Counted from the stretch's first letter, positions 1 through 64,000 are shown. The stretch is DNA of 64,000 bases from a virus (IMGVR_UViG_2721755846_000003:1-64000); one strand, 5' to 3'. Notes: generated by a model from the sequence alone, not told the origin. Program-made: numbers and translations.

Positions 1-627
1 CTATGGCGCCGCCTCGTCGAAGAGGTGAGGGAGGGCGAGCAACCGCGCGTTTGCTACGGCCATCACCTGGGCCAGGCAGCACGGGTCAAGGAAGTCCGTG
101 CGGAGATGCCGAGCGGTACGGCGGCGCTGCTCCCAGATGTACCTGCGCCGCCCGTCCCACGAGAGGCCGTGGACTGCGGCGGCCAGCCGGGCCGCGATCT
201 CCTCGCCCCGCTCGACCAGCTCGGCCGGGACGCTGTCCGGGGAGGCCGCAGCAACGTCGTACGCCACCAGCACAGGCTTGAGTTGGTCCAGGTCTGCCGG
301 CCAGACGTCCCGTTTCCCGGTCCACATCAGGTAAGAGCGTCGCCCCTTGCGCGGTGCCTGGGCCGCGTACGCGCGCGTGCCCCACACGTTGCACTGGGGG
401 TCCTCGCGCCAGATGGCGGTGTACTCCGCCGCGAACGCCTCCGCCCGGGTGTCGTACCACTCGTCGGTGCGCCCCGTAGCGCGTGGCCACCAGGGCCTGG
501 GTCGGTGCTGCTTGCAGCGCTCCTCCGGGTCGTACGACGACCCGACGTAGAGCAGGGCCCCGTCCCCCGCCCACAGCCGGTAGACGGCGGCGGGCCGGTC
601 ATCGATGGGTGCATTCGCTACGCTCAC
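1..627 (-). CDS. GIY-YIG nuclease-domain protein
   Basis: AVYRLW...LLYVGSS...R..QH...E..AI....P..N pattern; GTG start at 627 follows a GAAAGG RBS. Confidence 0.75.
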   Translation of the reverse strand: MSVANAPIDDRPAAVYRLWAGDGALLYVGSSYDPEERCKQHRPRPWWPRATGRTDEWYDTRAEAFAAEYTAIWREDPQCNVWGTRAYAAQAPRKGRRSYLMWTGKRDVWPADLDQLKPVLVAYDVAAASPDSVPAELVERGEEIAARLAAAVHGLSWDGRRRYIWEQRRRTARHLRTDFLDPCCLAQVMAVANARLLALPHLFDEAAP

Positions 628-690
628 CGCAGCGCCTTTCTGTGATCTCGCGCGCAACGGCCGGGCGGTCTCGACCACCGTCCGGCCGGC

Positions 691-1017
691 TCAATTCCCG
701 GGCTGCTCCTCGGCGGCCCGTTTGTTCTTCTTCCGTTGTGCACCGCTCAGGCCCTTGCTGATCTGCTGGGCCCGCTCGGGCGTGACGTCCCCGATGATTT
801 CCGCGATCTCCGGCCACGTCTTGTTGTGCTGGTTGCGCAGCGCATTGACGCGCAGCTCGCGGAGCTGCCGTAGTTCCGACCCGAGGTCGGGCCACTGTCG
901 CAGCACCTCGGAGACAGCGGCCGTACATGCGGCGTCGTCATCCATCGCCGCAAACGCCGCAAGGGCTTCCCGCAGCCTCGTCACCTCCTCTGGTACCTCC
1001 TTCGCCTGATCGGCCAC
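691..1017 (-). CDS. Small HTH DNA-binding regulator
   Basis: C-terminal KTWPEIAEIIGDVTPERAQQI HTH; divergent from the 1205 operon across an inverted repeat. Confidence 0.75.
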   Translation of the reverse strand: MADQAKEVPEEVTRLREALAAFAAMDDDAACTAAVSEVLRQWPDLGSELRQLRELRVNALRNQHNKTWPEIAEIIGDVTPERAQQISKGLSGAQRKKNKRAAEEQPGN

Positions 1018-1049
1018 GACCCCGCTCCCTTCCTGATGTGCGGGCGTGA

Positions 1050-1115
1050 CCTCGCGACACGAACCCTAGGGCTTGCTCCTCTTGCGGTACAAGCCCTAGG
1101 GTTTGTGTCGCGAGG
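1050..1115. promoter_or_regulatory. 26-bp inverted repeat, probable operator pair
   Basis: CCTCGCGACACGAACCCTAGGGCTTG (1050-1075) and CAAGCCCTAGGGTTTGTGTCGCGAGG (1090-1115), 1 mismatch, 14-bp spacer, each containing the palindrome CCCTAGGG. Confidence 0.75.
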
Positions 1116-1204
1116 CCGCCTCCACTGGTCTCGCGCCTACAAGTCGGCCCCCGGTCGGGGCCTAGGAAACGCCGACCGGGGGCCACGTCAGATGGAGCTG
1201 ACGC

Positions 1205-1681
1205 ATGGCACAGATTACTGATCGACCCCTGGGCTTGGCCCGGGACGTCACCGGTGAACACCGGTTCAAGGCCGCAGAGATGCTGGCCGGGGTCGCCCGG
1301 AAGCTGGTGTTCGAGGACCCCGAGGGCCTGGTGGACTCCCTGAAGTTCACGGTCCTGGTCGGGGTGCGGTCGTACGACCTGGCTGGCCGCAGCTGTCACG
1401 GCGGTGGACAGAACGTGTCCCGTATGGCGCTGCGGGCGGTGGCCGAGCGTACGGGCCTGGAGCGGGGCGAGGTCCCGGCCGTGACGCGTGAGGAGTTCGC
1501 GGTCACGGTGGCCGAGGCGGCCCGGGCCCTGGGCTTCGACTGGCGCGGCGTGCAGCTGGGTTGGGAGGAGGACCGGGAGGAGCGCGCGATCCCGCGCCTC
1601 CCGGTGCCCGGCCCGCGCCGCAGCGATGAGTCCGGCCGCGTCCCGGCCCCTCGCCCGGAGCAGGCGGTGACGGTCCGATGA
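1205..1681 (+). CDS. Hypothetical protein
   Basis: GGAG RBS, GC3-biased ORF, coupled to the next gene. Confidence 0.7.
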   Translation: MAQITDRPLGLARDVTGEHRFKAAEMLAGVARKLVFEDPEGLVDSLKFTVLVGVRSYDLAGRSCHGGGQNVSRMALRAVAERTGLERGEVPAVTREEFAVTVAEAARALGFDWRGVQLGWEEDREERAIPRLPVPGPRRSDESGRVPAPRPEQAVTVR

Positions 1682-1941
1682 GCGAGCCGATTGCGGTCAA
1701 CGAGCCCCTGACTGTGGGCGAGGTGGTACGCCGCAAGACGATCGAGATGGCGGACCTGCTGCGCGAGTTCCTGGCGGGGTCCCCGGCCCTGCTGGAGGAG
1801 GCGCAGCGCCTCGCGAACGAGCAGACGCAGGGAGAGCCCGACGGGGTGTTCGCCGGTGTGCTCGGCAAGCTGCCGCAGCCGTTGGACGGGGAGACCGCCC
1901 GCGCTTACGGCACTCGCCTCCTGGTGGGGGTGAAGCGGTGA
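1678..1941 (+). CDS. Hypothetical protein
   Basis: ATGA overlap with the upstream gene. Confidence 0.7.
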   Translation: MSEPIAVNEPLTVGEVVRRKTIEMADLLREFLAGSPALLEEAQRLANEQTQGEPDGVFAGVLGKLPQPLDGETARAYGTRLLVGVKR

Positions 1942-2087
1942 GCGCCGAGACCGAGCAGGAGCGGGCCCGCCAGGCGTACGCCCAGGGCTCCGAGCAGCGC
2001 GAGAGCGGCGACGTCCAGCGCGGCCAGGACGACGCGCGCATTGACGGCAGCAACACGTCCGGCAGTAACCCGGGGGGTGCCCGGTGA
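1938..2087 (+). CDS. Small hypothetical protein (49 aa)
   Basis: GTGA overlaps at both ends; below the ORF-track cutoff. Confidence 0.5.
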   Translation: MSAETEQERARQAYAQGSEQRESGDVQRGQDDARIDGSNTSGSNPGGAR

Positions 2088-2200
2088 CGTGCTGCGGCCA
2101 GCCCATGAAGCAGGACAACGGTCAGTGGGTGTGCACCGGCGGGTGCGGCGCCTGGTTCGACGCCGGGGTGGCCCCGGCCCCGGCTGGAGGTGGCCGCTGA
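2084..2200 (+). CDS. Small Zn-ribbon-like protein (38 aa)
   Basis: TCCGQPM...WVCTGGCG; coupled at both ends. Confidence 0.55.
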   Translation: MTCCGQPMKQDNGQWVCTGGCGAWFDAGVAPAPAGGGR

Positions 2201-2385
2201 TGGGCCTCCGTGACTTGCTCCTGAGCGTCACCCCCGGCCAGGGCCCGGCTGCCGCGGCTGTCCAGCGGGAGAAGAAGGAGACCCGCCGGGCGAAGCAGCA
2301 GGCCCGGGAGCAGCAGGCCAGCCGGGACCGGGCCCACCGCCACAAGCGGGACACCGAGCAGCCCAAGCCTGGAGTGAATCCCTGA
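2200..2385 (+). CDS. Small basic hypothetical protein
   Basis: TGATG coupling, GGAGG RBS. Confidence 0.55.
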   Translation: MGLRDLLLSVTPGQGPAAAAVQREKKETRRAKQQAREQQASRDRAHRHKRDTEQPKPGVNP

Positions 2386-2469
2386 CCGACCTGGGCCGCT
2401 GTCCCAATTCCCCCCGGGGCGGCGGCCCGGGTCTCCCTCTTATGACCCACGAGCCCGAAGGGCAGCACC

Positions 2470-3651
2470 ATGACCGAGACACCCGAGACGCCGCAGCATT
2501 GGCAGCCGGGTACGCGCCGCAAGAAGGTCAAGATCCAGCGGGCGGAGACCACCGTCATCGACGGCAGGCCGTCCACGCGGATGGTGCCTGACGAGGTGTG
2601 GGTCACCCTCCCGCCGCGCGACTGGGACGAGATCATTCGGCGCGGTGTCACCACCGTGGCGGTCGTCGTCACAGTCCTGGCTGCGGCCGGGACCACGGCG
2701 AGCGTCGGCGGCCTGCTGTCGAACATGCTGCACCCGGGCGTCGCGTACGCCGTGGGCGTGGTGTTCACGTCCTCCTGGTTGGCCTGCCTCGGCGTTGAGC
2801 ACATCGAGCGAGTGGACGCCGGCCGCGCCCAGCGGGCCCGGATCGGCGGGTGGGCGGCCCTGATCATCAGCATGGGCGCCGTCATCACGTACGGCCACAC
2901 CCTGGACCTGCTGCCCGCCGGTGTCGTCGGCTCCTGCCTGGACCTGCTGGCCAAGGGCCTGTGGTTCCTGGTCATGGGACTGGACACGGTGAATCTGGAC
3001 CCCGGCGTCGCCCACTGGGTCGCCGAGGAGGAGCAGCACATGGCCGGCCGGTTCCTGCTCGGGACCCGCCTGGCCCGCCTCAACCGGCGCGCCGTCCAGA
3101 TGCGGGCAGGGGGCCCGGAGTTCCAGGCGGCGGAGGCGATCCTGGCCCAGGCCAGCGGCCACCAGGCGCAGCAGCTCCCGGCCGCGGACACGTCCGGACA
3201 GGCCGCGCCCGTGTCCGCTCCGGTGTCCGGACAGCCGCAGGCCCCGGCCCAGGCGCCGGTGTCCGGACACGTCCCGGACCCGTCCCCGACCACGCCGAGC
3301 GCGCCCGCGCCGTCGACGTCGCCCCCGGCAGCCCCTGTGCCGCCGCCTGCCGTCCCGACGCCGCCCGTACCGCCGGTCGCCCCGGCAAGCACCGGCGCGT
3401 CCGGCAGCAGCCAGCAGGGCCAGGGCGGCGGCCCCGGCCTGCGCCCCGTGGGCCCGCCCAGCAAGGCCCAGACCATCCGCGACGTCCTGGTCGCAGACCC
3501 CAAGATCAGCGACGCCGACCTGATCGAGCACGTCAAGGCCGTCCACGGCGACGGCGGCGACGCGGCCAAGTTCGCGGACACCGTGACCCGTACGCGGCGG
3601 CGCATCGAGAACCCGCCCGCGCCCCGCACCAAGAAGACCCGGAGCGCCTGA
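2470..3651 (+). CDS. Multi-TM protein with Pro-rich linker and C-terminal putative DNA-binding domain (plasmid spread/Spd-like)
   Basis: About 4 hydrophobic helices, Pro/Ala linker, basic helical C-terminus (SKAQTIRDVL...DTVTRTRRR); architecture typical of Streptomyces plasmid spread proteins. Confidence 0.6.
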   Translation: MTETPETPQHWQPGTRRKKVKIQRAETTVIDGRPSTRMVPDEVWVTLPPRDWDEIIRRGVTTVAVVVTVLAAAGTTASVGGLLSNMLHPGVAYAVGVVFTSSWLACLGVEHIERVDAGRAQRARIGGWAALIISMGAVITYGHTLDLLPAGVVGSCLDLLAKGLWFLVMGLDTVNLDPGVAHWVAEEEQHMAGRFLLGTRLARLNRRAVQMRAGGPEFQAAEAILAQASGHQAQQLPAADTSGQAAPVSAPVSGQPQAPAQAPVSGHVPDPSPTTPSAPAPSTSPPAAPVPPPAVPTPPVPPVAPASTGASGSSQQGQGGGPGLRPVGPPSKAQTIRDVLVADPKISDADLIEHVKAVHGDGGDAAKFADTVTRTRRRIENPPAPRTKKTRSA

Positions 3652-3791
3652 TGACCACGCCCCAGTGGCTCGCCCTCGAAGCTTTCGCCGGCCTGGTGAT
3701 GTTCTTCCGCTGCCGCAACGACCTGTGGCGCCTGGGCGGCCTGCTCATGACCGGCGTTGCTCTGCTGTACCTGCTCTCAGGGGTGGAGTAG
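3651..3791 (+). CDS. Small membrane protein
   Basis: TGATG coupling, two hydrophobic segments. Confidence 0.55.
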   Translation: MTTPQWLALEAFAGLVMFFRCRNDLWRLGGLLMTGVALLYLLSGVE

Positions 3792-4510
3792 TGCGCTACG
3801 CCGTCCTGCTGCTGGTCGCCGCAGGCGGCGCCTACTGCTGGCTGCGCTACCGCGGCCCGGGGCGCACCTCGAGCGCCCACCGCCCCCGCCCGGGCGGCCG
3901 GCCGATCGAGGGCGCGGGCGCCTCCGCGGATGCCCACGCCCGGGAGCTGCGTACCCCGCTGGTGCGCCTGGCCACCGCGGCAGGGATCACCACCCGCGCG
4001 GAGGCCCACGCCCGGAACTTTGCGACCGGAGCCGAGGGGGAGCGGTACGTAGCCCAGCTCCTGGAGCCCTTGACCCGGGAGGGGTGGGTGTTCCTCGCCG
4101 ACTGCGCCCTGCCGCACGGTGAGGCACAGGTGGACCTGCTGGGCTTCGGCCCGCGCGGCCTGGTCGTGAACGTGGACCCGAAGAAGTGGGACCGCCGTTT
4201 CCGCCTGAGCGTGCGTGGCAACCGCCTGCTGCACGGCACCAAGGACGTGTCCGGGCGCATGCGCGGCCTGGCCTACGAGACGCGCACCGTCGCCGCCCTG
4301 CTGTCCGTGCCGGTCGTGCCGGTCGCCGCCATGGTCGGCCCGATGCTGCGCGGCACGATCCTGCGCTTCCGCGGCATCCGCCTCGTCCCGGCCGAGGACG
4401 TCCCCGAGTTGCTGCGCGCCCTGGACCGCACGCACCTGACCACCATCCCCTCCGGCCGTCTCGCCGACACCGCCCAGCGGCTGCTGCCGCCCAAGATCAC
4501 CAAGAGGTAA
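3791..4510 (+). CDS. NERD (PD-(D/E)xK) nuclease-related protein with N-terminal TM
   Basis: GAEGE..VA..L, F.AD, QVDLLGFGP.G..N.D.K.W motifs. Confidence 0.8.
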   Translation: MRYAVLLLVAAGGAYCWLRYRGPGRTSSAHRPRPGGRPIEGAGASADAHARELRTPLVRLATAAGITTRAEAHARNFATGAEGERYVAQLLEPLTREGWVFLADCALPHGEAQVDLLGFGPRGLVVNVDPKKWDRRFRLSVRGNRLLHGTKDVSGRMRGLAYETRTVAALLSVPVVPVAAMVGPMLRGTILRFRGIRLVPAEDVPELLRALDRTHLTTIPSGRLADTAQRLLPPKITKR

Positions 4511-4514
4511 CCCC

Positions 4515-4700
4515 GTGCTGAGCTACTGGGACGTTCTGGCCGTCGCTCTCCTCGGCCCCCTGTTCTTCGTGAACCCCATGCGCTTTCGAAACCTCTACCG
4601 GGCCCTGGCCGCCTATGCCCTGTGCGGCGTGGCCATCGGCGCTGCGTACGTGCTGGTGACCCGCCCCGCTGGCGACTGGATCGCGGGGGTGCTCGGATGA
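4515..4700 (+). CDS. Small membrane protein
   Basis: GAGG RBS, two hydrophobic helices. Confidence 0.6.
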   Translation: MLSYWDVLAVALLGPLFFVNPMRFRNLYRALAAYALCGVAIGAAYVLVTRPAGDWIAGVLG

Positions 4701-5653
4701 CCGCCGGACCCGACGAGCGCACCCTGCACGTCATCCCGGGCGGAGGCCCCGAGAGCGAGCAGGATGCGGAGGACCGCATCCGCGGGGAGCTGCGCCGCCT
4801 CGGCGTCGGCCCGGGCGGCCCGGCCTCCTCGCCGCCGCCCATGCCCGCGCACCCTCCGGTCGTACCTCCGCAGCAGGCCGCCGCCGACGTCGACCAGGAG
4901 CCGGGGGATCAGGCGGACTACGGGGGGTTCGCGGACTGGTTGCGCGCCAAGCGAGCCGCCCGCCAGGAGTCGCACAACCCGGAGCCGGACGACGCCGACG
5001 AGGCCGAGGGCGCCACCCCGGCCCGGGCGGACAACGACCGGCTGCCGCCGTGGTGGGACCACCGCAAGCCGGACCTGGACGACCAGACCGTCGACGACGA
5101 GGAGCCGGGGGAGGAGCCCGAGGAGAGGCCCAAGGCCAAGGCCCGCGGCCCCCAACCGGCCCGCCGCCGCGTGTCCAAGACCTCCCGGCGCCCGCCCGCC
5201 GACGACGAGCAGGGCGACGACGAGCAGGGCGACGACGAGGAGGAGGACGAGGAGGAGGCGGGGGAGCAGGTCCCGGACGGGCCACGCTGGTCCCGGCCCT
5301 CCCTCGCCCGGCCGCCCGGCCTGCCGCCCAAGCGCCAGAACCTCATTACCTGGTGGCGCCAGGACGTCGAGGACTACCAGAAGTGGCTGCTGTACCACGG
5401 CACCGGCCTGGGCGCGGGCGTGTACTTCGGCGTCTTCACCTACGGCACCCGCGGGGCGGAGTTCGTCACCCAGCAGGGACTGGGCGACCTGGAAGCGGAC
5501 TTCACCGTGGGCCTGCTCGGCCTGGTCCTGATGGTGGACTACCGCGTCCGCAACCTCTTCCCGCCGCTCGCCTGGCTGGTCCGCGCCGTCTCCACCTCCC
5601 TGGTCCTTGGCGCCGCCTGGAACGGCACCCCCCTCGCCGACCTCACGAACTGA
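4697..5653 (+). CDS. Membrane protein with acidic disordered N-terminus
   Basis: ATGA overlap; C-terminal hydrophobic helices. Confidence 0.7.
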   Translation: MTAGPDERTLHVIPGGGPESEQDAEDRIRGELRRLGVGPGGPASSPPPMPAHPPVVPPQQAAADVDQEPGDQADYGGFADWLRAKRAARQESHNPEPDDADEAEGATPARADNDRLPPWWDHRKPDLDDQTVDDEEPGEEPEERPKAKARGPQPARRRVSKTSRRPPADDEQGDDEQGDDEEEDEEEAGEQVPDGPRWSRPSLARPPGLPPKRQNLITWWRQDVEDYQKWLLYHGTGLGAGVYFGVFTYGTRGAEFVTQQGLGDLEADFTVGLLGLVLMVDYRVRNLFPPLAWLVRAVSTSLVLGAAWNGTPLADLTN

Positions 5654-5666
5654 ACGGAGCCACCTC

Positions 5667-6065
5667 ATGGACGCAATCGACCTTGGAATCGGCGGCGTCG
5701 CGACCGTCCTGGTCATCGTGCTGTGGTTCGGCACCAAGGGCGGCGGCAAGCTCGGCACCCTCTCCTGGGGGTGGACCCTGTTCCTCGCCATGGTCGCCGG
5801 CTGCGCCTTCAAGGCCGCCGGACAGCCGTGGTCCTGGTTCACCGACCTCGTCAACGGCGGCCTGGGCATGCTCGGCGACGCTGCGCCCGGCATCACCGCC
5901 GCCGGTATGGCCGTCATCCTCATCGCCATCGCCTGCTTCGTGAAGCTGACCCTGCGCAAGGTCGCCCTGGTGGGCGTGGCGTTCTTCTGCGTGGCCGCCG
6001 GCGCGGGCGGCCCCTTCGAGTGGTTCGCCGGCCGTATCGAGGTCGTCGCCATGCACTGGGCGTGA
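5667..6065 (+). CDS. Integral membrane protein (about 4 TM)
   Basis: GGAG RBS; almost wholly hydrophobic. Confidence 0.75.
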   Translation: MDAIDLGIGGVATVLVIVLWFGTKGGGKLGTLSWGWTLFLAMVAGCAFKAAGQPWSWFTDLVNGGLGMLGDAAPGITAAGMAVILIAIACFVKLTLRKVALVGVAFFCVAAGAGGPFEWFAGRIEVVAMHWA

Positions 6066-6070
6066 CGCCG

Positions 6071-7270
6071 ATGACCGCCGCCCTGCACCTGGTCCCCGAC
6101 CCCGACGAGCCCACCCCGCCGCCCGATACGGCAGGGGAGCAGCACCCCACCCCGGAGGCGGCCCCGGCCGCCGCCGAGGAGCAGGGGGAGGAGCTGCCCG
6201 GCGACGCCGAGCCGGGGGAGGAGGACACCCCGGACGACGACCAGGCCGACCTGGACGACGAGGAACCCGCCCCCGGGCGGGCCCTCGCCATGCCCGACCT
6301 GCGCCCCTACGTTGACCCCTCCTGGATCCCGGCCGTCATCAACGCCGGCGCCGAGGGCACCCGCTGCTGGCGCCAGCGCGCCCCGGAGCGCAAGGCCGCC
6401 CGCCGCGCGGACAGGAAGAAGCGGGAGGCGGCCGGGGAGCTGTTCGGCCGGCGCAGGGCGTGGCAGATGGCCGCGGACTACCTGAACGGAACCCGCCTGC
6501 TGCTGGGCCACCTGGCCGCCTGGCTGTCGGGGGAGTACGGCCCCAAAGACATGAAGGTGCCCGCCCGCCTGGTCGCGGTCGGCGTCGCCGGGTACTGCGC
6601 CGTGCGCACCGTCATGGCCTGGCCCGTGTGGGGCACGGTCGGGTTGACGGTGGTGTACTGCGCCGCCGCCCTCGGCGCCCTCCACCGGCAGCGCGCCGAG
6701 CAGGCCCCGAAACAGCCCAGCGGCAAGACCGCCAAGACGGCCAAGGTGCCCGGACCACCCCCCGCCCGGGCCGCCGTCCAGGCCCCCGCCGAGGGCCCCG
6801 TCGAGGACGCCGACGACTCCCTCGCCGAGGCCGCCGAGGAGGCTCCTGCAGAGCCTCCGCTGACCGCCCTCATCCGGGCCGAGATCGGGACCGAAAACGG
6901 GGTCCACCTCGCCGACCTACGGCCCGCCATGCGGGCCACCTTCCCCCACCTCTCCGAGGCCACGGACGAGGAGCTGCGGGAGGTGCTCGAACAGGCCGGA
7001 TGGGACCCCTCCAAGAAGTTCCGCGCGAGGGGCCGCGCTGGGCGCCAGGGAGTGCACCGAAACCAGCTCCCGCCACTGCCCTCCCCCGGGGGCGGCCCTG
7101 GCCACTCCCCGGACCACTCTCCGCAGGGCGGAGACCGGCCCCGACCTGCGGACTCTTCGGAAGCGGAGAGCAGCGGAGACCAGGCGGAGAGCGGTGGAGA
7201 CGGGGGGGTGGACATCATTCCGGACCCCGACCGGGGCCCCAGCGCCTGGCGGGTGGTCCCCCGCCGGTAG
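6071..7270 (+). CDS. Membrane protein with C-terminal putative winged-helix domain
   Basis: Two TM helices, then LTALIR...GVHLADL...LREVL...R.RGR..RQGVH. Confidence 0.65.
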   Translation: MTAALHLVPDPDEPTPPPDTAGEQHPTPEAAPAAAEEQGEELPGDAEPGEEDTPDDDQADLDDEEPAPGRALAMPDLRPYVDPSWIPAVINAGAEGTRCWRQRAPERKAARRADRKKREAAGELFGRRRAWQMAADYLNGTRLLLGHLAAWLSGEYGPKDMKVPARLVAVGVAGYCAVRTVMAWPVWGTVGLTVVYCAAALGALHRQRAEQAPKQPSGKTAKTAKVPGPPPARAAVQAPAEGPVEDADDSLAEAAEEAPAEPPLTALIRAEIGTENGVHLADLRPAMRATFPHLSEATDEELREVLEQAGWDPSKKFRARGRAGRQGVHRNQLPPLPSPGGGPGHSPDHSPQGGDRPRPADSSEAESSGDQAESGGDGGVDIIPDPDRGPSAWRVVPRR

Positions 7271-7292
7271 CCTCGCCCGCCCGTTCGGCACA

Positions 7293-7331
7293 CCCTGCGC
7301 CCGATTCGAACTGACCGAATCGGGCGCAGGG
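7293..7331 (+). terminator. Perfect 16-bp stem hairpin after the operon
   Basis: CCCTGCGCCCGATTCG-aactgac-CGAATCGGGCGCAGGG. Confidence 0.6.
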
Positions 7332-7424
7332 CTCTTGTCACGGATCGAGGCACAACGGTTACGCACAGCCCCCGTGATCGGTCACCATGGGGCAGACAGG
7401 CTTACGCGGAGGAGGGCAGCAGGA

Positions 7425-7661
7425 ATGGTCAGGCGGTACCGGTGCGACGACTGCGCGGGCACGTCGGGCCTGTGCTTCACGGACGGCATGCTGTGGCGCG
7501 AGACCCAGCGCCACCGACTGCTGGAGCACGCCGGCCTCCGGCCGGACGGCGAGCGCGTCATCGTCGTGCCGGTCGCCCGGCTGGTGGACATCCCGCGCGG
7601 CCAGGCCATCGCCACGGTGGTCCTGTTCACCGTCCTGATCGCCTGGGCGCTCCTGCGCTGA
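7425..7661 (+). CDS. Small CxxC protein with C-terminal TM
   Basis: GGAGG RBS, YRCDDC, hydrophobic tail. Confidence 0.6.
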   Translation: MVRRYRCDDCAGTSGLCFTDGMLWRETQRHRLLEHAGLRPDGERVIVVPVARLVDIPRGQAIATVVLFTVLIAWALLR

Positions 7662-7686
7662 CCGCGCCCGCTCCCCCGCCCACAGC

Positions 7687-7722
7687 AAAGGGCCCGCGCT
7701 CCCCGTGGAGTGCGGGCCCTTT
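7687..7722. terminator. Bidirectional terminator between convergent genes
   Basis: AAAGGGCCCGCGCTCC-ccgt-GGAGTGCGGGCCCTTT. Confidence 0.75.
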
Positions 7723-7743
7723 CTGCCGCCTACGGCGCGGGCG

Positions 7744-8250
7744 CTACGAGGCGCCGGCGGCTGCCTTCTTCCTGGCCTCCCGGCCCCACCGCATGATCGT
7801 GTTGCGGTCGAACTCGGAGGCGTCCGCCAGGGTCTGGGCGCTGGCGTGGTTGTCCAGGTAGTGCTGGGTGGCGGCGGCCTGGAGGGCAATGTGCGTCTTG
7901 CTCTCGCGCTCCTCGGCCTTGGTGAAGTCGGTGGTGAGCCGGTCCAGCTCCGCCAGGGCGGCGGCCACCACTTCCGGGTCGTAGACAGGCACCTCGGCCG
8001 GCTGGCCCTTGACGCGTAGCGGCTTGACGCCGGCGTTGCGCGCGATCACGCCGACGTGGTTGCGGTCGTAGGGGGTGTGGTCGGAGACCTCCCCGGGTGG
8101 GGCGTTGCGCTCCCGCAGGTGGCGCACGATCGCCTCTTGCAGGGCGTCCCGGGCGGCGGTGACGGCGTCCTTATCGGCGCTCAGCTTGGCGCGCTGGCGC
8201 TTGAGCTCGCGGACAGCACGAGCCTCGGTGGTGGGGTCGTAGGTCGGCAT
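7744..8250 (-). CDS. Tandem-duplicated HTH protein, probable repressor of the adjacent gene array
   Basis: Two similar halves (PTYDP...YDRNHV / PVYDP...FDRNTI); divergent from operator-bearing promoter P1. Confidence 0.7.
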   Translation of the reverse strand: MPTYDPTTEARAVRELKRQRAKLSADKDAVTAARDALQEAIVRHLRERNAPPGEVSDHTPYDRNHVGVIARNAGVKPLRVKGQPAEVPVYDPEVVAAALAELDRLTTDFTKAEERESKTHIALQAAATQHYLDNHASAQTLADASEFDRNTIMRWGREARKKAAAGAS

Positions 8251-8308
8251 GCCCAGCACTATGCCATATCGGGTTGCAATGTGGAAGCGCAGCAGTGCGC
8301 CATGCGAG

Positions 8309-8378
8309 GCAACTTGACATTGCAATGCCGAGTTGCAAGTATGTGGGTGTCAGGACGGGCGAGGGGCCCGGCCGGAAC
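8309..8378 (+). promoter_or_regulatory. Array promoter/operator P1
   Basis: GCAACTTGACATTGCAATGCCGAGTTGC palindrome containing -35 TTGACA, xAxxxT 17 bp downstream, conserved leader. Confidence 0.8.
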
Positions 8379-8391
8379 GGAAGGACACGCC

Positions 8392-9531
8392 ATGAACACC
8401 ACCACCACCACCGCCCCGGCCCAGGTCGGCAAGGGCCGCACCGTCCACCAGGTCCCCACCAGCGAGATGGTGACCCTGTGCGGCAGCACCGCCACCAGCG
8501 TCCTGACCGCCGCCGAGGCCCAGAAGGGCAAGGCGTGCGCCAAGTGCACCAAGATCGCCGCCCTGCGGACCGCCGCGGCCGGCACCGAGGCCCCGGCCGC
8601 CGAGGAGGCACCCGCCGCCCCGGCCGAGCAGACCCCCGCCGAGGCCGCCCCGGCCGCCGAGATCGCCCCGGCCGTGGAGGCCGCCCCGGTGTGGCGCACC
8701 CTCAAGGGTGCGGGCACCAACGGCGCGTTCACGATCTACGGCGACCTGCACGAGGCGCGCGGCAAGCTGATCTTCACCTCCTGGGGCACCGCGAAGCAGA
8801 TCAAGGGCCAGCCGTACACCTTCACCCGCCAGTGGAGCGGGAACCGCGGCTTCAACCGCTACCTGGAGGACGTCCTGGGCCGCACCGTGGAGTTCAACGG
8901 CGGCATGGCCACCAGGGTCTGGATGGTGGACGGCGTCCCGGCCCCGGTCGTCGACGTCGCCGAGCAGGCCCCCGCCGAGGAGCCCGAGGCCACCGAGGTT
9001 CCCGCCGCGGACGAGGCGCCCGAGGGGGCCTCCGAGGCGGACGCCGCCCCGGCCGAGGTGGCCGCCCCGGCCGAGGCCCCCGAGGTCGAGGATGCCCCGG
9101 AGGCGGACGACCAGCCCGCCCTGGCCGGGCAGGTCCGGGTGACCGCCTACACCGCCGCCCGGGAGGCCCTGCACATCAACGGCCAGGACAACGACGACCG
9201 CACCCTGACCCTGGACGCCTCCGCCGTCCAGGAGACCGTGGCCGCCATGCGCCGCATGCCCCGCTGGAACGCCGCACGGGAGCGGTTCACGGTCAACAAG
9301 GTGGCCCTGATCGTGGCCCAGGACGCCCAGGGTCAGCGGGTATGGGTGCGCGGCGAGGCCGCCCCGATCCGGGTGGACTTCGCAGGCGAGCCGATCGCCG
9401 AGGACGCCCCCGCCGAGGCCGGCACCGTGGACATGGCCGCCGTCCTGGCCGCCACCCGGGTGCTGCGCCGCCGCGCGGAGGTCCGGCGGGTCATCGACAA
9501 CCGCACCGCCGCCCGAGCTGCCAGCGCCTGA
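8392..9531 (+). CDS. Hypothetical protein (N-terminal H/C Zn-binding motif, Ala/Glu/Pro-rich linkers)
   Basis: AAGGA RBS after P1; TVH...LCG...CAKC. Confidence 0.75.
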   Translation: MNTTTTTAPAQVGKGRTVHQVPTSEMVTLCGSTATSVLTAAEAQKGKACAKCTKIAALRTAAAGTEAPAAEEAPAAPAEQTPAEAAPAAEIAPAVEAAPVWRTLKGAGTNGAFTIYGDLHEARGKLIFTSWGTAKQIKGQPYTFTRQWSGNRGFNRYLEDVLGRTVEFNGGMATRVWMVDGVPAPVVDVAEQAPAEEPEATEVPAADEAPEGASEADAAPAEVAAPAEAPEVEDAPEADDQPALAGQVRVTAYTAAREALHINGQDNDDRTLTLDASAVQETVAAMRRMPRWNAARERFTVNKVALIVAQDAQGQRVWVRGEAAPIRVDFAGEPIAEDAPAEAGTVDMAAVLAATRVLRRRAEVRRVIDNRTAARAASA

Positions 9532-9642
9532 CCGACCGGCCCCGCCACGGACGCCCCGCCCCCGCCCAGGGGACCGGGGCGCCGGCCGTTCCGGGGCCCT
9601 CGTACGACGCACGGGTGAACCGACCACGCAACCCCATAAAGT

Positions 9643-9709
9643 AACTTGACATTGCAATGTGGAGTTGCGAGAGTGTGAGTGTCAGACGGGCGAGGGGCCC
9701 GGACGGAAC
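9643..9709 (+). promoter_or_regulatory. Array promoter/operator P2
   Basis: AACTTGACATTGCAATGTGGAGTTGC plus conserved leader. Confidence 0.8.
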
Positions 9710-9724
9710 CGGAGGGACAGCGCA

Positions 9725-10483
9725 ATGAACACCACCGCCAAGGCCGCGCAGCAGATCGCCCGCCTCGTTGGGGCCGAGGACGCCCTCACCACCGCCCGCC
9801 GCGAGGAGGCCCGCACCGCCAAGACGGCGGAGCGCGCCACCGCCCGCGCCAAGGCCGCCCGCGCCAAGGTCGCCCCCGCCCGCACCGAGCTGCGCAAGGC
9901 GGAGCGCGCCGGTAAGGGCGTGGCCGCCGCCATCCGCCGCCTGGCTGCCCGCATGGCCAAGGCTGCCGACCTGGCCCAGACCGCCCGCCAGGCCCGCTAC
10001 GCCGCCCGCCTGGCCGCCCGCGCCGCCACCACCGCCGCCCGCCGACTGGACCGCCTGGCCCTGCGCGCCGCCACCACCGCCAGCCGCATGGTGGGCGAGG
10101 TCGCCGAGCGCATGGGCCGCCGCACCACCGCCGCCCCCGAGCAGGACAAGACCCTGCCGGTGGAGGAGCTGCCCGCCGTCGAGGAGATCGAGGCCCACGC
10201 GGACCGCTTCAAGGACCTGGACGCCGAGGCCAAGGCCCAGGCCAAGCTGGCCGACGCCGAGAAGAAGTGGCTGCGCCGCCTGCCCGTGGGCCAGTACGGC
10301 CGAGTGATCGTCACCCGCACCAACGGCGGCACGGTCCTCGACGGCGACCAGGTCGCCGTGGACTACCTGGACAACGGCATGGGCGTTCCCCCGCGCAAGG
10401 GCCGCAAGGACACCTTCAAGGTCGCCGTGGAGGCCCCGGCGGTCGAGACCGCCGACCAGGTCGCCCTGGTGATCGCCGCCTGA
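9725..10483 (+). CDS. Ala/Arg-rich coiled-coil protein
   Basis: GGAGG RBS after P2; ends VALVIAA. Confidence 0.75.
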   Translation: MNTTAKAAQQIARLVGAEDALTTARREEARTAKTAERATARAKAARAKVAPARTELRKAERAGKGVAAAIRRLAARMAKAADLAQTARQARYAARLAARAATTAARRLDRLALRAATTASRMVGEVAERMGRRTTAAPEQDKTLPVEELPAVEEIEAHADRFKDLDAEAKAQAKLADAEKKWLRRLPVGQYGRVIVTRTNGGTVLDGDQVAVDYLDNGMGVPPRKGRKDTFKVAVEAPAVETADQVALVIAA

Positions 10484-10556
10484 CCCACAACCCCCGCCCC
10501 GCCGGGCACCGCTACGGTGCCCGGCCCCCACCCCCACCGAGAACGGAGCACACCCC

Positions 10557-10982
10557 ATGTCGATCCTGCCCCGCCACACCCCCGCCGTTCACCTGGACGC
10601 CCTCACCGAGGAGCTGGAGGCCGCCGGTACCACCCTGGGCCCCGTCAAGCCCGGCACCCGCGTGACCCGCATCGTGGACCACGGCGGAATCCGCTGGACG
10701 GTGACGTTCCTCGGAGCCCGCTACGGGTGGGCGCTGCGCGGCCCCGGCATTGAGCACGGCGTGGGCATGGACGCCCCCGAGGTCGCCGAGCACATCGCCG
10801 CCGCCGCCCTGGACGCCGAGGAGCCCGGCATCCCGGCACCGGCCACCTGGCGCGGCGTGCCCGTGCCCGAGGAGTACGCCACCCGCTGGGACAGCCCGGC
10901 CGCCGTCGCCTGGCGAGAGGGAGCAAGCGCCGCTCTGGCCGTCGCCAAGCTGACCGCCGTCGCCGCCCAGGGCGACAGCTGA
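10557..10982 (+). CDS. Hypothetical protein
   Basis: GGAG RBS, GC3 bias. Confidence 0.7.
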   Translation: MSILPRHTPAVHLDALTEELEAAGTTLGPVKPGTRVTRIVDHGGIRWTVTFLGARYGWALRGPGIEHGVGMDAPEVAEHIAAAALDAEEPGIPAPATWRGVPVPEEYATRWDSPAAVAWREGASAALAVAKLTAVAAQGDS

Positions 10983-11050
10983 CCCCCCCCCACCGCCCGG
11001 GCCGGGCGCACCCGATAGGCGCCCGGCCCCCCACGGAATGAGCCACCGCC

Positions 11051-11233
11051 ATGGCCGCACCTGCCCTGTACGGAGTCGCCGCCCGCTCCGTCGCCACCGG
11101 CGACCTGATCACCTGCGACTCCGCGTTCGACCTGGAGGACCTGCCCGCCCTGCTGGAGGACCACCGCATCCGCTACGCGGACCGCGACGACGTGCTGATC
11201 GACCTGGACACCACCCCCCTGGCCGCCAACTGA
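11051..11233 (+). CDS. Small acidic hypothetical protein
   Basis: Lies between two array hairpins; GC3 bias. Confidence 0.65.
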   Translation: MAAPALYGVAARSVATGDLITCDSAFDLEDLPALLEDHRIRYADRDDVLIDLDTTPLAAN

Positions 11234-11355
11234 CCCCACCCACCCGGGCCGGGGCGGGCGCACCCGATGGGCGCCCGCCCCGGCCCCTGCTGCTGGAGGC
11301 CCCTGGGTGACCCGCAGGGGTGAACCTCTCGCCATGCGGACACGCACCCCGCAGT

Positions 11356-11423
11356 GCAACTTAATATTGCAAGGTGGAGTTGCAGGTATGGGGACACCGG
11401 AAGGGCGCAGGGCTCGACCGGGA
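11356..11423 (+). promoter_or_regulatory. Array promoter/operator P3
   Basis: GCAACTTAATATTGCAAGGTGGAGTTGC plus conserved leader. Confidence 0.7.
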
Positions 11424-11436
11424 AGGGAGGCAGACC

Positions 11437-11661
11437 GTGTTCACCGTTGGCCAGCAGATCCGCACCCTCGTCGACCTCGCCGAGACCGAGGCGTACGACA
11501 CCGGCGACTGGGAGGGCGAGGAGGGTATCGAGGCCCCCGCCGGGACGCTGGGAGTCATCCAGTCCCTGCCGGACCTCACCGGCTACTACGGGGTGCTTCT
11601 GCACTGTGACCCGGACGACGTTCCCGCGGAGTACAGCGCGGACGAGATCGCCGCCGCCTGA
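11437..11661 (+). CDS. Small acidic beta-rich (SH3-like?) protein
   Basis: GGGAGG RBS, GTG start; FTVGQQIRT; ends EIAAA. Confidence 0.7.
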   Translation: MFTVGQQIRTLVDLAETEAYDTGDWEGEEGIEAPAGTLGVIQSLPDLTGYYGVLLHCDPDDVPAEYSADEIAAA

Positions 11662-11739
11662 CCCCCCGGCCCCCACCCCGGGCCGGGCGCACCCGATATG
11701 CGCCCGGCCCTGCACCGCCCACCTGAGAGGACACCCCCC

Positions 11740-12234
11740 ATGGCCCGCCGCACCGTAACCCCCCGCACCCTGGACCTGTTCACCGGCCGCGACGGCGCCG
11801 CCCTCACCTTCGCGGAGGTCACCGTCATGCTCGTGGCCATGACCTCCGCCCAGGTGGCCACCTGGAAGTGGGTGGGCGACGAGACGGACGGCACCGACCC
11901 CGTCCAGGGTTGGGAGGTGCGCGACTCCACCGGCTCCCTGCTCGGCGCGATCCTGCCCCTCGGCCACATGGCGACCAGCCTCCACGCGGAGTGGTACGAC
12001 CCGCAGGCGGACGACTTCTTCCCGGCCGGGGAGACCAGCGCCCCCGTGCTCACGCAGGCCATCTCCATGGTGGTCCACGCCCGCCGCTACGCCGTGGGAC
12101 AGCTCCCCGCCGGCCGGGACCTCGTCCTGGACCCCGTCCTGCCTGCGCCGCGCCGCAACCAGTCGTGCTCGTTCGGCTACTGCTGGGACGAGCACTGCCC
12201 GGACCACGGGCCCGTGTGGGCCGCCGCGGCCTGA
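11740..12234 (+). CDS. Hypothetical protein with C-terminal C/H cluster
   Basis: GAGG RBS; CSFGYCWDEHCPDH; ends AAAA. Confidence 0.7.
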   Translation: MARRTVTPRTLDLFTGRDGAALTFAEVTVMLVAMTSAQVATWKWVGDETDGTDPVQGWEVRDSTGSLLGAILPLGHMATSLHAEWYDPQADDFFPAGETSAPVLTQAISMVVHARRYAVGQLPAGRDLVLDPVLPAPRRNQSCSFGYCWDEHCPDHGPVWAAAA

Positions 12235-12300
12235 CCGCCGCCGGGCGGCTCCCCCGCCCCTGACCAGCAGCATTCCCGGGCGATACGCCCACCCAAATGA

Positions 12301-12368
12301 AACTTGACAATGCAATGTCGAGTTGCAATCATGGCGAACACCAGGACGGGCGCAGGGCCTGACCGGAA
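12301..12368 (+). promoter_or_regulatory. Array promoter/operator P4
   Basis: AACTTGACAATGCAATGTCGAGTTGCAATCAT plus conserved leader. Confidence 0.8.
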
Positions 12369-12385
12369 CCCCCCAGGAGCACCAG

Positions 12386-12901
12386 ATGGCCGCCACCACC
12401 GCCGCCCGCACCGCCACCCCGTACGCGTACCGCCAGTGCGCCGCCCGCGCCCGCGACCTCGCGGACATCCTCCGCGCCCGCCTGGACGGCCACCCCCACC
12501 GCAGCGAGCTGCTGGTGTTCATCGGCCACCTGCACACCGCCGCCGAGGGGTTCGAGACCGCCGAGCCCCTGGTCATGGACGGCGTGACGATCCCCAACGT
12601 CACCCCCTCCGAGGGCCACCTGCCCCTGCTTATGGCCGTGACCCACGCCGCCGACCACCCGGAGGCCGGCATCTCGGAGGCCGTGTTTGCCTACGTCACC
12701 GCCCCCGTCACCCGCCGCACCTACCGCCTGGAGCCGCAGGCCAGCGGCGGCCGCGAGGACGCCGAGCTGCGCACCCGCATCGCCCTGGCGGAGCACGACC
12801 TGGCCACCGAGGGTGACCCCACCACCCGCTACGCCCTCCTGGCCACCCTCGTGCAGCTGCACGGCGACCACCTCGCCCGCGGCGGCGAGGTCGCCGCCTG
12901 A
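12386..12901 (+). CDS. Hypothetical helical protein
   Basis: AGGAG RBS after P4; ends GEVAA. Confidence 0.75.
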   Translation: MAATTAARTATPYAYRQCAARARDLADILRARLDGHPHRSELLVFIGHLHTAAEGFETAEPLVMDGVTIPNVTPSEGHLPLLMAVTHAADHPEAGISEAVFAYVTAPVTRRTYRLEPQASGGREDAELRTRIALAEHDLATEGDPTTRYALLATLVQLHGDHLARGGEVAA

Positions 12902-12979
12902 CCCACCCCGCCCGGCCGGGCGCACCCGATATGCGCCCGGCCCCCAGCCCCCCGACCCACCAGGAACGGAGTAGGACCC

Positions 12980-13717
12980 ATGCGCAACTACGGCACCTTC
13001 CAGGCCATCGGCGGCCGTGACAACCAGTGCGACGCCACCGCCGTGCACACCGCCCCCGGCGGCGCCCGCGCCTACGTCTTGCTGGACGGCATCGGCGACA
13101 AGCCGTACGTGCGTGACTGGACCCGCACCGCCGCCCGCCGCCTCGCCCGCAGCGCCGCCCAGCTCCTCGACGCCTCCGCCGGCCTGCGCGGGGAGTACAT
13201 CCGCTATGCCGCCCAGCCGGACCGCCACGGCCTCTGGGGAGCGGGCCCCACGGCGTGCGCCGTCGTGGCCGTCGAGGCCCCCGGTCAGCCGCTCACCGTC
13301 GCCTGGTGCGGCGACGTGCGCGCCTACTGGCTCGTGCGCGGCACCCTGCGCCGCCTCACCCAGGACCACAACCTGCGCCGCGTGTTCCCGCCCTGCGAGA
13401 CGTACCCGCAGGGCGGCAGTCGCCACGCGGTCACCAGCTGCCTCGGCTCCGTCAACGGCGACGAGGAGCTGATGCGCGAGGTCCGGCACCCGGCCATCGA
13501 GACGGCCGCCATCGGCGCCGAGCGCGGGCGCCTGCTGCTCGCCTGTGACGGCGCGTACGAGCCCCACGAGGACGCCGGACACCAGCTCTCCGACCTGCTG
13601 TACGGCACACCCGCCGAGGCCGCCCGCCGCGTCGTCAACGACGCCGTGGCCACCGCCCTGACCGTCACCCACCGGCCGGACAACGCCACCGCCCTCGTGG
13701 CCGACCTGTACGCGTAA
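12980..13717 (+). CDS. PP2C/PPM-family Ser/Thr protein phosphatase
   Basis: R..QCD, LDGIG, AWCGDVRAY, LTQDH, LLLACDG, DNAT motifs. Confidence 0.88.
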   Translation: MRNYGTFQAIGGRDNQCDATAVHTAPGGARAYVLLDGIGDKPYVRDWTRTAARRLARSAAQLLDASAGLRGEYIRYAAQPDRHGLWGAGPTACAVVAVEAPGQPLTVAWCGDVRAYWLVRGTLRRLTQDHNLRRVFPPCETYPQGGSRHAVTSCLGSVNGDEELMREVRHPAIETAAIGAERGRLLLACDGAYEPHEDAGHQLSDLLYGTPAEAARRVVNDAVATALTVTHRPDNATALVADLYA

Positions 13718-13810
13718 CCGCAGGCCGGACGGTATTCGGACGTGTCCACCCCTGCCTGCGGACACGTCCGGACACCGGCCCGCGAGCATCCGCGCGACAC
13801 CCTGCAACAC

Positions 13811-13878
13811 AACTAGACATTGCAAGGTTAAGTTGCAATCATGAGTCATGTCAGGAAGGGCGCAGGGCCCGACCGGAT
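13811..13878 (+). promoter_or_regulatory. Array promoter/operator P5
   Basis: AACTAGACATTGCAAGGTTAAGTTGCAATCAT plus conserved leader. Confidence 0.75.
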
Positions 13879-13889
13879 CGGAGCAACTC

Positions 13890-14063
13890 ATGAAGACCAC
13901 CGTTGGCCAGCGAGTACGGATCACCATCGCCCTGGACGGCGAGAGGTACCCGATCGGCACCGAGGCCACCGTCACCGACCACTGGCTTGGAAATCCCGTC
14001 GTCACGCTCGACGGCGGCGAGACCGTGACGCTGATCCCCGGCCAGGTCCTACCGGCCGCCTGA
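13890..14063 (+). CDS. Small beta-rich (SH3-like?) protein
   Basis: GGAG RBS; TVGQRVRIT, similar to 11437; ends VLPAA. Confidence 0.7.
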   Translation: MKTTVGQRVRITIALDGERYPIGTEATVTDHWLGNPVVTLDGGETVTLIPGQVLPAA

Positions 14064-14151
14064 CCCACCGCCAGACCCCGGGGGCCGCACCCGATATGCG
14101 GCCCCCGGCCCGGCACCCCCAACCAGCACCGCACGAGGGAGCGCGCCACCC

Positions 14152-14373
14152 GTGACCACCACCAGCACCGCCGCAGCCGCCGCCCCGGCACCCGTCCAGG
14201 GATGCCCCGGCCCCGCCCGCGCCCACTGCGCCTACTGCGGCAGCCACAGCACCCGCCCGGCGGACCTGCTCAGCAACGGAGACACCTACTGCTGCAGCGC
14301 CCCGGTATGCCGCGGCGACCGCGGGGACTGCGTCGCCGAACTGGGCGCCCACGAAAAGAGCTTCACCCCCTGA
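14152..14373 (+). CDS. Small Cys-rich Zn-binding protein
   Basis: HCAYCG...YCCSAPVC; GAGGGAG RBS. Confidence 0.65.
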   Translation: MTTTSTAAAAAPAPVQGCPGPARAHCAYCGSHSTRPADLLSNGDTYCCSAPVCRGDRGDCVAELGAHEKSFTP

Positions 14374-14456
14374 CCACCCCCACTGGCCGGGGCCGCACCC
14401 GATATGCGGCCCCGGCCCCTGACCCCCACACCCACGCACGTAAGGAGCCACCCCGC

Positions 14457-15410
14457 ATGTCGGACATCGAGATCACCCACACCCACGAAGACGGCACCCT
14501 GGCCACCGGCACGGACAAGGGCGACGGCGCCGGACCGATCCTCAAGCGCTACGGGTTCCGCTGGGGCTACTCGATCGAGGCGTACTACGTCCGCGACAGC
14601 CGCGACCGCGCCGCCCGCCGCGTAGCCATCAACGCCGCGGCGGAGGAGCTGCGCACGGACGGCCACACGGTCACCGTCGAGATCAACGACACCCCGCGCG
14701 ACAACGCCACGGTGCGCGCCGACAAGCACGAGCGGCTGGAGGACCGCCGCACGGGCCTGGCCGCCAAGGGTCAGCGCCTGGCCGCGGAGTCCGCCGCCCT
14801 GCACGCCCGCTCCGACGCGATGGTGGAACACCTGCCGCTGGGCCAGCCGGTCGCCCCCGGACGCAAGGGTCGGGCCCACCGCAACCTGCTGGAGCGCTCG
14901 GTGGACACCGCCATCAAGGGTGCCCTGGCGGCCGGCGAGGCGGAGCGCATGCCCGCCCGCATCGTCGCCTCCCGCCGCGCCGAGGCCCGCGCCGAGCGCC
15001 CGGACGTCGTGGCCCGCCGCGTCGCCAAGATGGAGGCCGACGTGCGCCGCCTCGACCGCCGCATGGCCAGCCTGACCCTGTACCCCGCCGCCAACTCCGA
15101 CGCCCTGCGCGAGCAGTACGAGGGGGAGCGCGCCACCCTCCTGGAGCGCATCAAGGGTGACCAGGAGCTGTTGGACCAGGCCAAGGCGGAGGGCCGGTTC
15201 GGCCAGTACAGCCGGGACAACGTCCACAAGCACGACCTCGTGCGGATCCGCGGCCAGTGGCGCACCGTGGCCCGCGCGAACGCCAAGACCGTGGCCGTCA
15301 CCACCGGCTACTCCTGGACGGACAACTACGGCTGGGAGGAGGTCAAGGGCCTGCGCTGCGGTCACGTCGAGGACACCGACCAGGCCGCTGCCGAGACCGC
15401 CACCGACTGA
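14457..15410 (+). CDS. DUF3560-like protein
   Basis: ITHTHEDGTL..GT.KGD, GFRW, HLPLGQP, coiled coil, W.TV.R.N.KTV.V. Confidence 0.75.
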   Translation: MSDIEITHTHEDGTLATGTDKGDGAGPILKRYGFRWGYSIEAYYVRDSRDRAARRVAINAAAEELRTDGHTVTVEINDTPRDNATVRADKHERLEDRRTGLAAKGQRLAAESAALHARSDAMVEHLPLGQPVAPGRKGRAHRNLLERSVDTAIKGALAAGEAERMPARIVASRRAEARAERPDVVARRVAKMEADVRRLDRRMASLTLYPAANSDALREQYEGERATLLERIKGDQELLDQAKAEGRFGQYSRDNVHKHDLVRIRGQWRTVARANAKTVAVTTGYSWTDNYGWEEVKGLRCGHVEDTDQAAAETATD

Positions 15411-15414
15411 CCGC

Positions 15415-15557
15415 CCGGACACGTCCGGGCACCACCAGCCGGACGTGTTCGGACATCACCTGGCCGGCACGGACACCAGCCCACCGGACACGGGGCGGAC
15501 ATACCCGCCCCGTGTCCGGACACCCGCTCCGGGCAGTGTCCGGACACGAGAGGACAC
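15415..15557. repeat. Dense cluster of (C)GGACA(C)/TGTCC(G) motifs
   Basis: About ten copies in both orientations, including palindromic GTGTCCGGACAC. Confidence 0.8.
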
Positions 15558-15661
15558 CATGAGCAGCCCCCCGCCCGTCACCGCCCCGGCCGCCCACTCC
15601 ACCCCGGGCGGGCCCTCGCTGTGATCGCAACTGGGCTTACTGAAAGCGGTGTTCGGGCAAT

Positions 15662-16366
15662 ATGGCGGGCATGGACGGTGAGGTGACGGCCGCGCTGATT
15701 GGCGGCGCGAGTGGCTTGGGCGGCGCCCTGCTGGGCGGCGCGGCCGCAGTGTGGGGCGCGAAGCACCAGGGGCGGCTGGCGGTACAGGCGGCGCTGGAAA
15801 CGGCCCGCTCGGCCTACCTGGGACCACTCGACACCGCGCGCCGGTCAGCACAGCGCGACGTGTTCGCGACTTTCCTCACCGTCTCGCAGGAGTGGGCCCG
15901 GGCCGCTGAGGCGGCCACGGATGCCGCCCGGCAATGGGACGCGCACGTAGCTGATGCCATTCAGCGGTGCAGGGCCGAGGGGCACGACTACATGGGCGTG
16001 AATGCGGAGCTCCGGCAGCACTGGGATAGGCGCATCGAACGCTGCGGCGCACCGCAAAGAGTCACCGAAGCAGCCCAGCATGTGCTGTTGGAGGCCGCTA
16101 CCACAGACGTGGCGAGGGCTGCCCAGAACGTGGAGCAACACGCGATACGGCTCATGAGCCTCCTGCGTGATGCGGGGGCGACTCAAATCGCGTCCGACAG
16201 CCAGTCGCCGGATGACCCGTCGAACCTCGTGCCGCCATACCCTGGGCGTTCGCCGAACCAGCTCAGGGCCTTGAAGGAAGCAATCGAGGCATTCACGTGG
16301 GCCGCGGCGGCGCACCTCAACAGCCGCGATACCGACAACCGCCCCGACGCCTCCAACTCTGCCTGA
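15662..16366 (+). CDS. Accessory protein with N-terminal Gly-rich TM helix
   Basis: AALIGGASGLGGALLGG; codon usage differs from neighbours. Confidence 0.7.
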   Translation: MAGMDGEVTAALIGGASGLGGALLGGAAAVWGAKHQGRLAVQAALETARSAYLGPLDTARRSAQRDVFATFLTVSQEWARAAEAATDAARQWDAHVADAIQRCRAEGHDYMGVNAELRQHWDRRIERCGAPQRVTEAAQHVLLEAATTDVARAAQNVEQHAIRLMSLLRDAGATQIASDSQSPDDPSNLVPPYPGRSPNQLRALKEAIEAFTWAAAAHLNSRDTDNRPDASNSA

Positions 16367-16495
16367 CCGCACAGTTCACCGACGGCAGGCAACCCCCTCG
16401 GACCTGGGCGGGCCCTCGTCGTCCCCAGGGGCCACCTCGCCGCCCGGCGTACCCTGCTCCGCTGCCCAAGCAGCCCCCGAGCAGGGACAACGCCC

Positions 16496-17366
16496 ATGAC
16501 CCAGGCCACCTACGTCCGCACCGAAGACGTCGCCCTCGGCGACCTGCGCCCGTTCCCCGGCAACGCACGCCGCGGCGACCCCGCCGTCATCCTGCAGAGC
16601 CTGGTCCGCACAGGGCAGTTCCGCAGCCTCATCGTGCGCGACACCGGCCACGGCCTGGTGGTGCTCGCCGGTAACCACACCCTCCAGGCCCTGGCCGCCC
16701 ACGGCCCCGGCCCCTGCGGCATGACCACCACCACCGATGACGGGGAGCTGCCGTGCGCCCTGTGCGGCGGCCAGGAGTGGGCGCCCGTCGCGCGCTGCGA
16801 GATCGTCACCTGCGACGACGCCACCGCCACGCGCATCAACCTCGTGGACAACAAGGCGGCGCAGACGGGCGGGTGGGATGAGCAGGCCCTGGCGGAGCTG
16901 ATCGCCGGACTCGACGGCGACCTCGCCGGCACCGGCTACACCGACCAGGACCTGGCCGACCTCCTCGCCGCCATCGAGGAGGCATACGAGGAAGAGGACC
17001 AGGAGGAGCCCGCGCCCGATCAGCCCGCCCCGGCCGGGAACACCGAGCCCGCGCAGCCGGCCACCTCGAGCGCCCCGCCGGCCAGCGCGGACGGCATCCC
17101 GGACGGCCCCGCCCCCGGCACCCTCGCCCCACCCCTGCCGGACGGCATGCGGTCCATGCTGCTCACGTACACCGCCGCCGACCGCGACGAGGCGGCCCGC
17201 CTCGTGTCCGCGGCCCGGGACGTGTTCGACAGCGCGGATGCCTCGTTCATCATCCTGCGCGCCCTGCGGACCCTCGTCGCCGTCCGTCCTGGACTCCCGC
17301 CACGCCCACGACGGCATCGTGACCGTGGCCGCCCTGCTCAAAGCCGCAGGAGCCGAGCAGCAGTGA
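16496..17366 (+). CDS. ParB/Srx-like protein 1, frameshifted near 17281 and thereby fused to the downstream ORF
   Basis: PFPGNARRGD, SL...GQFR, VVLAGNHT, INLVDN; CGTC duplication at 17281-17288, removal of which restores a stop at 17364-17366. Confidence 0.75.
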
Positions 17367-18130
17367 CCGCGGCCGTCGACCTCCCCCCGCCCCGGCGGCC
17401 CCGCGTGCGCCGCCCTGAGCGGCTGCTGACCCAGAACAGCGAGCTGCGCGACGAGGGCATTTGGAACTGGACCCTGCCCGCGCTGGCCACCCGGCTCCGC
17501 GACGGACGCACCGTCAAGACCTGTCCTGCGGCCGGGGTCTGCGCCCTGGCCTGCTACGCCAGGAACGGCACCTACCTGTTCCCCGGCGTCGTCGACCGCC
17601 ACCAGCGGAACCTGGAATACGTGCTGGACGACCTGCCCGGCTGGCAACGCCAGATGGCAGCCGAGCTCGCCCACCCCCGCCACACCGGCGGCTGGATCCG
17701 CGTCCACGACGCAGGCGACTTCCTCAGCGACCACTACCTGGCCGCCTGGCTGCGCATCATGATCTTCCGGCCCGGCGTGAACTTCTACGCCTACACCAAG
17801 GAGGTGTCCCGGTTCTTCCGGCTGGTGGAGCCCAACCCGCCGCGCAACTTCCGCTGGGTCTACAGCTACGGCGGCCGCGAGGACCACCTCCTGGACCCGG
17901 CCGTCCACCGCGTCGCCGACGTCTACCCGGACGAGGCCGCCATCCGCGCGGACGGCTGGCACTCCCAGGACTCCAGCGACCTCCTCGCCGTCCTCGGCCC
18001 CGCCCCCGTCGGCATCCCCTCCAACAACATCCCGCACTTCCGCCGGCGGATGAACGGGCGGACCTTCCGCCAGTGGCAGCAGGAGCGCGACGCACGCCGC
18101 GCCCCGGCGGCTCCGGTGACCGATGAGTGA
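17363..18130 (+). CDS. GP88-family protein (putative Fe-S / radical-SAM-like)
   Basis: TCPAAGVCALACYA, RVHDAGDF, FYAYTK; AGGAG RBS and GTG start. Confidence 0.8.
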   Translation: MTAAVDLPPPRRPRVRRPERLLTQNSELRDEGIWNWTLPALATRLRDGRTVKTCPAAGVCALACYARNGTYLFPGVVDRHQRNLEYVLDDLPGWQRQMAAELAHPRHTGGWIRVHDAGDFLSDHYLAAWLRIMIFRPGVNFYAYTKEVSRFFRLVEPNPPRNFRWVYSYGGREDHLLDPAVHRVADVYPDEAAIRADGWHSQDSSDLLAVLGPAPVGIPSNNIPHFRRRMNGRTFRQWQQERDARRAPAAPVTDE

Positions 18131-18134
18131 GGGC

Positions 18135-18758
18135 CTACGGGGCGAACGGCCTTCGCACGACCTCCCGGGTAACGCGCGAACGGTATGGGGACGGATCGGG
18201 CAGTGGCGACGCATTCAGTGCCAGGTCACGAGTCCATGTCGCGTCGGTATCCCGGGCGGTGGAGTCGATGCGGAACGTGATCGTCACGGGCGAGACGTAC
18301 TCGTGCTCCACACCGACCCACAGGCGGTGGACGGTACCGTCCGCGCTGGAGCCCAGGTCCATGGAGCTCACGGCACCGGACGAGTCGGCGTCGGTGCGGA
18401 TGCCCTCCACGTACGTGCCCGAAACCGTGACGCGGACGCTGGACAGTGCTGTTCCCCCATCCTGGATGAGGCGGACGCCAACGCGGCGCTGACCGTAGTC
18501 GTCCTCGCCGATCTCGCCGTGCTCGGCCACGAAGACCGGCCTGTCGGCGTCCAGCCGATCCCGCTCTTCGCCCTCGATCTGGCGTTGCATCAATAGGACC
18601 TGCTGCTCAGCCGCGTCAGCCTGCCGCCGAGCTGATGCCGCCGAGTCCACGGCGGTCTGCGCCTGCCCCTTCGCCACCACCGCCTGCCAGGTGGCAGCGC
18701 CAGCAGCCCCCAAGCTGACGGCGGAGCCAGCTATCGCCACCCACGTTCCAGTGTCCAC
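18135..18758 (-). CDS. Accessory protein: N-terminal TM, coiled coil, beta domain
   Basis: GAGGGGAGAGG RBS before GTG; antisense insertion in the modification block. Confidence 0.7.
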   Translation of the reverse strand: MDTGTWVAIAGSAVSLGAAGAATWQAVVAKGQAQTAVDSAASARRQADAAEQQVLLMQRQIEGEERDRLDADRPVFVAEHGEIGEDDYGQRRVGVRLIQDGGTALSSVRVTVSGTYVEGIRTDADSSGAVSSMDLGSSADGTVHRLWVGVEHEYVSPVTITFRIDSTARDTDATWTRDLALNASPLPDPSPYRSRVTREVVRRPFAP

Positions 18759-18886
18759 GCCTCTCCCCTCACTCGACTCCGAAGCGCAAGGGTAGGGCGC
18801 AGCCGGGATCCATGGGCACGTTCCGGGCCCGGCAGGCCGAGCGGGACACCCGTCGCGCCGGCGCTTCAGGGCGTCCGGGTCGGGTC

Positions 18887-19411
18887 CTATGGAACGGTGT
18901 ACCCCAGCACCTCTCTGGCCGCCACCCTGAAAGCTTCCAGCGCATCCTTCTGATTCGAGTAAGCGTTCAACCTGTCGTCCAAGCCTTCTTGCCTGTCCTC
19001 CTTCGGAGGCAGTGTTTTCAGCCATGTCTGGAAGCCCCCGGCTCGATGAAGTTCCCGGGCCGGCGCCAGGATTGACGTAGGTCCACACAGCTCAATGAGG
19101 GACAGGGCTGCGTTTGACGCCTCTTCGGCCTCCTGCCACACCGTGAGCAGTTCCGGAGGAACCTTGCCGTTCTCCGGGTTCGTCTTGCCGTCCACGGCTC
19201 TACCCGCTGCCTCCATCATCATGTCGGCGCGGATCAGCGCCTGATAGGCCGTCTGCCGGTGCTCACGCTGCCACCGCTCGTCTTCCTTGCGGACCTGCAC
19301 CGCCAGTGCCTCCTGGCTCACGCGGGCCGCCCTGTGCGCACCCCACATGGCTGCGCCTGCACCAAGTGCCGCACCCACCAACCCAATCACGGCCGTCATC
19401 CATTCGCCCAT
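18887..19411 (-). CDS. Accessory protein with N-terminal Gly-rich TM helix
   Basis: AVIGLVGAALGAGAAMWGA, similar to 15662. Confidence 0.7.
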   Translation of the reverse strand: MGEWMTAVIGLVGAALGAGAAMWGAHRAARVSQEALAVQVRKEDERWQREHRQTAYQALIRADMMMEAAGRAVDGKTNPENGKVPPELLTVWQEAEEASNAALSLIELCGPTSILAPARELHRAGGFQTWLKTLPPKEDRQEGLDDRLNAYSNQKDALEAFRVAAREVLGYTVP

Positions 19412-19533
19412 GCGGACAGAGTCTGGCCGTCTCGCTCACCCCGCTGCCACCCGGAGCGACAACCCCCAGGCGGAACTTGCACCTCCGCTTATCCTTCTCC
19501 GTCGCCCAGGACACCGACCAGGGGGATAAGCCC

Positions 19534-20283
19534 ATGTCGCAGGCGACGTACGTACGCACCGCCACGGTGCCGCTCACTGACCTGAGCCCTTACCCGGGCA
19601 ACGCCCGCAAGGGCGACGTGCGCCTCATCCTGGACAGCCTGCGCACCAGCGGCCAGTACCGATCACTGATCGCCCGTCAACTCCCGGACGGCCGCCTGGT
19701 CGTCCTCGCCGGCAACCACACCATGTTCGCCTTGGCGCTCCACGGCCGCGGCCCGTGCCTCCGGACCATCCCCATGGCCGGCCACCCGGAGCAGCCCTGC
19801 GCCATCTGCAACGGTGCCCGTTGGGAGCCCTCCGCCCGGGTGGAGGTCGTGGAGTGCGACGACGAGACCGCGCTCCGCATCAACGTCGTGGACAACCGCG
19901 CCGCCGAGAAAGGCGCCTGGGACCTGGACGCCCTCGTCGACCTGCTCTCCTACCTGCCGGACTACGACGGCACCGGCTACAGCGACCAGGACGTGGAGCG
20001 CCTCCTCGCCCCGCCCCCGACGCTCGAGGAACTGGCCGACACCTACGCCCCGCCCGCGGACTACGGCGACGACCCGCCCGCCGCCGGCCGCCTCGGCATC
20101 CCGGCCGGGGACGGCAGCGGCCTGGGCGAGGGGAGTGGCCTGTGGCCCGTGCTGCGCCTGCGCGTACGCCCGCAGGTCCGTGACGACTTCTACGCAGCCA
20201 CGGCCGGCTGCCCCACCCCAGGCGACGACGGCGCCCGCCTCGCCTGGCTGCTCGAACACACCCGAGAGGACTCCCCCCGATGA
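19534..20283 (+). CDS. ParB/Srx-like protein 2
   Basis: PYPGNARKGD, GQYR, VVLAGNHT, INVVDNR. Confidence 0.85.
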   Translation: MSQATYVRTATVPLTDLSPYPGNARKGDVRLILDSLRTSGQYRSLIARQLPDGRLVVLAGNHTMFALALHGRGPCLRTIPMAGHPEQPCAICNGARWEPSARVEVVECDDETALRINVVDNRAAEKGAWDLDALVDLLSYLPDYDGTGYSDQDVERLLAPPPTLEELADTYAPPADYGDDPPAAGRLGIPAGDGSGLGEGSGLWPVLRLRVRPQVRDDFYAATAGCPTPGDDGARLAWLLEHTREDSPR

Positions 20284-20999
20284 CCACCGCCACCTACCTG
20301 CGCACCGACACCATCCCGGTGGACCAGCTCACCCCGTACCCGGGCAACGCCAAGCGCGGCGACGTCCCCGCCATCCTGCGGAGCCTGCGCAAGAACGGGC
20401 AGTACCGCGGCCTGGTGGTCCGTCAGCAGCCGGACGGCACCCTGGTGGTGCTCGCCGGCAACCACACCCGCCTGGCGCTCGCCGAGCACGGCCCCGGCGA
20501 CTGCGGCGTCAAGGAGTGCGGCCTCTGCCGCAACAGCCCGGACTGGACCCCGGCAGCCCGCTGCGAGGTGGTCGAGTGCGACGACGCCACCGCGCTGCGG
20601 GTCAACCTGGCAGACAACCGCACGGCCGAGCTGGGCCACACCGACTACGCGGCCCTGGCCGACCTGCTCGGCACCCTGGACGACTTCGGCGGCACCGGCT
20701 ACAACGACCAGGACGTCGCCGACATCACCCAGCTGATCGCGCTCCCACAGGACGACGTCAAGGGCGACCCCCGCCCGCCGTCCGGATCCACGGCAGCCGG
20801 GGACGGCCCCGGCCCGGGCAGCCACGACGACGAGGCGAGCCCAGAGGCGTTCCTGCCCGTCATCACCCTGCGCGTCAGTCACGCCACATTCGACCGCTGG
20901 CGCGACGCCCTGGACGCCCACCCGGGAGAGGACGACGCCGCCAAGCTGCTCGGCCTGCTCGCTGAGCTGGAGGCCTACCGCGCCCGGGCGGCCGCATGA
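20280..20999 (+). CDS. ParB/Srx-like protein 3
   Basis: PYPGNAKRGD, GQYR, VVLAGNHT, VNLADNR. Confidence 0.85.
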   Translation: MTTATYLRTDTIPVDQLTPYPGNAKRGDVPAILRSLRKNGQYRGLVVRQQPDGTLVVLAGNHTRLALAEHGPGDCGVKECGLCRNSPDWTPAARCEVVECDDATALRVNLADNRTAELGHTDYAALADLLGTLDDFGGTGYNDQDVADITQLIALPQDDVKGDPRPPSGSTAAGDGPGPGSHDDEASPEAFLPVITLRVSHATFDRWRDALDAHPGEDDAAKLLGLLAELEAYRARAAA

Positions 21000-21928
21000 C
21001 CGCCACCGCGTCCAACCCCGGCCAGCCCTTCAAGGTGCTGTGCTCCTACGCCTACTTCCGCGGCCACAACTTCGGGCCTCTGCTGGAGAGCGTCCACCAG
21101 GGCCCGACCATGGTCTTCGGGGACTCCGGCGCCCACTCCGCCCGCACCCTGGGCATCTCCCTGACCCTGGACGGCTATGCGGCCTGGTGCCACCGCTGGG
21201 ACCAGCACCTCACCCTGTACGCCAACCTGGACGTCATCGGCGCCCCAGAGGCCACATGGCGCAACCAGCGCGCACTGGAGGAGCAGCACGGCCTCACCCC
21301 GATCCCCGTGTTCCACACCGGTGAACCGTGGAGCTACCTGGAGCGGTACATCGACGAGGGATACACGTACATCGCCCTCGGCAAGCTCCTCGGCAACCCG
21401 CTCGATGAGCTGCTGCCCTGGCTCGACAAGGCATTCAGCATCGCCGGCGACCGGGCCGTCTTCCACGGCTTCGGCATGACCGTGTGGGACGTGGTGCGCC
21501 GACTGCCCTTCTACAGCGTGGACTCCTCCACCTGGACCCAGCCGTACCGGTTCGGGATCGTCAAGCTCTTCGACCACCACCGCGGCCAGTGGGTCAACTT
21601 CCTCATGCGGGACAAGCAGAAGGTCCTCCAGCACCGGGACCTGCTGCGGGCCCACCACACCGACCCGCTCATCTACGCCTCCCACGGAACCTACGACCGC
21701 ACCGAGGCCACCGTCACCGCGGCCGTGGCCTGGCGCCGCGCGGAGGCATTCCTGCGCGCCCGGCACGGACCCATCGCCATGCCACCCAGCGACCGCAACC
21801 CGATCACCCGCCACGGCGGTACGGCCACGCCCGGCCTGCACCTGTACCTGGCGGAGTCCACCACCACCAACATCTACCGGGCCAGCAAGGGCGTACGGGC
21901 CCGGGCCCACCTGGAGGCCACCCGATGA
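20996..21928 (+). CDS. dpdA: DpdA-like (TGT-fold) DNA 7-deazaguanine transglycosylase
   Basis: DSGAHS, NLDVIG, PVFHTGE, IALG, HGFG.T, SVDSSTW motifs; adjacent to queD/queE/folE. Confidence 0.8.
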   Translation: MTATASNPGQPFKVLCSYAYFRGHNFGPLLESVHQGPTMVFGDSGAHSARTLGISLTLDGYAAWCHRWDQHLTLYANLDVIGAPEATWRNQRALEEQHGLTPIPVFHTGEPWSYLERYIDEGYTYIALGKLLGNPLDELLPWLDKAFSIAGDRAVFHGFGMTVWDVVRRLPFYSVDSSTWTQPYRFGIVKLFDHHRGQWVNFLMRDKQKVLQHRDLLRAHHTDPLIYASHGTYDRTEATVTAAVAWRRAEAFLRARHGPIAMPPSDRNPITRHGGTATPGLHLYLAESTTTNIYRASKGVRARAHLEATR

Positions 21929-22434
21929 GCGGCACCCCCACCCCGCAGCCCTGCGAGATCCCCCACGCGACCAGGCAAGAAGAGGAGGAATGCGAGCGGC
22001 GCCGCCTCGCCGCACCGGACACCACCACCCTCATCCGCACCGTCACGGTCGGCCCGATCGGCATCTTCTTCACCAACGTCAACAGGGCCATGGGCCTGCG
22101 CGCCCACTCCCACACCGGTGCCGTCACCGTCGTCTACGACACGATCGGCCGCCACGGCTACCCCTCCTTCGCGGAGACGAACGCCGCCCTGGAGCGCCGC
22201 ATCCACGAGCTGACCCGGGCCGTGTTCAAGGACGCCACCAACGAGGACATCGCCGACCGCCTGTTCTCCCACCTCGACGGCTACACAGCGCCGGAGTGGG
22301 AGAGCTGGGGCGGCGCCTACAACCTGCGTGCCGTCCACCTTGACGTCATCGGCGTCCGGGACGCCATCGGCCACGACACCGGCACCACCCGCTACACCGT
22401 CGCCCGCACCCACCCCCAGGAGCACCAGTCATGA
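21925..22434 (+). CDS. Divergent QueD-like T-fold protein of unknown activity
   Basis: HSH motif and TNEDIADRLF, resembling QueD HGH and PTxENIA; coupled at both ends. Confidence 0.6.
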   Translation: MSGTPTPQPCEIPHATRQEEEECERRRLAAPDTTTLIRTVTVGPIGIFFTNVNRAMGLRAHSHTGAVTVVYDTIGRHGYPSFAETNAALERRIHELTRAVFKDATNEDIADRLFSHLDGYTAPEWESWGGAYNLRAVHLDVIGVRDAIGHDTGTTRYTVARTHPQEHQS

Positions 22435-22883
22435 GCCACCACGTCACGGTCCGGCACAACTTCGAGACCGCCCACCGCGTGCCGCACCTGCCCGGCAAGT
22501 GCACCAACCTGCACGGCCACTCCTGGTGGGCAGAGATCACCGTCACCGCACCAGAGCTGTCCCGCAGCGGCCTGGTCGTGGAGTTCGGCGCCTTCAAGAA
22601 GCTGCTGCGCCGGTGGATCGATGACTACCTGGACCACGGCGCCATGCTCGGCGCCCAGGACGCCCTCCTGCCCATCCTGCGCGCCCACGGCTCCAAGGTG
22701 TACGAGGTGACCGGCTGGCCCACCGTGGAGGCCACGGCCGAGCTGCTCGCCCACGTCGCCGGCGACATCCTCACGGACCTGGTGCGCGCGGAGGGCGCCT
22801 ACGTCTCCCGAGTCCACGTCACCGAGACCCATGTCAACGGCGCCACCTGGACCGCGCCCGCCCCGGCCGGGACCGCCGCATGA
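22431..22883 (+). CDS. queD: 6-carboxy-5,6,7,8-tetrahydropterin synthase
   Basis: FETAHR, GKCTNLHGH, LDH, PTVE. Confidence 0.92.
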   Translation: MSHHVTVRHNFETAHRVPHLPGKCTNLHGHSWWAEITVTAPELSRSGLVVEFGAFKKLLRRWIDDYLDHGAMLGAQDALLPILRAHGSKVYEVTGWPTVEATAELLAHVAGDILTDLVRAEGAYVSRVHVTETHVNGATWTAPAPAGTAA

Positions 22884-23611
22884 CCCCCGACACCGTCACC
22901 GTCGACACCACCGACACCCTCGTCATCCGAGAAGTGTTCGGCTGCACCGTGCAAGGAGAGGGACCCTCCTGCGGGCGGCGCTGCTCGTTCATCCGCCTGG
23001 GCGGCTGCAATCTGACCTGTGGCTGGTGCGACACCCCGGAGACCTGGGACGCGGGCCGATTCGACCTGCGCCAGACCCTCACCCGCACCCCCGTCGCCGA
23101 GATCGTCACCCGCGCCCTGGAGGGCGACCCCGGCATGGTCGTCATCACCGGCGGGGAACCCCTGCTCCACCAGCGCAAGGACGGCTGGCGCTCCCTCCTC
23201 GGCGCGCTCATCCTCGCCGGCACGGAGATCGAGGTGGAGACCAACGGCACCCAGGAGCCCGAGGAGCACACCGCCCGCTGGGTGACCCGCTTCAACGTCT
23301 CGCCCAAGCTCGCCCACGCCGGCGACCCCGCGGACAAGCGCATCCGCCCCGGCGCCCTGTACGCCCTGCACGACACCCACAAAGCCGTCTTCAAGTTCGT
23401 CTGCCGCAACACCGCCGACGTCCACGAGGTACAGGCGTTCACCGCCGCCTACGGCATCCCGCCCGGCCTGGTGTGGGTGATGCCCGAGGGCACCGACACC
23501 GCCACCATCTCCACCCGCCTGGGGGAGATCGCCGACCCGGCCATCGCCGCCGGATTCAACCTGAGCACCCGCCTGCATGTACATGCCTGGGGCGACGAGA
23601 AAGGCCGATAG
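22880..23611 (+). CDS. queE: 7-carboxy-7-deazaguanine synthase (radical SAM)
   Basis: QGEG, FIRLGGCNLTCGWCDT, ITGGEP, ETNG, SPK, KFV. Confidence 0.93.
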   Translation: MTPDTVTVDTTDTLVIREVFGCTVQGEGPSCGRRCSFIRLGGCNLTCGWCDTPETWDAGRFDLRQTLTRTPVAEIVTRALEGDPGMVVITGGEPLLHQRKDGWRSLLGALILAGTEIEVETNGTQEPEEHTARWVTRFNVSPKLAHAGDPADKRIRPGALYALHDTHKAVFKFVCRNTADVHEVQAFTAAYGIPPGLVWVMPEGTDTATISTRLGEIADPAIAAGFNLSTRLHVHAWGDEKGR

Positions 23612-23615
23612 ACCC

Positions 23616-24287
23616 ATGACCACCACCGAGCCCAAGGGCCTGCGGATCGCCCCCGGCGCCCTCACCCCCAAGCCCTCCCGCTCCATCACCGTCCCGGCCC
23701 CCGCCTACCCGGGCGACCCGCTGCCCGGCGCCGTGGCGCTCCAGGCCGGCGTACGGGCCTGGCTGGAGGCCCGCGGCCTGGACGCGGACGCCCCGGACCT
23801 GGTGGACACCCCCGCCCGCGTGCTCCGGGCCCTCAACGAGATGACCGCCGGCTACGACGAGGACCCCGCCCAGCACCTCGCCCGGACGTTCCCGGCCCAG
23901 CACGCCGGGACGCCGATCGTCGTCACCGGGGTGCCGTTCACGTCGCTCTGCGCCCACCACCTGCTCCCGTTCACCGGGCACGCGGACATCGCCTACCAGC
24001 CCCGCTTGGGCGACCCCGTGGCCGGACTGTCCAAGCTGCCGCGCGTCCTGGACGTGTACGCCCGCCGCCTTCAGACGCAGGAAGACCTCACCCGCCAGGT
24101 GACCGCCGCCCTGGACGAGCACCTGGCCCCGCTCGGCGCCGCGTGCGTCATCCGCTCCGAACACGGTTGCCTCGCCCACCGAGGGGCGCGCAAGCCCGGC
24201 GCCGTCATGGTCACCGCGTCCTACACCGGGTGCTTCGACGCCGACGTGTACCGGCGGGAGGAGCTGCACCGCCTCATGTCCGGCTGA
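23616..24287 (+). CDS. folE: GTP cyclohydrolase I
   Basis: DTPARV, SLCAHHLLPF.G, GLSKL.R, RLQTQE, H.C...RG. Confidence 0.93.
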   Translation: MTTTEPKGLRIAPGALTPKPSRSITVPAPAYPGDPLPGAVALQAGVRAWLEARGLDADAPDLVDTPARVLRALNEMTAGYDEDPAQHLARTFPAQHAGTPIVVTGVPFTSLCAHHLLPFTGHADIAYQPRLGDPVAGLSKLPRVLDVYARRLQTQEDLTRQVTAALDEHLAPLGAACVIRSEHGCLAHRGARKPGAVMVTASYTGCFDADVYRREELHRLMSG

Positions 24288-24334
24288 CCCCCCGATATGC
24301 GAACCAATAGGCACATGCGAACGGAGGGCACCCG

Positions 24335-24784
24335 ATGAGCGCCAGCAGGGCCAAGCGCGCCCAGGTCGCGGAGCGCCGCGCCAAGGCCATCGCCATGGTG
24401 CTGGCCGGAGTCGATTACGAGACGATCGCCGACCGGCTCGGCTACGCGAGCAGAGGCGCCGCGCACACCGACGTGGACCGCGCCCTGGCCGCGAACCTCA
24501 CCGACCTGGAGACCTCGGCGGGCAGCCTGCGGGAGGTCCAGTTCATGCGCTACCAGCGGCTGCTGGCCGCCCTGTGGCCCAAGGCCCTCAAGGGCGACCT
24601 GAAAGCGGTGGAGGGAGCGGCGCGGCTGGTCGACCGCATCGTGAAGCTTTGGGGCCTGGCCGAGCCGGAGCGGCTGGACCTCAACGTGGACGCCCAGCGC
24701 CTGGGGGACGAGATCCTGGCGCTCCTGCGCGAGCAGACCAGCGACGGCGACGAGGGCGACGAGGATGCGTCTGACCTGCCGTAA
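24335..24784 (+). CDS. terS: Terminase small subunit
   Basis: HTH (AG.DYETIA..LGY), GDLKA, KLWGL..PE; position before terL. Confidence 0.75.
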   Translation: MSASRAKRAQVAERRAKAIAMVLAGVDYETIADRLGYASRGAAHTDVDRALAANLTDLETSAGSLREVQFMRYQRLLAALWPKALKGDLKAVEGAARLVDRIVKLWGLAEPERLDLNVDAQRLGDEILALLREQTSDGDEGDEDASDLP

Positions 24785-24923
24785 CGACCCTGTACCAGGG
24801 CACGAGGCGCGCGATCTTGTGCCCTGGTGCGCACCTACCATTTCGGCCATAAGCCCCGCGGCGGCAGCCACCACCACGGGGCGGTGCCAGACCTACCGAC
24901 CCTGTGATGACGAGAGGTCCGAC

Positions 24924-25703
24924 GTGCCCGACCGTACCTGTGTGACGCCGCGCTGCGGCAAGTCCCCTGCCCCCCACCGTGCCCGCCTCGGCTCCGGGCA
25001 CTGGTGCATGTCCTGCCTGGACCACTGGCGCAGGAAGGGCACCGACCCGGCCGAGCGCCAGGCCCTGCGCCCCGTCGCCGACTCCTGCCCCGTCCTGGAG
25101 GGCGGCGTACGGTGCGGGCGGCCCGTGGCCGTGAAGCGCACCGGCTGGTGCCAGATGCACCGCAAGGTCGCCCAGAACAACGGCGGCGACCCCACCGCCC
25201 GCAAGCGCGCCCCGCGCGGCTCCCTGCTCGCCCTCGTGCGCGCTGCGGCAGTCGCCACGACCGAGGAGTGCATCATCCCGCCCGGGTGGGAGCAGCGGCC
25301 CATCCTGCGCCTTGACGGCGAGCAGATGACCGCAGCCCGGGCCGTGTGGAAGCTCGCCCACGGGGACCCCGGCGACCAGCAAGTGCTCCACACCTGCAAC
25401 GAGGGCGACGGCTCACACGGCTGCATCAGCATCCGCCACCTGTACCTGGGCGACCACGCCGACAACACCCAGGACCGGCTGGACGCCGAGCGGCAGGCGC
25501 GCGGCGAGGGGCACGCCAGGCACGTCCTGACGGAGGCCCAGGTGCTCGACGCCCGCCGCCGTCACGTGCCCGGCCGGGCCGGGAACACCCGGGCGCTCGC
25601 CGAGGAGTTCAGCGTGGCCGTCACCACCATGCGCAACGCCGTCGGTGGGCGATCATGGCGACATCTGGAGGGGGTGCCGCGTGGCGACGCTGGAGGAGCT
25701 TGA
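24924..25703 (+). CDS. HNH homing endonuclease 1 (Zn fingers, HNH, C-terminal HTH)
   Basis: VLHTC...GCISIRHLYLGD...N..D, RGE...LT...V. Confidence 0.85.
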   Translation: MPDRTCVTPRCGKSPAPHRARLGSGHWCMSCLDHWRRKGTDPAERQALRPVADSCPVLEGGVRCGRPVAVKRTGWCQMHRKVAQNNGGDPTARKRAPRGSLLALVRAAAVATTEECIIPPGWEQRPILRLDGEQMTAARAVWKLAHGDPGDQQVLHTCNEGDGSHGCISIRHLYLGDHADNTQDRLDAERQARGEGHARHVLTEAQVLDARRRHVPGRAGNTRALAEEFSVAVTTMRNAVGGRSWRHLEGVPRGDAGGA

Positions 25704-27312
25704 GGCGCAGGTCGTCGCTCTCGTGCGCGCGGGGGACACCAAGTCCCTCCGCGCGCTGCGGGACCGCGTCAAGGCGCAGCACACCAGTAAGCGCGCCCGC
25801 CGGGTCACGCGGTACATGTACGACCCGGTGGGGTGGGCCCGGCACTGCATCGCCTGGGATGAGGGGGAGGGCCTGGCCGCCTACCAGGAGGACGTCCTGG
25901 CCGCGCTCCCCGTCCACCGCCGCGTCGCCGTCCGTGGCCCCCACGGCCTGGGCAAGACCGCCCAGGCCGCCATCACCGTCCTGTGGTTCGCCACCACCCG
26001 GGAGGCCGCCGGTATCGACTGGAAGGTCATCATGACCGCCAGTGCCTGGCGCCACTTGTCGGTGTACCTGGTGCCCGAGGTGAGGAAGTGGGCCAAGCGC
26101 ATCCGGTGGGACGTGCTCGGCCGGCCGCCGTTCTCGGAGCGCACCGAGCTGCTGGCGCTCAACCTGAAGCTGGTCAACGGCGCGGCCACCCCCGTGGCCT
26201 CCAACAAGCCGGAGCTGATCGAGGGCGCGCACGCCGACTCCCTGCTTTACCTCATCGACGAGGCCAAGATCGTCCCTGACGGCACGTGGGACGCCATCGA
26301 GGGCGCTTTCTCAGGCGGCCGCATGGACGGCCTTCCGGAGGCTTTCGCGTTCGCCATCTCCACCCCGGGCCCGCCCGCCGGACGGTTCTACGACATCCAC
26401 AAGCGCGCCCCCGGCCTGGAGGACTGGCACGTACGGCACGTGACGCTCGAGGAGGCCATCGCCGCCGGCCGCATCTCGCCTCAGTGGGCCGAGCAGCGCG
26501 CCAAGCAGTGGGGCCGGGACTCCGCCATGTTCGCCAACCGCGTCCTGGGGGAGTTCCACGCCTCCGACGAGGACAGCGTCATCCCCCTGTCGTGGGTGGA
26601 CGCCGCGATCGAGCGGTGGCACGAGTGGGACCAGGCCAGCCGCCCCGCCCCGGACGGCCGCCGCGTGCTCGGCGTCGACGTCGCCCGAGCCGGCGGGGAC
26701 TCCACCGTGCTGGCGCACCGTCTGGGCCTGGTCGTCGCCGAGCTGGAGATCCATGACCGGGAGGACACCATGCAGACCACCGCCCGCGTTCAGGCTGCCC
26801 TGGGTGAGGAGCCAGGCGGCGCCGTCGCCGTGGTCGACTCGGTCGGCGTGGGTGGTGGCGTCATCGACCGCTCCCGGGAGCTGCGCGTGCCCGTGCTGGC
26901 CTACACCGGCGCGGCCGGTACCAAGCTGCGCACCCGAGACGGGCAGTACGGGTTCACCAACACCCGCAGCGCCGCGTACTGGAGGCTGCGGGAGCTGCTG
27001 GACCCCGCGTTCGGCGCCCTGCTCGCCCTCCCGCCGGATGACCTGCTGGTGTCCGACCTGACGACGCCCACGTGGGACATCACCACCGGCGTGCCGCCCA
27101 AGATCAAAGTGGAGCCCAAGGACGACGTGGTCGCCCGCCTCGGCCGCTCCCCGGACAGGGGCGATGCGGTCGCCATGGCCATGTACGCGGACCACCTGGC
27201 CGCGTCCAAGGTCCACGCCCCCGGCGGCCAGCGAGACGGCCGGCCCTCCCGCGCCGCCGCCCGCTACGGCCGCCCGACGACCCAGGGCCTGCCACCGTCC
27301 AAGTTCACCTAG
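25681..27312 (+). CDS. terL: Terminase large subunit
   Basis: Walker A GPHGLGKT, Walker B LIDEA, ISTP, nuclease GVDVAR.G.D, SPD.GDA. Confidence 0.95.
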   Translation: MATLEELEAQVVALVRAGDTKSLRALRDRVKAQHTSKRARRVTRYMYDPVGWARHCIAWDEGEGLAAYQEDVLAALPVHRRVAVRGPHGLGKTAQAAITVLWFATTREAAGIDWKVIMTASAWRHLSVYLVPEVRKWAKRIRWDVLGRPPFSERTELLALNLKLVNGAATPVASNKPELIEGAHADSLLYLIDEAKIVPDGTWDAIEGAFSGGRMDGLPEAFAFAISTPGPPAGRFYDIHKRAPGLEDWHVRHVTLEEAIAAGRISPQWAEQRAKQWGRDSAMFANRVLGEFHASDEDSVIPLSWVDAAIERWHEWDQASRPAPDGRRVLGVDVARAGGDSTVLAHRLGLVVAELEIHDREDTMQTTARVQAALGEEPGGAVAVVDSVGVGGGVIDRSRELRVPVLAYTGAAGTKLRTRDGQYGFTNTRSAAYWRLRELLDPAFGALLALPPDDLLVSDLTTPTWDITTGVPPKIKVEPKDDVVARLGRSPDRGDAVAMAMYADHLAASKVHAPGGQRDGRPSRAAARYGRPTTQGLPPSKFT

Positions 27313-27371
27313 ACCCGGGTCGGGTCCACGTCACCAGTCGGTGCGGCGACCGGTGACGGACGGCTGGAGGC

Positions 27372-28613
27372 CTACTCCTTCTTACGGCGGGAGACGGCCC
27401 ACAGAGACATCGCTACAAGAGCGGATTCCAACAGAGTCGGGGACTCGTTCCGCCCCGCCTTCGCGAGCTGTCTCCACAGGCCCTCACTCGGATCGTCAGT
27501 GCCGGGCACGTAGGGAAGGGCAGCAGGGTCCGGAAGCCCTTGGAACTCCTTTGCGGCGAGGGGGCTCGGAGGGGTGCTGCGCAGGATGGTGAGCTGCGAC
27601 TCAGCGTTGGTCGGGCTCAGCAGTACGCGGGTCTCCCAGGCGCATCCCACCCGGGCGATCCCCAATTGCCCATCGCGCGGCGACAGCCCCGTGAGCAGCC
27701 ACTGCACTGTGGCGGTGCACCAGACGTGTTCGCCGATCCGGTATGCGCTCACGTCGCTGACGACGCCTAGCTGAGCGTGGGGCGTCCCGATCCAGCCCCT
27801 GGCAAACATGCGCTCAGCGGGGCGTTCACTGCCGTCCGCGTTGACAGCCGGCCAGATCGAGCCTGCAAAGCGAGGAACGTTGAAGTGCCCCCAGTCGTCC
27901 GTGTCGAACGCCCACTTGGCCGCCGCCTCCTGCGCGATGGTCGACGCCGCATCGGGAGTCCCCAACCGATCCAGCACCGCGGCCTCGTCCACCTCGGTGG
28001 ACTGGGTGAACTGGGCGACGACCGGGTCGAGGGAGGTGTAGTGCTTGAACCGATCCCCCAGCCCGTGGAGGTCTCTGACCATAGGCGGGTCGTACGCCGA
28101 GCCGTCGCCGAAGTCGTCGGTGTTCTTGCTGACGAAGTACACCGTCTCATCAGGGTGCTCGTGCGCGTACTCGACAGCGGTCAGCCATATCGCGGCATCC
28201 CGGGAACCGGTCTTCACCGGCTTGTTCACGCCCTTCACCTCCAGCCGCTTGCACGGCGCGAGGACGTTCGCCTCCCGGAAGGCAGCCTCTTGCAGTACCG
28301 CCGCGCTCGGTGGCAGCACCTCCACGATGGCAGCGAAGGCATCCCGCCAGTGCTGGCGCACCTCCTCCGACTTGGGGGCCGGCAACTGCGTGGTGATGGG
28401 CCAGGGCGTGTTGTCGCGCAATGCCTGGACGGCCGCCCGCGCGGCGTCGTACTTCTCCTTGTACTTAATCGCCCGTTGCGCGGCGAGTTCCTCCATCACC
28501 ACCCACGGGACGGCGACGCCTTGAACACCCGTCGCACGGATGGTCTTGAGCAGGTCGACGCTCGCATTGTCGGGGGAGACACCCCACAGCATGTTCGTGT
28601 CCAAGATGATCAA
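27372..28613 (-). CDS. PIN-domain protein (putative RNase)
   Basis: IILDTN, VP.VV..E, G.RDAAIW, FVSKNTDDF. Confidence 0.85.
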   Translation of the reverse strand: MIILDTNMLWGVSPDNASVDLLKTIRATGVQGVAVPWVVMEELAAQRAIKYKEKYDAARAAVQALRDNTPWPITTQLPAPKSEEVRQHWRDAFAAIVEVLPPSAAVLQEAAFREANVLAPCKRLEVKGVNKPVKTGSRDAAIWLTAVEYAHEHPDETVYFVSKNTDDFGDGSAYDPPMVRDLHGLGDRFKHYTSLDPVVAQFTQSTEVDEAAVLDRLGTPDAASTIAQEAAAKWAFDTDDWGHFNVPRFAGSIWPAVNADGSERPAERMFARGWIGTPHAQLGVVSDVSAYRIGEHVWCTATVQWLLTGLSPRDGQLGIARVGCAWETRVLLSPTNAESQLTILRSTPPSPLAAKEFQGLPDPAALPYVPGTDDPSEGLWRQLAKAGRNESPTLLESALVAMSLWAVSRRKKE

Positions 28614-28694
28614 AGCGGACGGCTCCAGCTCTCCAGGGCGGCAATGTGCGCACAGCATTCCAAACCGGAGAGCCTGCCCGAAAGCCGATTCAGC

Positions 28695-28892
28695 TCACCG
28701 AGCGGACACGGGCCGGTCCAGCAACGCGGCCGGGACGAACGACACGTCGACCAACGTGCCCGCCTCGTCATAGATCAGCAGGTCCAGGCCGCCGCCCTCG
28801 GCGGGCACCTCCACCAGGGCCAGCGGCGGCCCCTCCAGGGCCTCCCAGCGCGCCGCCAGGACGTCCCGGTCTATCTCACCGTTACCGGACAT
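28695..28892 (-). CDS. Small hypothetical protein
   Basis: 65-aa ORF with plausible composition. Confidence 0.45.
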   Translation of the reverse strand: MSGNGEIDRDVLAARWEALEGPPLALVEVPAEGGGLDLLIYDEAGTLVDVSFVPAALLDRPVSAR

Positions 28893-28995
28893 GCATTCAC
28901 GGTAGAGGCGGGTACAGGGGCGCGGCAGAGGCCTGTGGGAGCACTCCCTGGGTGTGAGGGGTGCCGGTTAACGAAACGGTGCGTCTGCGCGCTCG

Positions 28996-29484
28996 TCAGA
29001 TGACGGGGGGCGGCTGGGGTGGTTGGGCCTGCCCGCCGGCGTTCGTTGACGTCCGCGTTGCCCCTGCCACGGCCGTCATGTCGTCCGAGTCGCTGCGCCC
29101 GAGAATGAAGATCTTGGCGAGGGCGAGCAGGCTCGGGCCGCACAGGAGAGTGGACAGCCACCAGGACTCCGGAGCCACGTATACGCCGCCCCCAAGCATC
29201 CCCAGCGCAACCACCGTTCCGCCGATGAGCTCTCCCATGTGCCTGATGTGGGCCCGCCGGTGCTGGCGCTCCTCATACTGGCGCTGCGCCAACTCGCGCT
29301 GCATCCCCAGTCGCATCAGTCGCTCACGGTGTTCTCGACGTAGTGAGGGCTCCATGGCGGTCATCGCAGCCGCCAGGTGAGCTGCGTCGAGCTCTTTCCA
29401 CTGCATGGCGACCTGCATGGCCGCGGACACAATAGGGTCCTCATCAGGCGTCCACTCGGCGGGGAGTTGGTCTTCCCTGTTCAC
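28996..29484 (-). CDS. Two-TM membrane protein with coiled coil (DUF2335-like)
   Basis: GGAGGAG RBS, GTGA coupling, EHRER coil followed by two TMs. Confidence 0.7.
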   Translation of the reverse strand: MNREDQLPAEWTPDEDPIVSAAMQVAMQWKELDAAHLAAAMTAMEPSLRREHRERLMRLGMQRELAQRQYEERQHRRAHIRHMGELIGGTVVALGMLGGGVYVAPESWWLSTLLCGPSLLALAKIFILGRSDSDDMTAVAGATRTSTNAGGQAQPPQPPPVI

Positions 29485-30158
29485 TGCTGGGCTCCTCCGC
29501 CGCCGCTTGTCACCGGACTGGCGTCTCCGCTAGCGCCCTCTGGGGGTGGGCCGAGGCGCAGGAATAGCAGCGCCAAGGTGTGGCTGATCGTGGAGGCCGT
29601 CTGCGCGGCCAGAAGCCGCCGCTCGTCGAGAGTCAAGTCCTCAATAGGCTCAAGCTCGGGCGCATCGGGATCTGCGTCCGGACCTCGTAGAGCAGCCTCC
29701 TGGGCAGCGAGGCTCCATTCTTCCCGTGTGACGTCCGGCAAGTGGGGCAGGTGGGGCAGCCTCCCGCGGTAGGACCGCCTCCACAGCGGCTGGAGGTCCT
29801 CCCGTGCGCCCCTCTTCGCGGCCTCTGCGCGGATTTGCCGCCGCCGGAGTTCCCACACAGCGCTTTCGTCGGAGGATCCGGGCCAACCATCCTCGCGGGC
29901 CACCTCCGCGAGGACGTCGATGTCCTCTACGTCCCGCTCAGGGCGCCTAACTTCCTTACGGATGTCTTTCTCGTCTCCGTCTCCCCAAGCGGGCACGCTC
30001 TCGTCTGGTGACTTGGGGATCCGGACGTCGGTTTGGGCCCTGCCCTCCGGGCCGTCGATGTAGCGATACCGCTCGATCTTCACTTCTTTGCCACGGAGCT
30101 TTGCCCAACCACGCAGGACCAGCTCCCGACCCCTGTTCCGGAACGACACCGCGCTCAC
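29481..30158 (-). CDS. Hypothetical protein (start uncertain)
   Basis: Open frame coupled to the 29484 start. Confidence 0.5.
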   Translation of the reverse strand: MSAVSFRNRGRELVLRGWAKLRGKEVKIERYRYIDGPEGRAQTDVRIPKSPDESVPAWGDGDEKDIRKEVRRPERDVEDIDVLAEVAREDGWPGSSDESAVWELRRRQIRAEAAKRGAREDLQPLWRRSYRGRLPHLPHLPDVTREEWSLAAQEAALRGPDADPDAPELEPIEDLTLDERRLLAAQTASTISHTLALLFLRLGPPPEGASGDASPVTSGGGGAQQ

Positions 30159-30460
30159 CCCCCCGGGCCACGGCTCACGGCGGACCAACACCGTATCGGA
30201 GCATTCCCCGGAGGGCACGGGTTCAAGGGCGAAGGGCGCCGGCGGGCAGGGCGTGTACGCCTGCGCCGCCCGGGCACTGCATCGGCACTTCCGCCGGCGC
30301 CCACCTGTCCCCGCTCGGAACCTGGCCCACGCTACCAGCCCCCTGTGATCGAACTCCCCGGCCTGACCTGCGCGTTCGCCCCCACAGGGGCACTCCGCGG
30401 CGTGGCCTATCATGCTCCGCCGACCGAAACCGGAAGCACACGTTCCGCCAGGGGGCGACC

Positions 30461-30802
30461 TTGCTTGACCTCACCCACCTCGCCCTGCTCGGGCTGGCCG
30501 GCTACCGCGGCACACAGCTCGCCGTCCACGACACCATCCTCGATCCGGCCCGTGACCGGATCTTCGCGTGGCACGAGCGCCGCCAGGACTCCACCACGCG
30601 CACCGCCGCCGTCACCCTCATCTCCTGCGTCTACTGCATGGGCTGGTGGGTGTCCGGGGCACTGCTCGCCACCTACCTCCTGGCCGCTGGCGCGTTCGAC
30701 CAGGACCCCCTGGTCGTCCACGGCGTGGAGTGGCTGGCCGTCGCCGGCCTGGCCGTCCTGCTCAACGGCCTGGACGACATGCTGGGCCGGGTGCACGCAT
30801 GA
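30461..30802 (+). CDS. DUF1360-family membrane protein
   Basis: YR.T.L...D.I..P.R, LISCVYC.GWW. Confidence 0.8.
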   Translation: MLDLTHLALLGLAGYRGTQLAVHDTILDPARDRIFAWHERRQDSTTRTAAVTLISCVYCMGWWVSGALLATYLLAAGAFDQDPLVVHGVEWLAVAGLAVLLNGLDDMLGRVHA

Positions 30803-32583
30803 CCGCCCGTACCCGCCCGCGCGGTGAACTCACCGCCTCCGCCGCCCGCTACACCGCCCGCCGCCTGCGCACCAAGCCCGTCGACGGCTCATGGCAAGAG
30901 CGGGCGTGGCTGTTCTACGACGAGACGCCAGAGGTCCGGTTCGCCGCCCGCTGGTACTCCAACGCCATGGGCCGGGCCCTGCTGTTCGCCGGCCGCCGGG
31001 ACGAGAAGGGCAAGGTGGTGCCGCTCCCGGCCGGACACCGCGCCGCCGAACTGGTCGCCGAGATCGCCGGCGGCCCGGACGGCCAGGCGCAGCTCCTGGG
31101 AGGCTTCGGCCCCCACCTGACCATCGCGGGCGAGGGGTGGATCATCGTCCGCCCGAAGGAGGACAGCCGCGGCAACGCCCTGGGCGCGGACTGGCGTGTG
31201 CTGTCCACCCAGGAGGTCAAGCAGCAGGGCACCAAGCTGGTGGCCGAGATCGACGGGGAGGAGGTGGCCATCCCCGGGGCGGAGGACGAGAACGCCCCCC
31301 TGGACACCGAGGACCCGGTCGCCATCCGCGTGTGGGAGAGCCACCCCCGCCGCCACCTGGAGGCCGACAGCGCCGTACGGTCCGCCCTCGGCCTGCTGGA
31401 GGAACTCAAGCTTCTCAACGCCGCCGTGGCCGCCATCGCCCGCTCCCGGCTCACCGGCCGCGGCATCGTGCTCGTGCCCCAGGGCACCAAGTTCCCCACC
31501 ACCCCCAACCAGGGCGACGAGGAAGACGACCTGATCGATGTCCTGATGACGGTCGCCGAGACCGCCTACAAGGAACCCGACAGCGCCGCCGCGACGGTCC
31601 CGATCATCCTGGAAGTCCCCGCCGACCAGATCCCCAACATCAAGCGCCTGACGTTCGAGAGCGACTTCGACACCCTCGCCATCCAGTTGCGCGAGGAGGC
31701 CATCCGCCGCTTCGCCAACGGCCTGGAAGTCCCGGCGGAGATCCTCCTCGGCCAGGGCGACATCAACCACTGGGGACAGTGGGCGCTCAAGGACGAGGCC
31801 ATCACCCTCGGGGTGGAACCCAAACTCGCCACCGTCACCCACGCCCTGACGACCCAGTACCTCCAGCCGCTCCTGGAGGCCGAGGACGTCGCGGACGCCC
31901 TGGACTGCCTGGTCTGGTACGACACGAGCCCCCTGCGCGTACGCACCAACCGCGCGGAAACCGCCCTCAAGGTCCACGAGGCAGGCGCCATCTCGGACGC
32001 CGCGCTGCGCCGGGAGACCGGGTTCACCGACACGGACGCCCCCACCGAGGAGGAGCGCCGCCGCCGACAGGGCGAGCAGGCACCGGACGGCCAGCAGCAG
32101 AACCAGCAGCTGCCGGTGGACGAGTCCAACGCCGAGCCCGAGCAGCCCACCACCGACCCCGCCGAGCAGGGCCCAGGCGACCAGACCGCCGCCACCGTGC
32201 CGGTGGACGTCGCCGCCCTGCGGTACCAGACGGTCCTGGCCGCCATCGACGGCGTGATCCACAACGCCATGTGCATGGTCGGCGAGAAGATCCGCGTCAA
32301 GCCAGCCTGCCCCCGCAGCGAGCGGGGCCGGTCCCGGGAGATCGCACCCGGGGAGCTACACACCCACTTCCCCGTCTCGGACGAGCAGGTCGACCAGTGG
32401 CACCTACTCATCGGCGCCTGGGACCGCGTCCCGGAGATGGCCCAGCGGTACGGGTTCGAGGCGGAATGCCTCATCGACACCCTGGACAACTACGCCCGCG
32501 CCCTGATCGCCGCCCGCATGAAGCACACCTATGAGGAGACCGTGCGCCTGCTGCGGTCCTCCTGCCTGCGGCTGGCGGCATGA
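30799..32583 (+). CDS. Portal protein
   Basis: WQ..AW.FYD..PE.RF, LR.EAI.R.A.GL..P.E.LLG..D.NHW; position after terL. Confidence 0.9.
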   Translation: MTARTRPRGELTASAARYTARRLRTKPVDGSWQERAWLFYDETPEVRFAARWYSNAMGRALLFAGRRDEKGKVVPLPAGHRAAELVAEIAGGPDGQAQLLGGFGPHLTIAGEGWIIVRPKEDSRGNALGADWRVLSTQEVKQQGTKLVAEIDGEEVAIPGAEDENAPLDTEDPVAIRVWESHPRRHLEADSAVRSALGLLEELKLLNAAVAAIARSRLTGRGIVLVPQGTKFPTTPNQGDEEDDLIDVLMTVAETAYKEPDSAAATVPIILEVPADQIPNIKRLTFESDFDTLAIQLREEAIRRFANGLEVPAEILLGQGDINHWGQWALKDEAITLGVEPKLATVTHALTTQYLQPLLEAEDVADALDCLVWYDTSPLRVRTNRAETALKVHEAGAISDAALRRETGFTDTDAPTEEERRRRQGEQAPDGQQQNQQLPVDESNAEPEQPTTDPAEQGPGDQTAATVPVDVAALRYQTVLAAIDGVIHNAMCMVGEKIRVKPACPRSERGRSREIAPGELHTHFPVSDEQVDQWHLLIGAWDRVPEMAQRYGFEAECLIDTLDNYARALIAARMKHTYEETVRLLRSSCLRLAA

Positions 32584-32792
32584 CCACCCCGCCACGCCCG
32601 CCGACCGAGCCGCGCCCGGCCGAGGTCAGCGCCTCGGCGGCCAACGTCACCGCCGAATGGTGCAGCAGCTGCAAGGCGTACACGCTCCTGGCCGGGGAGA
32701 TCGTCCTGCTCACCCAGGACGGCGTGGCCACGGTCGGCTACTGGGCGTGGTGCGAGACCTGCGACCCCCCGGAGGTATCCCGTGTCGGCTGA
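32580..32792 (+). CDS. Small Zn-ribbon protein
   Basis: WCSSC...WCETC. Confidence 0.65.
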   Translation: MTTPPRPPTEPRPAEVSASAANVTAEWCSSCKAYTLLAGEIVLLTQDGVATVGYWAWCETCDPPEVSRVG

Positions 32793-33009
32793 CCACTGCC
32801 CGGACCACGTGGAGCGCCTGGACCTGTGCCCCCAGTGCCAGGGCCTGACCGTCACCGGCATGACCCGCCTGACCGGCGTCACCGACGTCCGCATCGACGG
32901 CCCGGCCGGCTCCCTCAAGCTCAACGGCCCCGTGGTCATGTACCTGGGCCCCGTGGAGCCGTGCCCGAACAGGGCGGCCCTCGAGGAAGGAGCTGCCCGC
33001 GATGTGTAA
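32782..33009 (+). CDS. Small Cys/His protein
   Basis: GGAGG RBS; CPDH...CPQC. Confidence 0.55.
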   Translation: MSADHCPDHVERLDLCPQCQGLTVTGMTRLTGVTDVRIDGPAGSLKLNGPVVMYLGPVEPCPNRAALEEGAARDV

Positions 33010-33385
33010 CCCGCCCGAGCCCGCCACCGAGCACACCCCGGAGCTGTGGGGGCACTCCGCCTCCGCCCACCGCGTACACGGCTGGTGCGCGGACTGCCCA
33101 GGCCACGACCTGGCAGAAGAGACGGTGGCCTGGCGCGTACGGGAGAACCGCCGCCACGACGCCGAGCAGGCCGCGCTGGCCGCCTCCGCCGCCAACCGCA
33201 ACACCGTGGACCTGGCCGCCACCCATGACCACCTGTGCCCCGTGTGCGGCCAGGAGGCCCTGACCGTCGTCCGCGTCGCCCTGGTCGGCGACAGCGGAGA
33301 GCAGCGCCCGGCCGGCGGGTGGGCCCACTGCACCGCCTGCGACGCAACACCCCACCCCACGCTGGAGGAGCCCGACCGTGGCTGA
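33002..33385 (+). CDS. Double Zn-motif protein
   Basis: H.VHGWCADC and CPVC...CTAC. Confidence 0.65.
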   Translation: MCNPPEPATEHTPELWGHSASAHRVHGWCADCPGHDLAEETVAWRVRENRRHDAEQAALAASAANRNTVDLAATHDHLCPVCGQEALTVVRVALVGDSGEQRPAGGWAHCTACDATPHPTLEEPDRG

Positions 33386-33608
33386 CACCACCGAGACCAC
33401 CCCCAACGGGAGGCCCCCGGAGCGCACCGCGCCGCCCGGACACAGCCTGATCGCCCACCAAGTGCACGGGTGGTGCAGCAAGTGCCCGGACGTGGAGCTG
33501 TGGGAGGAGCTGCTGGCCTGGCGCCAGCGCGAGCGCGCCCGCGTGGACGACGCGCCGTTCACGGACCGCGCCCCGGAGCCGTCCCCGGAGGTGACGCGCC
33601 ATGGATGA
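33378..33608 (+). CDS. Small Zn-motif protein, paralog of the 33002 N-terminus
   Basis: GHS..AH.VHGWC..CP...L.EE..AWR. Confidence 0.65.
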   Translation: MADTTETTPNGRPPERTAPPGHSLIAHQVHGWCSKCPDVELWEELLAWRQRERARVDDAPFTDRAPEPSPEVTRHG

Positions 33609-36600
33609 GCTGGAGGAGGCCCTGGCCGCGGCCGAGGAGGACGTAGCGGCCGAAGTACGAGCTGTACTGGAGGAGGTGGCGGAGGAGTTCGCCGCCGCCC
33701 TCGATGGCGCCACGGAGCTGGTGGCCGCCCGGTTCTCCGTCTCCCGTATCGGGGCGATGTTCCGCCAGCGGGTGCCGCGCCTCGTGCGCCGCCTCCTGGG
33801 CGTCACCGAGCAGGCCGCCGAGTCTGCGGCCGGCCAGGTGGACGCGGAGCTGCCGGACGGGTGGGACGACCTGCCCGGCCGCCAGGACCGCGGCGAGGAA
33901 CTCCCCGACGGCATCGGCCAGTACGTCGACAGCACGGAACACCTGCTGCGCGCCGTGGGCGACCGCCTCGCCGAGGTGGCCGTGCGCGAGCTCGCCGCCG
34001 GCGTGGAGGCAGGGGAGGACCTGGAGGCCCTGCGCGCCCGCCTGCTCGCCGTGTTCGCCCGCGAGGGGGCGCAGCTCGGGGAGGGCCGGGAAGCGCTGAT
34101 CTCGACCACCGAGGCGGCCCGCGCCTGGAACACCGCCACCCTGGCCGCCGCCCAGGCCCTCACCGGCCCGGACCGGCCGATCGTCAAGCAGTGGCAGACC
34201 CGCCGCGACACCAAGGTGCGAGACGCCCACCATGACGTGGACGGGTTCGTGCGCCTCCTCGACGACGCGTTCGAGGTGGCCGGCGTCGACATGCAGCACC
34301 CCGGCGACCCGAGCGCACCCCCGGCCCTGGTGTGCAACTGCCGGTGCATCCTGCGCCTCCAACACGCCCCGGACCGCAGCGCCTCCGCCCTTGTAATCCC
34401 AGTCGCCGGACCGAGTGACGCTTTCGAAACCACGGCGGCGGCCACCGAGCACACCGGTGCCATGATCGCCCTCGTCCCCAGCGCCGCCGACGTGGAGCGC
34501 CTGGCCCTCGACAACGGAGAGCCCGCGGAGGAGCTGCACTGCACCCTGTGGTTCCTCGGCACCGCCGCCGACTGGACCGAGGACCAGCGCAACGAGCTGA
34601 TCGCAGGCGTCCGCGCCCGGGCCACCAGCCTGGCCGGTCCCGTGCGGGCGGTGTCGTTCGGCGTCAACCACTGGAACCCGTCCAGCCCAGACCCCGCCTG
34701 GGTGTGGGCCATCGGCGACGACGCCGACGCAGGCGACGAGGACCCGACCCTGCACGAGGCGCGCGCCGTCGCCCAGGACGCCCTGGAGGACGGCCATAAC
34801 AACCCGGACCTGCCCCGCCAGCACACCCCTTGGGTCGCCCACACAACCGCTGCCTACACCACGGAGACCTGGCCCTTGGAGGCCATGGCCGACCGCCTGG
34901 GCCCGCTCACCTTCGACCGTATCCGCGTCGCGTTCGCCGGCGAGGTCACGGACATCCCACTCGGCCCCGAGGAGGAGCCACCCATGGACAACCCCACCGA
35001 CGAGGCCCTGACGGCCGCGCTGCCGGTCCGCACCTGGAGCACACCGGACGGCGCCGCCCTGGCCTACGAGAACACCGAGACCGGCGACGGCCGGATCTTC
35101 GCCCCCGGCGCCCTGTACTGGGAGAGCGGCCCCTGGCCCCTCCAGTACGCGGAGGAGATGGGCATGGGCCACGACGGCGCCGAACTCGCGGGCGCCATCG
35201 AGAAGTACGGCCGCGACGGGGACCGCATCACCGGCAACGGCGTCCTCTACCTCTCCCAGCGCGCCGGATACGACGCCGTGACCCTGCTGGAGCAGGAGGC
35301 CCCCCTCGGCGTCAGCGTGGACCTGGACAGCGTCGACGTGGAGTTCGTGGACAAGACGCTCACGGAGGACGAGGACGGTTTCCTGGTGCTCGCGGCCTCC
35401 CTGCCGTACGCCAGCGTGCTGCGCCTGGCTGACGGCGGCTGGCTCATCAGCGCCGCCACCGCCGTGGAAGCCACCGCGGCCGGGACCGCCCTGACGCGCC
35501 GCCAGCACCTGGCCCAGATCATCACCGGCCCGGACGGACGGCTGCCCGCCAAGGCCCTGGCCGCATTCGACGGCACCAGCCTTCCCAAGCTCACCGCCGC
35601 CGCAGGCGACCCGGATGATGAGGACGGCGTGGTCCTCCACTCCGAGCAGGCCGGGGACTTCCTCATCCGCATCACCAAGGCCCGCGTGCGCGGCGCGACG
35701 CTGGTGTCCATGCCCGCCTACGACCAGGCGCGCATCATCCTGGACCCGCCCGAGACCAGCGAGGACGCCATCGCCTCGCTGAACGCCGCCATCACGGCCG
35801 CCGCGTCCGCCCCGGGGGAGACCCGCCAGCGCGTCATCCGCTACGTGCGCACCTGCCCGGACCCCGTGGGCGCCGGCGAGGTCGCCAAGGCCTTGGGTAT
35901 CACCGTGGAGACCGCCCGCAAGCACCTGCGCGCCGCCTTCAAGGACGGCCACCTGGTGCGCCTCGCCGCCGGCCTGTACGTCGGCGCCTCCACCATCCCG
36001 GAGGGCCCGCCGCCCACCACCACCGACGCCATGGCCGCCGCGGTGGTCGACGCCGAGGACGCGGCCCTGACGGAGCTGGTGGCCTCCGCCTGGACCGCCA
36101 TGCGCGACCTGCCGCCCATGCCCGCCGCCTGGTTCGCGGAGCCCACCGACGAGGAACTCCCTCCCGGCAGCGGCGGCGTGCACTACGCCGACGGCCGGAT
36201 CTACGGATGGGTGGCCCAGAGCGGCGAGCCGCACGCAGGGTTCGCCAACCGGCGCGTGACGATCGAGTCCCTGGGGGAGATCGACACCAGCCACTTCCTG
36301 CGCGCCCGCTTCAAGTTGGACAACGGGCAGACCGTCAAGGCCGGCGCCTTCACGATGAACGCCCCCCACAGCCGGGACGGCGCGGAGTGCAACGACGTGG
36401 CCTGCCAGTTCGACGACTCAAGGACGGTCGCCGGCATCGTCACCGTGGGCATGAACGAGCGCGGCATGTGGTTCTCGGGCGCAGCCGCGCCGTGGCTGTC
36501 CGACTGGGACCGCACCGTGTTCATGGGGTGCCAGCCCAGCTATCACATGAAGAAGGGCCCGGGCGGCCGGTGGGAGCTGCGCGCGGTGCTGTCCGTCCCG

Positions 36601-36963
36601 GTGCCCGGCCACTCCTCGCCGCTGCTCGCCTCCGTCGTGGAGCGCGGCAACCTCGCCCTGGCCGCCAGCGCGGCCGCCGTCCTGGACACCTCAGCGGACA
36701 CCGTGCTGGACATGTCCGCGGACACGTCCGGACACCTAGCCGTCCTGTCCGCGGGCACCCTGGCTGACCTGCCTGGACAGCGTCCGGACACGAGCGGCCG
36801 ACACGTCCCGGACACCCCGGCCGCCCTGCTCACCGACCCGGCGTTCCTTGACGGCCTGTCCGCCGCGCTGGCCCGCCGGGACACCGAACGGCGCGCGGAG
36901 GTGGAGGCCATGGCGGCCGCCGTCCTCGCGCCCACCACCACCCACCCGAAGGGGGACGCGTAA
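33601..36963 (+). CDS. MuF-like minor head / 2H phosphoesterase / capsid maturation protease fusion with internal winged helix
   Basis: KQWQT..D..VR.AH...NCRC (MuF); LHCTL and AHTT (two HxT motifs); TGDGRIF...GH, GVSVDLD, GATLV..PAY (protease). Confidence 0.88.
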   Translation: MDELEEALAAAEEDVAAEVRAVLEEVAEEFAAALDGATELVAARFSVSRIGAMFRQRVPRLVRRLLGVTEQAAESAAGQVDAELPDGWDDLPGRQDRGEELPDGIGQYVDSTEHLLRAVGDRLAEVAVRELAAGVEAGEDLEALRARLLAVFAREGAQLGEGREALISTTEAARAWNTATLAAAQALTGPDRPIVKQWQTRRDTKVRDAHHDVDGFVRLLDDAFEVAGVDMQHPGDPSAPPALVCNCRCILRLQHAPDRSASALVIPVAGPSDAFETTAAATEHTGAMIALVPSAADVERLALDNGEPAEELHCTLWFLGTAADWTEDQRNELIAGVRARATSLAGPVRAVSFGVNHWNPSSPDPAWVWAIGDDADAGDEDPTLHEARAVAQDALEDGHNNPDLPRQHTPWVAHTTAAYTTETWPLEAMADRLGPLTFDRIRVAFAGEVTDIPLGPEEEPPMDNPTDEALTAALPVRTWSTPDGAALAYENTETGDGRIFAPGALYWESGPWPLQYAEEMGMGHDGAELAGAIEKYGRDGDRITGNGVLYLSQRAGYDAVTLLEQEAPLGVSVDLDSVDVEFVDKTLTEDEDGFLVLAASLPYASVLRLADGGWLISAATAVEATAAGTALTRRQHLAQIITGPDGRLPAKALAAFDGTSLPKLTAAAGDPDDEDGVVLHSEQAGDFLIRITKARVRGATLVSMPAYDQARIILDPPETSEDAIASLNAAITAAASAPGETRQRVIRYVRTCPDPVGAGEVAKALGITVETARKHLRAAFKDGHLVRLAAGLYVGASTIPEGPPPTTTDAMAAAVVDAEDAALTELVASAWTAMRDLPPMPAAWFAEPTDEELPPGSGGVHYADGRIYGWVAQSGEPHAGFANRRVTIESLGEIDTSHFLRARFKLDNGQTVKAGAFTMNAPHSRDGAECNDVACQFDDSRTVAGIVTVGMNERGMWFSGAAAPWLSDWDRTVFMGCQPSYHMKKGPGGRWELRAVLSVPVPGHSSPLLASVVERGNLALAASAAAVLDTSADTVLDMSADTSGHLAVLSAGTLADLPGQRPDTSGRHVPDTPAALLTDPAFLDGLSAALARRDTERRAEVEAMAAAVLAPTTTHPKGDA

Positions 36964-36965
36964 CC

Positions 36966-37340
36966 ATGGGATGCGCCTGCAACCAGCGAGGCCGTACACA
37001 GTTCGAGGTGACCATGGAGGCCGGCCGCGGCCGCGTCGCCTTCACCAGCGGCAGCAAGCCGACCGCCACCACCGTGGCCGGCCGCTACCAGGGCAGCGCC
37101 GTACGCATCAAGGGCACCGACGAACTGGTGCACCACACCGAGGCGTACGAGGTGGCCAAGGACGGCGGCAAGGGCGCCGTGGTGTTCGCCCACTCAGACC
37201 AGGCCCAGGCCGTCGCCCACGCCCAGACCCTGGAGGGCTCGGTGGTCCGGGAGGCCGAGAGCGGCACGATCATCCACCCCGGCCCGGCCAACCTCACCAA
37301 GGCCGAACAGGCCGACGTCACCCCTGCGGGTACTGTCTGA
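36966..37340 (+). CDS. Hypothetical protein with internal duplication
   Basis: MGCAC start; two similar ~40-aa units. Confidence 0.7.
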   Translation: MGCACNQRGRTQFEVTMEAGRGRVAFTSGSKPTATTVAGRYQGSAVRIKGTDELVHHTEAYEVAKDGGKGAVVFAHSDQAQAVAHAQTLEGSVVREAESGTIIHPGPANLTKAEQADVTPAGTV

Positions 37341-37429
37341 CCTGCGCGGGCGCCCGTACGTTCGACCACGAGTAAGCCCCCGCGACGGCAGCCACCGTCC
37401 GGGGGTGTGGACGACTACGAGGAGTCGAC

Positions 37430-38023
37430 ATGCAACAGCGTACGTGCGCCCTGGCGGCCACGGACGGCCCCTGCGGGAAGGTGTACCGCAAGGGCTGGTG
37501 CAGGAAGCACCACGCCCGGTGGGAGCGCACCGGGGACCCGCTCACCATCCGCAAGCGCGGCAAGGGCGCCCTGCTCGCCGAGCTGCACGCCGCCGCCAAG
37601 GCGACGACGGACCAGTGCATCATCCTGACCACGCCCAAGGGCCGCCGCCCAATGGGCCAGGTCGACGGCAAGCTGATGTACGCCTCCCGGTGCGTGTGGG
37701 TCATCGCCAACGGCGACCCCGGCGACCAGCACGTGCTCCACACCTGCCACCGCGGCGAGGAGGGGTGCATCAACATCCGCCACCTGTACCTGGGCGACAA
37801 CGACCGCAACGTCGCGGACATGGTCGAGGCAGGGCGTAGCACCCGCGGAGAGCGCAGCGGCATGCACAAGCTGAAGGCGCATCAGGTGCACGACATCCGG
37901 CGGCGCATCGAGGCCCGCGAGCCGTACGCCAGCATCGCGGCCCGCTACGGCGTGAGCGCCTCCCTCGTCTCCCGGATCCGCAGCGGGAAGGTCTGGGGCT
38001 GGCTCCCAGACGACCAGCAGTAA
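37430..38023 (+). CDS. HNH homing endonuclease 2
   Basis: VLHTC...CINIRHLYLGD...N..DM; paralog of 24924. Confidence 0.88.
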   Translation: MQQRTCALAATDGPCGKVYRKGWCRKHHARWERTGDPLTIRKRGKGALLAELHAAAKATTDQCIILTTPKGRRPMGQVDGKLMYASRCVWVIANGDPGDQHVLHTCHRGEEGCINIRHLYLGDNDRNVADMVEAGRSTRGERSGMHKLKAHQVHDIRRRIEAREPYASIAARYGVSASLVSRIRSGKVWGWLPDDQQ

Positions 38024-38052
38024 CAGCGCGTATGCTTACCTCGCCCCCTGGC

Positions 38053-38089
38053 TATGCTGGGGGGCGAAGTCGCTGGTTTAGGGCCGGGC
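38053..38089 (+). promoter_or_regulatory. Late-gene leader motif L1 (TANNNT-N14-CTGGYTNNGGGCCGG)
   Basis: Further copies at 51479, 53692, 53718, 57977 and 58841. Confidence 0.75.
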
Positions 38090-38118
38090 TATCTCCGAAC
38101 ATATGGAGAAGCCGACCC

Positions 38119-39783
38119 ATGGACTTCGAAATCCCCGAGGACGTCACCGCTCTCGATGACGAGGCCCTGGCCCAGGCCCTGGATGGGGCCCGCGCCGCAT
38201 TCGCCGCCCTGTCCGGGCAGGACGTCATCGACGGCGATGCCATGACCCGCATGCGCGCCCTGGCCGCCTGCGTCGAGGACATCCGCACCGAGCAGACCGC
38301 CCGTGTGGAGGCCGCCACCCAGGCCGCCGCCGAGATCGAGACCCTGGCCGCCCAGGTGCGCGGCGAGCAGGCCAACCCGCAGGTGCCCGCCGCCCCGGAG
38401 GGCCAGGAGCCCGCCGAGCCCGTCGCCGCCACGGAGCAGCCCCCCGCCGCCCCGGCCGCCCCCGTGCAGCCGGCCGGGCAGCCGGAGGCCGAGCGCACCG
38501 CGTCCGCCGTCGCCACCCGGCCCGCCCTCAACCTGCGCGCCGTCCGCCGCGCCCAGCCGCGCGTCCTGCCGGAGGCCCCGCCCCCGGGCACCACCCTCAC
38601 CGCCGCCGTGGACGTCCCCGGCTACACCCCGGGCGCAGACCTCAACTTCGACGACGTGGTCCGCGGCATCAACTCCCGCGCCACCGCCCTCAAGACGGCC
38701 GGCGGCGGCGTGGGCCAGGTCATCAGCTACCACCACCCCTACGGCAGCGACGTCATCGTCACCGACTCCTCGTCGGCGCCCGAGGGCACCACGGTGGCCA
38801 TGACCGCCTCCAGCCAGTCCCGGCTCCCCCAGCAGGACCTGGTGGCCAGCGGCGGCTGGTGCGCCCCGTCCGAGACGCTCTACGAACTCACGGACACCAG
38901 CTGCCCGGACATGCTGTGGGACGCCCCGGAAATCCAGCTCGCGCGCGGTGGCCTGCGCTACTACAAGCCGCTCAGCCTGGACGTGTCGGCGATGACCTGG
39001 GTGCACACCGAGGCGGACGACATCGCTGGCAACACCAAGCCGTGCTTCCGCATCCCCTGCCCGGACCCGGTGGAGGTGCGCTGTGACGCCGTCGGTGTCT
39101 GCCTGGAGGCGGGCATCCTGACCCAGCGTCATTTCCCGGAGCTCATCGCCTGGTACCTGCGCAACGCCATGGTGGCGCACGAGATCCGGCTGCGTCAGGT
39201 TCTCTTCGCCAAGGCCCTGGCCACGGCCACGCCAGTGACCGTGCCTCAGTCCATGGGTGCCCTGTCCGCGGTCTTCGCCGCGGTCGCCCTGCAGAGCGCC
39301 GACATGATCGAGCGTCACAGCCTGTGCGACAGCACGGCCCTGGAGGTCGTGTTTCCGTGGTGGTCGCGGAACCTGTTCCTGGCGGACCTGGCGCGCCGTA
39401 ACGGCTGCTGCCCGTCCGAGGTGTCCTCCCAGGACGTGCAGGACCTGTTCAGCCCGCTGGGCGTGCGCATCCAGTGGGCGCGCGGCCTGGCCCCGGCCGT
39501 CCCCACCGACATCGGCGCCGCCACCCCGGCCGTCGACTGGCCGGCCACGCTCAACTTCCTGATCTACCCGGCCGGCTCTCTGGTCATCGGCCGCGGCGAG
39601 GACGTGAACCTGGGCGTGATTCACGACAGTACGAAGTTCTCCACGAACGACTACACCGCGCTTTTCGCTGAAGAGTGCGTGGCGCTGGTGGACCGCTCCG
39701 TCGACACGCGAGTCGTGACCGTGCCCGTATGCCCCACGGGTGAGACCGGCGGCCAGACCGTCCTGGCCTGCCCGATCGCCTGA
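38119..39783 (+). CDS. Major capsid protein with N-terminal scaffold-like domain
   Basis: Coiled/Pro-rich N-terminus, LVASGGWCAPSE, RGG..Y, G..HDS.....NDY..LF.EE, as in actinophage capsids. Confidence 0.9.
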   Translation: MDFEIPEDVTALDDEALAQALDGARAAFAALSGQDVIDGDAMTRMRALAACVEDIRTEQTARVEAATQAAAEIETLAAQVRGEQANPQVPAAPEGQEPAEPVAATEQPPAAPAAPVQPAGQPEAERTASAVATRPALNLRAVRRAQPRVLPEAPPPGTTLTAAVDVPGYTPGADLNFDDVVRGINSRATALKTAGGGVGQVISYHHPYGSDVIVTDSSSAPEGTTVAMTASSQSRLPQQDLVASGGWCAPSETLYELTDTSCPDMLWDAPEIQLARGGLRYYKPLSLDVSAMTWVHTEADDIAGNTKPCFRIPCPDPVEVRCDAVGVCLEAGILTQRHFPELIAWYLRNAMVAHEIRLRQVLFAKALATATPVTVPQSMGALSAVFAAVALQSADMIERHSLCDSTALEVVFPWWSRNLFLADLARRNGCCPSEVSSQDVQDLFSPLGVRIQWARGLAPAVPTDIGAATPAVDWPATLNFLIYPAGSLVIGRGEDVNLGVIHDSTKFSTNDYTALFAEECVALVDRSVDTRVVTVPVCPTGETGGQTVLACPIA

Positions 39784-39804
39784 CGCCCTCCGGCACCCAC
39801 AGAC

Positions 39805-39849
39805 GCGCGTGCCGGGCCCGTGAACCCTGAGCACAGGCCCGGCACGCGC
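39805..39849 (+). terminator. Hairpin after the capsid gene (terminator/attenuator)
   Basis: GCGCGTGCCGGGCCCGTG...CACAGGCCCGGCACGCGC. Confidence 0.55.
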
Positions 39850-39875
39850 CCTCACACCATGACTGGAGGTGCGTG

Positions 39876-40717
39876 ATGCCTGCTGGACTGCGCCAGACCG
39901 TGCAGGGCATTTCGGGCACGCCGCTCCCGCACGGCATCCTCGGCGCCTCGTGCTCGACCGTCATCGACGTCACCGAGGACAGCATCCACGAACTCAACGG
40001 CGTGGAGTGGCTGGCCATGGGCTGCTGCCCGGCGAGGGACTGGCCGGACCCGTGCGAGGACCCCTACCCGGAGCGCCCACCGAAAAGGAGTTCTGCCGCC
40101 CCGAGACCGAGCACGCCACGCCCATCACCGTGTACGCCGGCGCGGAGTGCTCCGCCCCCGGGTTCTCCTATGAGGAGGCCCGCGCCCAGGCGCTCGCCTC
40201 CCTCGCCCTGGGGGAGCAGCACGCGGTGGAGGCCGGGTTCATGCGAACCAAGCTCACCCAGGACGCCCTGGACATCACCCCGGCAGAGGGCCCGCTGTCC
40301 ATGGCCCAGGGCGTGGCCGCGCTGGAGGGCTGCCTGGCCGAGAACTACGGCGGCGTGGGCACCCTGCACGTCCCCGCCGGCGCCGCGGCGCTGCTCGGCT
40401 GCTGCAACATCCTGCGGGAGGACCCCGCCACCGGCACCCTGCGCACCCTCGTGGGCAACTGCGCCGTCATCGGCGCCGGTTACTCCTACCTCAACCAGGG
40501 CCCGGGCAACATCCCCGCCGACCCCGGGACGGCATGGCTGTACATCACCGGGCCCCTGGTCATCCGTCGGGGCCCGATCGACGTGATCCCGGACCGCGGC
40601 CGCGCCTCCGCCTCCGTGAACATCCGCAACAACGACCGCCGCGTGCTGGCCGAGCGCACCTGGCTGGTGGGCACGACCTGCACCATTTGCGCGGTGAACG
40701 TGAGGGTCTGCGAGTGA
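39876..40717 (+). pseudogene. Capsid-associated protein split by a -1 frame change near 40067
   Basis: RBS/ATG frame reads sensibly to ...DPY, then coding-like sequence continues in the -1 frame (PGAPTEKEFC...). Confidence 0.7.
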
Positions 40718-41367
40718 GTCAGGACATGATCCGAGTCAAGCCCGAGCGGTCCCGGCTGGTGGCGTTCGCGCGGTGGGCGACCGCCCAGACGCCCAAGGTC
40801 GGCACCATCGGCCTGGGGGAGTTCGGCGTCCCTGCCGGCCTGTTCGTCCACACCCCCGAGGACGTGCTGATCGGCGCCCTGGTCGACGGGCACCGGTACG
40901 TGTCCCCGGCGGAGGACGCCGCCCGTGAGGGGCGGCTCCTCAGCTGTGGTCTCTGCTACGTGGAGAACGGCGAGGAGGTACACCCGCACCCCGAGTGCAC
41001 AGCGCACCCCGCTGGGACACAGGAGCTGCTGGGCGTCGCCGACCCGGCCGCGCTCACCCCGCCCGTACCGATGGGCAACCCGGAGGCGGACGCCGCGGCC
41101 ATGGTCGCCGCCACCAGCCCCGAGACGATCCAGGCCGCCATGGACGCCGTCCTGATCGCCACGGACCTGGCTGCCAGCAACGCCGCCGCCGCTGGAGGGG
41201 ACGGCAGCGACCCGAGCGACCCGGGCCCGGACTACGCCCCGCTGGAGGACGCCCCAGCCGGCGACGAGGACGACGGCGACGGGTGGCCGTGCGACCGGTG
41301 CCCGCGGTCCTTCACCACCGAGCGCGGCCGGGACTCCCACCGCCGCCAGGTCCACAGGGAGGACTGA
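40714..41367 (+). CDS. Hypothetical protein with C-terminal C2H2 zinc finger
   Basis: WPCDRCPRSFTTERGRDSHRRQVH. Confidence 0.75.
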   Translation: MSQDMIRVKPERSRLVAFARWATAQTPKVGTIGLGEFGVPAGLFVHTPEDVLIGALVDGHRYVSPAEDAAREGRLLSCGLCYVENGEEVHPHPECTAHPAGTQELLGVADPAALTPPVPMGNPEADAAAMVAATSPETIQAAMDAVLIATDLAASNAAAAGGDGSDPSDPGPDYAPLEDAPAGDEDDGDGWPCDRCPRSFTTERGRDSHRRQVHRED

Positions 41368-41376
41368 CGGATGCGC

Positions 41377-42003
41377 CTACTCCACCCAGGCCCGGCGCTT
41401 GCGGTTCACGATGCGACTGATGCGCGGCTGGCTGACTCCGAACTGGGCCGCGATGACCTTTTGGGGCGTTCCCCCCGCTGCGAGCGTTCGGATCACGGGC
41501 ACGTCGGCGTCCTCGATCTTCAGGTTGGGCTTACTGCGGCTGGCCACGGCTCTGGTCGGCTTGCGCCCCTTGGCCATGCTGTCGTGCAGGTTGGCCGCCG
41601 CGTCTCCCTCCCACAGGCAACCAGAGTTCACGCACGCCGGGTTGTCACACCGGTGGCACGCGAACATGTCGACGCCCAGCGGCCTGCCCAACTTGTCCTC
41701 CAGGACGAGGCGGGTAACGCGGGTCATCCTCCGTTGGATCTTCACGGTGGGGTAGCCGTCCGCGTCGGCCGCGAACCGGCCGTCGTTGATCCTGCACCCC
41801 TCGGCGTTAGGGGGGATGGCGAGCGCTGCGGCGAGCACCTCGGCCCGTGCCCGCTTGGGGACGGACCGGCGCCCGTTCGGGTCCAGTCCGCCGTGACGGT
41901 CCTGCCACGTCGCGCACGGGTGGCACCAGCCGCGTCGCGCAATGCGACGGCTGCACTTCACACCGTCCGCGAATACCACAGGGCAGGTACTAGCGTCGGT
42001 CAC
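41377..42003 (-). CDS. HNH homing endonuclease 3
   Basis: ACHRCDNPACVN..L..G....N..D; C-terminal HTH. Confidence 0.88.
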   Translation of the reverse strand: MTDASTCPVVFADGVKCSRRIARRGWCHPCATWQDRHGGLDPNGRRSVPKRARAEVLAAALAIPPNAEGCRINDGRFAADADGYPTVKIQRRMTRVTRLVLEDKLGRPLGVDMFACHRCDNPACVNSGCLWEGDAAANLHDSMAKGRKPTRAVASRSKPNLKIEDADVPVIRTLAAGGTPQKVIAAQFGVSQPRISRIVNRKRRAWVE

Positions 42004-42107
42004 GTCGACTCCTCATCAGTCGGCCATGCCCCCGGGCGGTGCCAGCCGTCGCGGGGGTCTCTGTATGCCCATTATGAGTGCTTTTGCCGCCAAGGGGGGT
42101 GCCTGTA

Positions 42108-44696
42108 GTGGCAGTTCAGCCTTTGCCGTGTGACGACGGCGGGACCGGCACACCAGGCGCCTGCTCCTGCTCGCCGTCCATCGCCTCCGCCCCGCTGTGT
42201 CGGGCGGACGGCACCACCGTGCTCCTGGTCCTGCGCTCCGGCTGCGTGGCGTGCGGCCAGGCGGCCACGGATCCGGCCGTCGTCGGCTGGATCGACCCGC
42301 TCACCGGGGTGCTCACCCCGGGCGCGGCCCCGCCGGACGCCGGCCCCTGCTCCATGGGCTGCTCCTGCTCGCCGTCCATCGCCACCACACCCCTGTGCCG
42401 GGCAGACGGCACCACCGTGCTCCTGGTGGTGCGCAACGACTGCGCGGACTGCGACACCCCCGCCCCCGACCCCACGGTGGTGGGCTGGCTGGACCCGCTC
42501 ACCGGCGTGTTCACCCCGGGCGCTGCGCCGGCCGACGCCGGGCCGTGTGACCCGGGCTGTGTGGACACCGTCTGTCGGCAGCTCTGCGACGACACCGATG
42601 GCGACGGCCAAGCGGACGCCACCTATTCGGAGCTGTGGTGCATCAAGGCGGACGGCTCCGCCTCCCTCGTCCTCACCTACCAGGACGACCCCTCACAGCC
42701 GTACACGCCCGTGGCACCGGTCGACTGCACGTATGGCTGCCCCGAGACCGAGACCGTCACCCTGTGCGATGCCTCCGGTCCGTTCCTGCGCCGCTTCACC
42801 TGGCTCGCCGGGGTGGGCACGTACGAGGACGTCGCCCTGGACGGCCAGACACCGTACGTCGTCAACGGCACCGTTGGGGTGTGCGCCGGCGACGGCGGCA
42901 CCCCGGGCACGCCGTGCGCCGAGCAGACCACGCCGGCCGCCACGCTCGGCCTGTGCCTGGCGGACGGCACACCGATCGCGGTCATCCTCACCCGCGACTG
43001 CGACGGCACGGTCACCCAGGACGGATGGCTCAACCTCACCACCGGCACCTACAGCACTGGCGCGCCCCCGGCCGGGGCCGCCGCGTGTGGGGACTCCCGC
43101 GCCTTCGAGCTGGCCGGGCTGCTGTGCGACGTCGACCCGGCAACCGGCGACGTCCTCGGCCTGGTCCTCGTCGAGTACGAGTACAACCCGGACGGCAGCC
43201 TCGCCCACGTGCGGCTCGTGGACCCCGGCACCGGCACCACGTACACCCTGCAAGGGGAGCTGCGCTACTGCCCGGCCGGGACCGCCGCGGCGGCCGCCGA
43301 CCTGGACCTCACCGTGCTGTGCGACGTCCAGGCAGACGGCACCGCCGTGCCGTTCGTGCGGGACTACCGGCGCGACCCCACCACCGGCCAGATCAACGGG
43401 CACACGGACTACGGCCTGGACGGCACGCCGTACACCCCGACCGGCACCGCTGGCGTCTGCTCCCCGCAGGCGGAGCCGTGCCGCAACGCCAGCACGCTCC
43501 TGCTGTGCGACCTGCCCACCGACGGGACACCGGCCCCAACCGTCACGGACACCCCCGGCGGGCCGTACTACCCGTACACCACAGGGGTGGCCACCCCGGG
43601 GGCGCAAGCCCTATGGGACGGCGGCCCGCTGAACCTCCCGGCCGCGGCAGGCCCGCAGCCAGGCACGGGGGGCACCGTACGGACCGCTGCGGCGGTCATC
43701 CAGGCCCCGCGGCCCGCCTGTGACGCCGGTACCGCGCACGTCACGGTGCAGGTCGACGTCACCCAGCTTGGCCCCGACGCCGGATGCCGAGCCACCGGGT
43801 TCCTCGGCCTATACAACGGCCCCGGCGACGCCAACCGGGTAGCTCTCGCACTCGCCCCACCCGACACCCCCGTCGGGTGGGCCGGAACGCTGACCGCCGA
43901 GGCCGACGTCCCGGCCGCCGACCTCGCCGCCGGGAACATCGTCGTCGTGGTCGCGTTCGACGCCTACGACGACAGCGGCGCCACCTGCCCACCCCCGCGC
44001 CACACGGCCTGGCAGCTGTCCCAGTTCGACGCCACGGTGGTCTACGACCAGACCGGATGCGCGCCGCAGTTCCTCCGCAGCATCACCACCGACTGCGAGA
44101 CCGGCGCTGTCACCGCCGTCACCGACACCACGCTGGACGGGCAGCCGTACACGGTCACCGGGCAGCCCGGCCAGTGCACAGCAGCCGGGGGCGGTTCCTG
44201 CTGCCCCGAGCAGCCGTGCCCGGCGCAGACCGTCATCGAGGCATGCCGCTGCGACGACACCGACGCGGACGGCCTGCCCGACGTCGGCTATGTGGAGCTG
44301 CTCGCCGTCGACTGCTCCGGGGCCGTCACCAGCCTGGGCACCTACACGGACGGGCTCACCGGCCCGTACACGCCCGTCTCGCCGGTGGACTGCAACGCCC
44401 TGGGCGACGAGGAGGGCGCAGAGCCAACTTTCGGCGCGCAGGCCCACCGGGTGGAGCTCGCCGGCGCTGCCTCCTGGAGCGCCGCGGCGTGGCCGACCCT
44501 CCAGTCAGTGACCGCCGTCGCCCACGGCGGCACCGGCACTATCACCACCGCTGACGGCCCCTCAACCCTGCACCAGGGCGAGGCCGCCACCTGGAGCATC
44601 GCGCGGGACGAGGATGCCCGCCTCACCGGACCGCTCACCATCGCGGCGAGCACCGGCACCGTGACCGTCACCTTCACCACCGGAGTGCAACTGTGA
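42108..44696 (+). CDS. Large Cys-rich modular putative virion surface protein A
   Basis: Repeated LC.ADG, LCDV..DG and CDDTDxDG modules. Confidence 0.8.
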   Translation: MAVQPLPCDDGGTGTPGACSCSPSIASAPLCRADGTTVLLVLRSGCVACGQAATDPAVVGWIDPLTGVLTPGAAPPDAGPCSMGCSCSPSIATTPLCRADGTTVLLVVRNDCADCDTPAPDPTVVGWLDPLTGVFTPGAAPADAGPCDPGCVDTVCRQLCDDTDGDGQADATYSELWCIKADGSASLVLTYQDDPSQPYTPVAPVDCTYGCPETETVTLCDASGPFLRRFTWLAGVGTYEDVALDGQTPYVVNGTVGVCAGDGGTPGTPCAEQTTPAATLGLCLADGTPIAVILTRDCDGTVTQDGWLNLTTGTYSTGAPPAGAAACGDSRAFELAGLLCDVDPATGDVLGLVLVEYEYNPDGSLAHVRLVDPGTGTTYTLQGELRYCPAGTAAAAADLDLTVLCDVQADGTAVPFVRDYRRDPTTGQINGHTDYGLDGTPYTPTGTAGVCSPQAEPCRNASTLLLCDLPTDGTPAPTVTDTPGGPYYPYTTGVATPGAQALWDGGPLNLPAAAGPQPGTGGTVRTAAAVIQAPRPACDAGTAHVTVQVDVTQLGPDAGCRATGFLGLYNGPGDANRVALALAPPDTPVGWAGTLTAEADVPAADLAAGNIVVVVAFDAYDDSGATCPPPRHTAWQLSQFDATVVYDQTGCAPQFLRSITTDCETGAVTAVTDTTLDGQPYTVTGQPGQCTAAGGGSCCPEQPCPAQTVIEACRCDDTDADGLPDVGYVELLAVDCSGAVTSLGTYTDGLTGPYTPVSPVDCNALGDEEGAEPTFGAQAHRVELAGAASWSAAAWPTLQSVTAVAHGGTGTITTADGPSTLHQGEAATWSIARDEDARLTGPLTIAASTGTVTVTFTTGVQL

Positions 44697-47600
44697 GTGG
44701 ATGCTGCGGGCAGGGGCCCGTCATCGTCAGCCAGGCCGCGGCAGCGACCGCCCGCGTGGACGTGGAGCCGCTGCTCCTGTGTGACGTGCTCCCGGACGGC
44801 ACGATCGCCGGCCTCGCACAGGTGGAGTCCGTCTACCACGCGAGCACCGGCGCCCGGCTGACCACGCGCATCGTCAACCCCACCACCGGGGCGACCTACA
44901 CCCCCACCGGTACGCTCGGCCTGTGCTCGCCGCCGGCCAACGAGTGCGCCCGGCAGATCACCCAGGTGACCCGCTGCGACGACACCACCGGCGACGGCAT
45001 CGGCGACACCGAGTATGTCGAGGTGTGGTCGCTGGACCCGTGCGACGGTGGCGCGCCCCAACTGGTGGGTACGTACCTCGCCGGGGACTTCACGAGCCCC
45101 TACACGCCGACCGCGCCCGCCGACTGCCCGACCCAGACGCCGGACACCCCGGTCGTCCTGGGCACCGTCTGCTACGACGACGGCGCTGGCGGCACCGGCA
45201 CGGCGGCCGTCCTCAAGTGCGCCGCCTGCGGGGACCCGGCCGTCACGTACCTCGATCTCGCCACCGGCGCCGTGCTGACCGCGCCGGCCATCGTGCCGTG
45301 CCCGGCCGCCGCGGACCGGACGACGCAACTCCTGTGCGACGTCCAGGCCGACGGCACCTCCTCCCCGTTCCTGCGCGCGTTCACCACCGACGACACCGGC
45401 ACCACCACGGCGGACACGCTCCTCGACGGCACCACGGCCTACACACCGACCGGCACCGTCGGCGTCTGCCTGCCGGTCACCGACTGCGCCTCACCGACCA
45501 CCCCGACCGCCACCATCGGCCTGTGCCTGCCGGACGGGACACCGATCGCCGTCACCGTCGTCCGCGACTGCGACGGCGTGGTCACCTCCGAGGGATGGAT
45601 CAACCTCCAGACCGGCGCCTACAGCGCGGGCGCGCCGCCGGTCGGCACTGTCGCCTGCGGCAGCTCCCAGAGCGTTCAGGTCTCGGGAACGTTCTGCGAC
45701 GTCCTGGCGGACGGCACGGTCGCCGGTCTGGTGCTGATCGAGTACAGCTACGCCGCGGACGGCACGATCGACAGCGTCCGCCTGGTCGACGCCACCACCG
45801 GCGCCACCTACACCCCGACCGGCACCGTCACCACCTGCCCGGCCGGCGTCGAGCAGCCGGAACAGGACGTCGTCCAGCTCTGCGACACGGCCGCCGACGG
45901 CACCGTCACCCCGATGGTCCGCGACTACCGGCGGGACGAGACGGGCGCCATCGTCGGGCACTCCGACTACCTCCTGGACGGCTCCCCCCACACGCCGACC
46001 GGCACCGTGGGGGACTGCCAGCCCGACCCACAGCCGGAGCGAGACCTGGCCGTCCTATGCGACGTCCAGGCGAACGGCAGCGTGATCACGTTCCTGCGCG
46101 ACTACGCCCGGGATGCGGCCGGAACCGTCACCGGCCACGCGGACTATGCCCTCAACGGCTCTGCCCCGTACGCCCCGACCGGCACCGTGGGCGTCTGCCA
46201 GCCGTCGCCCTGCAAGGACTGCGAAACGCTGGTGCTGTGCGACGTGCCCACTGGCGCGCCGGTCACGATCACCGGGACCGCAACGTCCGGCACCCTGTCC
46301 AACGGCGTCGGCTGGACGGCGACGGACGCGGGCAACGGTACGGCGATGCCGGTCAACCAGAGCAACGCTGACGGCTCCTGGTGGGGGCTGCACTCCTTCC
46401 CCCACGCCGTCACCGCGGCGACCCGGTGGACGTTCTCCCGGCCCTCCATCGTGGAGTTCTCGGTCTACGTCCACTACTACGCGGGGAGCCCAGGCATCAG
46501 TTGGGCGCAGCTCCCCACCGGGCTGGAAGTCGTTTACCTGCCGGACGGCTACTCCTACAACTCGGCAACCGGGGTCCTGACCCGCACCGCCGATGGCGTA
46601 CCGCCCGACCCCTGCTCGTATGTGACCACTCCGCAGGTCGCGGGGAGCGCCCGGTTCCGTACCTCTGGCGCCGTCACCTCCGTCACCACCGCACCGGCAC
46701 CGAACAGCCGCGCGGCGGTGTGCGGCACGTTCCTCACCTACTGGGCCGGTGCCGTGTCGGTGCTCCCGGCCGGCCCGTTCCTGCGGCACATCTGCCGCTC
46801 CTGCGACGGCACCCCCACCATCACGGACACCCTCCTCGACGGCACCACCCCCTACACCGTGGCCGGGACCGCCGGGGTGTGCGAGCCGCCCGAGCCGCCC
46901 GAGCCGGAGTCCTGCTGCCAGCCGGCCCAGGTCTGCATCCAGCAGGACCCCACCCAGGAAGTCGAGTTCATCTCCAACGAGGCCCACCTCAACGACAACT
47001 CGGTGGACCCCGTATGGAAGTGGACGCCGGACATCAACGCGGCCAACCCGCCCTGGTACGACATGTACGAGTTCCAGTACTCGGGCGCCTGGTCGGTCAC
47101 CGACTCCGACAGCGCACGCCCGGCCTGGTGGGTCTCCCCGCATCCGAACGGCGCCTCCGCGCAGTCGAGCCCGGCACAGCCGAACGAGGGCCCGTCGCTC
47201 CTCAGCACCCACTGGTTCCCGCGCGCCTACTTCGACCTGCCGGCCAACGCCGACCCCGCCACCATCCAGCTCCAGGCCACAGTGTTCAACGCCGACCAGA
47301 TCGGCCGCGCGTTCCGGCTGAACAACGGTGCCTGGCAGAGCCTCCCGCCCACGGCCACGCACAACGGGACGACGTACACCTTCGGCCCCGCCACCATCCC
47401 GGGCGCGCAGGCCGGCCGGAACTTCCTCTACCTCGACGTCGAGGAAACCGTCGGCGGCGGATCCGGCCTGATGGTGCACCTGAAGGTCACCTATGAGGTC
47501 ATCCCCGAGACTCGCTCCTGGACGCGGATGGTCTGCTGCGACGACACGATCTACTACCTGGACGAGGACGGGCAGCGCCAGGACGCCATCCCGGACGGCT

Positions 47601-48118
47601 GGCACCTGGCGCCCTGCGGCGGAGACGCAGGCAGCAGCACGCCCGCCTGCGCCAAGCAGGTGGTGGAGCGCTGCGGCTGCGACGACACCGACGGCGACGG
47701 CATCGGTGACGTCCAGTACACCGAGCTGTGGGCCGTCGACCCCTGCAACGGCGCCGCCCCGACCCTGCTGGGCGCCTTCCTCGACGGCGACCTCACCCAG
47801 CCGTACACGCCGACCGCGCCGGTCGACTGCACCGCGGCGGAGCTGCTCCCGGGGCCGCTGAGCACCGGCGTACGGGCCGTGACCGGAACCGCGGCGCAAA
47901 ACATCGCGAGCAGCTTCCCCGGCGTCCAGAGCGTCAGCCTCACCGTGCTCGCCGGCGCGGTCAACGCCACCATGTCGGACGGCGCGGCGGTGCCGATCCC
48001 GGCCGGGGTCACGATGACGTGGTCCGTCGCCCAGGACAGCGACACCGCCCTCGCCGTGGCCTCCTTCGCCGGGGCGACCGCGGCAGCGAGCTACCTCCTG
48101 AACTGGACGTACCGCTGA
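44693..48118 (+). CDS. Large Cys-rich modular putative virion surface protein B
   Basis: Same modules as A plus two unique beta-rich, possibly carbohydrate-binding inserts. Confidence 0.8.
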   Translation: MSGCCGQGPVIVSQAAAATARVDVEPLLLCDVLPDGTIAGLAQVESVYHASTGARLTTRIVNPTTGATYTPTGTLGLCSPPANECARQITQVTRCDDTTGDGIGDTEYVEVWSLDPCDGGAPQLVGTYLAGDFTSPYTPTAPADCPTQTPDTPVVLGTVCYDDGAGGTGTAAVLKCAACGDPAVTYLDLATGAVLTAPAIVPCPAAADRTTQLLCDVQADGTSSPFLRAFTTDDTGTTTADTLLDGTTAYTPTGTVGVCLPVTDCASPTTPTATIGLCLPDGTPIAVTVVRDCDGVVTSEGWINLQTGAYSAGAPPVGTVACGSSQSVQVSGTFCDVLADGTVAGLVLIEYSYAADGTIDSVRLVDATTGATYTPTGTVTTCPAGVEQPEQDVVQLCDTAADGTVTPMVRDYRRDETGAIVGHSDYLLDGSPHTPTGTVGDCQPDPQPERDLAVLCDVQANGSVITFLRDYARDAAGTVTGHADYALNGSAPYAPTGTVGVCQPSPCKDCETLVLCDVPTGAPVTITGTATSGTLSNGVGWTATDAGNGTAMPVNQSNADGSWWGLHSFPHAVTAATRWTFSRPSIVEFSVYVHYYAGSPGISWAQLPTGLEVVYLPDGYSYNSATGVLTRTADGVPPDPCSYVTTPQVAGSARFRTSGAVTSVTTAPAPNSRAAVCGTFLTYWAGAVSVLPAGPFLRHICRSCDGTPTITDTLLDGTTPYTVAGTAGVCEPPEPPEPESCCQPAQVCIQQDPTQEVEFISNEAHLNDNSVDPVWKWTPDINAANPPWYDMYEFQYSGAWSVTDSDSARPAWWVSPHPNGASAQSSPAQPNEGPSLLSTHWFPRAYFDLPANADPATIQLQATVFNADQIGRAFRLNNGAWQSLPPTATHNGTTYTFGPATIPGAQAGRNFLYLDVEETVGGGSGLMVHLKVTYEVIPETRSWTRMVCCDDTIYYLDEDGQRQDAIPDGWHLAPCGGDAGSSTPACAKQVVERCGCDDTDGDGIGDVQYTELWAVDPCNGAAPTLLGAFLDGDLTQPYTPTAPVDCTAAELLPGPLSTGVRAVTGTAAQNIASSFPGVQSVSLTVLAGAVNATMSDGAAVPIPAGVTMTWSVAQDSDTALAVASFAGATAAASYLLNWTYR

Positions 48119-48159
48119 TGGCCGCCCCCTTTCCCCAGACCGCCGACCAGGAGGCGCTG

Positions 48160-48372
48160 ATGAGCGACGACACGACCGAGACCACGCCAGGCCCGGCGCC
48201 CGGCCCGCGCTACTTCACGACGGAGGGCGAGGGCGTACAGGTCGTCTACCACCTGACGGACCCGGCGCCGTACTTCGAGCTGGGATACGAGGAGGTCGAC
48301 GAGGCCGCCTATCTCGCGAGCCTGCCGGACCCCTCCGCCTCGCCGCTCCCCACAGCCCCGGACGGTGACTGA
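48160..48372 (+). CDS. Small acidic protein (fibre chaperone-like)
   Basis: AGGAGG RBS; RYF...GYEEVDEAAY, similar to 53451. Confidence 0.6.
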   Translation: MSDDTTETTPGPAPGPRYFTTEGEGVQVVYHLTDPAPYFELGYEEVDEAAYLASLPDPSASPLPTAPDGD

Positions 48373-49022
48373 TGGCGGGTAGCTGCTGTGGGTCAACCCG
48401 CGTCATCCCGCGCCTGGACCCGGCGCCGTGCAACGCGCTCACACAGGCGGCGGCCGGGCTCCTCGTGCCACGTGCCGAGGTCGCCGGGATCGCCCCCGGC
48501 GGCGCGGTCTCGGCGACGCGCTCGGTCGACGTGGACGTGCAGGCACCGGCCGCCGGTGCTTGCCCGCAGACCTGGACGGTCGGGGCGCGCCTCACCCCGG
48601 TCAGCGGTGAAGTGCTCGGGGCAGACGCGAACCTGCAAGCCGTTGCCTCCGGAACATGGGTGGCGACCAGTGCCCAGGTCGTGCTTCCCGAGGCGGGGAC
48701 GTACGTCCTGTCCGCCGACTTCTATTCGCACATCGCCGCGACCACGCCGTGGGCGGTGGCGATCAACGCCCGGCTGTTCAACGTCACCGCTGGGGCACCC
48801 GTGCCCGGCACCAACCGGCGCATCCAGTTCGGCAACATCAACGATCCCGGTGGAGGCACGGTGATGGCGCTGCAGAACGCCGGCAGCCTCAACGCCTTCC
48901 TCACCGTCACCGGGCCGACGACGATCCGCGTGGAAGGGCAGCGGCAGTACGTCGGCTTCAACGACTCCACACAGGCGCTCCTCGGAGGGCCACGCCTCGG
49001 TTTCCTGAAGGTGAGCGACTGA
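48372..49022 (+). CDS. Beta-sandwich structural protein, paralog 1
   Basis: LPEAGTY...ARLFNVTAGA.VP. Confidence 0.75.
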   Translation: MAGSCCGSTRVIPRLDPAPCNALTQAAAGLLVPRAEVAGIAPGGAVSATRSVDVDVQAPAAGACPQTWTVGARLTPVSGEVLGADANLQAVASGTWVATSAQVVLPEAGTYVLSADFYSHIAATTPWAVAINARLFNVTAGAPVPGTNRRIQFGNINDPGGGTVMALQNAGSLNAFLTVTGPTTIRVEGQRQYVGFNDSTQALLGGPRLGFLKVSD

Positions 49023-49666
49023 TGGCCGGTAGCTGCGGGCGTACGTACCGCGTTGACGCGCCCGTGGACCCTGCGCCGTGCAACGCCCTCACCCGGACGG
49101 CGGGCGGGCTCCTCGTGCCGCACACCGCTCTCCAGGGCATCGCCCCCGGCGGCGCGGTGTCGGCGCAGCGCTCGGTCGACATCGACGTGACGCCGCCTGC
49201 CGCCGGGGCGTGCCCGGAGACGTGGCAGGTCGGGGCGCGGCTCACTCCGGTCAGTGGGCAGACGTCCGGCGCTGTCGGCATTCAAGGTTCCCCTTTCGAC
49301 ACGTGGATTCCCGTCACCGGGGCGCAGCTGGTGCTGCCGGAGGCGGGTGTCTACGAAGTGATCGCCGACGTTCAAGGCGGCGTGATCATGAACGGCAGCG
49401 TCTCCAACGCGATCATCCAAGCCCGGCTGTTCGACGTCACCGCGGGCGCCGTGGTGCCGTCCACCGTGCGGACCATCCTGCTCTTCGCCGCGACACCCTC
49501 CGCCAGCGTCCACACGCTTCAAGCCACGGCCTCGGCCTCGGCGCTGTACCAGGTGGCAGGGCCGAGAACGATTCGAGTCGAGGGCCTGAAGCACGTCGAC
49601 AGCGGAACCACGAGCGGTGAAGCCGTCTGGGCACAGAACTTCCGCTTCAAGAAGGTGGCCGACTGA
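49022..49666 (+). CDS. Beta-sandwich structural protein, paralog 2
   Basis: N-terminal half nearly identical to paralog 1. Confidence 0.75.
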   Translation: MAGSCGRTYRVDAPVDPAPCNALTRTAGGLLVPHTALQGIAPGGAVSAQRSVDIDVTPPAAGACPETWQVGARLTPVSGQTSGAVGIQGSPFDTWIPVTGAQLVLPEAGVYEVIADVQGGVIMNGSVSNAIIQARLFDVTAGAVVPSTVRTILLFAATPSASVHTLQATASASALYQVAGPRTIRVEGLKHVDSGTTSGEAVWAQNFRFKKVAD

Positions 49667-50157
49667 TGACGGGAACGGCCGCGAGCCTCAACCGGGTTGA
49701 CGGGGCGTGGGCAGACTCGACCACGCTCAACTTCCTGCACACGCTCACCGGGGCACTCCGGGCGTGGGAGGCCATCCCCGAGGTGCCGTTGCTGACCATC
49801 CCGCGCGCCGGTGTCTGGGAGGTCAACTTCCAGGTGCGCGGCGTCGCGCTGCTCCCGGCTCCGGGCGCAGCGAACACCGACACGGGTGTCGTCGCCGGCA
49901 TGTACAAGAACGGGGCTCTCGTTGCCGGTACGGAAGCGATGGTGATCTACCACAGCGAACTCGCGGGCGACCAGGGCAAGCAGATCCAGGCGACGGGCTC
50001 GCGGCAGTTCATGCACCTGTTCGCCGCCGGGGACACGGTGGGGCTCGGCGCCTATCGCCTCGGCACGTTCGGCAGCGCCGCGGTGGTCAGCAACGGCGAC
50101 GGCCGCACGTACATCTCGGCCCACTGGGTCGCCCCGGAAGGAGACACCCCAGCATGA
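49666..50157 (+). CDS. Beta-sandwich (C1q/BclA-like?) protein, paralog 3
   Basis: MTGTAASL start; IP.AGVW.V...AGDTV.L. Confidence 0.7.
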   Translation: MTGTAASLNRVDGAWADSTTLNFLHTLTGALRAWEAIPEVPLLTIPRAGVWEVNFQVRGVALLPAPGAANTDTGVVAGMYKNGALVAGTEAMVIYHSELAGDQGKQIQATGSRQFMHLFAAGDTVGLGAYRLGTFGSAAVVSNGDGRTYISAHWVAPEGDTPA

Positions 50158-50624
50158 CCGGAACCGCCGCCAGTCTCGACACCGGCGGTAGCGGCTTCGC
50201 TGCCCTACCGGCAGGCGTCGACCTCACGTCGGCCGCCTCCGGCGCATGGGTCAACCTCGGGCTGTCCCTCGCGCTGCCTACGGCCGGCACCTACCACCTC
50301 GACGCGGTCGTCCGGGGAAACATCGGCCGAATGGGCACGGGCGAGAACGCGCTCATCACCGCCCGGCTGTGGGACATCACCGCGGGCGCCATCGTCCCCG
50401 ACAGTCAGGCCATCGTCGTACAGATCGCCGAGTTCGCCCCGGGTGCCGCGACCGCCTTGCAGTGGAACAGCTCCGCCGCGATCAGCGTCGAGTACAAGCC
50501 CACTTCGCCGAGGACGATCCGGCTGGAAGTCGCCCGAACCGACATCGCGGGGACGACTGAGACGGCCGGGATCGGTTCCGACACTCTCCAGCGCACCACC
50601 CTGCGATACGCGCGCGTCGCGTAG
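50154..50624 (+). CDS. Beta-sandwich protein, paralog 4
   Basis: MTGTAASL start; LPTAGTY...ARLWDITAGA.VP. Confidence 0.7.
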   Translation: MTGTAASLDTGGSGFAALPAGVDLTSAASGAWVNLGLSLALPTAGTYHLDAVVRGNIGRMGTGENALITARLWDITAGAIVPDSQAIVVQIAEFAPGAATALQWNSSAAISVEYKPTSPRTIRLEVARTDIAGTTETAGIGSDTLQRTTLRYARVA

Positions 50625-50651
50625 CCCCTCACCCCTCTTGGAGGTCCCCTC

Positions 50652-51134
50652 ATGTCCGGTACCAGCGGCAGCGTTTCGGCGGCAGCGGCAGCCGATGCCG
50701 AGTACGAGATCCTGTGCGACGTCCAGGCCGACGGCACCAGCACGCCGTTCCTGCGGCACTACACCACCAGCGGCACCGGCGCCCCGGCCGTGTCGGACAC
50801 CGGGCTGGACGGCACCACGCCGTACGCGCCGACTGGCACCGTCGTACGGTGCGGCACCAGCCCGTCCCCGCAGATCGACAGCACGGCGCAGCGGCAGACC
50901 GGCGTCGGGGCCGTCACCATCACGGCCGGCGCCCGCTCGGTGACGCTCCTGGTGTTCGCCGGCTCGCCCACGGTGGCGATCGGCGGAGGGGCGGCCGTGG
51001 CGTTCCCTGCGGGCAGCTCCGGCACCTGGTCCGTCGACCAGGGCGGGAAGAACGGCGAGAAGCTCCAGGACGCTTTCGTGTTCACCGGGGTGGCGGGCTC
51101 GGATTTCATCGTCCTGTCCACGCGCGAGCTGTAA
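50652..51134 (+). CDS. Minimal version of proteins A/B (one LCDVQADG module plus shared C-terminal domain)
   Basis: LCDVQADGT.TPFLR...LDGTTPY.PTGTV; SVT...G...TWSV. Confidence 0.75.
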   Translation: MSGTSGSVSAAAAADAEYEILCDVQADGTSTPFLRHYTTSGTGAPAVSDTGLDGTTPYAPTGTVVRCGTSPSPQIDSTAQRQTGVGAVTITAGARSVTLLVFAGSPTVAIGGGAAVAFPAGSSGTWSVDQGGKNGEKLQDAFVFTGVAGSDFIVLSTREL

Positions 51135-51143
51135 CCGCGGCTG

Positions 51144-51452
51144 ATGCCCACGAACGGCACCTACACGCCGCCCTCACCGCGCATCGAGCGCGCGACCGGG
51201 GTGACGGACGGCAGCGGGAACGTGACCTTCACCTGGCCCGCCGGGGCGTTCTCCGCTCCGCCTGTGGTGACGCACTCCATTGAGGCGGCGGCGGTCGGGG
51301 TGCGCACCGCGCGGATCACCGCGAACAGTGCGACGGCTACCACCTTCCAGGTGCTCGTCACGACCGGCGTGACCGTCCTCGGGATCAGCGTCCTGGGCCC
51401 CGGTGTCGCCGCGTCCGGGGTCACGGTGCACGCCCACGCCGTCGCCCCATAA
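51144..51452 (+). CDS. Small beta-strand structural protein
   Basis: VTFTWPAGAFSAPPVV, typical of fibre-tip domains. Confidence 0.65.
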   Translation: MPTNGTYTPPSPRIERATGVTDGSGNVTFTWPAGAFSAPPVVTHSIEAAAVGVRTARITANSATATTFQVLVTTGVTVLGISVLGPGVAASGVTVHAHAVAP

Positions 51453-51527
51453 CCCCCATAGACTCACCTGGAACGCCGCTGGTTTAGGGCCGGGCGCCTC
51501 CTCCACCCCTTCACGAGGAGCACCCCC

Positions 51528-53438
51528 ATGGGCAAGTGCTGTGGCCTGAGCCCCTGCAACTGCCGCGTGACCGCCGGGTCCGGCGTCACGGTCAACGGCA
51601 ACGGCTCGCCAGCCAACCCCTACGTCATCAGCGCCGACTCGGCCACGCCAACCGCCGTGCAGGCAGCAGATACCCCCACGGTCGACACCACCGTCAGCGG
51701 CACCGGCACGGCCGCGGACCCGTACGTCGTCAGCTCCGCCGTCATCCTGGACCCGGTCCCGCCTGGTGGCGGCAGCAACCTCGCCCACGCCGGGCCGGAC
51801 GGCATCTATGTGGAGTGCGCGGACGTACGGCAGTGCATCTCCTCCGGGGACGGCGCAGCGTACGACCCGGCCACGGGCGTGGTGTCCGCGCGGGCCTCCA
51901 CGGACGCGGGTAACACCGTGGTGTTCGGCTCGGACGGTGGCCTGTTCTCCGCTGGCGGAGGCGGCGGTGCCCCCACGGTCGTCCAGGCCGGGGACACCAC
52001 CACGGCGGACAACACCGTGACGGGTACCGGCGCGGCCGGCGACCCGTACGTGGTCACCACCGACGTCATCGTGGACCCGGCCCCGCCCGCCGGGGGAATC
52101 AACCTGCTCAACGCCGGGCCCGATGGCCTGTACGTGGAGTGCGCCGACGTGCGGCAGTGCTTCTCCGCCGGGGACGGGGCGGCCTACGACCCGGCCACCG
52201 GGGAGATCAGCGCCCGCGTCTCCGGGGACGCCGGCAACCAGACCACCTTTGGGGCGGACGGCGGGATCTACACCCCCGCCGCGGCGACGGCGCTCGTGGC
52301 CGCCGACACCCCCACGGTGGACGTGACCGTGACCGGTACCGGCACGGCCGCCGACCCCTACCAGGTGGCCGCCGCGGTAATCCTCGACTCCACCCCGCCT
52401 GGCGGTGGCAGCAACCTCCTGGAGGAGGGCCCGGGCGGGCTCTACGTGGAGTGCGCCGACGTGCGGCAGTGCTTCTCCGCCGGGGACGGCGCCGCGTACG
52501 ACCCGGCCACCGGGGAGTTCTCCGCGCGCCTGTCGACCGATGCCGGCAACACCGTGGCGTTCGGCGCGGACGGCGGCCTGTACTCGAACGGCGGCACGCC
52601 CACGGCGCTCCAGGCCGCGGACACCCCGACGCTCAACGCCACGGTGACCGGCACGGGGGCTGCGGGGGACCCGTACATCGTCTCTGGGGACGTCGTGGTC
52701 GCCCCGGAGCCCAACGGCGTGGAGGCGGCCGCAAACGGGCTCCTGGTGGCCCCCAGCGCGGACACCGGGAACCGGTTGGCGTTCGGCGCGGACGGCCGGC
52801 TGTTCGTGCCGCCGGTCCCCCCGCCGGAGGTCGGCTGCGGCCTCCAGGGCGACGGCACCGCCGCCTCTCCGCTGGCCGCGTTTCCCATCGCCGGCTCCCA
52901 GCCGTGGACGGACGACTGGAACTGTGACCCGGTCGCCAACAGCACGCTGAAGTGCGACCCGAGCAGCGGAGCCCTGTGGACGCCGCCCGAGCACACCAAC
53001 GCCGCCGTCACCGTCCAGCAGAACCACCCGCTCGGCGTGCCGACCATCGCCGTAACGGGCGGGTTCGTCCTCGTCGACTCCACCGCCTGGTCCGAAGGCG
53101 CCTACACCGCCGACAGCCTGAGCGCCTGCCGTGGCATCAGCTTCTCCACCCGGTTCACCGGCCACGTGGAACTCACCTGGCCGGCGAACGCTCAGTTCGA
53201 CCTCGGGTATGCCGTGCAGATCAACGGCGGCGCCCTGGCCGTGCGGCAGACGCACAGCGTCCTCGCCAACGGCCCGGCCCGCCACGAGCGGTACAGCTTC
53301 GGCATCTCGCAGGCGACCGTCCTGCCCCCGCACACCGGCTACGCGGTGCGCGTCTACCCGGCGATCCGCGTGACGGCCGGCACCGTCACGATCAACCAGT
53401 GGATCACCGACACCGACCTCATCGCCATGACCCGGTAA
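51528..53438 (+). CDS. Fibre-like protein with 3.5 tandem ~105-aa repeats
   Basis: Repeated GTG.A.DPY...GP.G.YVECADVRQC.S.GDGAAYDPATG. Confidence 0.85.
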   Translation: MGKCCGLSPCNCRVTAGSGVTVNGNGSPANPYVISADSATPTAVQAADTPTVDTTVSGTGTAADPYVVSSAVILDPVPPGGGSNLAHAGPDGIYVECADVRQCISSGDGAAYDPATGVVSARASTDAGNTVVFGSDGGLFSAGGGGGAPTVVQAGDTTTADNTVTGTGAAGDPYVVTTDVIVDPAPPAGGINLLNAGPDGLYVECADVRQCFSAGDGAAYDPATGEISARVSGDAGNQTTFGADGGIYTPAAATALVAADTPTVDVTVTGTGTAADPYQVAAAVILDSTPPGGGSNLLEEGPGGLYVECADVRQCFSAGDGAAYDPATGEFSARLSTDAGNTVAFGADGGLYSNGGTPTALQAADTPTLNATVTGTGAAGDPYIVSGDVVVAPEPNGVEAAANGLLVAPSADTGNRLAFGADGRLFVPPVPPPEVGCGLQGDGTAASPLAAFPIAGSQPWTDDWNCDPVANSTLKCDPSSGALWTPPEHTNAAVTVQQNHPLGVPTIAVTGGFVLVDSTAWSEGAYTADSLSACRGISFSTRFTGHVELTWPANAQFDLGYAVQINGGALAVRQTHSVLANGPARHERYSFGISQATVLPPHTGYAVRVYPAIRVTAGTVTINQWITDTDLIAMTR

Positions 53439-53450
53439 GGAGCCCTGACC

Positions 53451-53633
53451 GTGCGCTACTTCCTGCACAGCAACGGCGGCTGGCTGACCGTCAGCGGCGA
53501 CGCCGACGTGTTCAACGTCGTGCCCGACGGCTACCGCGAGGTGACCGAGGCCGAGTACAACGAGGCGGCCGGCGTCATCATCGTGGAGCTGCCGACCGGC
53601 AACGACGGCGACGGCGACCAGTCGGCCGTCTGA
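53451..53633 (+). CDS. Small acidic protein (fibre chaperone-like)
   Basis: AAGGAG RBS; RYF...GYREVTEAEY. Confidence 0.65.
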   Translation: MRYFLHSNGGWLTVSGDADVFNVVPDGYREVTEAEYNEAAGVIIVELPTGNDGDGDQSAV

Positions 53634-53757
53634 AAGCTGCCTGCTCGCAGCCGGGTTCCAGGGCCCGGCCGCAGCTAAACTGAACTCGCCGCTGGCTTCG
53701 GGCCGGGCAACATGTCGCTGGTTGAGGGCCGGGCTTCCTGCACGTAGGAGGCACGGC

Positions 53758-54435
53758 ATGTCCTGCCCGCTCATCGCGAACGCGGACGTCATGCGCATCA
53801 CCCGGGTTGACCAGTGTGGCAACCCGATCCCCGGCCCCGACAACGGCTATGTGTTCGACTGCTTTTCGAGCCTGGCCATGAACAACAACTCCGATGACGG
53901 CGATGACATCGAGTACAAGGCCGCCAACGGCCGGGTCTGCGGCTTCAAGAAGGGGTGCCCCACGTTCAGGGGGTTCGACCTGGAGCTGAACGTGTACTCC
54001 GTCTCTCCGGAGCTGATCGAGATCCTGACCGGCAACCCGGTGGTGCTCGGGTTCGACGGCAAGCCGATCGGTTTCGACACCTGCTCCGTGAAGTGCGACA
54101 CCGGTTTCGCGGTGGAACTCTGGGCGGACGTCCTGGGCGACGCGTGTGTCGCGGGTGCCACGGGCCAGTGGATCTACTTCCTCCTGCCGTGGGTGTCCAA
54201 CGGCCTGCTCGGCGACCTGGAGATCGGATCCGAGGCGGTCACCCTCCAGATCACCGGCTCCACCAAGACCGGCGGGAACTGGGGCGTCGGCCCGTACGAC
54301 GTCCAGCCGGCGGACGCCGCCAACACCCCCGGCCCGCTCCTCACGCCGCTAGGCGCCAACTGCCACCGGCGCACGTTCATCACCACCGTCGCGCCCCCGG
54401 CGCCCTCCTGTGACTACGTTCCGGTCCCGGTCTGA
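53758..54435 (+). CDS. Major tail (tube) protein
   Basis: MRITRVD.CG, K.ANG..C, FAVELW, Y.LLPW, WG.GPYDV, as in actinophage tail tubes. Confidence 0.85.
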   Translation: MSCPLIANADVMRITRVDQCGNPIPGPDNGYVFDCFSSLAMNNNSDDGDDIEYKAANGRVCGFKKGCPTFRGFDLELNVYSVSPELIEILTGNPVVLGFDGKPIGFDTCSVKCDTGFAVELWADVLGDACVAGATGQWIYFLLPWVSNGLLGDLEIGSEAVTLQITGSTKTGGNWGVGPYDVQPADAANTPGPLLTPLGANCHRRTFITTVAPPAPSCDYVPVPV

Positions 54436-54503
54436 CCCAGTGGCCACCAGTGCAGCCGCGCGGCGCCTCGTCGCGCGGCTGCCGCGTACTCAGGAGGTGA
54501 GTC

Positions 54504-55313
54504 ATGCCGCTCCAGACGACGGCGTGCAATCCGTGGCCGGTGGACCTGTGCTGCGACGTGGCGGGCGTGGAGGCGGCCACCCTGGAGCGGTGGCAGCGCG
54601 TGGCCACCCAGATCCTGTGGCGCTTGTCCGGCCGACGCATCGGCGTGTGCGACGTGACCGTACGGCCTTGCAGGCGGGCGTGCCTGGACTCCGGGCCGAT
54701 CTCGTTCCAGGCCGGGGTGGGCACCGGCCCGTGGGTGCCGTACATCGGCGTGGATGGCGCCTGGCGCAACGCGTCGGTGTGCGGCTGCGCGCCGTCCGGC
54801 TGCTCCTGCTCGGAGCTGTGTGAGGTCAAGCTCGGCGGGCCCGTCCACTCCGTGGTGCGCGTCAACGTGGACGGGGTGGACCTGGTGCCGGGGGTGGAGT
54901 ACCGGGTGGACGCGCCGAGCCTGCTCGTGCGCCTGGGCGGGGAGTGCTGGCCCACCTGCCAGGAGATGGCCGAACCGGAGTTCACGGCCGGGACGTTCAC
55001 CGTGGTCTACCGGTGGGGCATCGAGCCGGACGACTCCGCCATCGCCGCGGTGTCGGAGCTGACCTGCCACCTCCTCAAGGGATGCGGCGGCACCGGCTCC
55101 TGCGGCTGCAAGGCCAACCGCAACGTCACCCGGCTGCAACGCCAGGGCGTGGAGATGGAGATGCCGGACCCCACCGTCTTCTACAGCTCCGGCCTGACCG
55201 GCCTCCCGCTGGCCGACCTGTTCCTCACCACGGTTAACCCGGGACGGCTCTCACGGCCGTCCCGGGTGTACTCCGTGGACTACCAGCGCCCACGAAAGGC
55301 GACGTGGCCATGA
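54504..55313 (+). CDS. Head-to-tail adaptor-like protein
   Basis: LW.LSGR..G.C...VRP, WP.CQ, RQGV, TG....D......NP. Confidence 0.75.
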   Translation: MPLQTTACNPWPVDLCCDVAGVEAATLERWQRVATQILWRLSGRRIGVCDVTVRPCRRACLDSGPISFQAGVGTGPWVPYIGVDGAWRNASVCGCAPSGCSCSELCEVKLGGPVHSVVRVNVDGVDLVPGVEYRVDAPSLLVRLGGECWPTCQEMAEPEFTAGTFTVVYRWGIEPDDSAIAAVSELTCHLLKGCGGTGSCGCKANRNVTRLQRQGVEMEMPDPTVFYSSGLTGLPLADLFLTTVNPGRLSRPSRVYSVDYQRPRKATWP

Positions 55314-55315
55314 CC

Positions 55316-56062
55316 TCAGTCAGCCAGCCAAGCCCACTTCTCGCGGCGGATGATGGCGCTCACGGTCGTCTGGTCGACGCCGTACTCGTCGGCCAGCCTT
55401 TGCTGGGTCACGACCCGCGGAACGTACCGGCGCCGGATCGCCCGCACGTCGTCCTCGGTCAGCTTGGCGTCGGGGCGGTCCTCGCCCCGGTTGCTCCGCT
55501 CCGCCTCCACCATGTCCCGGGAGTTCTGCGCGGGCGTGTCCGCGTACAGGTGACGGATGTTCACGCACCCGTTGGTACCCGAACCTCCGTTGCAGCGGTG
55601 CAGGACCGAGACGTCCGCGCCGGGGTCGCCGTGGCGGAGCATCCACACCACCCTGGCGGCCGTCCTGCGCTTTCCTGCGTAGCGAGCGAGGGCCCCGCGG
55701 CCCTCGGCGCCAGGCGGCACCAGGCAGTTGTCAGTGGCGGCGTGCGCGGCGTCTCGCAGGAAGGCCATGACCGCGCCCGGCGTCGTCCTGGTCTTCGCGG
55801 CCGGGTCGCCGTGCCTGCGGCGGCGAGTGTCGTGCTTCTTGCACAGGCCCCGCAGTCGGTTGGCCACGGCTCCCGAGCAGCGCACGCCGTCCTCGGTGAC
55901 CGTGCAACTGGCGGGGACCGGGCGGAGGCCGGGCCGGGTGGCGGGGTCCACGCCGTGGCGGCGGGCGTAGCGGTAGCACGCTTCGCAGCGACCGCCCACG
56001 AGGCGCCCGGTGTTCGTGCAGGGTGGCGTGCCGCACAAGGGCGCGCCCGTACGCTGTGCCAT
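55316..56062 (-). CDS. HNH homing endonuclease 4
   Basis: VLHRC...CVNIRHLY..T...N..DM, RGE....KLT, HTH. Confidence 0.88.
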   Translation of the reverse strand: MAQRTGAPLCGTPPCTNTGRLVGGRCEACYRYARRHGVDPATRPGLRPVPASCTVTEDGVRCSGAVANRLRGLCKKHDTRRRRHGDPAAKTRTTPGAVMAFLRDAAHAATDNCLVPPGAEGRGALARYAGKRRTAARVVWMLRHGDPGADVSVLHRCNGGSGTNGCVNIRHLYADTPAQNSRDMVEAERSNRGEDRPDAKLTEDDVRAIRRRYVPRVVTQQRLADEYGVDQTTVSAIIRREKWAWLAD

Positions 56063-56159
56063 GTCGACTCCTACTCAGTCGGCGTTGCCCCCGGGATGGC
56101 GCCCACCGCCGTCCTGGGGGTCTGCTATGTCGGGTTCGACCGTAACGGGAGGGTCTGAC

Positions 56160-56768
56160 ATGGCCCTGAACCTCACCGCCGTCCAGGACGTGGCGGAGGC
56201 CCTGCTGGGGTGCGCGTGCGCGGCTCTGCAGGGCGCGGCCAGCCAGGTGGAAGGCCAGCCGGGATGCCCCTGCCGTAGCTGCCTCGTGCCGGGCACACCG
56301 GCGTGGGACTCCTGCGATGACCCGTGCAACATGAGCCCGGACGGTGGGGCCGGTGGCCAACTCACCGTCAACGTCTCGCGGCTGTACTCCTCCACGGAAT
56401 TCCCCACCGTCGACCGCACCCTGCCGCCCACCCAGGCGAGAGGCAGGACCATGTGCGCGGCGCCGCCGGCCACGGCCGTGGAGCTTGTGGTCACGCTGCT
56501 GCGCTGCGCCCCCTCGTTCGATGAGGGCGGCTGCCCGCCCTCGTGCGAGGCGCTGGGGGAGGCGGCCCGCATCCTGCACACGGACATGGTGGTCGTGCGC
56601 AACGCCCTGGAGTGCTGCCTGCCCGACAGCGGCGAGCAGCGGCGCGGCCGGGTGGTGTTCGTCGGGGAGTCCCGCGCAATCGGCCCGCAAGGCGGCTGCG
56701 TTGGGTTGGAACAGCGCGTCATCGTGGCCCTGCCTGGCTGTCTGTGCCCGCAGGAGGGGACGCCGTGA
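56160..56768 (+). CDS. Tail terminator / neck protein
   Basis: G...AWD.C, GQL.V, LLRC, GPQGGCVG; position. Confidence 0.7.
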   Translation: MALNLTAVQDVAEALLGCACAALQGAASQVEGQPGCPCRSCLVPGTPAWDSCDDPCNMSPDGGAGGQLTVNVSRLYSSTEFPTVDRTLPPTQARGRTMCAAPPATAVELVVTLLRCAPSFDEGGCPPSCEALGEAARILHTDMVVVRNALECCLPDSGEQRRGRVVFVGESRAIGPQGGCVGLEQRVIVALPGCLCPQEGTP

Positions 56769-57142
56769 GCGTGGAGGTACGCATCAACCAGGGCGCCCTG
56801 GCACGGCTGCTGCGCGCCCGCAGCGGGCCCGCACGGCGCAAGCTGGAGCAGCGCACGGAGCGGGTGGCCCGGATCGCCGTGGCGGATGCCCCCGGCAGCA
56901 TGGGCCAGTACATCACTACCGACATTCAGGAGGGGCCGCGCGGCCTCCAGGGCGTCATCACCTGCCATCACCCCAAGGTGCGCCTGGTGCTGGATGGCAC
57001 CCGGCCTCACATCATCCGCCCCCGTAACAAGCGCTACCTGCGCTTCGAGGTGGGCGGCGACGTGGCGTTCGCCAAGCTGGTGCGCCACCCCGGAACCCGG
57101 CCCAACAACTTCCTGGCCCGGGCGCTCCGCCTGGGCCGGTAG
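56765..57142 (+). CDS. HK97 gp10-like neck protein
   Basis: GTRPHII.P....LRF, V.HPGT.PN.FL..AL. Confidence 0.8.
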   Translation: MSVEVRINQGALARLLRARSGPARRKLEQRTERVARIAVADAPGSMGQYITTDIQEGPRGLQGVITCHHPKVRLVLDGTRPHIIRPRNKRYLRFEVGGDVAFAKLVRHPGTRPNNFLARALRLGR

Positions 57143-57374
57143 GTAGCGCGTCCTATTTGCAGCGTGCCCCCTGCCGACTGGACAGGTCCGATGGACGTCC
57201 GTCGAATCCCGAATTAAAATGAAATAGCGCATTCAGGCGGGAGCGGAACTTACTGGTACCCACAAGGCCTCAGACCTCCCGGCGACGCGAACCATGGGGC
57301 ATTTCAGTGGTGGACCATCGCCATGCGGCTGGGTCGGTCGGGTGGGCCCGTCTACCATTCCCAAGGAGAATCCT

Positions 57375-57854
57375 ATGCCATGTGTTACAAGTCTTCAGCG
57401 TCTGGCGGCGCTTCCTGTCGCGATCGGTTTGGGAGCGGCGAGCGTGCTGCTGTCCACCAGCGCCCAAGCCGCTCCTGCTACGGGGAACACCGCAGAGCAT
57501 TTGACCGCACCTGTCGCCAACCCTCTCTCAAGCAAGAATGTCGTTACGACAGTCGCAGATTCCCCTCCTCAGTCGTACTGCCTCTATCGAAGTGAGCTAA
57601 ACCAGCCTTGGACGCTGGGTCACTGTGAAGGTTATGAAGCGGGGCAGGTGGCTGGCGGCAAGGACGGTAGTCGTTGTTGGCCCAAATCAACGCCGAAATT
57701 CCCGCCATATGGTGAGGGCAATTATGGGATAGGCTACAAGGTCGGCTATAAGCTCGCCTACACCTACTACTACAACGAGGCTTGGGTGAAAGCCGGTTGC
57801 CAGCACACCGTTTTCAAGCCCTGGAGGAATCCCCAAGTAACCCGTAATCCCTGA
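57375..57854 (+). CDS. Lower-GC secreted protein (moron)
   Basis: AAGGAG RBS, signal peptide ending AQA-A, AT-rich upstream region. Confidence 0.75.
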   Translation: MPCVTSLQRLAALPVAIGLGAASVLLSTSAQAAPATGNTAEHLTAPVANPLSSKNVVTTVADSPPQSYCLYRSELNQPWTLGHCEGYEAGQVAGGKDGSRCWPKSTPKFPPYGEGNYGIGYKVGYKLAYTYYYNEAWVKAGCQHTVFKPWRNPQVTRNP

Positions 57855-58020
57855 GGTGCCACGCGCAAATGGAACCCGTAGGCGCGAAGCTCGCCGTCGA
57901 CGCGAGTTCGGACCCTGCAAGTGTTCTCCCTCAACCCGGTTGCCATGCAGTCCGGCTACCCTGATCTGCACGCCGACTGGTTGAGGGCCGGGCGAGGCGC
58001 GGGAGACGAGGACACACCCC

Positions 58021-58551
58021 GTGGCAACCAAGACTTTTTCCTTCAACACCGACCCCCACGTCGCCACCGTCAACGGCATGGACCTCCGCTTCCAAGCGGA
58101 GGTCATGGGCGATGAGTTCATGGACGCGTTCGGGGAGCTGCGCGACGCGCAGAAGGCGGCCCAGGGCATCGACCTGGAAGACCTGTCCACCCTGGACCCG
58201 GCTGCACTGCGCGGCGCGGCCCGGGGCCTGCGTGGCTTCCTGGCGCGGCTGATGCTCGCGGAGGACGCGGAGCGGTTCACGGCCCTGGACGTGGTCACCA
58301 AGGAGGGCCAGGTGCTCAGCACCCACCAGGACTGGGACGAGGCGCAGCAGGCCGCGGATCAGGTGGACGGGGCCCGGGCGAAGTGGGCGATGCCCATGCC
58401 GGACCGCATCCTGGTGGCCCTCATGGAGTGGGTGACCGAGCTGTACGGCGGTGGCGCAGACGCTCGCCCTACTGGGTCGTCTTCCGCCTCTGCGAGAGCA
58501 TTGCCGCGGGGTGGGAAGGGTGGAGCGGCGCGCTCGCGCTCGAAGGCGTAG
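58021..58551 (+). CDS. Tail assembly chaperone
   Basis: Position before the tape measure gene; W..ELY...RPT ending. Confidence 0.75.
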   Translation: MATKTFSFNTDPHVATVNGMDLRFQAEVMGDEFMDAFGELRDAQKAAQGIDLEDLSTLDPAALRGAARGLRGFLARLMLAEDAERFTALDVVTKEGQVLSTHQDWDEAQQAADQVDGARAKWAMPMPDRILVALMEWVTELYGGGADARPTGSSSASARALPRGGKGGAARSRSKA

Positions 58552-58799
58552 ACGTCCACGCGTGGCGGCTGCGCACCATGCTCGCCGCCGCCGAGGCGTC
58601 CATGGATGCAGCCGCGCAGGATGACGGGGAGCGCGCCCGCAACCGGGCCAAGTTGTACGCCCCGCCCACGAGCGCGCAGGGCCCTCGCCGTCCAGGAGCA
58701 CGGCCCGCCGGCCGGGGGATGAGCCTGGACCAGGCGCAGGCGCTCATGGCCGCCGTAGCCACCGAAGACGCCCAGGTCACCGGTGGCCGTAACGGATAG
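58467..58799 (+). CDS. Probable -1 frameshift extension of the tail assembly chaperone
   Basis: Overlapping -1 frame reads PYWVVFRL...KLYAPP from CGCCCTAC (58465-58472). Confidence 0.6.
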   Translation, partial: PYWVVFRLCESIAAGWEGWSGALALEGVDVHAWRLRTMLAAAEASMDAAAQDDGERARNRAKLYAPPTSAQGPRRPGARPAGRGMSLDQAQALMAAVATEDAQVTGGRNG

Positions 58800-58885
58800 T
58801 CTGGGACCAGGCCGGGCCGCGCGCCCTGGCCTCTCGCCGACTGGTTAAGGGCCGGGCAACCACTCACGAATCGTGGGGTTGCCCG

Positions 58886-61800
58886 GTGGCTGGCGAGGAA
58901 GACGACTACGGCTCAGCCCGTATCACCATCGACCTGGACGACACGGCGGCGGTCGCCGACGCCCAGACGCTCGGGCAGCGGATCCAGAACGCCCTGGACC
59001 GCGCGACCCGCAACATCGGGCAGCAGATCCGCCGCAACATCCAGCGCGGGCTCACTACCGCGATCTCCGTTCGGGTGGAGCCGGACGTCTCCCGGTTCGA
59101 GGCGCAGGTCCAGCGGGCACTGCGCGGCCTGGCCGCCGCCGTCGACCTGACCCCGGACGCGGCCCGCCTCCAGGCACGGCTCCAGCGCACGTTGCGCGGC
59201 CTGTCCGCCTCCGTCGACATCTCCCCGGACCTGGGCCGGTTCCAGGCCCGGTTGACGGCCGGCCTGCGCGGCCTGGGCAGCGTCTCGGTCCCGGTGGCCC
59301 CGGACGTTGCCCGCTTCCAGGCCCAGGTCCAGCGGGCGCTGCGCCGGCTGTCGGTGTCCGTGGCGCTGGAGCCGGACACGGCCCGGTTCCAGGCTCAGGT
59401 CAACCGCGCGCTGCGCGGGATGACCGCCCAGGTGCGGGTGGAGCCGGACGCGGGCCGGTTCGCTGCCCAACTCCGCCGGGACCTGCGGGCGCTCGGCGCG
59501 GTCACCGTGCAGGCCCAGGCGGACGCGGCCCGCTTCCGCGCCCAACTGGAGCGCGCGCTGCGCAGGCTGCCGCCCATCACCATCCGCGTCGACCCGGACC
59601 TGACCCGGCTCAACGCCGCGCTGCGCACCTACCACGCGCCGCCCGTACGCATCCCGATCGACGTCGACCGGGACCAGCTCACGCGCACCCTGTCCGGGCT
59701 GGCCGGGCTGGCCGGCCGGGTGGGCGGGGTGCTCGTCAAGGCCCTCAAGTTCGGGGCCGTCGCCATCGCCGCGGCGGGCGCGGCGGCCGGGGTCGCCAAG
59801 TTCGTGGCCGCGCTGGCCCCGGCGGCCGGCCTGCTCGCCGCCGTCCCGGCCGGGGTGCTCGGGTTCCAGGCAGCCCTGGGCGCCCTCAAGCTCGCGCTGT
59901 CCGGCGTCTCGGACGCCTTCAAGTCCGCACTTACGGACGACTCCAAGAAGTTCGAGAAGTCCCTGAAGGGCCTGTCACCCAAGGCGCAGGCGGCGGCGCG
60001 CGAGGTGCGCGCCCTGAAGCCTGCGTTCGAGGACCTGCGCAACAGCGTCCAGGACGCCTTTTTCACCAAGATCGAGGGGCAGATCACCTCCACGGCCAAG
60101 GCCTTGGCCGGACCCCTCAAGACCGGGCTGACCGGCATCTCCACCGCCTGGGGAGCAGCCGCGCGCGGCGCCCTCGGGTACGTGCAGGGCTCCAAGGGCG
60201 TAGCCAACGTCAAGTCCATCCTGGGCGGCGCGCAGGCGGCCACGGAGGGCCTTTCCCAGACCACCAACCGGCTCACCGCCGGCCTGCTCCAGGTGGCGGC
60301 CGTCGTCTCGGACCGGTTCGGGGCGGAACTGTCCGGGGGCATCGCCAACCTGGGCCAGCGGATCGGGGACTTCCTCCAGCGGATCGCGTCCGGCGGGCAG
60401 GCCGTGGCCTGGGTGGACGGAGCCCTCAACACCCTGGCCCGTCTCGGCGACATCGCCGGCAACGTCAAGGACATCTTCAGCGGCCTGTTCCAGGCCAGCG
60501 ACGGCGCCGGCGCGGGCGTCCTCAACAACCTCCAGACCGTCACCAAGGCCGTCTCTGACCTGGTCAACTCCGCCCAGGGGCAGACCGCCCTGGGCAACAT
60601 CTTCACCCAGGTCGGCCAGGTCGCACAGCAGCTCGGCCCGATCATCTCGGCCGTCCTGTCCAACGTCGGCAAGATCGCGCCCGCCCTGGGGCCCATCCTC
60701 ACCGGCCTGGGCCCGGTCATCGTTCAGCTGGTCAACCAGCTCGGCAGCGCCGTGCAGGGGGCGCTGCCCCAGCTCTCGGTGGTCTTCGCGGACCTCGGTG
60801 CCGCCGTCGTCTCGCTCGCCCCTGCCCTGCCGCCCCTGGCGGAGGCGGCGGCAGCACTGGCCCGTTCCGCGGCTGACCTGCTCGTTCCGCTGGCCCCCAT
60901 CGTCGCGCTGCTCGCCCAGCTGGTGGGCCCCGTCGTCAGTGTGGCCGCGCCGCTCATCGTGGCCGGTACGGCCGCGTTCGTCCTGGTGAAGGCTTTCAAG
61001 GCGGCGGTGGAGGTCATCCGCCTGATCCAAGGCGCCTGGCTGGCCCTCAACGTTGCGTTTGCCGCCTCGCCCATCGGCGCCATCATCGTGGGCGTCATCG
61101 CGCTGGTGGCCGCGATCTACCTGCTCTACCAGCGGTTCGCGATCGTGCGCACGGTGGTCGATGCCGTGGGCCGCGCCCTGCGGGACGGCTTCCTGGCCGC
61201 CGTCTCGTTCGTCAAGTCCGCCGCGTCCGCCATCGCCGACTTCTTCGTCGGCGCGTTCGAGTCGGCCAAGTCGGCTGTCTCCACCGGGATTGACGCCGTG
61301 GTCGGGTTCTTCACCGGCCTGCCCGGCAAGATCGTTTCCGGGCTGTCGGCGCTGGGCTCCACCCTGGCCCAGTTCTTCGTTAGCGCGTTCGAGACCGTCA
61401 AGGCCGGGGTGCTCGCCGGTGTCCAGGCCGTGGTCGGCTTCTTCGTCGCCCTGCCCGGGCGGATCGTGGCCGGTCTGCAAGCACTGCCCGGGCTGCTGCT
61501 GGGCGCCTTCACCAGCGCCGTCGCGTATTTGATCATCGGTCTGCTGACCGTGGTCGCCGGCATCGTGTTCCTGTTCACGGAGCTGCCGGTGCGGATCTAC
61601 AACGCGCTGGTGTCCCTGGGCCAGTTCCTGCTCACGGCCTTTGTCACCGGGTTCACCGTGGCCACGGCCACGGTGTCCGGCTGGATCGACGCCACGGCCG
61701 CGTTCTTCCAGGCGCTGCCAGGGCGGATCTACTCCGCGCTAGCGGCGCTGGGCTCCTTCCTGCTCAACGCCTTCGTGTCCGGGTTCAACTCGGTGACCTC

Positions 61801-63703
61801 CACCGTCTCGGGGTGGATCTCCTCGACGGTGTCGTTCTTCCAGGCCCTGCCAGGGCGGGTGGGCTCCGCTCTGGCGTCGCTCGGCTCCTCCCTGCTGCGG
61901 AACTTCACCAGCGCGTTCAACTCCGCGCGGTCCGGGATCACCGGGTTCATCTCCTCGGCGGCGTCGTTCTTCCGCGGCCTGCCCGGCAAGATCGCCTCTG
62001 CGCTGTCCTCCCTGCCGGGCAAGATCGCAGGTGCGTTCACCAGCGCGGCCGGTAAGGCCCGGTCGGCTGTCTCGTCGCTGATCTCCGGTGTGGTCTCGCT
62101 GTTCTCGGGGCTGCCCGGCAAGATCCTCAGCGCCATCGGCAACATCGGCGGCCAGATCATGGCCAAGGTCAAGTCCGGTATCCCGTCCAGCGTCCGCAAG
62201 TACCTGCCCTTCGCCAAGGGCGGCGTGGTCTACGGCCCGACGCACGCCCTGATCGGTGAGGCCGGGCCCGAGGTCGTCATCCCCCTGACCGACCCCCGGC
62301 GGGCCGCTCAACTCGCCCATCAGTCAGGCCTGCTCGGCATCCTGGCCAGCCAGACTCGCGGCCTGGCCGCAGCGGCGGCCGCGACGACGAGCAGCAGCGG
62401 CGCCCAAGTGGGCGGAGCCGTGTCCACGCTGCGCTCCCTGCTCGCGGGCATCGGCAGCCTGCTGGACAACGTGGGCGCCAACGTCGTGCAGGGCATGGTC
62501 GACGGCATCCGCAACAACGCCGGCCTGGTCGCCGGCGCCGCCGCCGAGATGGCCGACACCGCGGCGGTCGCGGCCCGGAACACCCTGGAGATCCACAGCC
62601 CCAGCAAGGTGTTCGCCAAGATCGGCCGGGACGTGGGCCGCGGTTTCGTGGCCGGCCTGACCGGCACCGCCTCCCAGATCAAGAGCACAACGGAGAAGCT
62701 GGTCCGTGACATCCAGAACGCTTTCTCCGGGAAGAAGACCCGGCTGGATGACCGCCTGGTGGCGATGCTCGACGCCGGGAACAAGCGCCTCACCACGCTG
62801 GCCGCCCAGCGCGATGCCCTGGCCAAGCGGATCGCGGACGCGCAGAAGTTCGCCGCGGACACCACCAGCCAGGCGTTGCAGGCGTTCTCCCTCCAGAACC
62901 TGTCCCAGGGCCTGGCGGACGGCCAGGCGCTCACGGCCAAGACCCTGACGGCCAACCTCCAGGGCGCTGTGGACCAGGTGAAGCGGTTCTCTTCCCAGCT
63001 CAACAACCTGGCCCGCCGGGGGCTGCGTAAGGACCTGCTCCAGCAGCTCGTGGGCCTGGGCCCCCAGCAGGGCGCGGAGCTCGCCACCGCCCTGGCCTCC
63101 GCCACCAAGGACCAGTTGAAGCGGCTCAACAGTGTCCAGGCGGAGCTGACCAAGGCATCCGGCACCCTCGGCAACACCTCCGCCGACGTCCTGTTCGACG
63201 CCGGGAAGCAGGCCGGTAAGGGGTTCCTCACCGGGTTGCAGGGCCAGCGCAAGAGCATCGAAAAGTTGATGCTCGACATCGCCAAGGGGATGCAGAGCGC
63301 CATCCGTACGGCGCTCAAGATCCACAGTCCCTCGCTTGTGATGCGGCGCCTCGGCGAGTACACGGGCGCCGGCCTGGAGCTCGGTCTGGTGCAGCGCATG
63401 GCCGGGATCATGCGCGCGTCCACGGCGGCGGCCCGCTCCATGGTGGACGCGGTCGCCGGACAGTTCGGCCTGCTGCCCGGGCGGGTCTCCTCCTCGCTCG
63501 GCGCGGTGGGCGACCTGGGCGCGGGCGTGGTGCCACTGACCCGGGCGCAGCGCGCCCGCCAGGCCGGGGCGTCCGGAGGCGGCCAGACCGCGGCCGGGAC
63601 CGTGATCAATAACCACTTCGAGATTCGAGAGGTGGGCGACGGGCACGTGACCGCGCAGCGCGTCGTCAACCGGCTGGTGTACGCGGCGGGAGTGAGCGGC
63701 TGA
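58886..63703 (+). CDS. Tape measure protein
   Basis: 1605 aa, Ala/Gly-rich, periodic F/W and LPG repeats, FAKGG...IGEAGPE, I.SPS motifs. Confidence 0.93.
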   Translation: MAGEEDDYGSARITIDLDDTAAVADAQTLGQRIQNALDRATRNIGQQIRRNIQRGLTTAISVRVEPDVSRFEAQVQRALRGLAAAVDLTPDAARLQARLQRTLRGLSASVDISPDLGRFQARLTAGLRGLGSVSVPVAPDVARFQAQVQRALRRLSVSVALEPDTARFQAQVNRALRGMTAQVRVEPDAGRFAAQLRRDLRALGAVTVQAQADAARFRAQLERALRRLPPITIRVDPDLTRLNAALRTYHAPPVRIPIDVDRDQLTRTLSGLAGLAGRVGGVLVKALKFGAVAIAAAGAAAGVAKFVAALAPAAGLLAAVPAGVLGFQAALGALKLALSGVSDAFKSALTDDSKKFEKSLKGLSPKAQAAAREVRALKPAFEDLRNSVQDAFFTKIEGQITSTAKALAGPLKTGLTGISTAWGAAARGALGYVQGSKGVANVKSILGGAQAATEGLSQTTNRLTAGLLQVAAVVSDRFGAELSGGIANLGQRIGDFLQRIASGGQAVAWVDGALNTLARLGDIAGNVKDIFSGLFQASDGAGAGVLNNLQTVTKAVSDLVNSAQGQTALGNIFTQVGQVAQQLGPIISAVLSNVGKIAPALGPILTGLGPVIVQLVNQLGSAVQGALPQLSVVFADLGAAVVSLAPALPPLAEAAAALARSAADLLVPLAPIVALLAQLVGPVVSVAAPLIVAGTAAFVLVKAFKAAVEVIRLIQGAWLALNVAFAASPIGAIIVGVIALVAAIYLLYQRFAIVRTVVDAVGRALRDGFLAAVSFVKSAASAIADFFVGAFESAKSAVSTGIDAVVGFFTGLPGKIVSGLSALGSTLAQFFVSAFETVKAGVLAGVQAVVGFFVALPGRIVAGLQALPGLLLGAFTSAVAYLIIGLLTVVAGIVFLFTELPVRIYNALVSLGQFLLTAFVTGFTVATATVSGWIDATAAFFQALPGRIYSALAALGSFLLNAFVSGFNSVTSTVSGWISSTVSFFQALPGRVGSALASLGSSLLRNFTSAFNSARSGITGFISSAASFFRGLPGKIASALSSLPGKIAGAFTSAAGKARSAVSSLISGVVSLFSGLPGKILSAIGNIGGQIMAKVKSGIPSSVRKYLPFAKGGVVYGPTHALIGEAGPEVVIPLTDPRRAAQLAHQSGLLGILASQTRGLAAAAAATTSSSGAQVGGAVSTLRSLLAGIGSLLDNVGANVVQGMVDGIRNNAGLVAGAAAEMADTAAVAARNTLEIHSPSKVFAKIGRDVGRGFVAGLTGTASQIKSTTEKLVRDIQNAFSGKKTRLDDRLVAMLDAGNKRLTTLAAQRDALAKRIADAQKFAADTTSQALQAFSLQNLSQGLADGQALTAKTLTANLQGAVDQVKRFSSQLNNLARRGLRKDLLQQLVGLGPQQGAELATALASATKDQLKRLNSVQAELTKASGTLGNTSADVLFDAGKQAGKGFLTGLQGQRKSIEKLMLDIAKGMQSAIRTALKIHSPSLVMRRLGEYTGAGLELGLVQRMAGIMRASTAAARSMVDAVAGQFGLLPGRVSSSLGAVGDLGAGVVPLTRAQRARQAGASGGGQTAAGTVINNHFEIREVGDGHVTAQRVVNRLVYAAGVSG

Positions 63704-64000
63704 TGGCGGCTGAGTGGTACATGGAGTACGGCGGCGTGGAGGTGGTGAACCACTCACGCCTTGACCAGTATCTGCGCACGGTGGGCTCGCCGCTGGACTC
63801 CCACGGGGCATGTGGCTGCCCGACATTCACGGCGGAGGTGCTGGACGAGCTGCCCTACACGACCCCGGACGACGCGGCCAACCCGGCGCCCTGGTACGAC
63901 CCGGACGTCCCGGAGTCCGTGGAGTTCGCCGGCGTGATGGTGCTCGACGTCGCCGGCCTGGACGACTTCCCGGTCCAGCGCACCGTCACCGGCGGGATCG
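63703..64000 (+). CDS. Minor tail / distal tail protein, 5' part only
   Basis: TGATG coupling; WYMEYGG.EV.N..R...Y, APWYDP...S.EF.G. Confidence 0.75.
   Translation, partial: MAAEWYMEYGGVEVVNHSRLDQYLRTVGSPLDSHGACGCPTFTAEVLDELPYTTPDDAANPAPWYDPDVPESVEFAGVMVLDVAGLDDFPVQRTVTGGI

Follow-up and report, generated by a model that had tools for sequence, protein, structure and literature searches.

Intergenic hairpins found in the early region of a Streptomyces prophage combine an apical loop that never varies with a stem that covaries freely, and every copy stands shortly after a TGA stop codon. The structure and distribution of this conserved-loop hairpin (hairpin A, apex CACCCGAT) suggest an undescribed signal. 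Our best explanation, held at about even confidence and drawn from sequence comparison, is that the hairpins are sense-strand RNA elements that would end or protect single-gene early transcripts, the loop being read by some factor.

The window, i.e. the whole 64-kb stretch of DNA analysed, is part of an 82,855-nt (82.9-kb) record and is a Streptomyces provirus (record class, provirus). Positions 8250-15410 are the early (lytic-side), repressor-side region of this prophage, and GP88, Mu-F, FolE and QueD domains, which provide a phage context, are encoded downstream of the block. The array divides into five short putative transcription units, and a near-palindromic operator-promoter stands at the head of each (Table 1). 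The five promoters resemble sigma-70 promoters in that a 17-nt spacer separates TTGACA from an extended -10 element. They form part of an alignment of 29 copies drawn from the window (5 copies), three related proviruses and phage TurkishDelight. A small GGGC-N5-GCCC hairpin is predicted in the P1 leader. The operators are TTGCAA-type palindromes that differ in sequence from the hairpin. The promoter repeats belong to the repressor-type operator-promoters of prophage early regions, whose layout is already known. An earlier note on this DNA had claimed that a promoter or a hairpin stands ahead of every one of the 11 genes, and this was borne out by the promoter repeat families D4 and D8 (repeats at 8311, 9643, 11358, 12301 and 13811) together with the hairpins. 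The g8 gene stops with TAA and has no hairpin A downstream. Searches of Pfam and PDB with the 168-aa divergent gene returned no match. The gene was found only where the operator is TTGCAA-type (the window, the relatives L050 and L053 and, in part, L051), and is a candidate immunity regulator of these operators.

Table 1. Features of the prophage early region, numbered from the first nucleotide of the window.
Feature	Position	Strand	Description	Basis
Divergent gene	7744..8250	-	168 aa; abuts promoter P1	GC3-based gene call
P1	8311..8387	+	operator-promoter (TTGACA, 17 nt, AAGTAT) and conserved leader	repeat family D4
g1	8392..9531	+	379 aa, no family match	gene call, family search
P2	9643..9719	+	operator-promoter and leader	repeat family, promoter alignment
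g2	9725..10483	+	252 aa, pI 10.5, Arg/Ala-rich N-terminal half	
Seventh hairpin	10501..10525	+	11 bp, loop cta	
g3	10557..10982	+	141 aa, no family match	
Hairpin A, copy 1	10999..11029	+	11 bp, apex ACCCGATAG	
g4	11051..11233	+	60 aa, no family match	
Hairpin A, copy 2	11246..11286	+	16-17 bp, -46.3 kcal/mol	
P3	11358..11434	+	operator-promoter and leader	repeat family, promoter alignment
g5	11437..11661	+	74 aa, no family match	
Hairpin A, copy 3	11678..11712	+	13 bp, loop CCCGATA	
g6	11740..12234	+	164 aa, no family match	
P4	12301..12367	+	operator-promoter (TTGACA, 17 nt, AATCAT with TG) and leader	
g7	12386..12901	+	171 aa, no family match	
Hairpin A, copy 4	12914..12942	+	11 bp	
g8	12980..13717	+	PP2C-like phosphatase, 245 aa	
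Palindrome pair	13737..13770	+	inverted pair of GTCCGGACAC-type palindromic units, end of P4 unit	repeat I24
P5	13811..13877	+	operator-promoter and leader	repeat family, promoter alignment
g9	13890..14063	+	57 aa	
Hairpin A, copy 5	14078..14108	+	12 bp, GGCCGCA-type inner stem	
g10	14152..14373	+	73 aa, Cys-rich	
Hairpin A, copy 6	14385..14417	+	13 bp, GGCCGCA-type inner stem	
g11	14457..15410	+	317 aa, DUF3560	
Palindromes	15415..15519	+	two more palindromes of GTCCGGACAC-type units, end of array	

All seven hairpins described in the earlier note were recovered in their places, six with the shared apex and the seventh with another loop, and the two stem variants (GGGCGCA/TGCGCCC and GGCCGCA/TGCGGCC) were as given there. 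Minimum free energies ranged from -24.8 to -46.3 kcal/mol; relative to dinucleotide shuffles, the z-scores lay between -3.3 and -6.9. An exact 13-mer gave six matches in the 82,855-nt record, these being the six hairpins, all on the + strand; the reversed 13-mer, used as a control on the same record, gave none. A degenerate 17-mer around the apex matched the six hairpins and one non-hairpin site at 24326 (two mismatches), and shuffled sequences gave a mean of 0.63 matches and reached seven in 0 of 100 cases. The hairpins had been placed about 11-18 nt past TGA; measured spacings for the six copies were 16, 12, 16, 12, 14 and 11 nt. The claim that none has a U-tract likewise held, given that a consensus scan returned no terminator-like site in 7500-16500. 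Within the 8 nt past the stem, zero or one T was present in six of the seven hairpins, and 3 T were present past 11286. The hairpin flanks contain 59-66% C and 14-20% G, as compared with 41% C and 33% G in the region; such C-rich, G-poor flanks have the composition expected of Rho loading sites.

The earlier note had made its reading depend on conservation in relatives, and the hairpin was found in five related prophages. The window and these relatives, six genomes together, hold 28 copies, every one of them on the sense strand at a distance of 10-23 nt past TGA. In an alignment of 26 copies from the six genomes, which are related so that the copies are not independent, 94.3% of cells were paired (25-46% with the partner slid), 7 of 12 stem pairs were changed on both sides, and the covariation score was reached in 0 of 500 shuffles. 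The loop CCCGAT was identical in every copy, and two further variants had changes in the pairs adjoining the loop with the loop itself kept. Pairwise identity was 1.00 in the loop, 0.90 in the inner stem, 0.61 in the outer stem and 0.56 and 0.42 in the flanks; variable columns numbered 0 of 6 in the loop versus 16 of 24 in the stem (Fisher p = 0.005). Orthologues of the 10501 hairpin served as a control: these keep the stem, and the loops in relatives read cta, gtac, ccta, gcac and accag. The proposal of a fixed loop on a covarying stem is strengthened by these data, and gene conversion between copies could be the source of part of the loop identity. The hairpin is also kept in the relatives L049 and L052 despite their different operator type and is therefore not the site of the repressor.

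When a covariance model was applied to three whole host genomes (8.5-10.7 Mb), all 14 matches fell in the prophage early block. A 19-mer was matched in 7 of 401 Streptomyces genomes, with clusters only in two. Comparison of the 64 kb with Rfam at gathering score gave no matches, and comparison of 8200-15600 at E up to 1 gave two weak matches only, both intragenic and away from the hairpins; no Rfam family, CRISPR repeats and leader and terminator motifs included, matches the motif, in keeping with the initial view that it is not a described element. A second hairpin family was observed in a sister lineage, where 28 copies with the same placement carry the invariant loop CTCGACC. In this family the stems are very diverse, covariation extends to 13 of 13 pairs and pairing is kept in 92.3% of cells; three of its loci gave no Rfam match at E up to 0.1. 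The stems of both alignments contained 2 G-U versus 8 A-C mismatches. There is no G-U excess, and the sequences do not separate RNA from single-stranded DNA.

Gene content in the relatives was compared with hairpin position, a check proposed in the earlier note. Gains, losses and swaps were bounded by hairpins or, in some cases, by promoter repeats instead. The g10 gene is a single-gene insertion with hairpin A on both sides; in L053 the same slot holds an unrelated 131-aa gene between two hairpin copies, and in L051, L052 and L049 it holds one hairpin and no gene. A non-homologous 62-aa gene replaces g9 between P5 and the hairpin in L051, L053 and L049, and L050 lacks the g5-hairpin-g6 module, the gap being bounded by two promoters. 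Across the hairpin between g7 and g8, identity between L053 and the window drops: g7 is about 95% identical and g8 about 70%. All six genomes share one gene order without permutation, and a search of the 82.9-kb record found no domain of a tyrosine recombinase, a large serine recombinase or a Y1 transposase. Given the fixed order and the lack of these domains, a dedicated cassette-recombination site, one of the options originally raised, is disfavored. The breakpoints are explained by homologous exchange at the repeated hairpins, and no dedicated system is needed. Since one 25-40-nt sequence is repeated from gene border to gene border, the hairpins probably also serve as homology patches; as a by-product they would be linkers at which single genes are gained, lost or swapped.

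That the apical loop never varies on a stem free to covary implies that folding by itself would not suffice and that a partner takes part. We infer that the hairpins act at the RNA level, in termination or transcript stability, and that a loop-binding partner exists. As sense-strand RNA, they would be U-less terminators or attenuators, or else barriers to 3'-exonucleases, which would fix where each cistron's transcript ends, guard that 3' end and shield the units from one another. The partner, whether a protein or another RNA and whether of phage or host origin, would read the loop and thereby enable or switch off the U-less hairpin. The copy at 11246, which closes the P2 unit directly before P3, combines the longest stem with its T-containing tail and was counted in favor of termination or protection. 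In S. clavuligerus, 353 transcript 3' ends were mapped to strong hairpins lacking a U-tract, with intermediate read-through (PMC8269248). Work on purified mycobacterial RNA polymerase describes a requirement for the U-tract, U-less hairpins giving no termination in vitro (PMC3993855), and for an actinobacterium this casts doubt on a role as simple intrinsic terminators. The missing G-U excess and the relatedness of the six genomes also weigh against our reading, as does the outcome of searches that returned neither a candidate loop-binding protein nor a gene common to all hairpin-bearing loci in the DNA compared.

The two hairpin families, each with an invariant 7-nt loop on diverse stems at the same post-stop place in one of two related prophage lineages, would also fit a lineage-specific switch. 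Here, a dedicated regulator that binds RNA (a termination factor, antiterminator or nuclease) would use the hairpins as its cis sites and owe its specificity to the loop, and the sister lineages would hold different loop alleles, CCCGATA and CTCGACC, comparable with lambdoid N/nut pairs. Both loops share C-N-C-G-A and mostly follow an A, the motif is absent from the remainder of the host genomes, and the hairpin survives the change of operator type. However, a search of the early genes for an RNA-binding family match found none and so yielded no candidate loop-binding protein, no gene was common to all hairpin-bearing loci in the DNA compared, and the code rests on n = 2 lineages. We consider such a switch rather unlikely. 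The occupied and empty states of the g10 slot, the replacement of g9 and the fall in identity past g7 can alternatively be read as the marks of DNA-level shuffling junctions, the hairpins being either homology patches or sites at which a specific recombinase acts on folded single strands, as in integrons. The constant gene order and the absence of recombinase domains from the record speak against this, as do the swaps at promoter repeats exemplified by L050, and phage genomes commonly show mosaic joints where genes meet. Moreover, homology patches leave the invariant loop, the fixed strand and the fixed distance from the stop unexplained, and shuffling as the role of the hairpins is improbable.

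The hairpin could also be a REP- or MITE-like palindrome, selfish or neutral, that multiplied in this phage lineage; it would have no function and would be kept uniform by gene conversion, the loop being constant only because the copies are young or homogenized. The conservation does decay symmetrically outward from the loop, as conversion tracts anchored in the arms would produce; the six genomes represent one clade, and most of the differences between stems are flips from G-C to C-G that lack intermediates. Nevertheless, the pairs adjoining the loop have changed with compensation at least three times and the loop never, and the 29-nt copy past g7 is identical in five genomes, the flanking proteins of which are 66-93% identical. 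All 28 copies have one orientation though the arms would permit the loop to flip, and all lie 10-23 nt past a stop. No transposase was found, the host genomes hold no further copies outside the prophage block, and the second family obeys the same rule with far more diverse stems. A functionless repeat is accordingly judged very improbable.

The reading of the hairpins as transcript-end elements can be set against known systems. The likeness to lambda N/nut lies in a phage early-operon hairpin with apparent specificity in the loop and loops that differ between sister lineages. Nut sites occupy the leader ahead of terminators, one per operon, and have a short stem and a five-base boxB loop, whereas the present hairpins follow genes, number up to 12 in 10 kb and combine stems of 11-17 bp with loops of 7 nt. 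None of the 28 copies lies between a promoter and the first gene, and a lambda-type nut site was rejected on position. No N-type protein was identified; g2, which is basic and Arg/Ala-rich, gave no match in family and structural searches and is also kept in relatives lacking the CACCCGAT hairpin. The nearer nut analogue by position is the GGGC-N5-GCCC leader hairpin past each promoter, the loop of which varies.

L5 stoperators are similarly short asymmetric motifs in many intergenic gaps of a temperate actinophage, oriented with transcription. A stoperator is read as duplex DNA, repeats the sequence of the promoter operator and is not known to lie in a hairpin. Here, the operator sequence differs, the hairpin is kept in L049 and L052, and the arms covary, which is evidence for pairing and not for duplex reading. 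T7 early-region RNase III sites, and REP elements in their role as 3' stabilizers, are also repeated intercistronic hairpins; through them polycistronic mRNA of phage or host is cut or protected and relative expression is set. An RNase III site requires a longer duplex that contains internal loops. REP elements are host-wide and linked to a Y1 transposase, neither of which is true here: all model matches in the three host genomes lie in the prophage block, and the record has no PF01797 match.

Morons and integron cassettes, like the units described here, are single genes with their own promoter and a terminator-like hairpin bounding their presence or absence. Morons are isolated insertions, whereas a whole array shares one hairpin family here; integron cassettes have an adjacent integrase and are freely reordered, whereas no integrase and a fixed order are seen here. 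An integron attC site, judged by its described features, was rejected: no PF00589 match was found in the 82.9-kb record (a control search matched 14 of 14 reference genomes), and the attC pattern, in which core sites at the stem foot and extrahelical bases are conserved and the loop varies, is reversed, with a variable stem foot (0.61) and flanks (about 0.5) and an invariant loop. A bacterial SECIS or recoding element was also rejected. Stop-to-stem spacing and stem length vary between orthologues, so that not all of them keep the TGA-to-loop phase (16 nt plus 11 bp in the window, 14 nt plus 9 bp in L050), the frame past g3 meets a stop inside the loop, and homologous proteins end at the same place in relatives.

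The phiC31 early region is that of a temperate actinophage with many co-directional short units, several early promoters under repressor control and a palindromic operator repeated between genes, and its record contains eleven intergenic copies of one perfect palindrome. Unlike the present hairpins, these palindromes are duplex-type operators whose symmetry extends through the loop. A search of phiC31 with the two covariance models gave no match, and no conserved asymmetric loop was seen among its intergenic hairpins. Ingham et al. 1995 are cited for phiC31 rho-independent terminators without poly-U tails. The hairpin part of a canonical intrinsic terminator is present here (11-17-bp G+C-rich stems, 11-16 nt past the stop); that class was rejected on the U-tract. 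A G+C-rich 11-17-bp stem and a post-stop position are shared with the U-less transcript ends of Streptomyces ('HS-U-lack' of S. clavuligerus Term-seq; 'I-shaped' terminators). Strong U-less hairpins are defined in the part of the S. clavuligerus report available by an energy below about -23 kcal/mol and <3 U in the 8 nt past the stem (PMC8269248); the window hairpins lie below -23 kcal/mol and six of the seven have <3 U, with copy 11246 being U-rich by this rule. The same part of the report sets the class by energy and U lack and gives no motif (PMC8269248), whereas the hairpins described here have an invariant loop and are confined to a phage block.

The window covers the initial 64 kb of its record, which was classed as a provirus, and has a G + C content of 73%. 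Its early block opens with a divergent gene (7744-8250, minus strand), after which five co-directional units follow. A near-palindromic promoter comprising TTGACA, 17 nt and an A-N3-AT hexamer stands at the head of each unit, and two of the five window promoters passed a sigma-70 scan with an extended -10 element. In the conserved leader that follows each promoter, the stem of a small hairpin is kept, with two G-U-compatible changes, and its five-base loop is variable. The leader element (GGGC-N5-GCCC plus GACCGGAA), which is also found in Streptomyces phage TurkishDelight, could act as a 5' stabiliser or as a nut-like site. Palindrome clusters of the TGTCCGGACA type lie at the same places in relatives, including two loci that have no CACCCGAT hairpin (L030 and L035), and may represent either an additional operator or the actual terminators of the units. 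A family could be assigned to two of the 11 early proteins, namely a PP2C-like phosphatase (g8) and a DUF3560 protein (g11). Downstream of the block are a GP88 domain, FolE, QueD, a Mu-F head protein and a 1605-aa protein of tape-measure size. The layout of the block is that of the repressor-controlled early region of a temperate actinophage. The QueD-like (PTPS) and FolE (GTP cyclohydrolase I) genes, at 22431-24287, are of kinds typical of phage 7-deazaguanine DNA modification pathways.

Repeated non-coding elements of the early block, by window position
Feature	Positions	Description
Conserved leader after each promoter	8345-8391, 9677-9724, 11392-11436, 12335-12385, 13845-13889	Small GGGC-N5-GCCC hairpin, then GACCGGAA
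Palindrome clusters	13724-13783 and 15410-15550	10-12-bp perfect unit, TGTCCGGACA type; larger inverted repeats at two unit ends

An earlier note, made from the sequence alone, had described seven intergenic hairpins, six of them with a common apex, and all seven were found where it had placed them, the six sharing CACCCGAT. A degenerate 17-mer around this apex matched the six hairpins and one unrelated, non-hairpin site; in shuffled sequence the mean number of matches was 0.63, and seven were reached in 0 of 100 shuffles. The complete 82,855-nt record has six occurrences of the exact 13-mer, all of them in these hairpins and on the plus strand, and none of the reversed 13-mer used as a control. 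Folding energies lay between -24.8 and -46.3 kcal/mol, and the z-scores between -3.3 and -6.9. The six hairpins begin 11-16 nt 3' of TGA stops, the copy with the longest stem lies at a unit end, and the hairpin flanks are 59-66% C and poor in G. The absence of U-tracts was borne out by a terminator scan over 9 kb, which returned no terminator-like site, and by the presence of zero or one T in the next 8 nt, the exception being the long hairpin ending at 11286, which has three. Similarly, all 11 genes are preceded by a promoter repeat or a hairpin, as the note had it.

The CACCCGAT hairpin was found in five related prophages, two of them IMG/VR proviruses and three resident in Streptomyces genomes, giving 28 copies in six genomes (26 aligned and two later variants). 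All 28 lie on the sense strand, 10-23 nt after a TGA. The covarying stem that had been proposed was upheld by the alignment of 26 copies, 25 of them distinct, in which 94.3% of cells were paired versus 25-46% when the partner was slid. Changes on both sides were seen in 7 of the 12 stem pairs, and the observed covariation score was reached by 0 of 500 shuffles, although such counts are inflated by related sequences and the six genomes are related. The loop itself is fixed: variable columns numbered 0 of 6 in the loop versus 16 of 24 in the stem (Fisher p = 0.005), and pairwise identity fell from 1.00 in the loop CCCGAT to 0.90 in the inner stem and 0.61 in the outer stem, the two flanks scoring 0.56 and 0.42. 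In the two extra variants the loop is kept and the loop-adjacent pairs are altered, one by a compensated C-G to T-A change and the other to a U-G. Five genomes share all 29 nt of the copy that follows g7, and the proteins on either side of it are 66-93% identical. Orthologues of the seventh hairpin, at 10501, keep the stem and show five different loops in six genomes; thus, where the loop at such a site is unconstrained, it does drift.

Other relatives are without the hairpin, although in them the phosphatase is as similar as in the most distant carrier, L038 (66% identity for both L030 and L038). Two relatives, L049 and L052, have a different operator palindrome (TTGGCCAA cttgac TTGGCCAA) and no divergent gene, and so are probably of an immunity type that differs from the window's, judged by these sequences; both keep the same CACCCGAT hairpins. 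A covariance model applied to three whole host genomes (8.5-10.7 Mb each) recovered all 14 known copies and nothing else. Among 401 sampled Streptomyces genomes, 7 matched a 19-mer, and only two of these had clusters. A scan of metagenomes with the 19-mer returned 41 loci, all single chance matches and no new relative; the stem did not extend beyond the pattern in 27 of them, and the other 14 had no scored hairpin. Only 2 of the 20 loci from an IMG/VR scan were relatives, and Rfam held no family matching the hairpin, even at permissive thresholds. From the host-genome, 19-mer, metagenome and Rfam results, the motif is therefore a rare phage-borne element and not a host-wide repeat. The loop 10-mer ACCCGATATG has one more occurrence, at 8266-8276 on the minus strand, where it lies in the leader of the divergent gene, 17-27 nt ahead of the gene's start. 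By a rough estimate, ∼0.1 such sites are expected by chance. The site is conserved in two relatives (L050 and L053), and was given no weight because it has no significant fold (z = 0.19) and the left arms of the window, L050 and L053 are near-identical.

A second version of the hairpin characterises a sister prophage lineage. In L046, a more distant relative, four hairpins with the loop CTCGACC and different stems follow stop codons. Among the listed loci of an IMG/VR 15-mer scan (L096-L175), clustered CTCGACC-loop hairpins were present in three further proviruses of this lineage (L117, L146 and L163), L175 (41% G + C) had a single 9-bp hairpin, and the other listed loci had no hairpin with this loop. 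Across 23 aligned copies CTCGAC is invariant, changes on both sides occur in 13 of 13 pairs, 92.3% of cells are paired and 0 of 500 shuffles reach any of these measures; five further copies found with the model have the same loop. Nearly every gene of this lineage has its own promoter with a palindromic operator pair, then the gene, then the hairpin. The IMG/VR provirus L117 is an extreme single-gene cassette array, in which 10.7 kb (1-10698) hold 12 promoters, each bearing a pair of TGTAGCTACA operators, and 12 hairpins with the CTCGACC loop. The loops of both families have C-N-C-G-A in common and usually have A before and T or G after; the A:T or A:G combination is present in 25 of the 26 aligned copies of the first family and in 20 of the 23 of the second.

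Three loci of the second family gave no Rfam match at E up to 0.1, and the family is present in neither Raleigh nor phiC31. Single weak matches were obtained in 2 of 151 Streptomyces genomes, and a five-genome search yielded the four known copies and two weak ones; given that scoring reached only 37-150 of the more than 10,000 first-look candidates in each genome, the blanks in host genomes are weak. An isolated copy of this second type (11 bp, loop CTCGACC, 46.3 bits with the second-family covariance model) was observed at window 658-688. It is not behind a sense-strand gene, the only well-supported gene there being on the minus strand (1-678). By eye, this open reading frame may be of a small nuclease type, with a short motif near the N-terminus; a Pfam scan of the plus-strand shadow frame opposite it (25-645) gave no match.

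Gene order is identical in the six genomes and gene content is variable. A single-gene slot between two hairpin copies is occupied in the window by g10 and in L053 by an unrelated gene of 131 aa; L051, L052 and L049 have no gene there and a single hairpin. Elsewhere, g9 is swapped for an unrelated small gene between promoter P5 and a hairpin, the g5-hairpin-g6 module is missing from L050 between two promoter repeats, and the identity of L053 to the window falls from about 95% to about 70% across the g7/g8 hairpin. From these differences it follows that gene content does change at the hairpins, as the earlier note had anticipated, and does so equally at the promoter repeats. In the record, which is classed as a complete provirus, searches over the 82.9 kb found no tyrosine integrase, large serine recombinase or Y1 transposase domain. 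Homologous exchange at the repeated 25-40-nt border sequences is enough to explain the content changes. Small phage early genes often serve anti-defence or host takeover, and the arrays show how such genes can be traded between phages at repeated borders.

The distance from hairpin to next start is variable, being 20-48 nt in 23 of the 25 copies with a downstream start called. Together with the sense orientation and the tight stop spacing, this connects the hairpin with the 3' end of the cistron that precedes it. Many genuine transcript 3' ends of Streptomyces lie at strong U-less hairpins, with partial read-through (PMC8269248), and such hairpins are said to terminate (PMC2602773). By contrast, purified mycobacterial polymerase requires a U-tract according to PMC3993855, the authors of which suggest that hairpins of this kind serve to stabilise RNA once Rho has terminated transcription further downstream. 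The C-rich, G-poor flanks fit Rho loading in composition. On the basis of position, the U-less 3' ends of Streptomyces and the Rho-like flanks, the hairpins are most likely RNA 3'-end elements, which would act as attenuators or decay barriers with the invariant loop as the contact for a putative partner. A role as single-stranded DNA is an alternative that the hairpins may serve; the mismatch spectrum, G-U versus A-C, gave no RNA-strand signal. A recoding or SECIS-like signal was dropped since frames are not conserved, and a hairpin promoter for a phage polymerase was rejected since an ordinary promoter follows one of the copies and the spacing depends on the stop, not the start. The stems are too short for RNase III sites, and only three loop positions agree with a tRNA T-arm, so neither reading was retained.

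A more specific and rather doubtful proposal is that the hairpins constitute an undescribed punctuation of the temperate Streptomyces phages of this group, in which a U-less hairpin would close each early gene through a loop-reading factor. Each early gene would then be a self-contained unit, the hairpin working only via the candidate factor, and the loop would serve as a lineage-specific address (CCCGATA in the window lineage, CTCGACC in the sister). Swapping the factor-loop pair could confer private control over termination or stability of early transcripts, and common hairpins would make single early genes freely exchangeable. The candidate binding proteins (the products of g2, g7 and the divergent gene) had no match in Pfam, PHROGs, a PDB sequence search or Atlas.

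The ending of transcripts without U-tracts in actinobacteria and their phages poses a problem: in vitro the polymerase needs such a tract, yet most strong 3'-end hairpins of Streptomyces have none. A phage-confined hairpin family with a free stem and a fixed loop offers a natural handle on such endings, predicts a partner, specific to the loop, that can be isolated, and is a source of small, portable insulators for engineering Streptomyces.

Actinophages are already known to have repeated early promoters and U-less hairpins. A covarying stem that carries an invariant asymmetric loop, occurring in two lineage versions and at phage early genes only, appears from these comparisons to be undescribed, and the motif was absent from the literature covered (phage name, actinophage antitermination, Streptomyces phage intergenic stem-loops and phiC31 operators, older phiC31 work lying outside this coverage). 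The only relative in the phage collection is TurkishDelight, which shares 22% of the block at 70% identity. As in the window, its promoters are repeated, the leader is the same, and U-less hairpins follow TGA; the loops of its hairpins are different.
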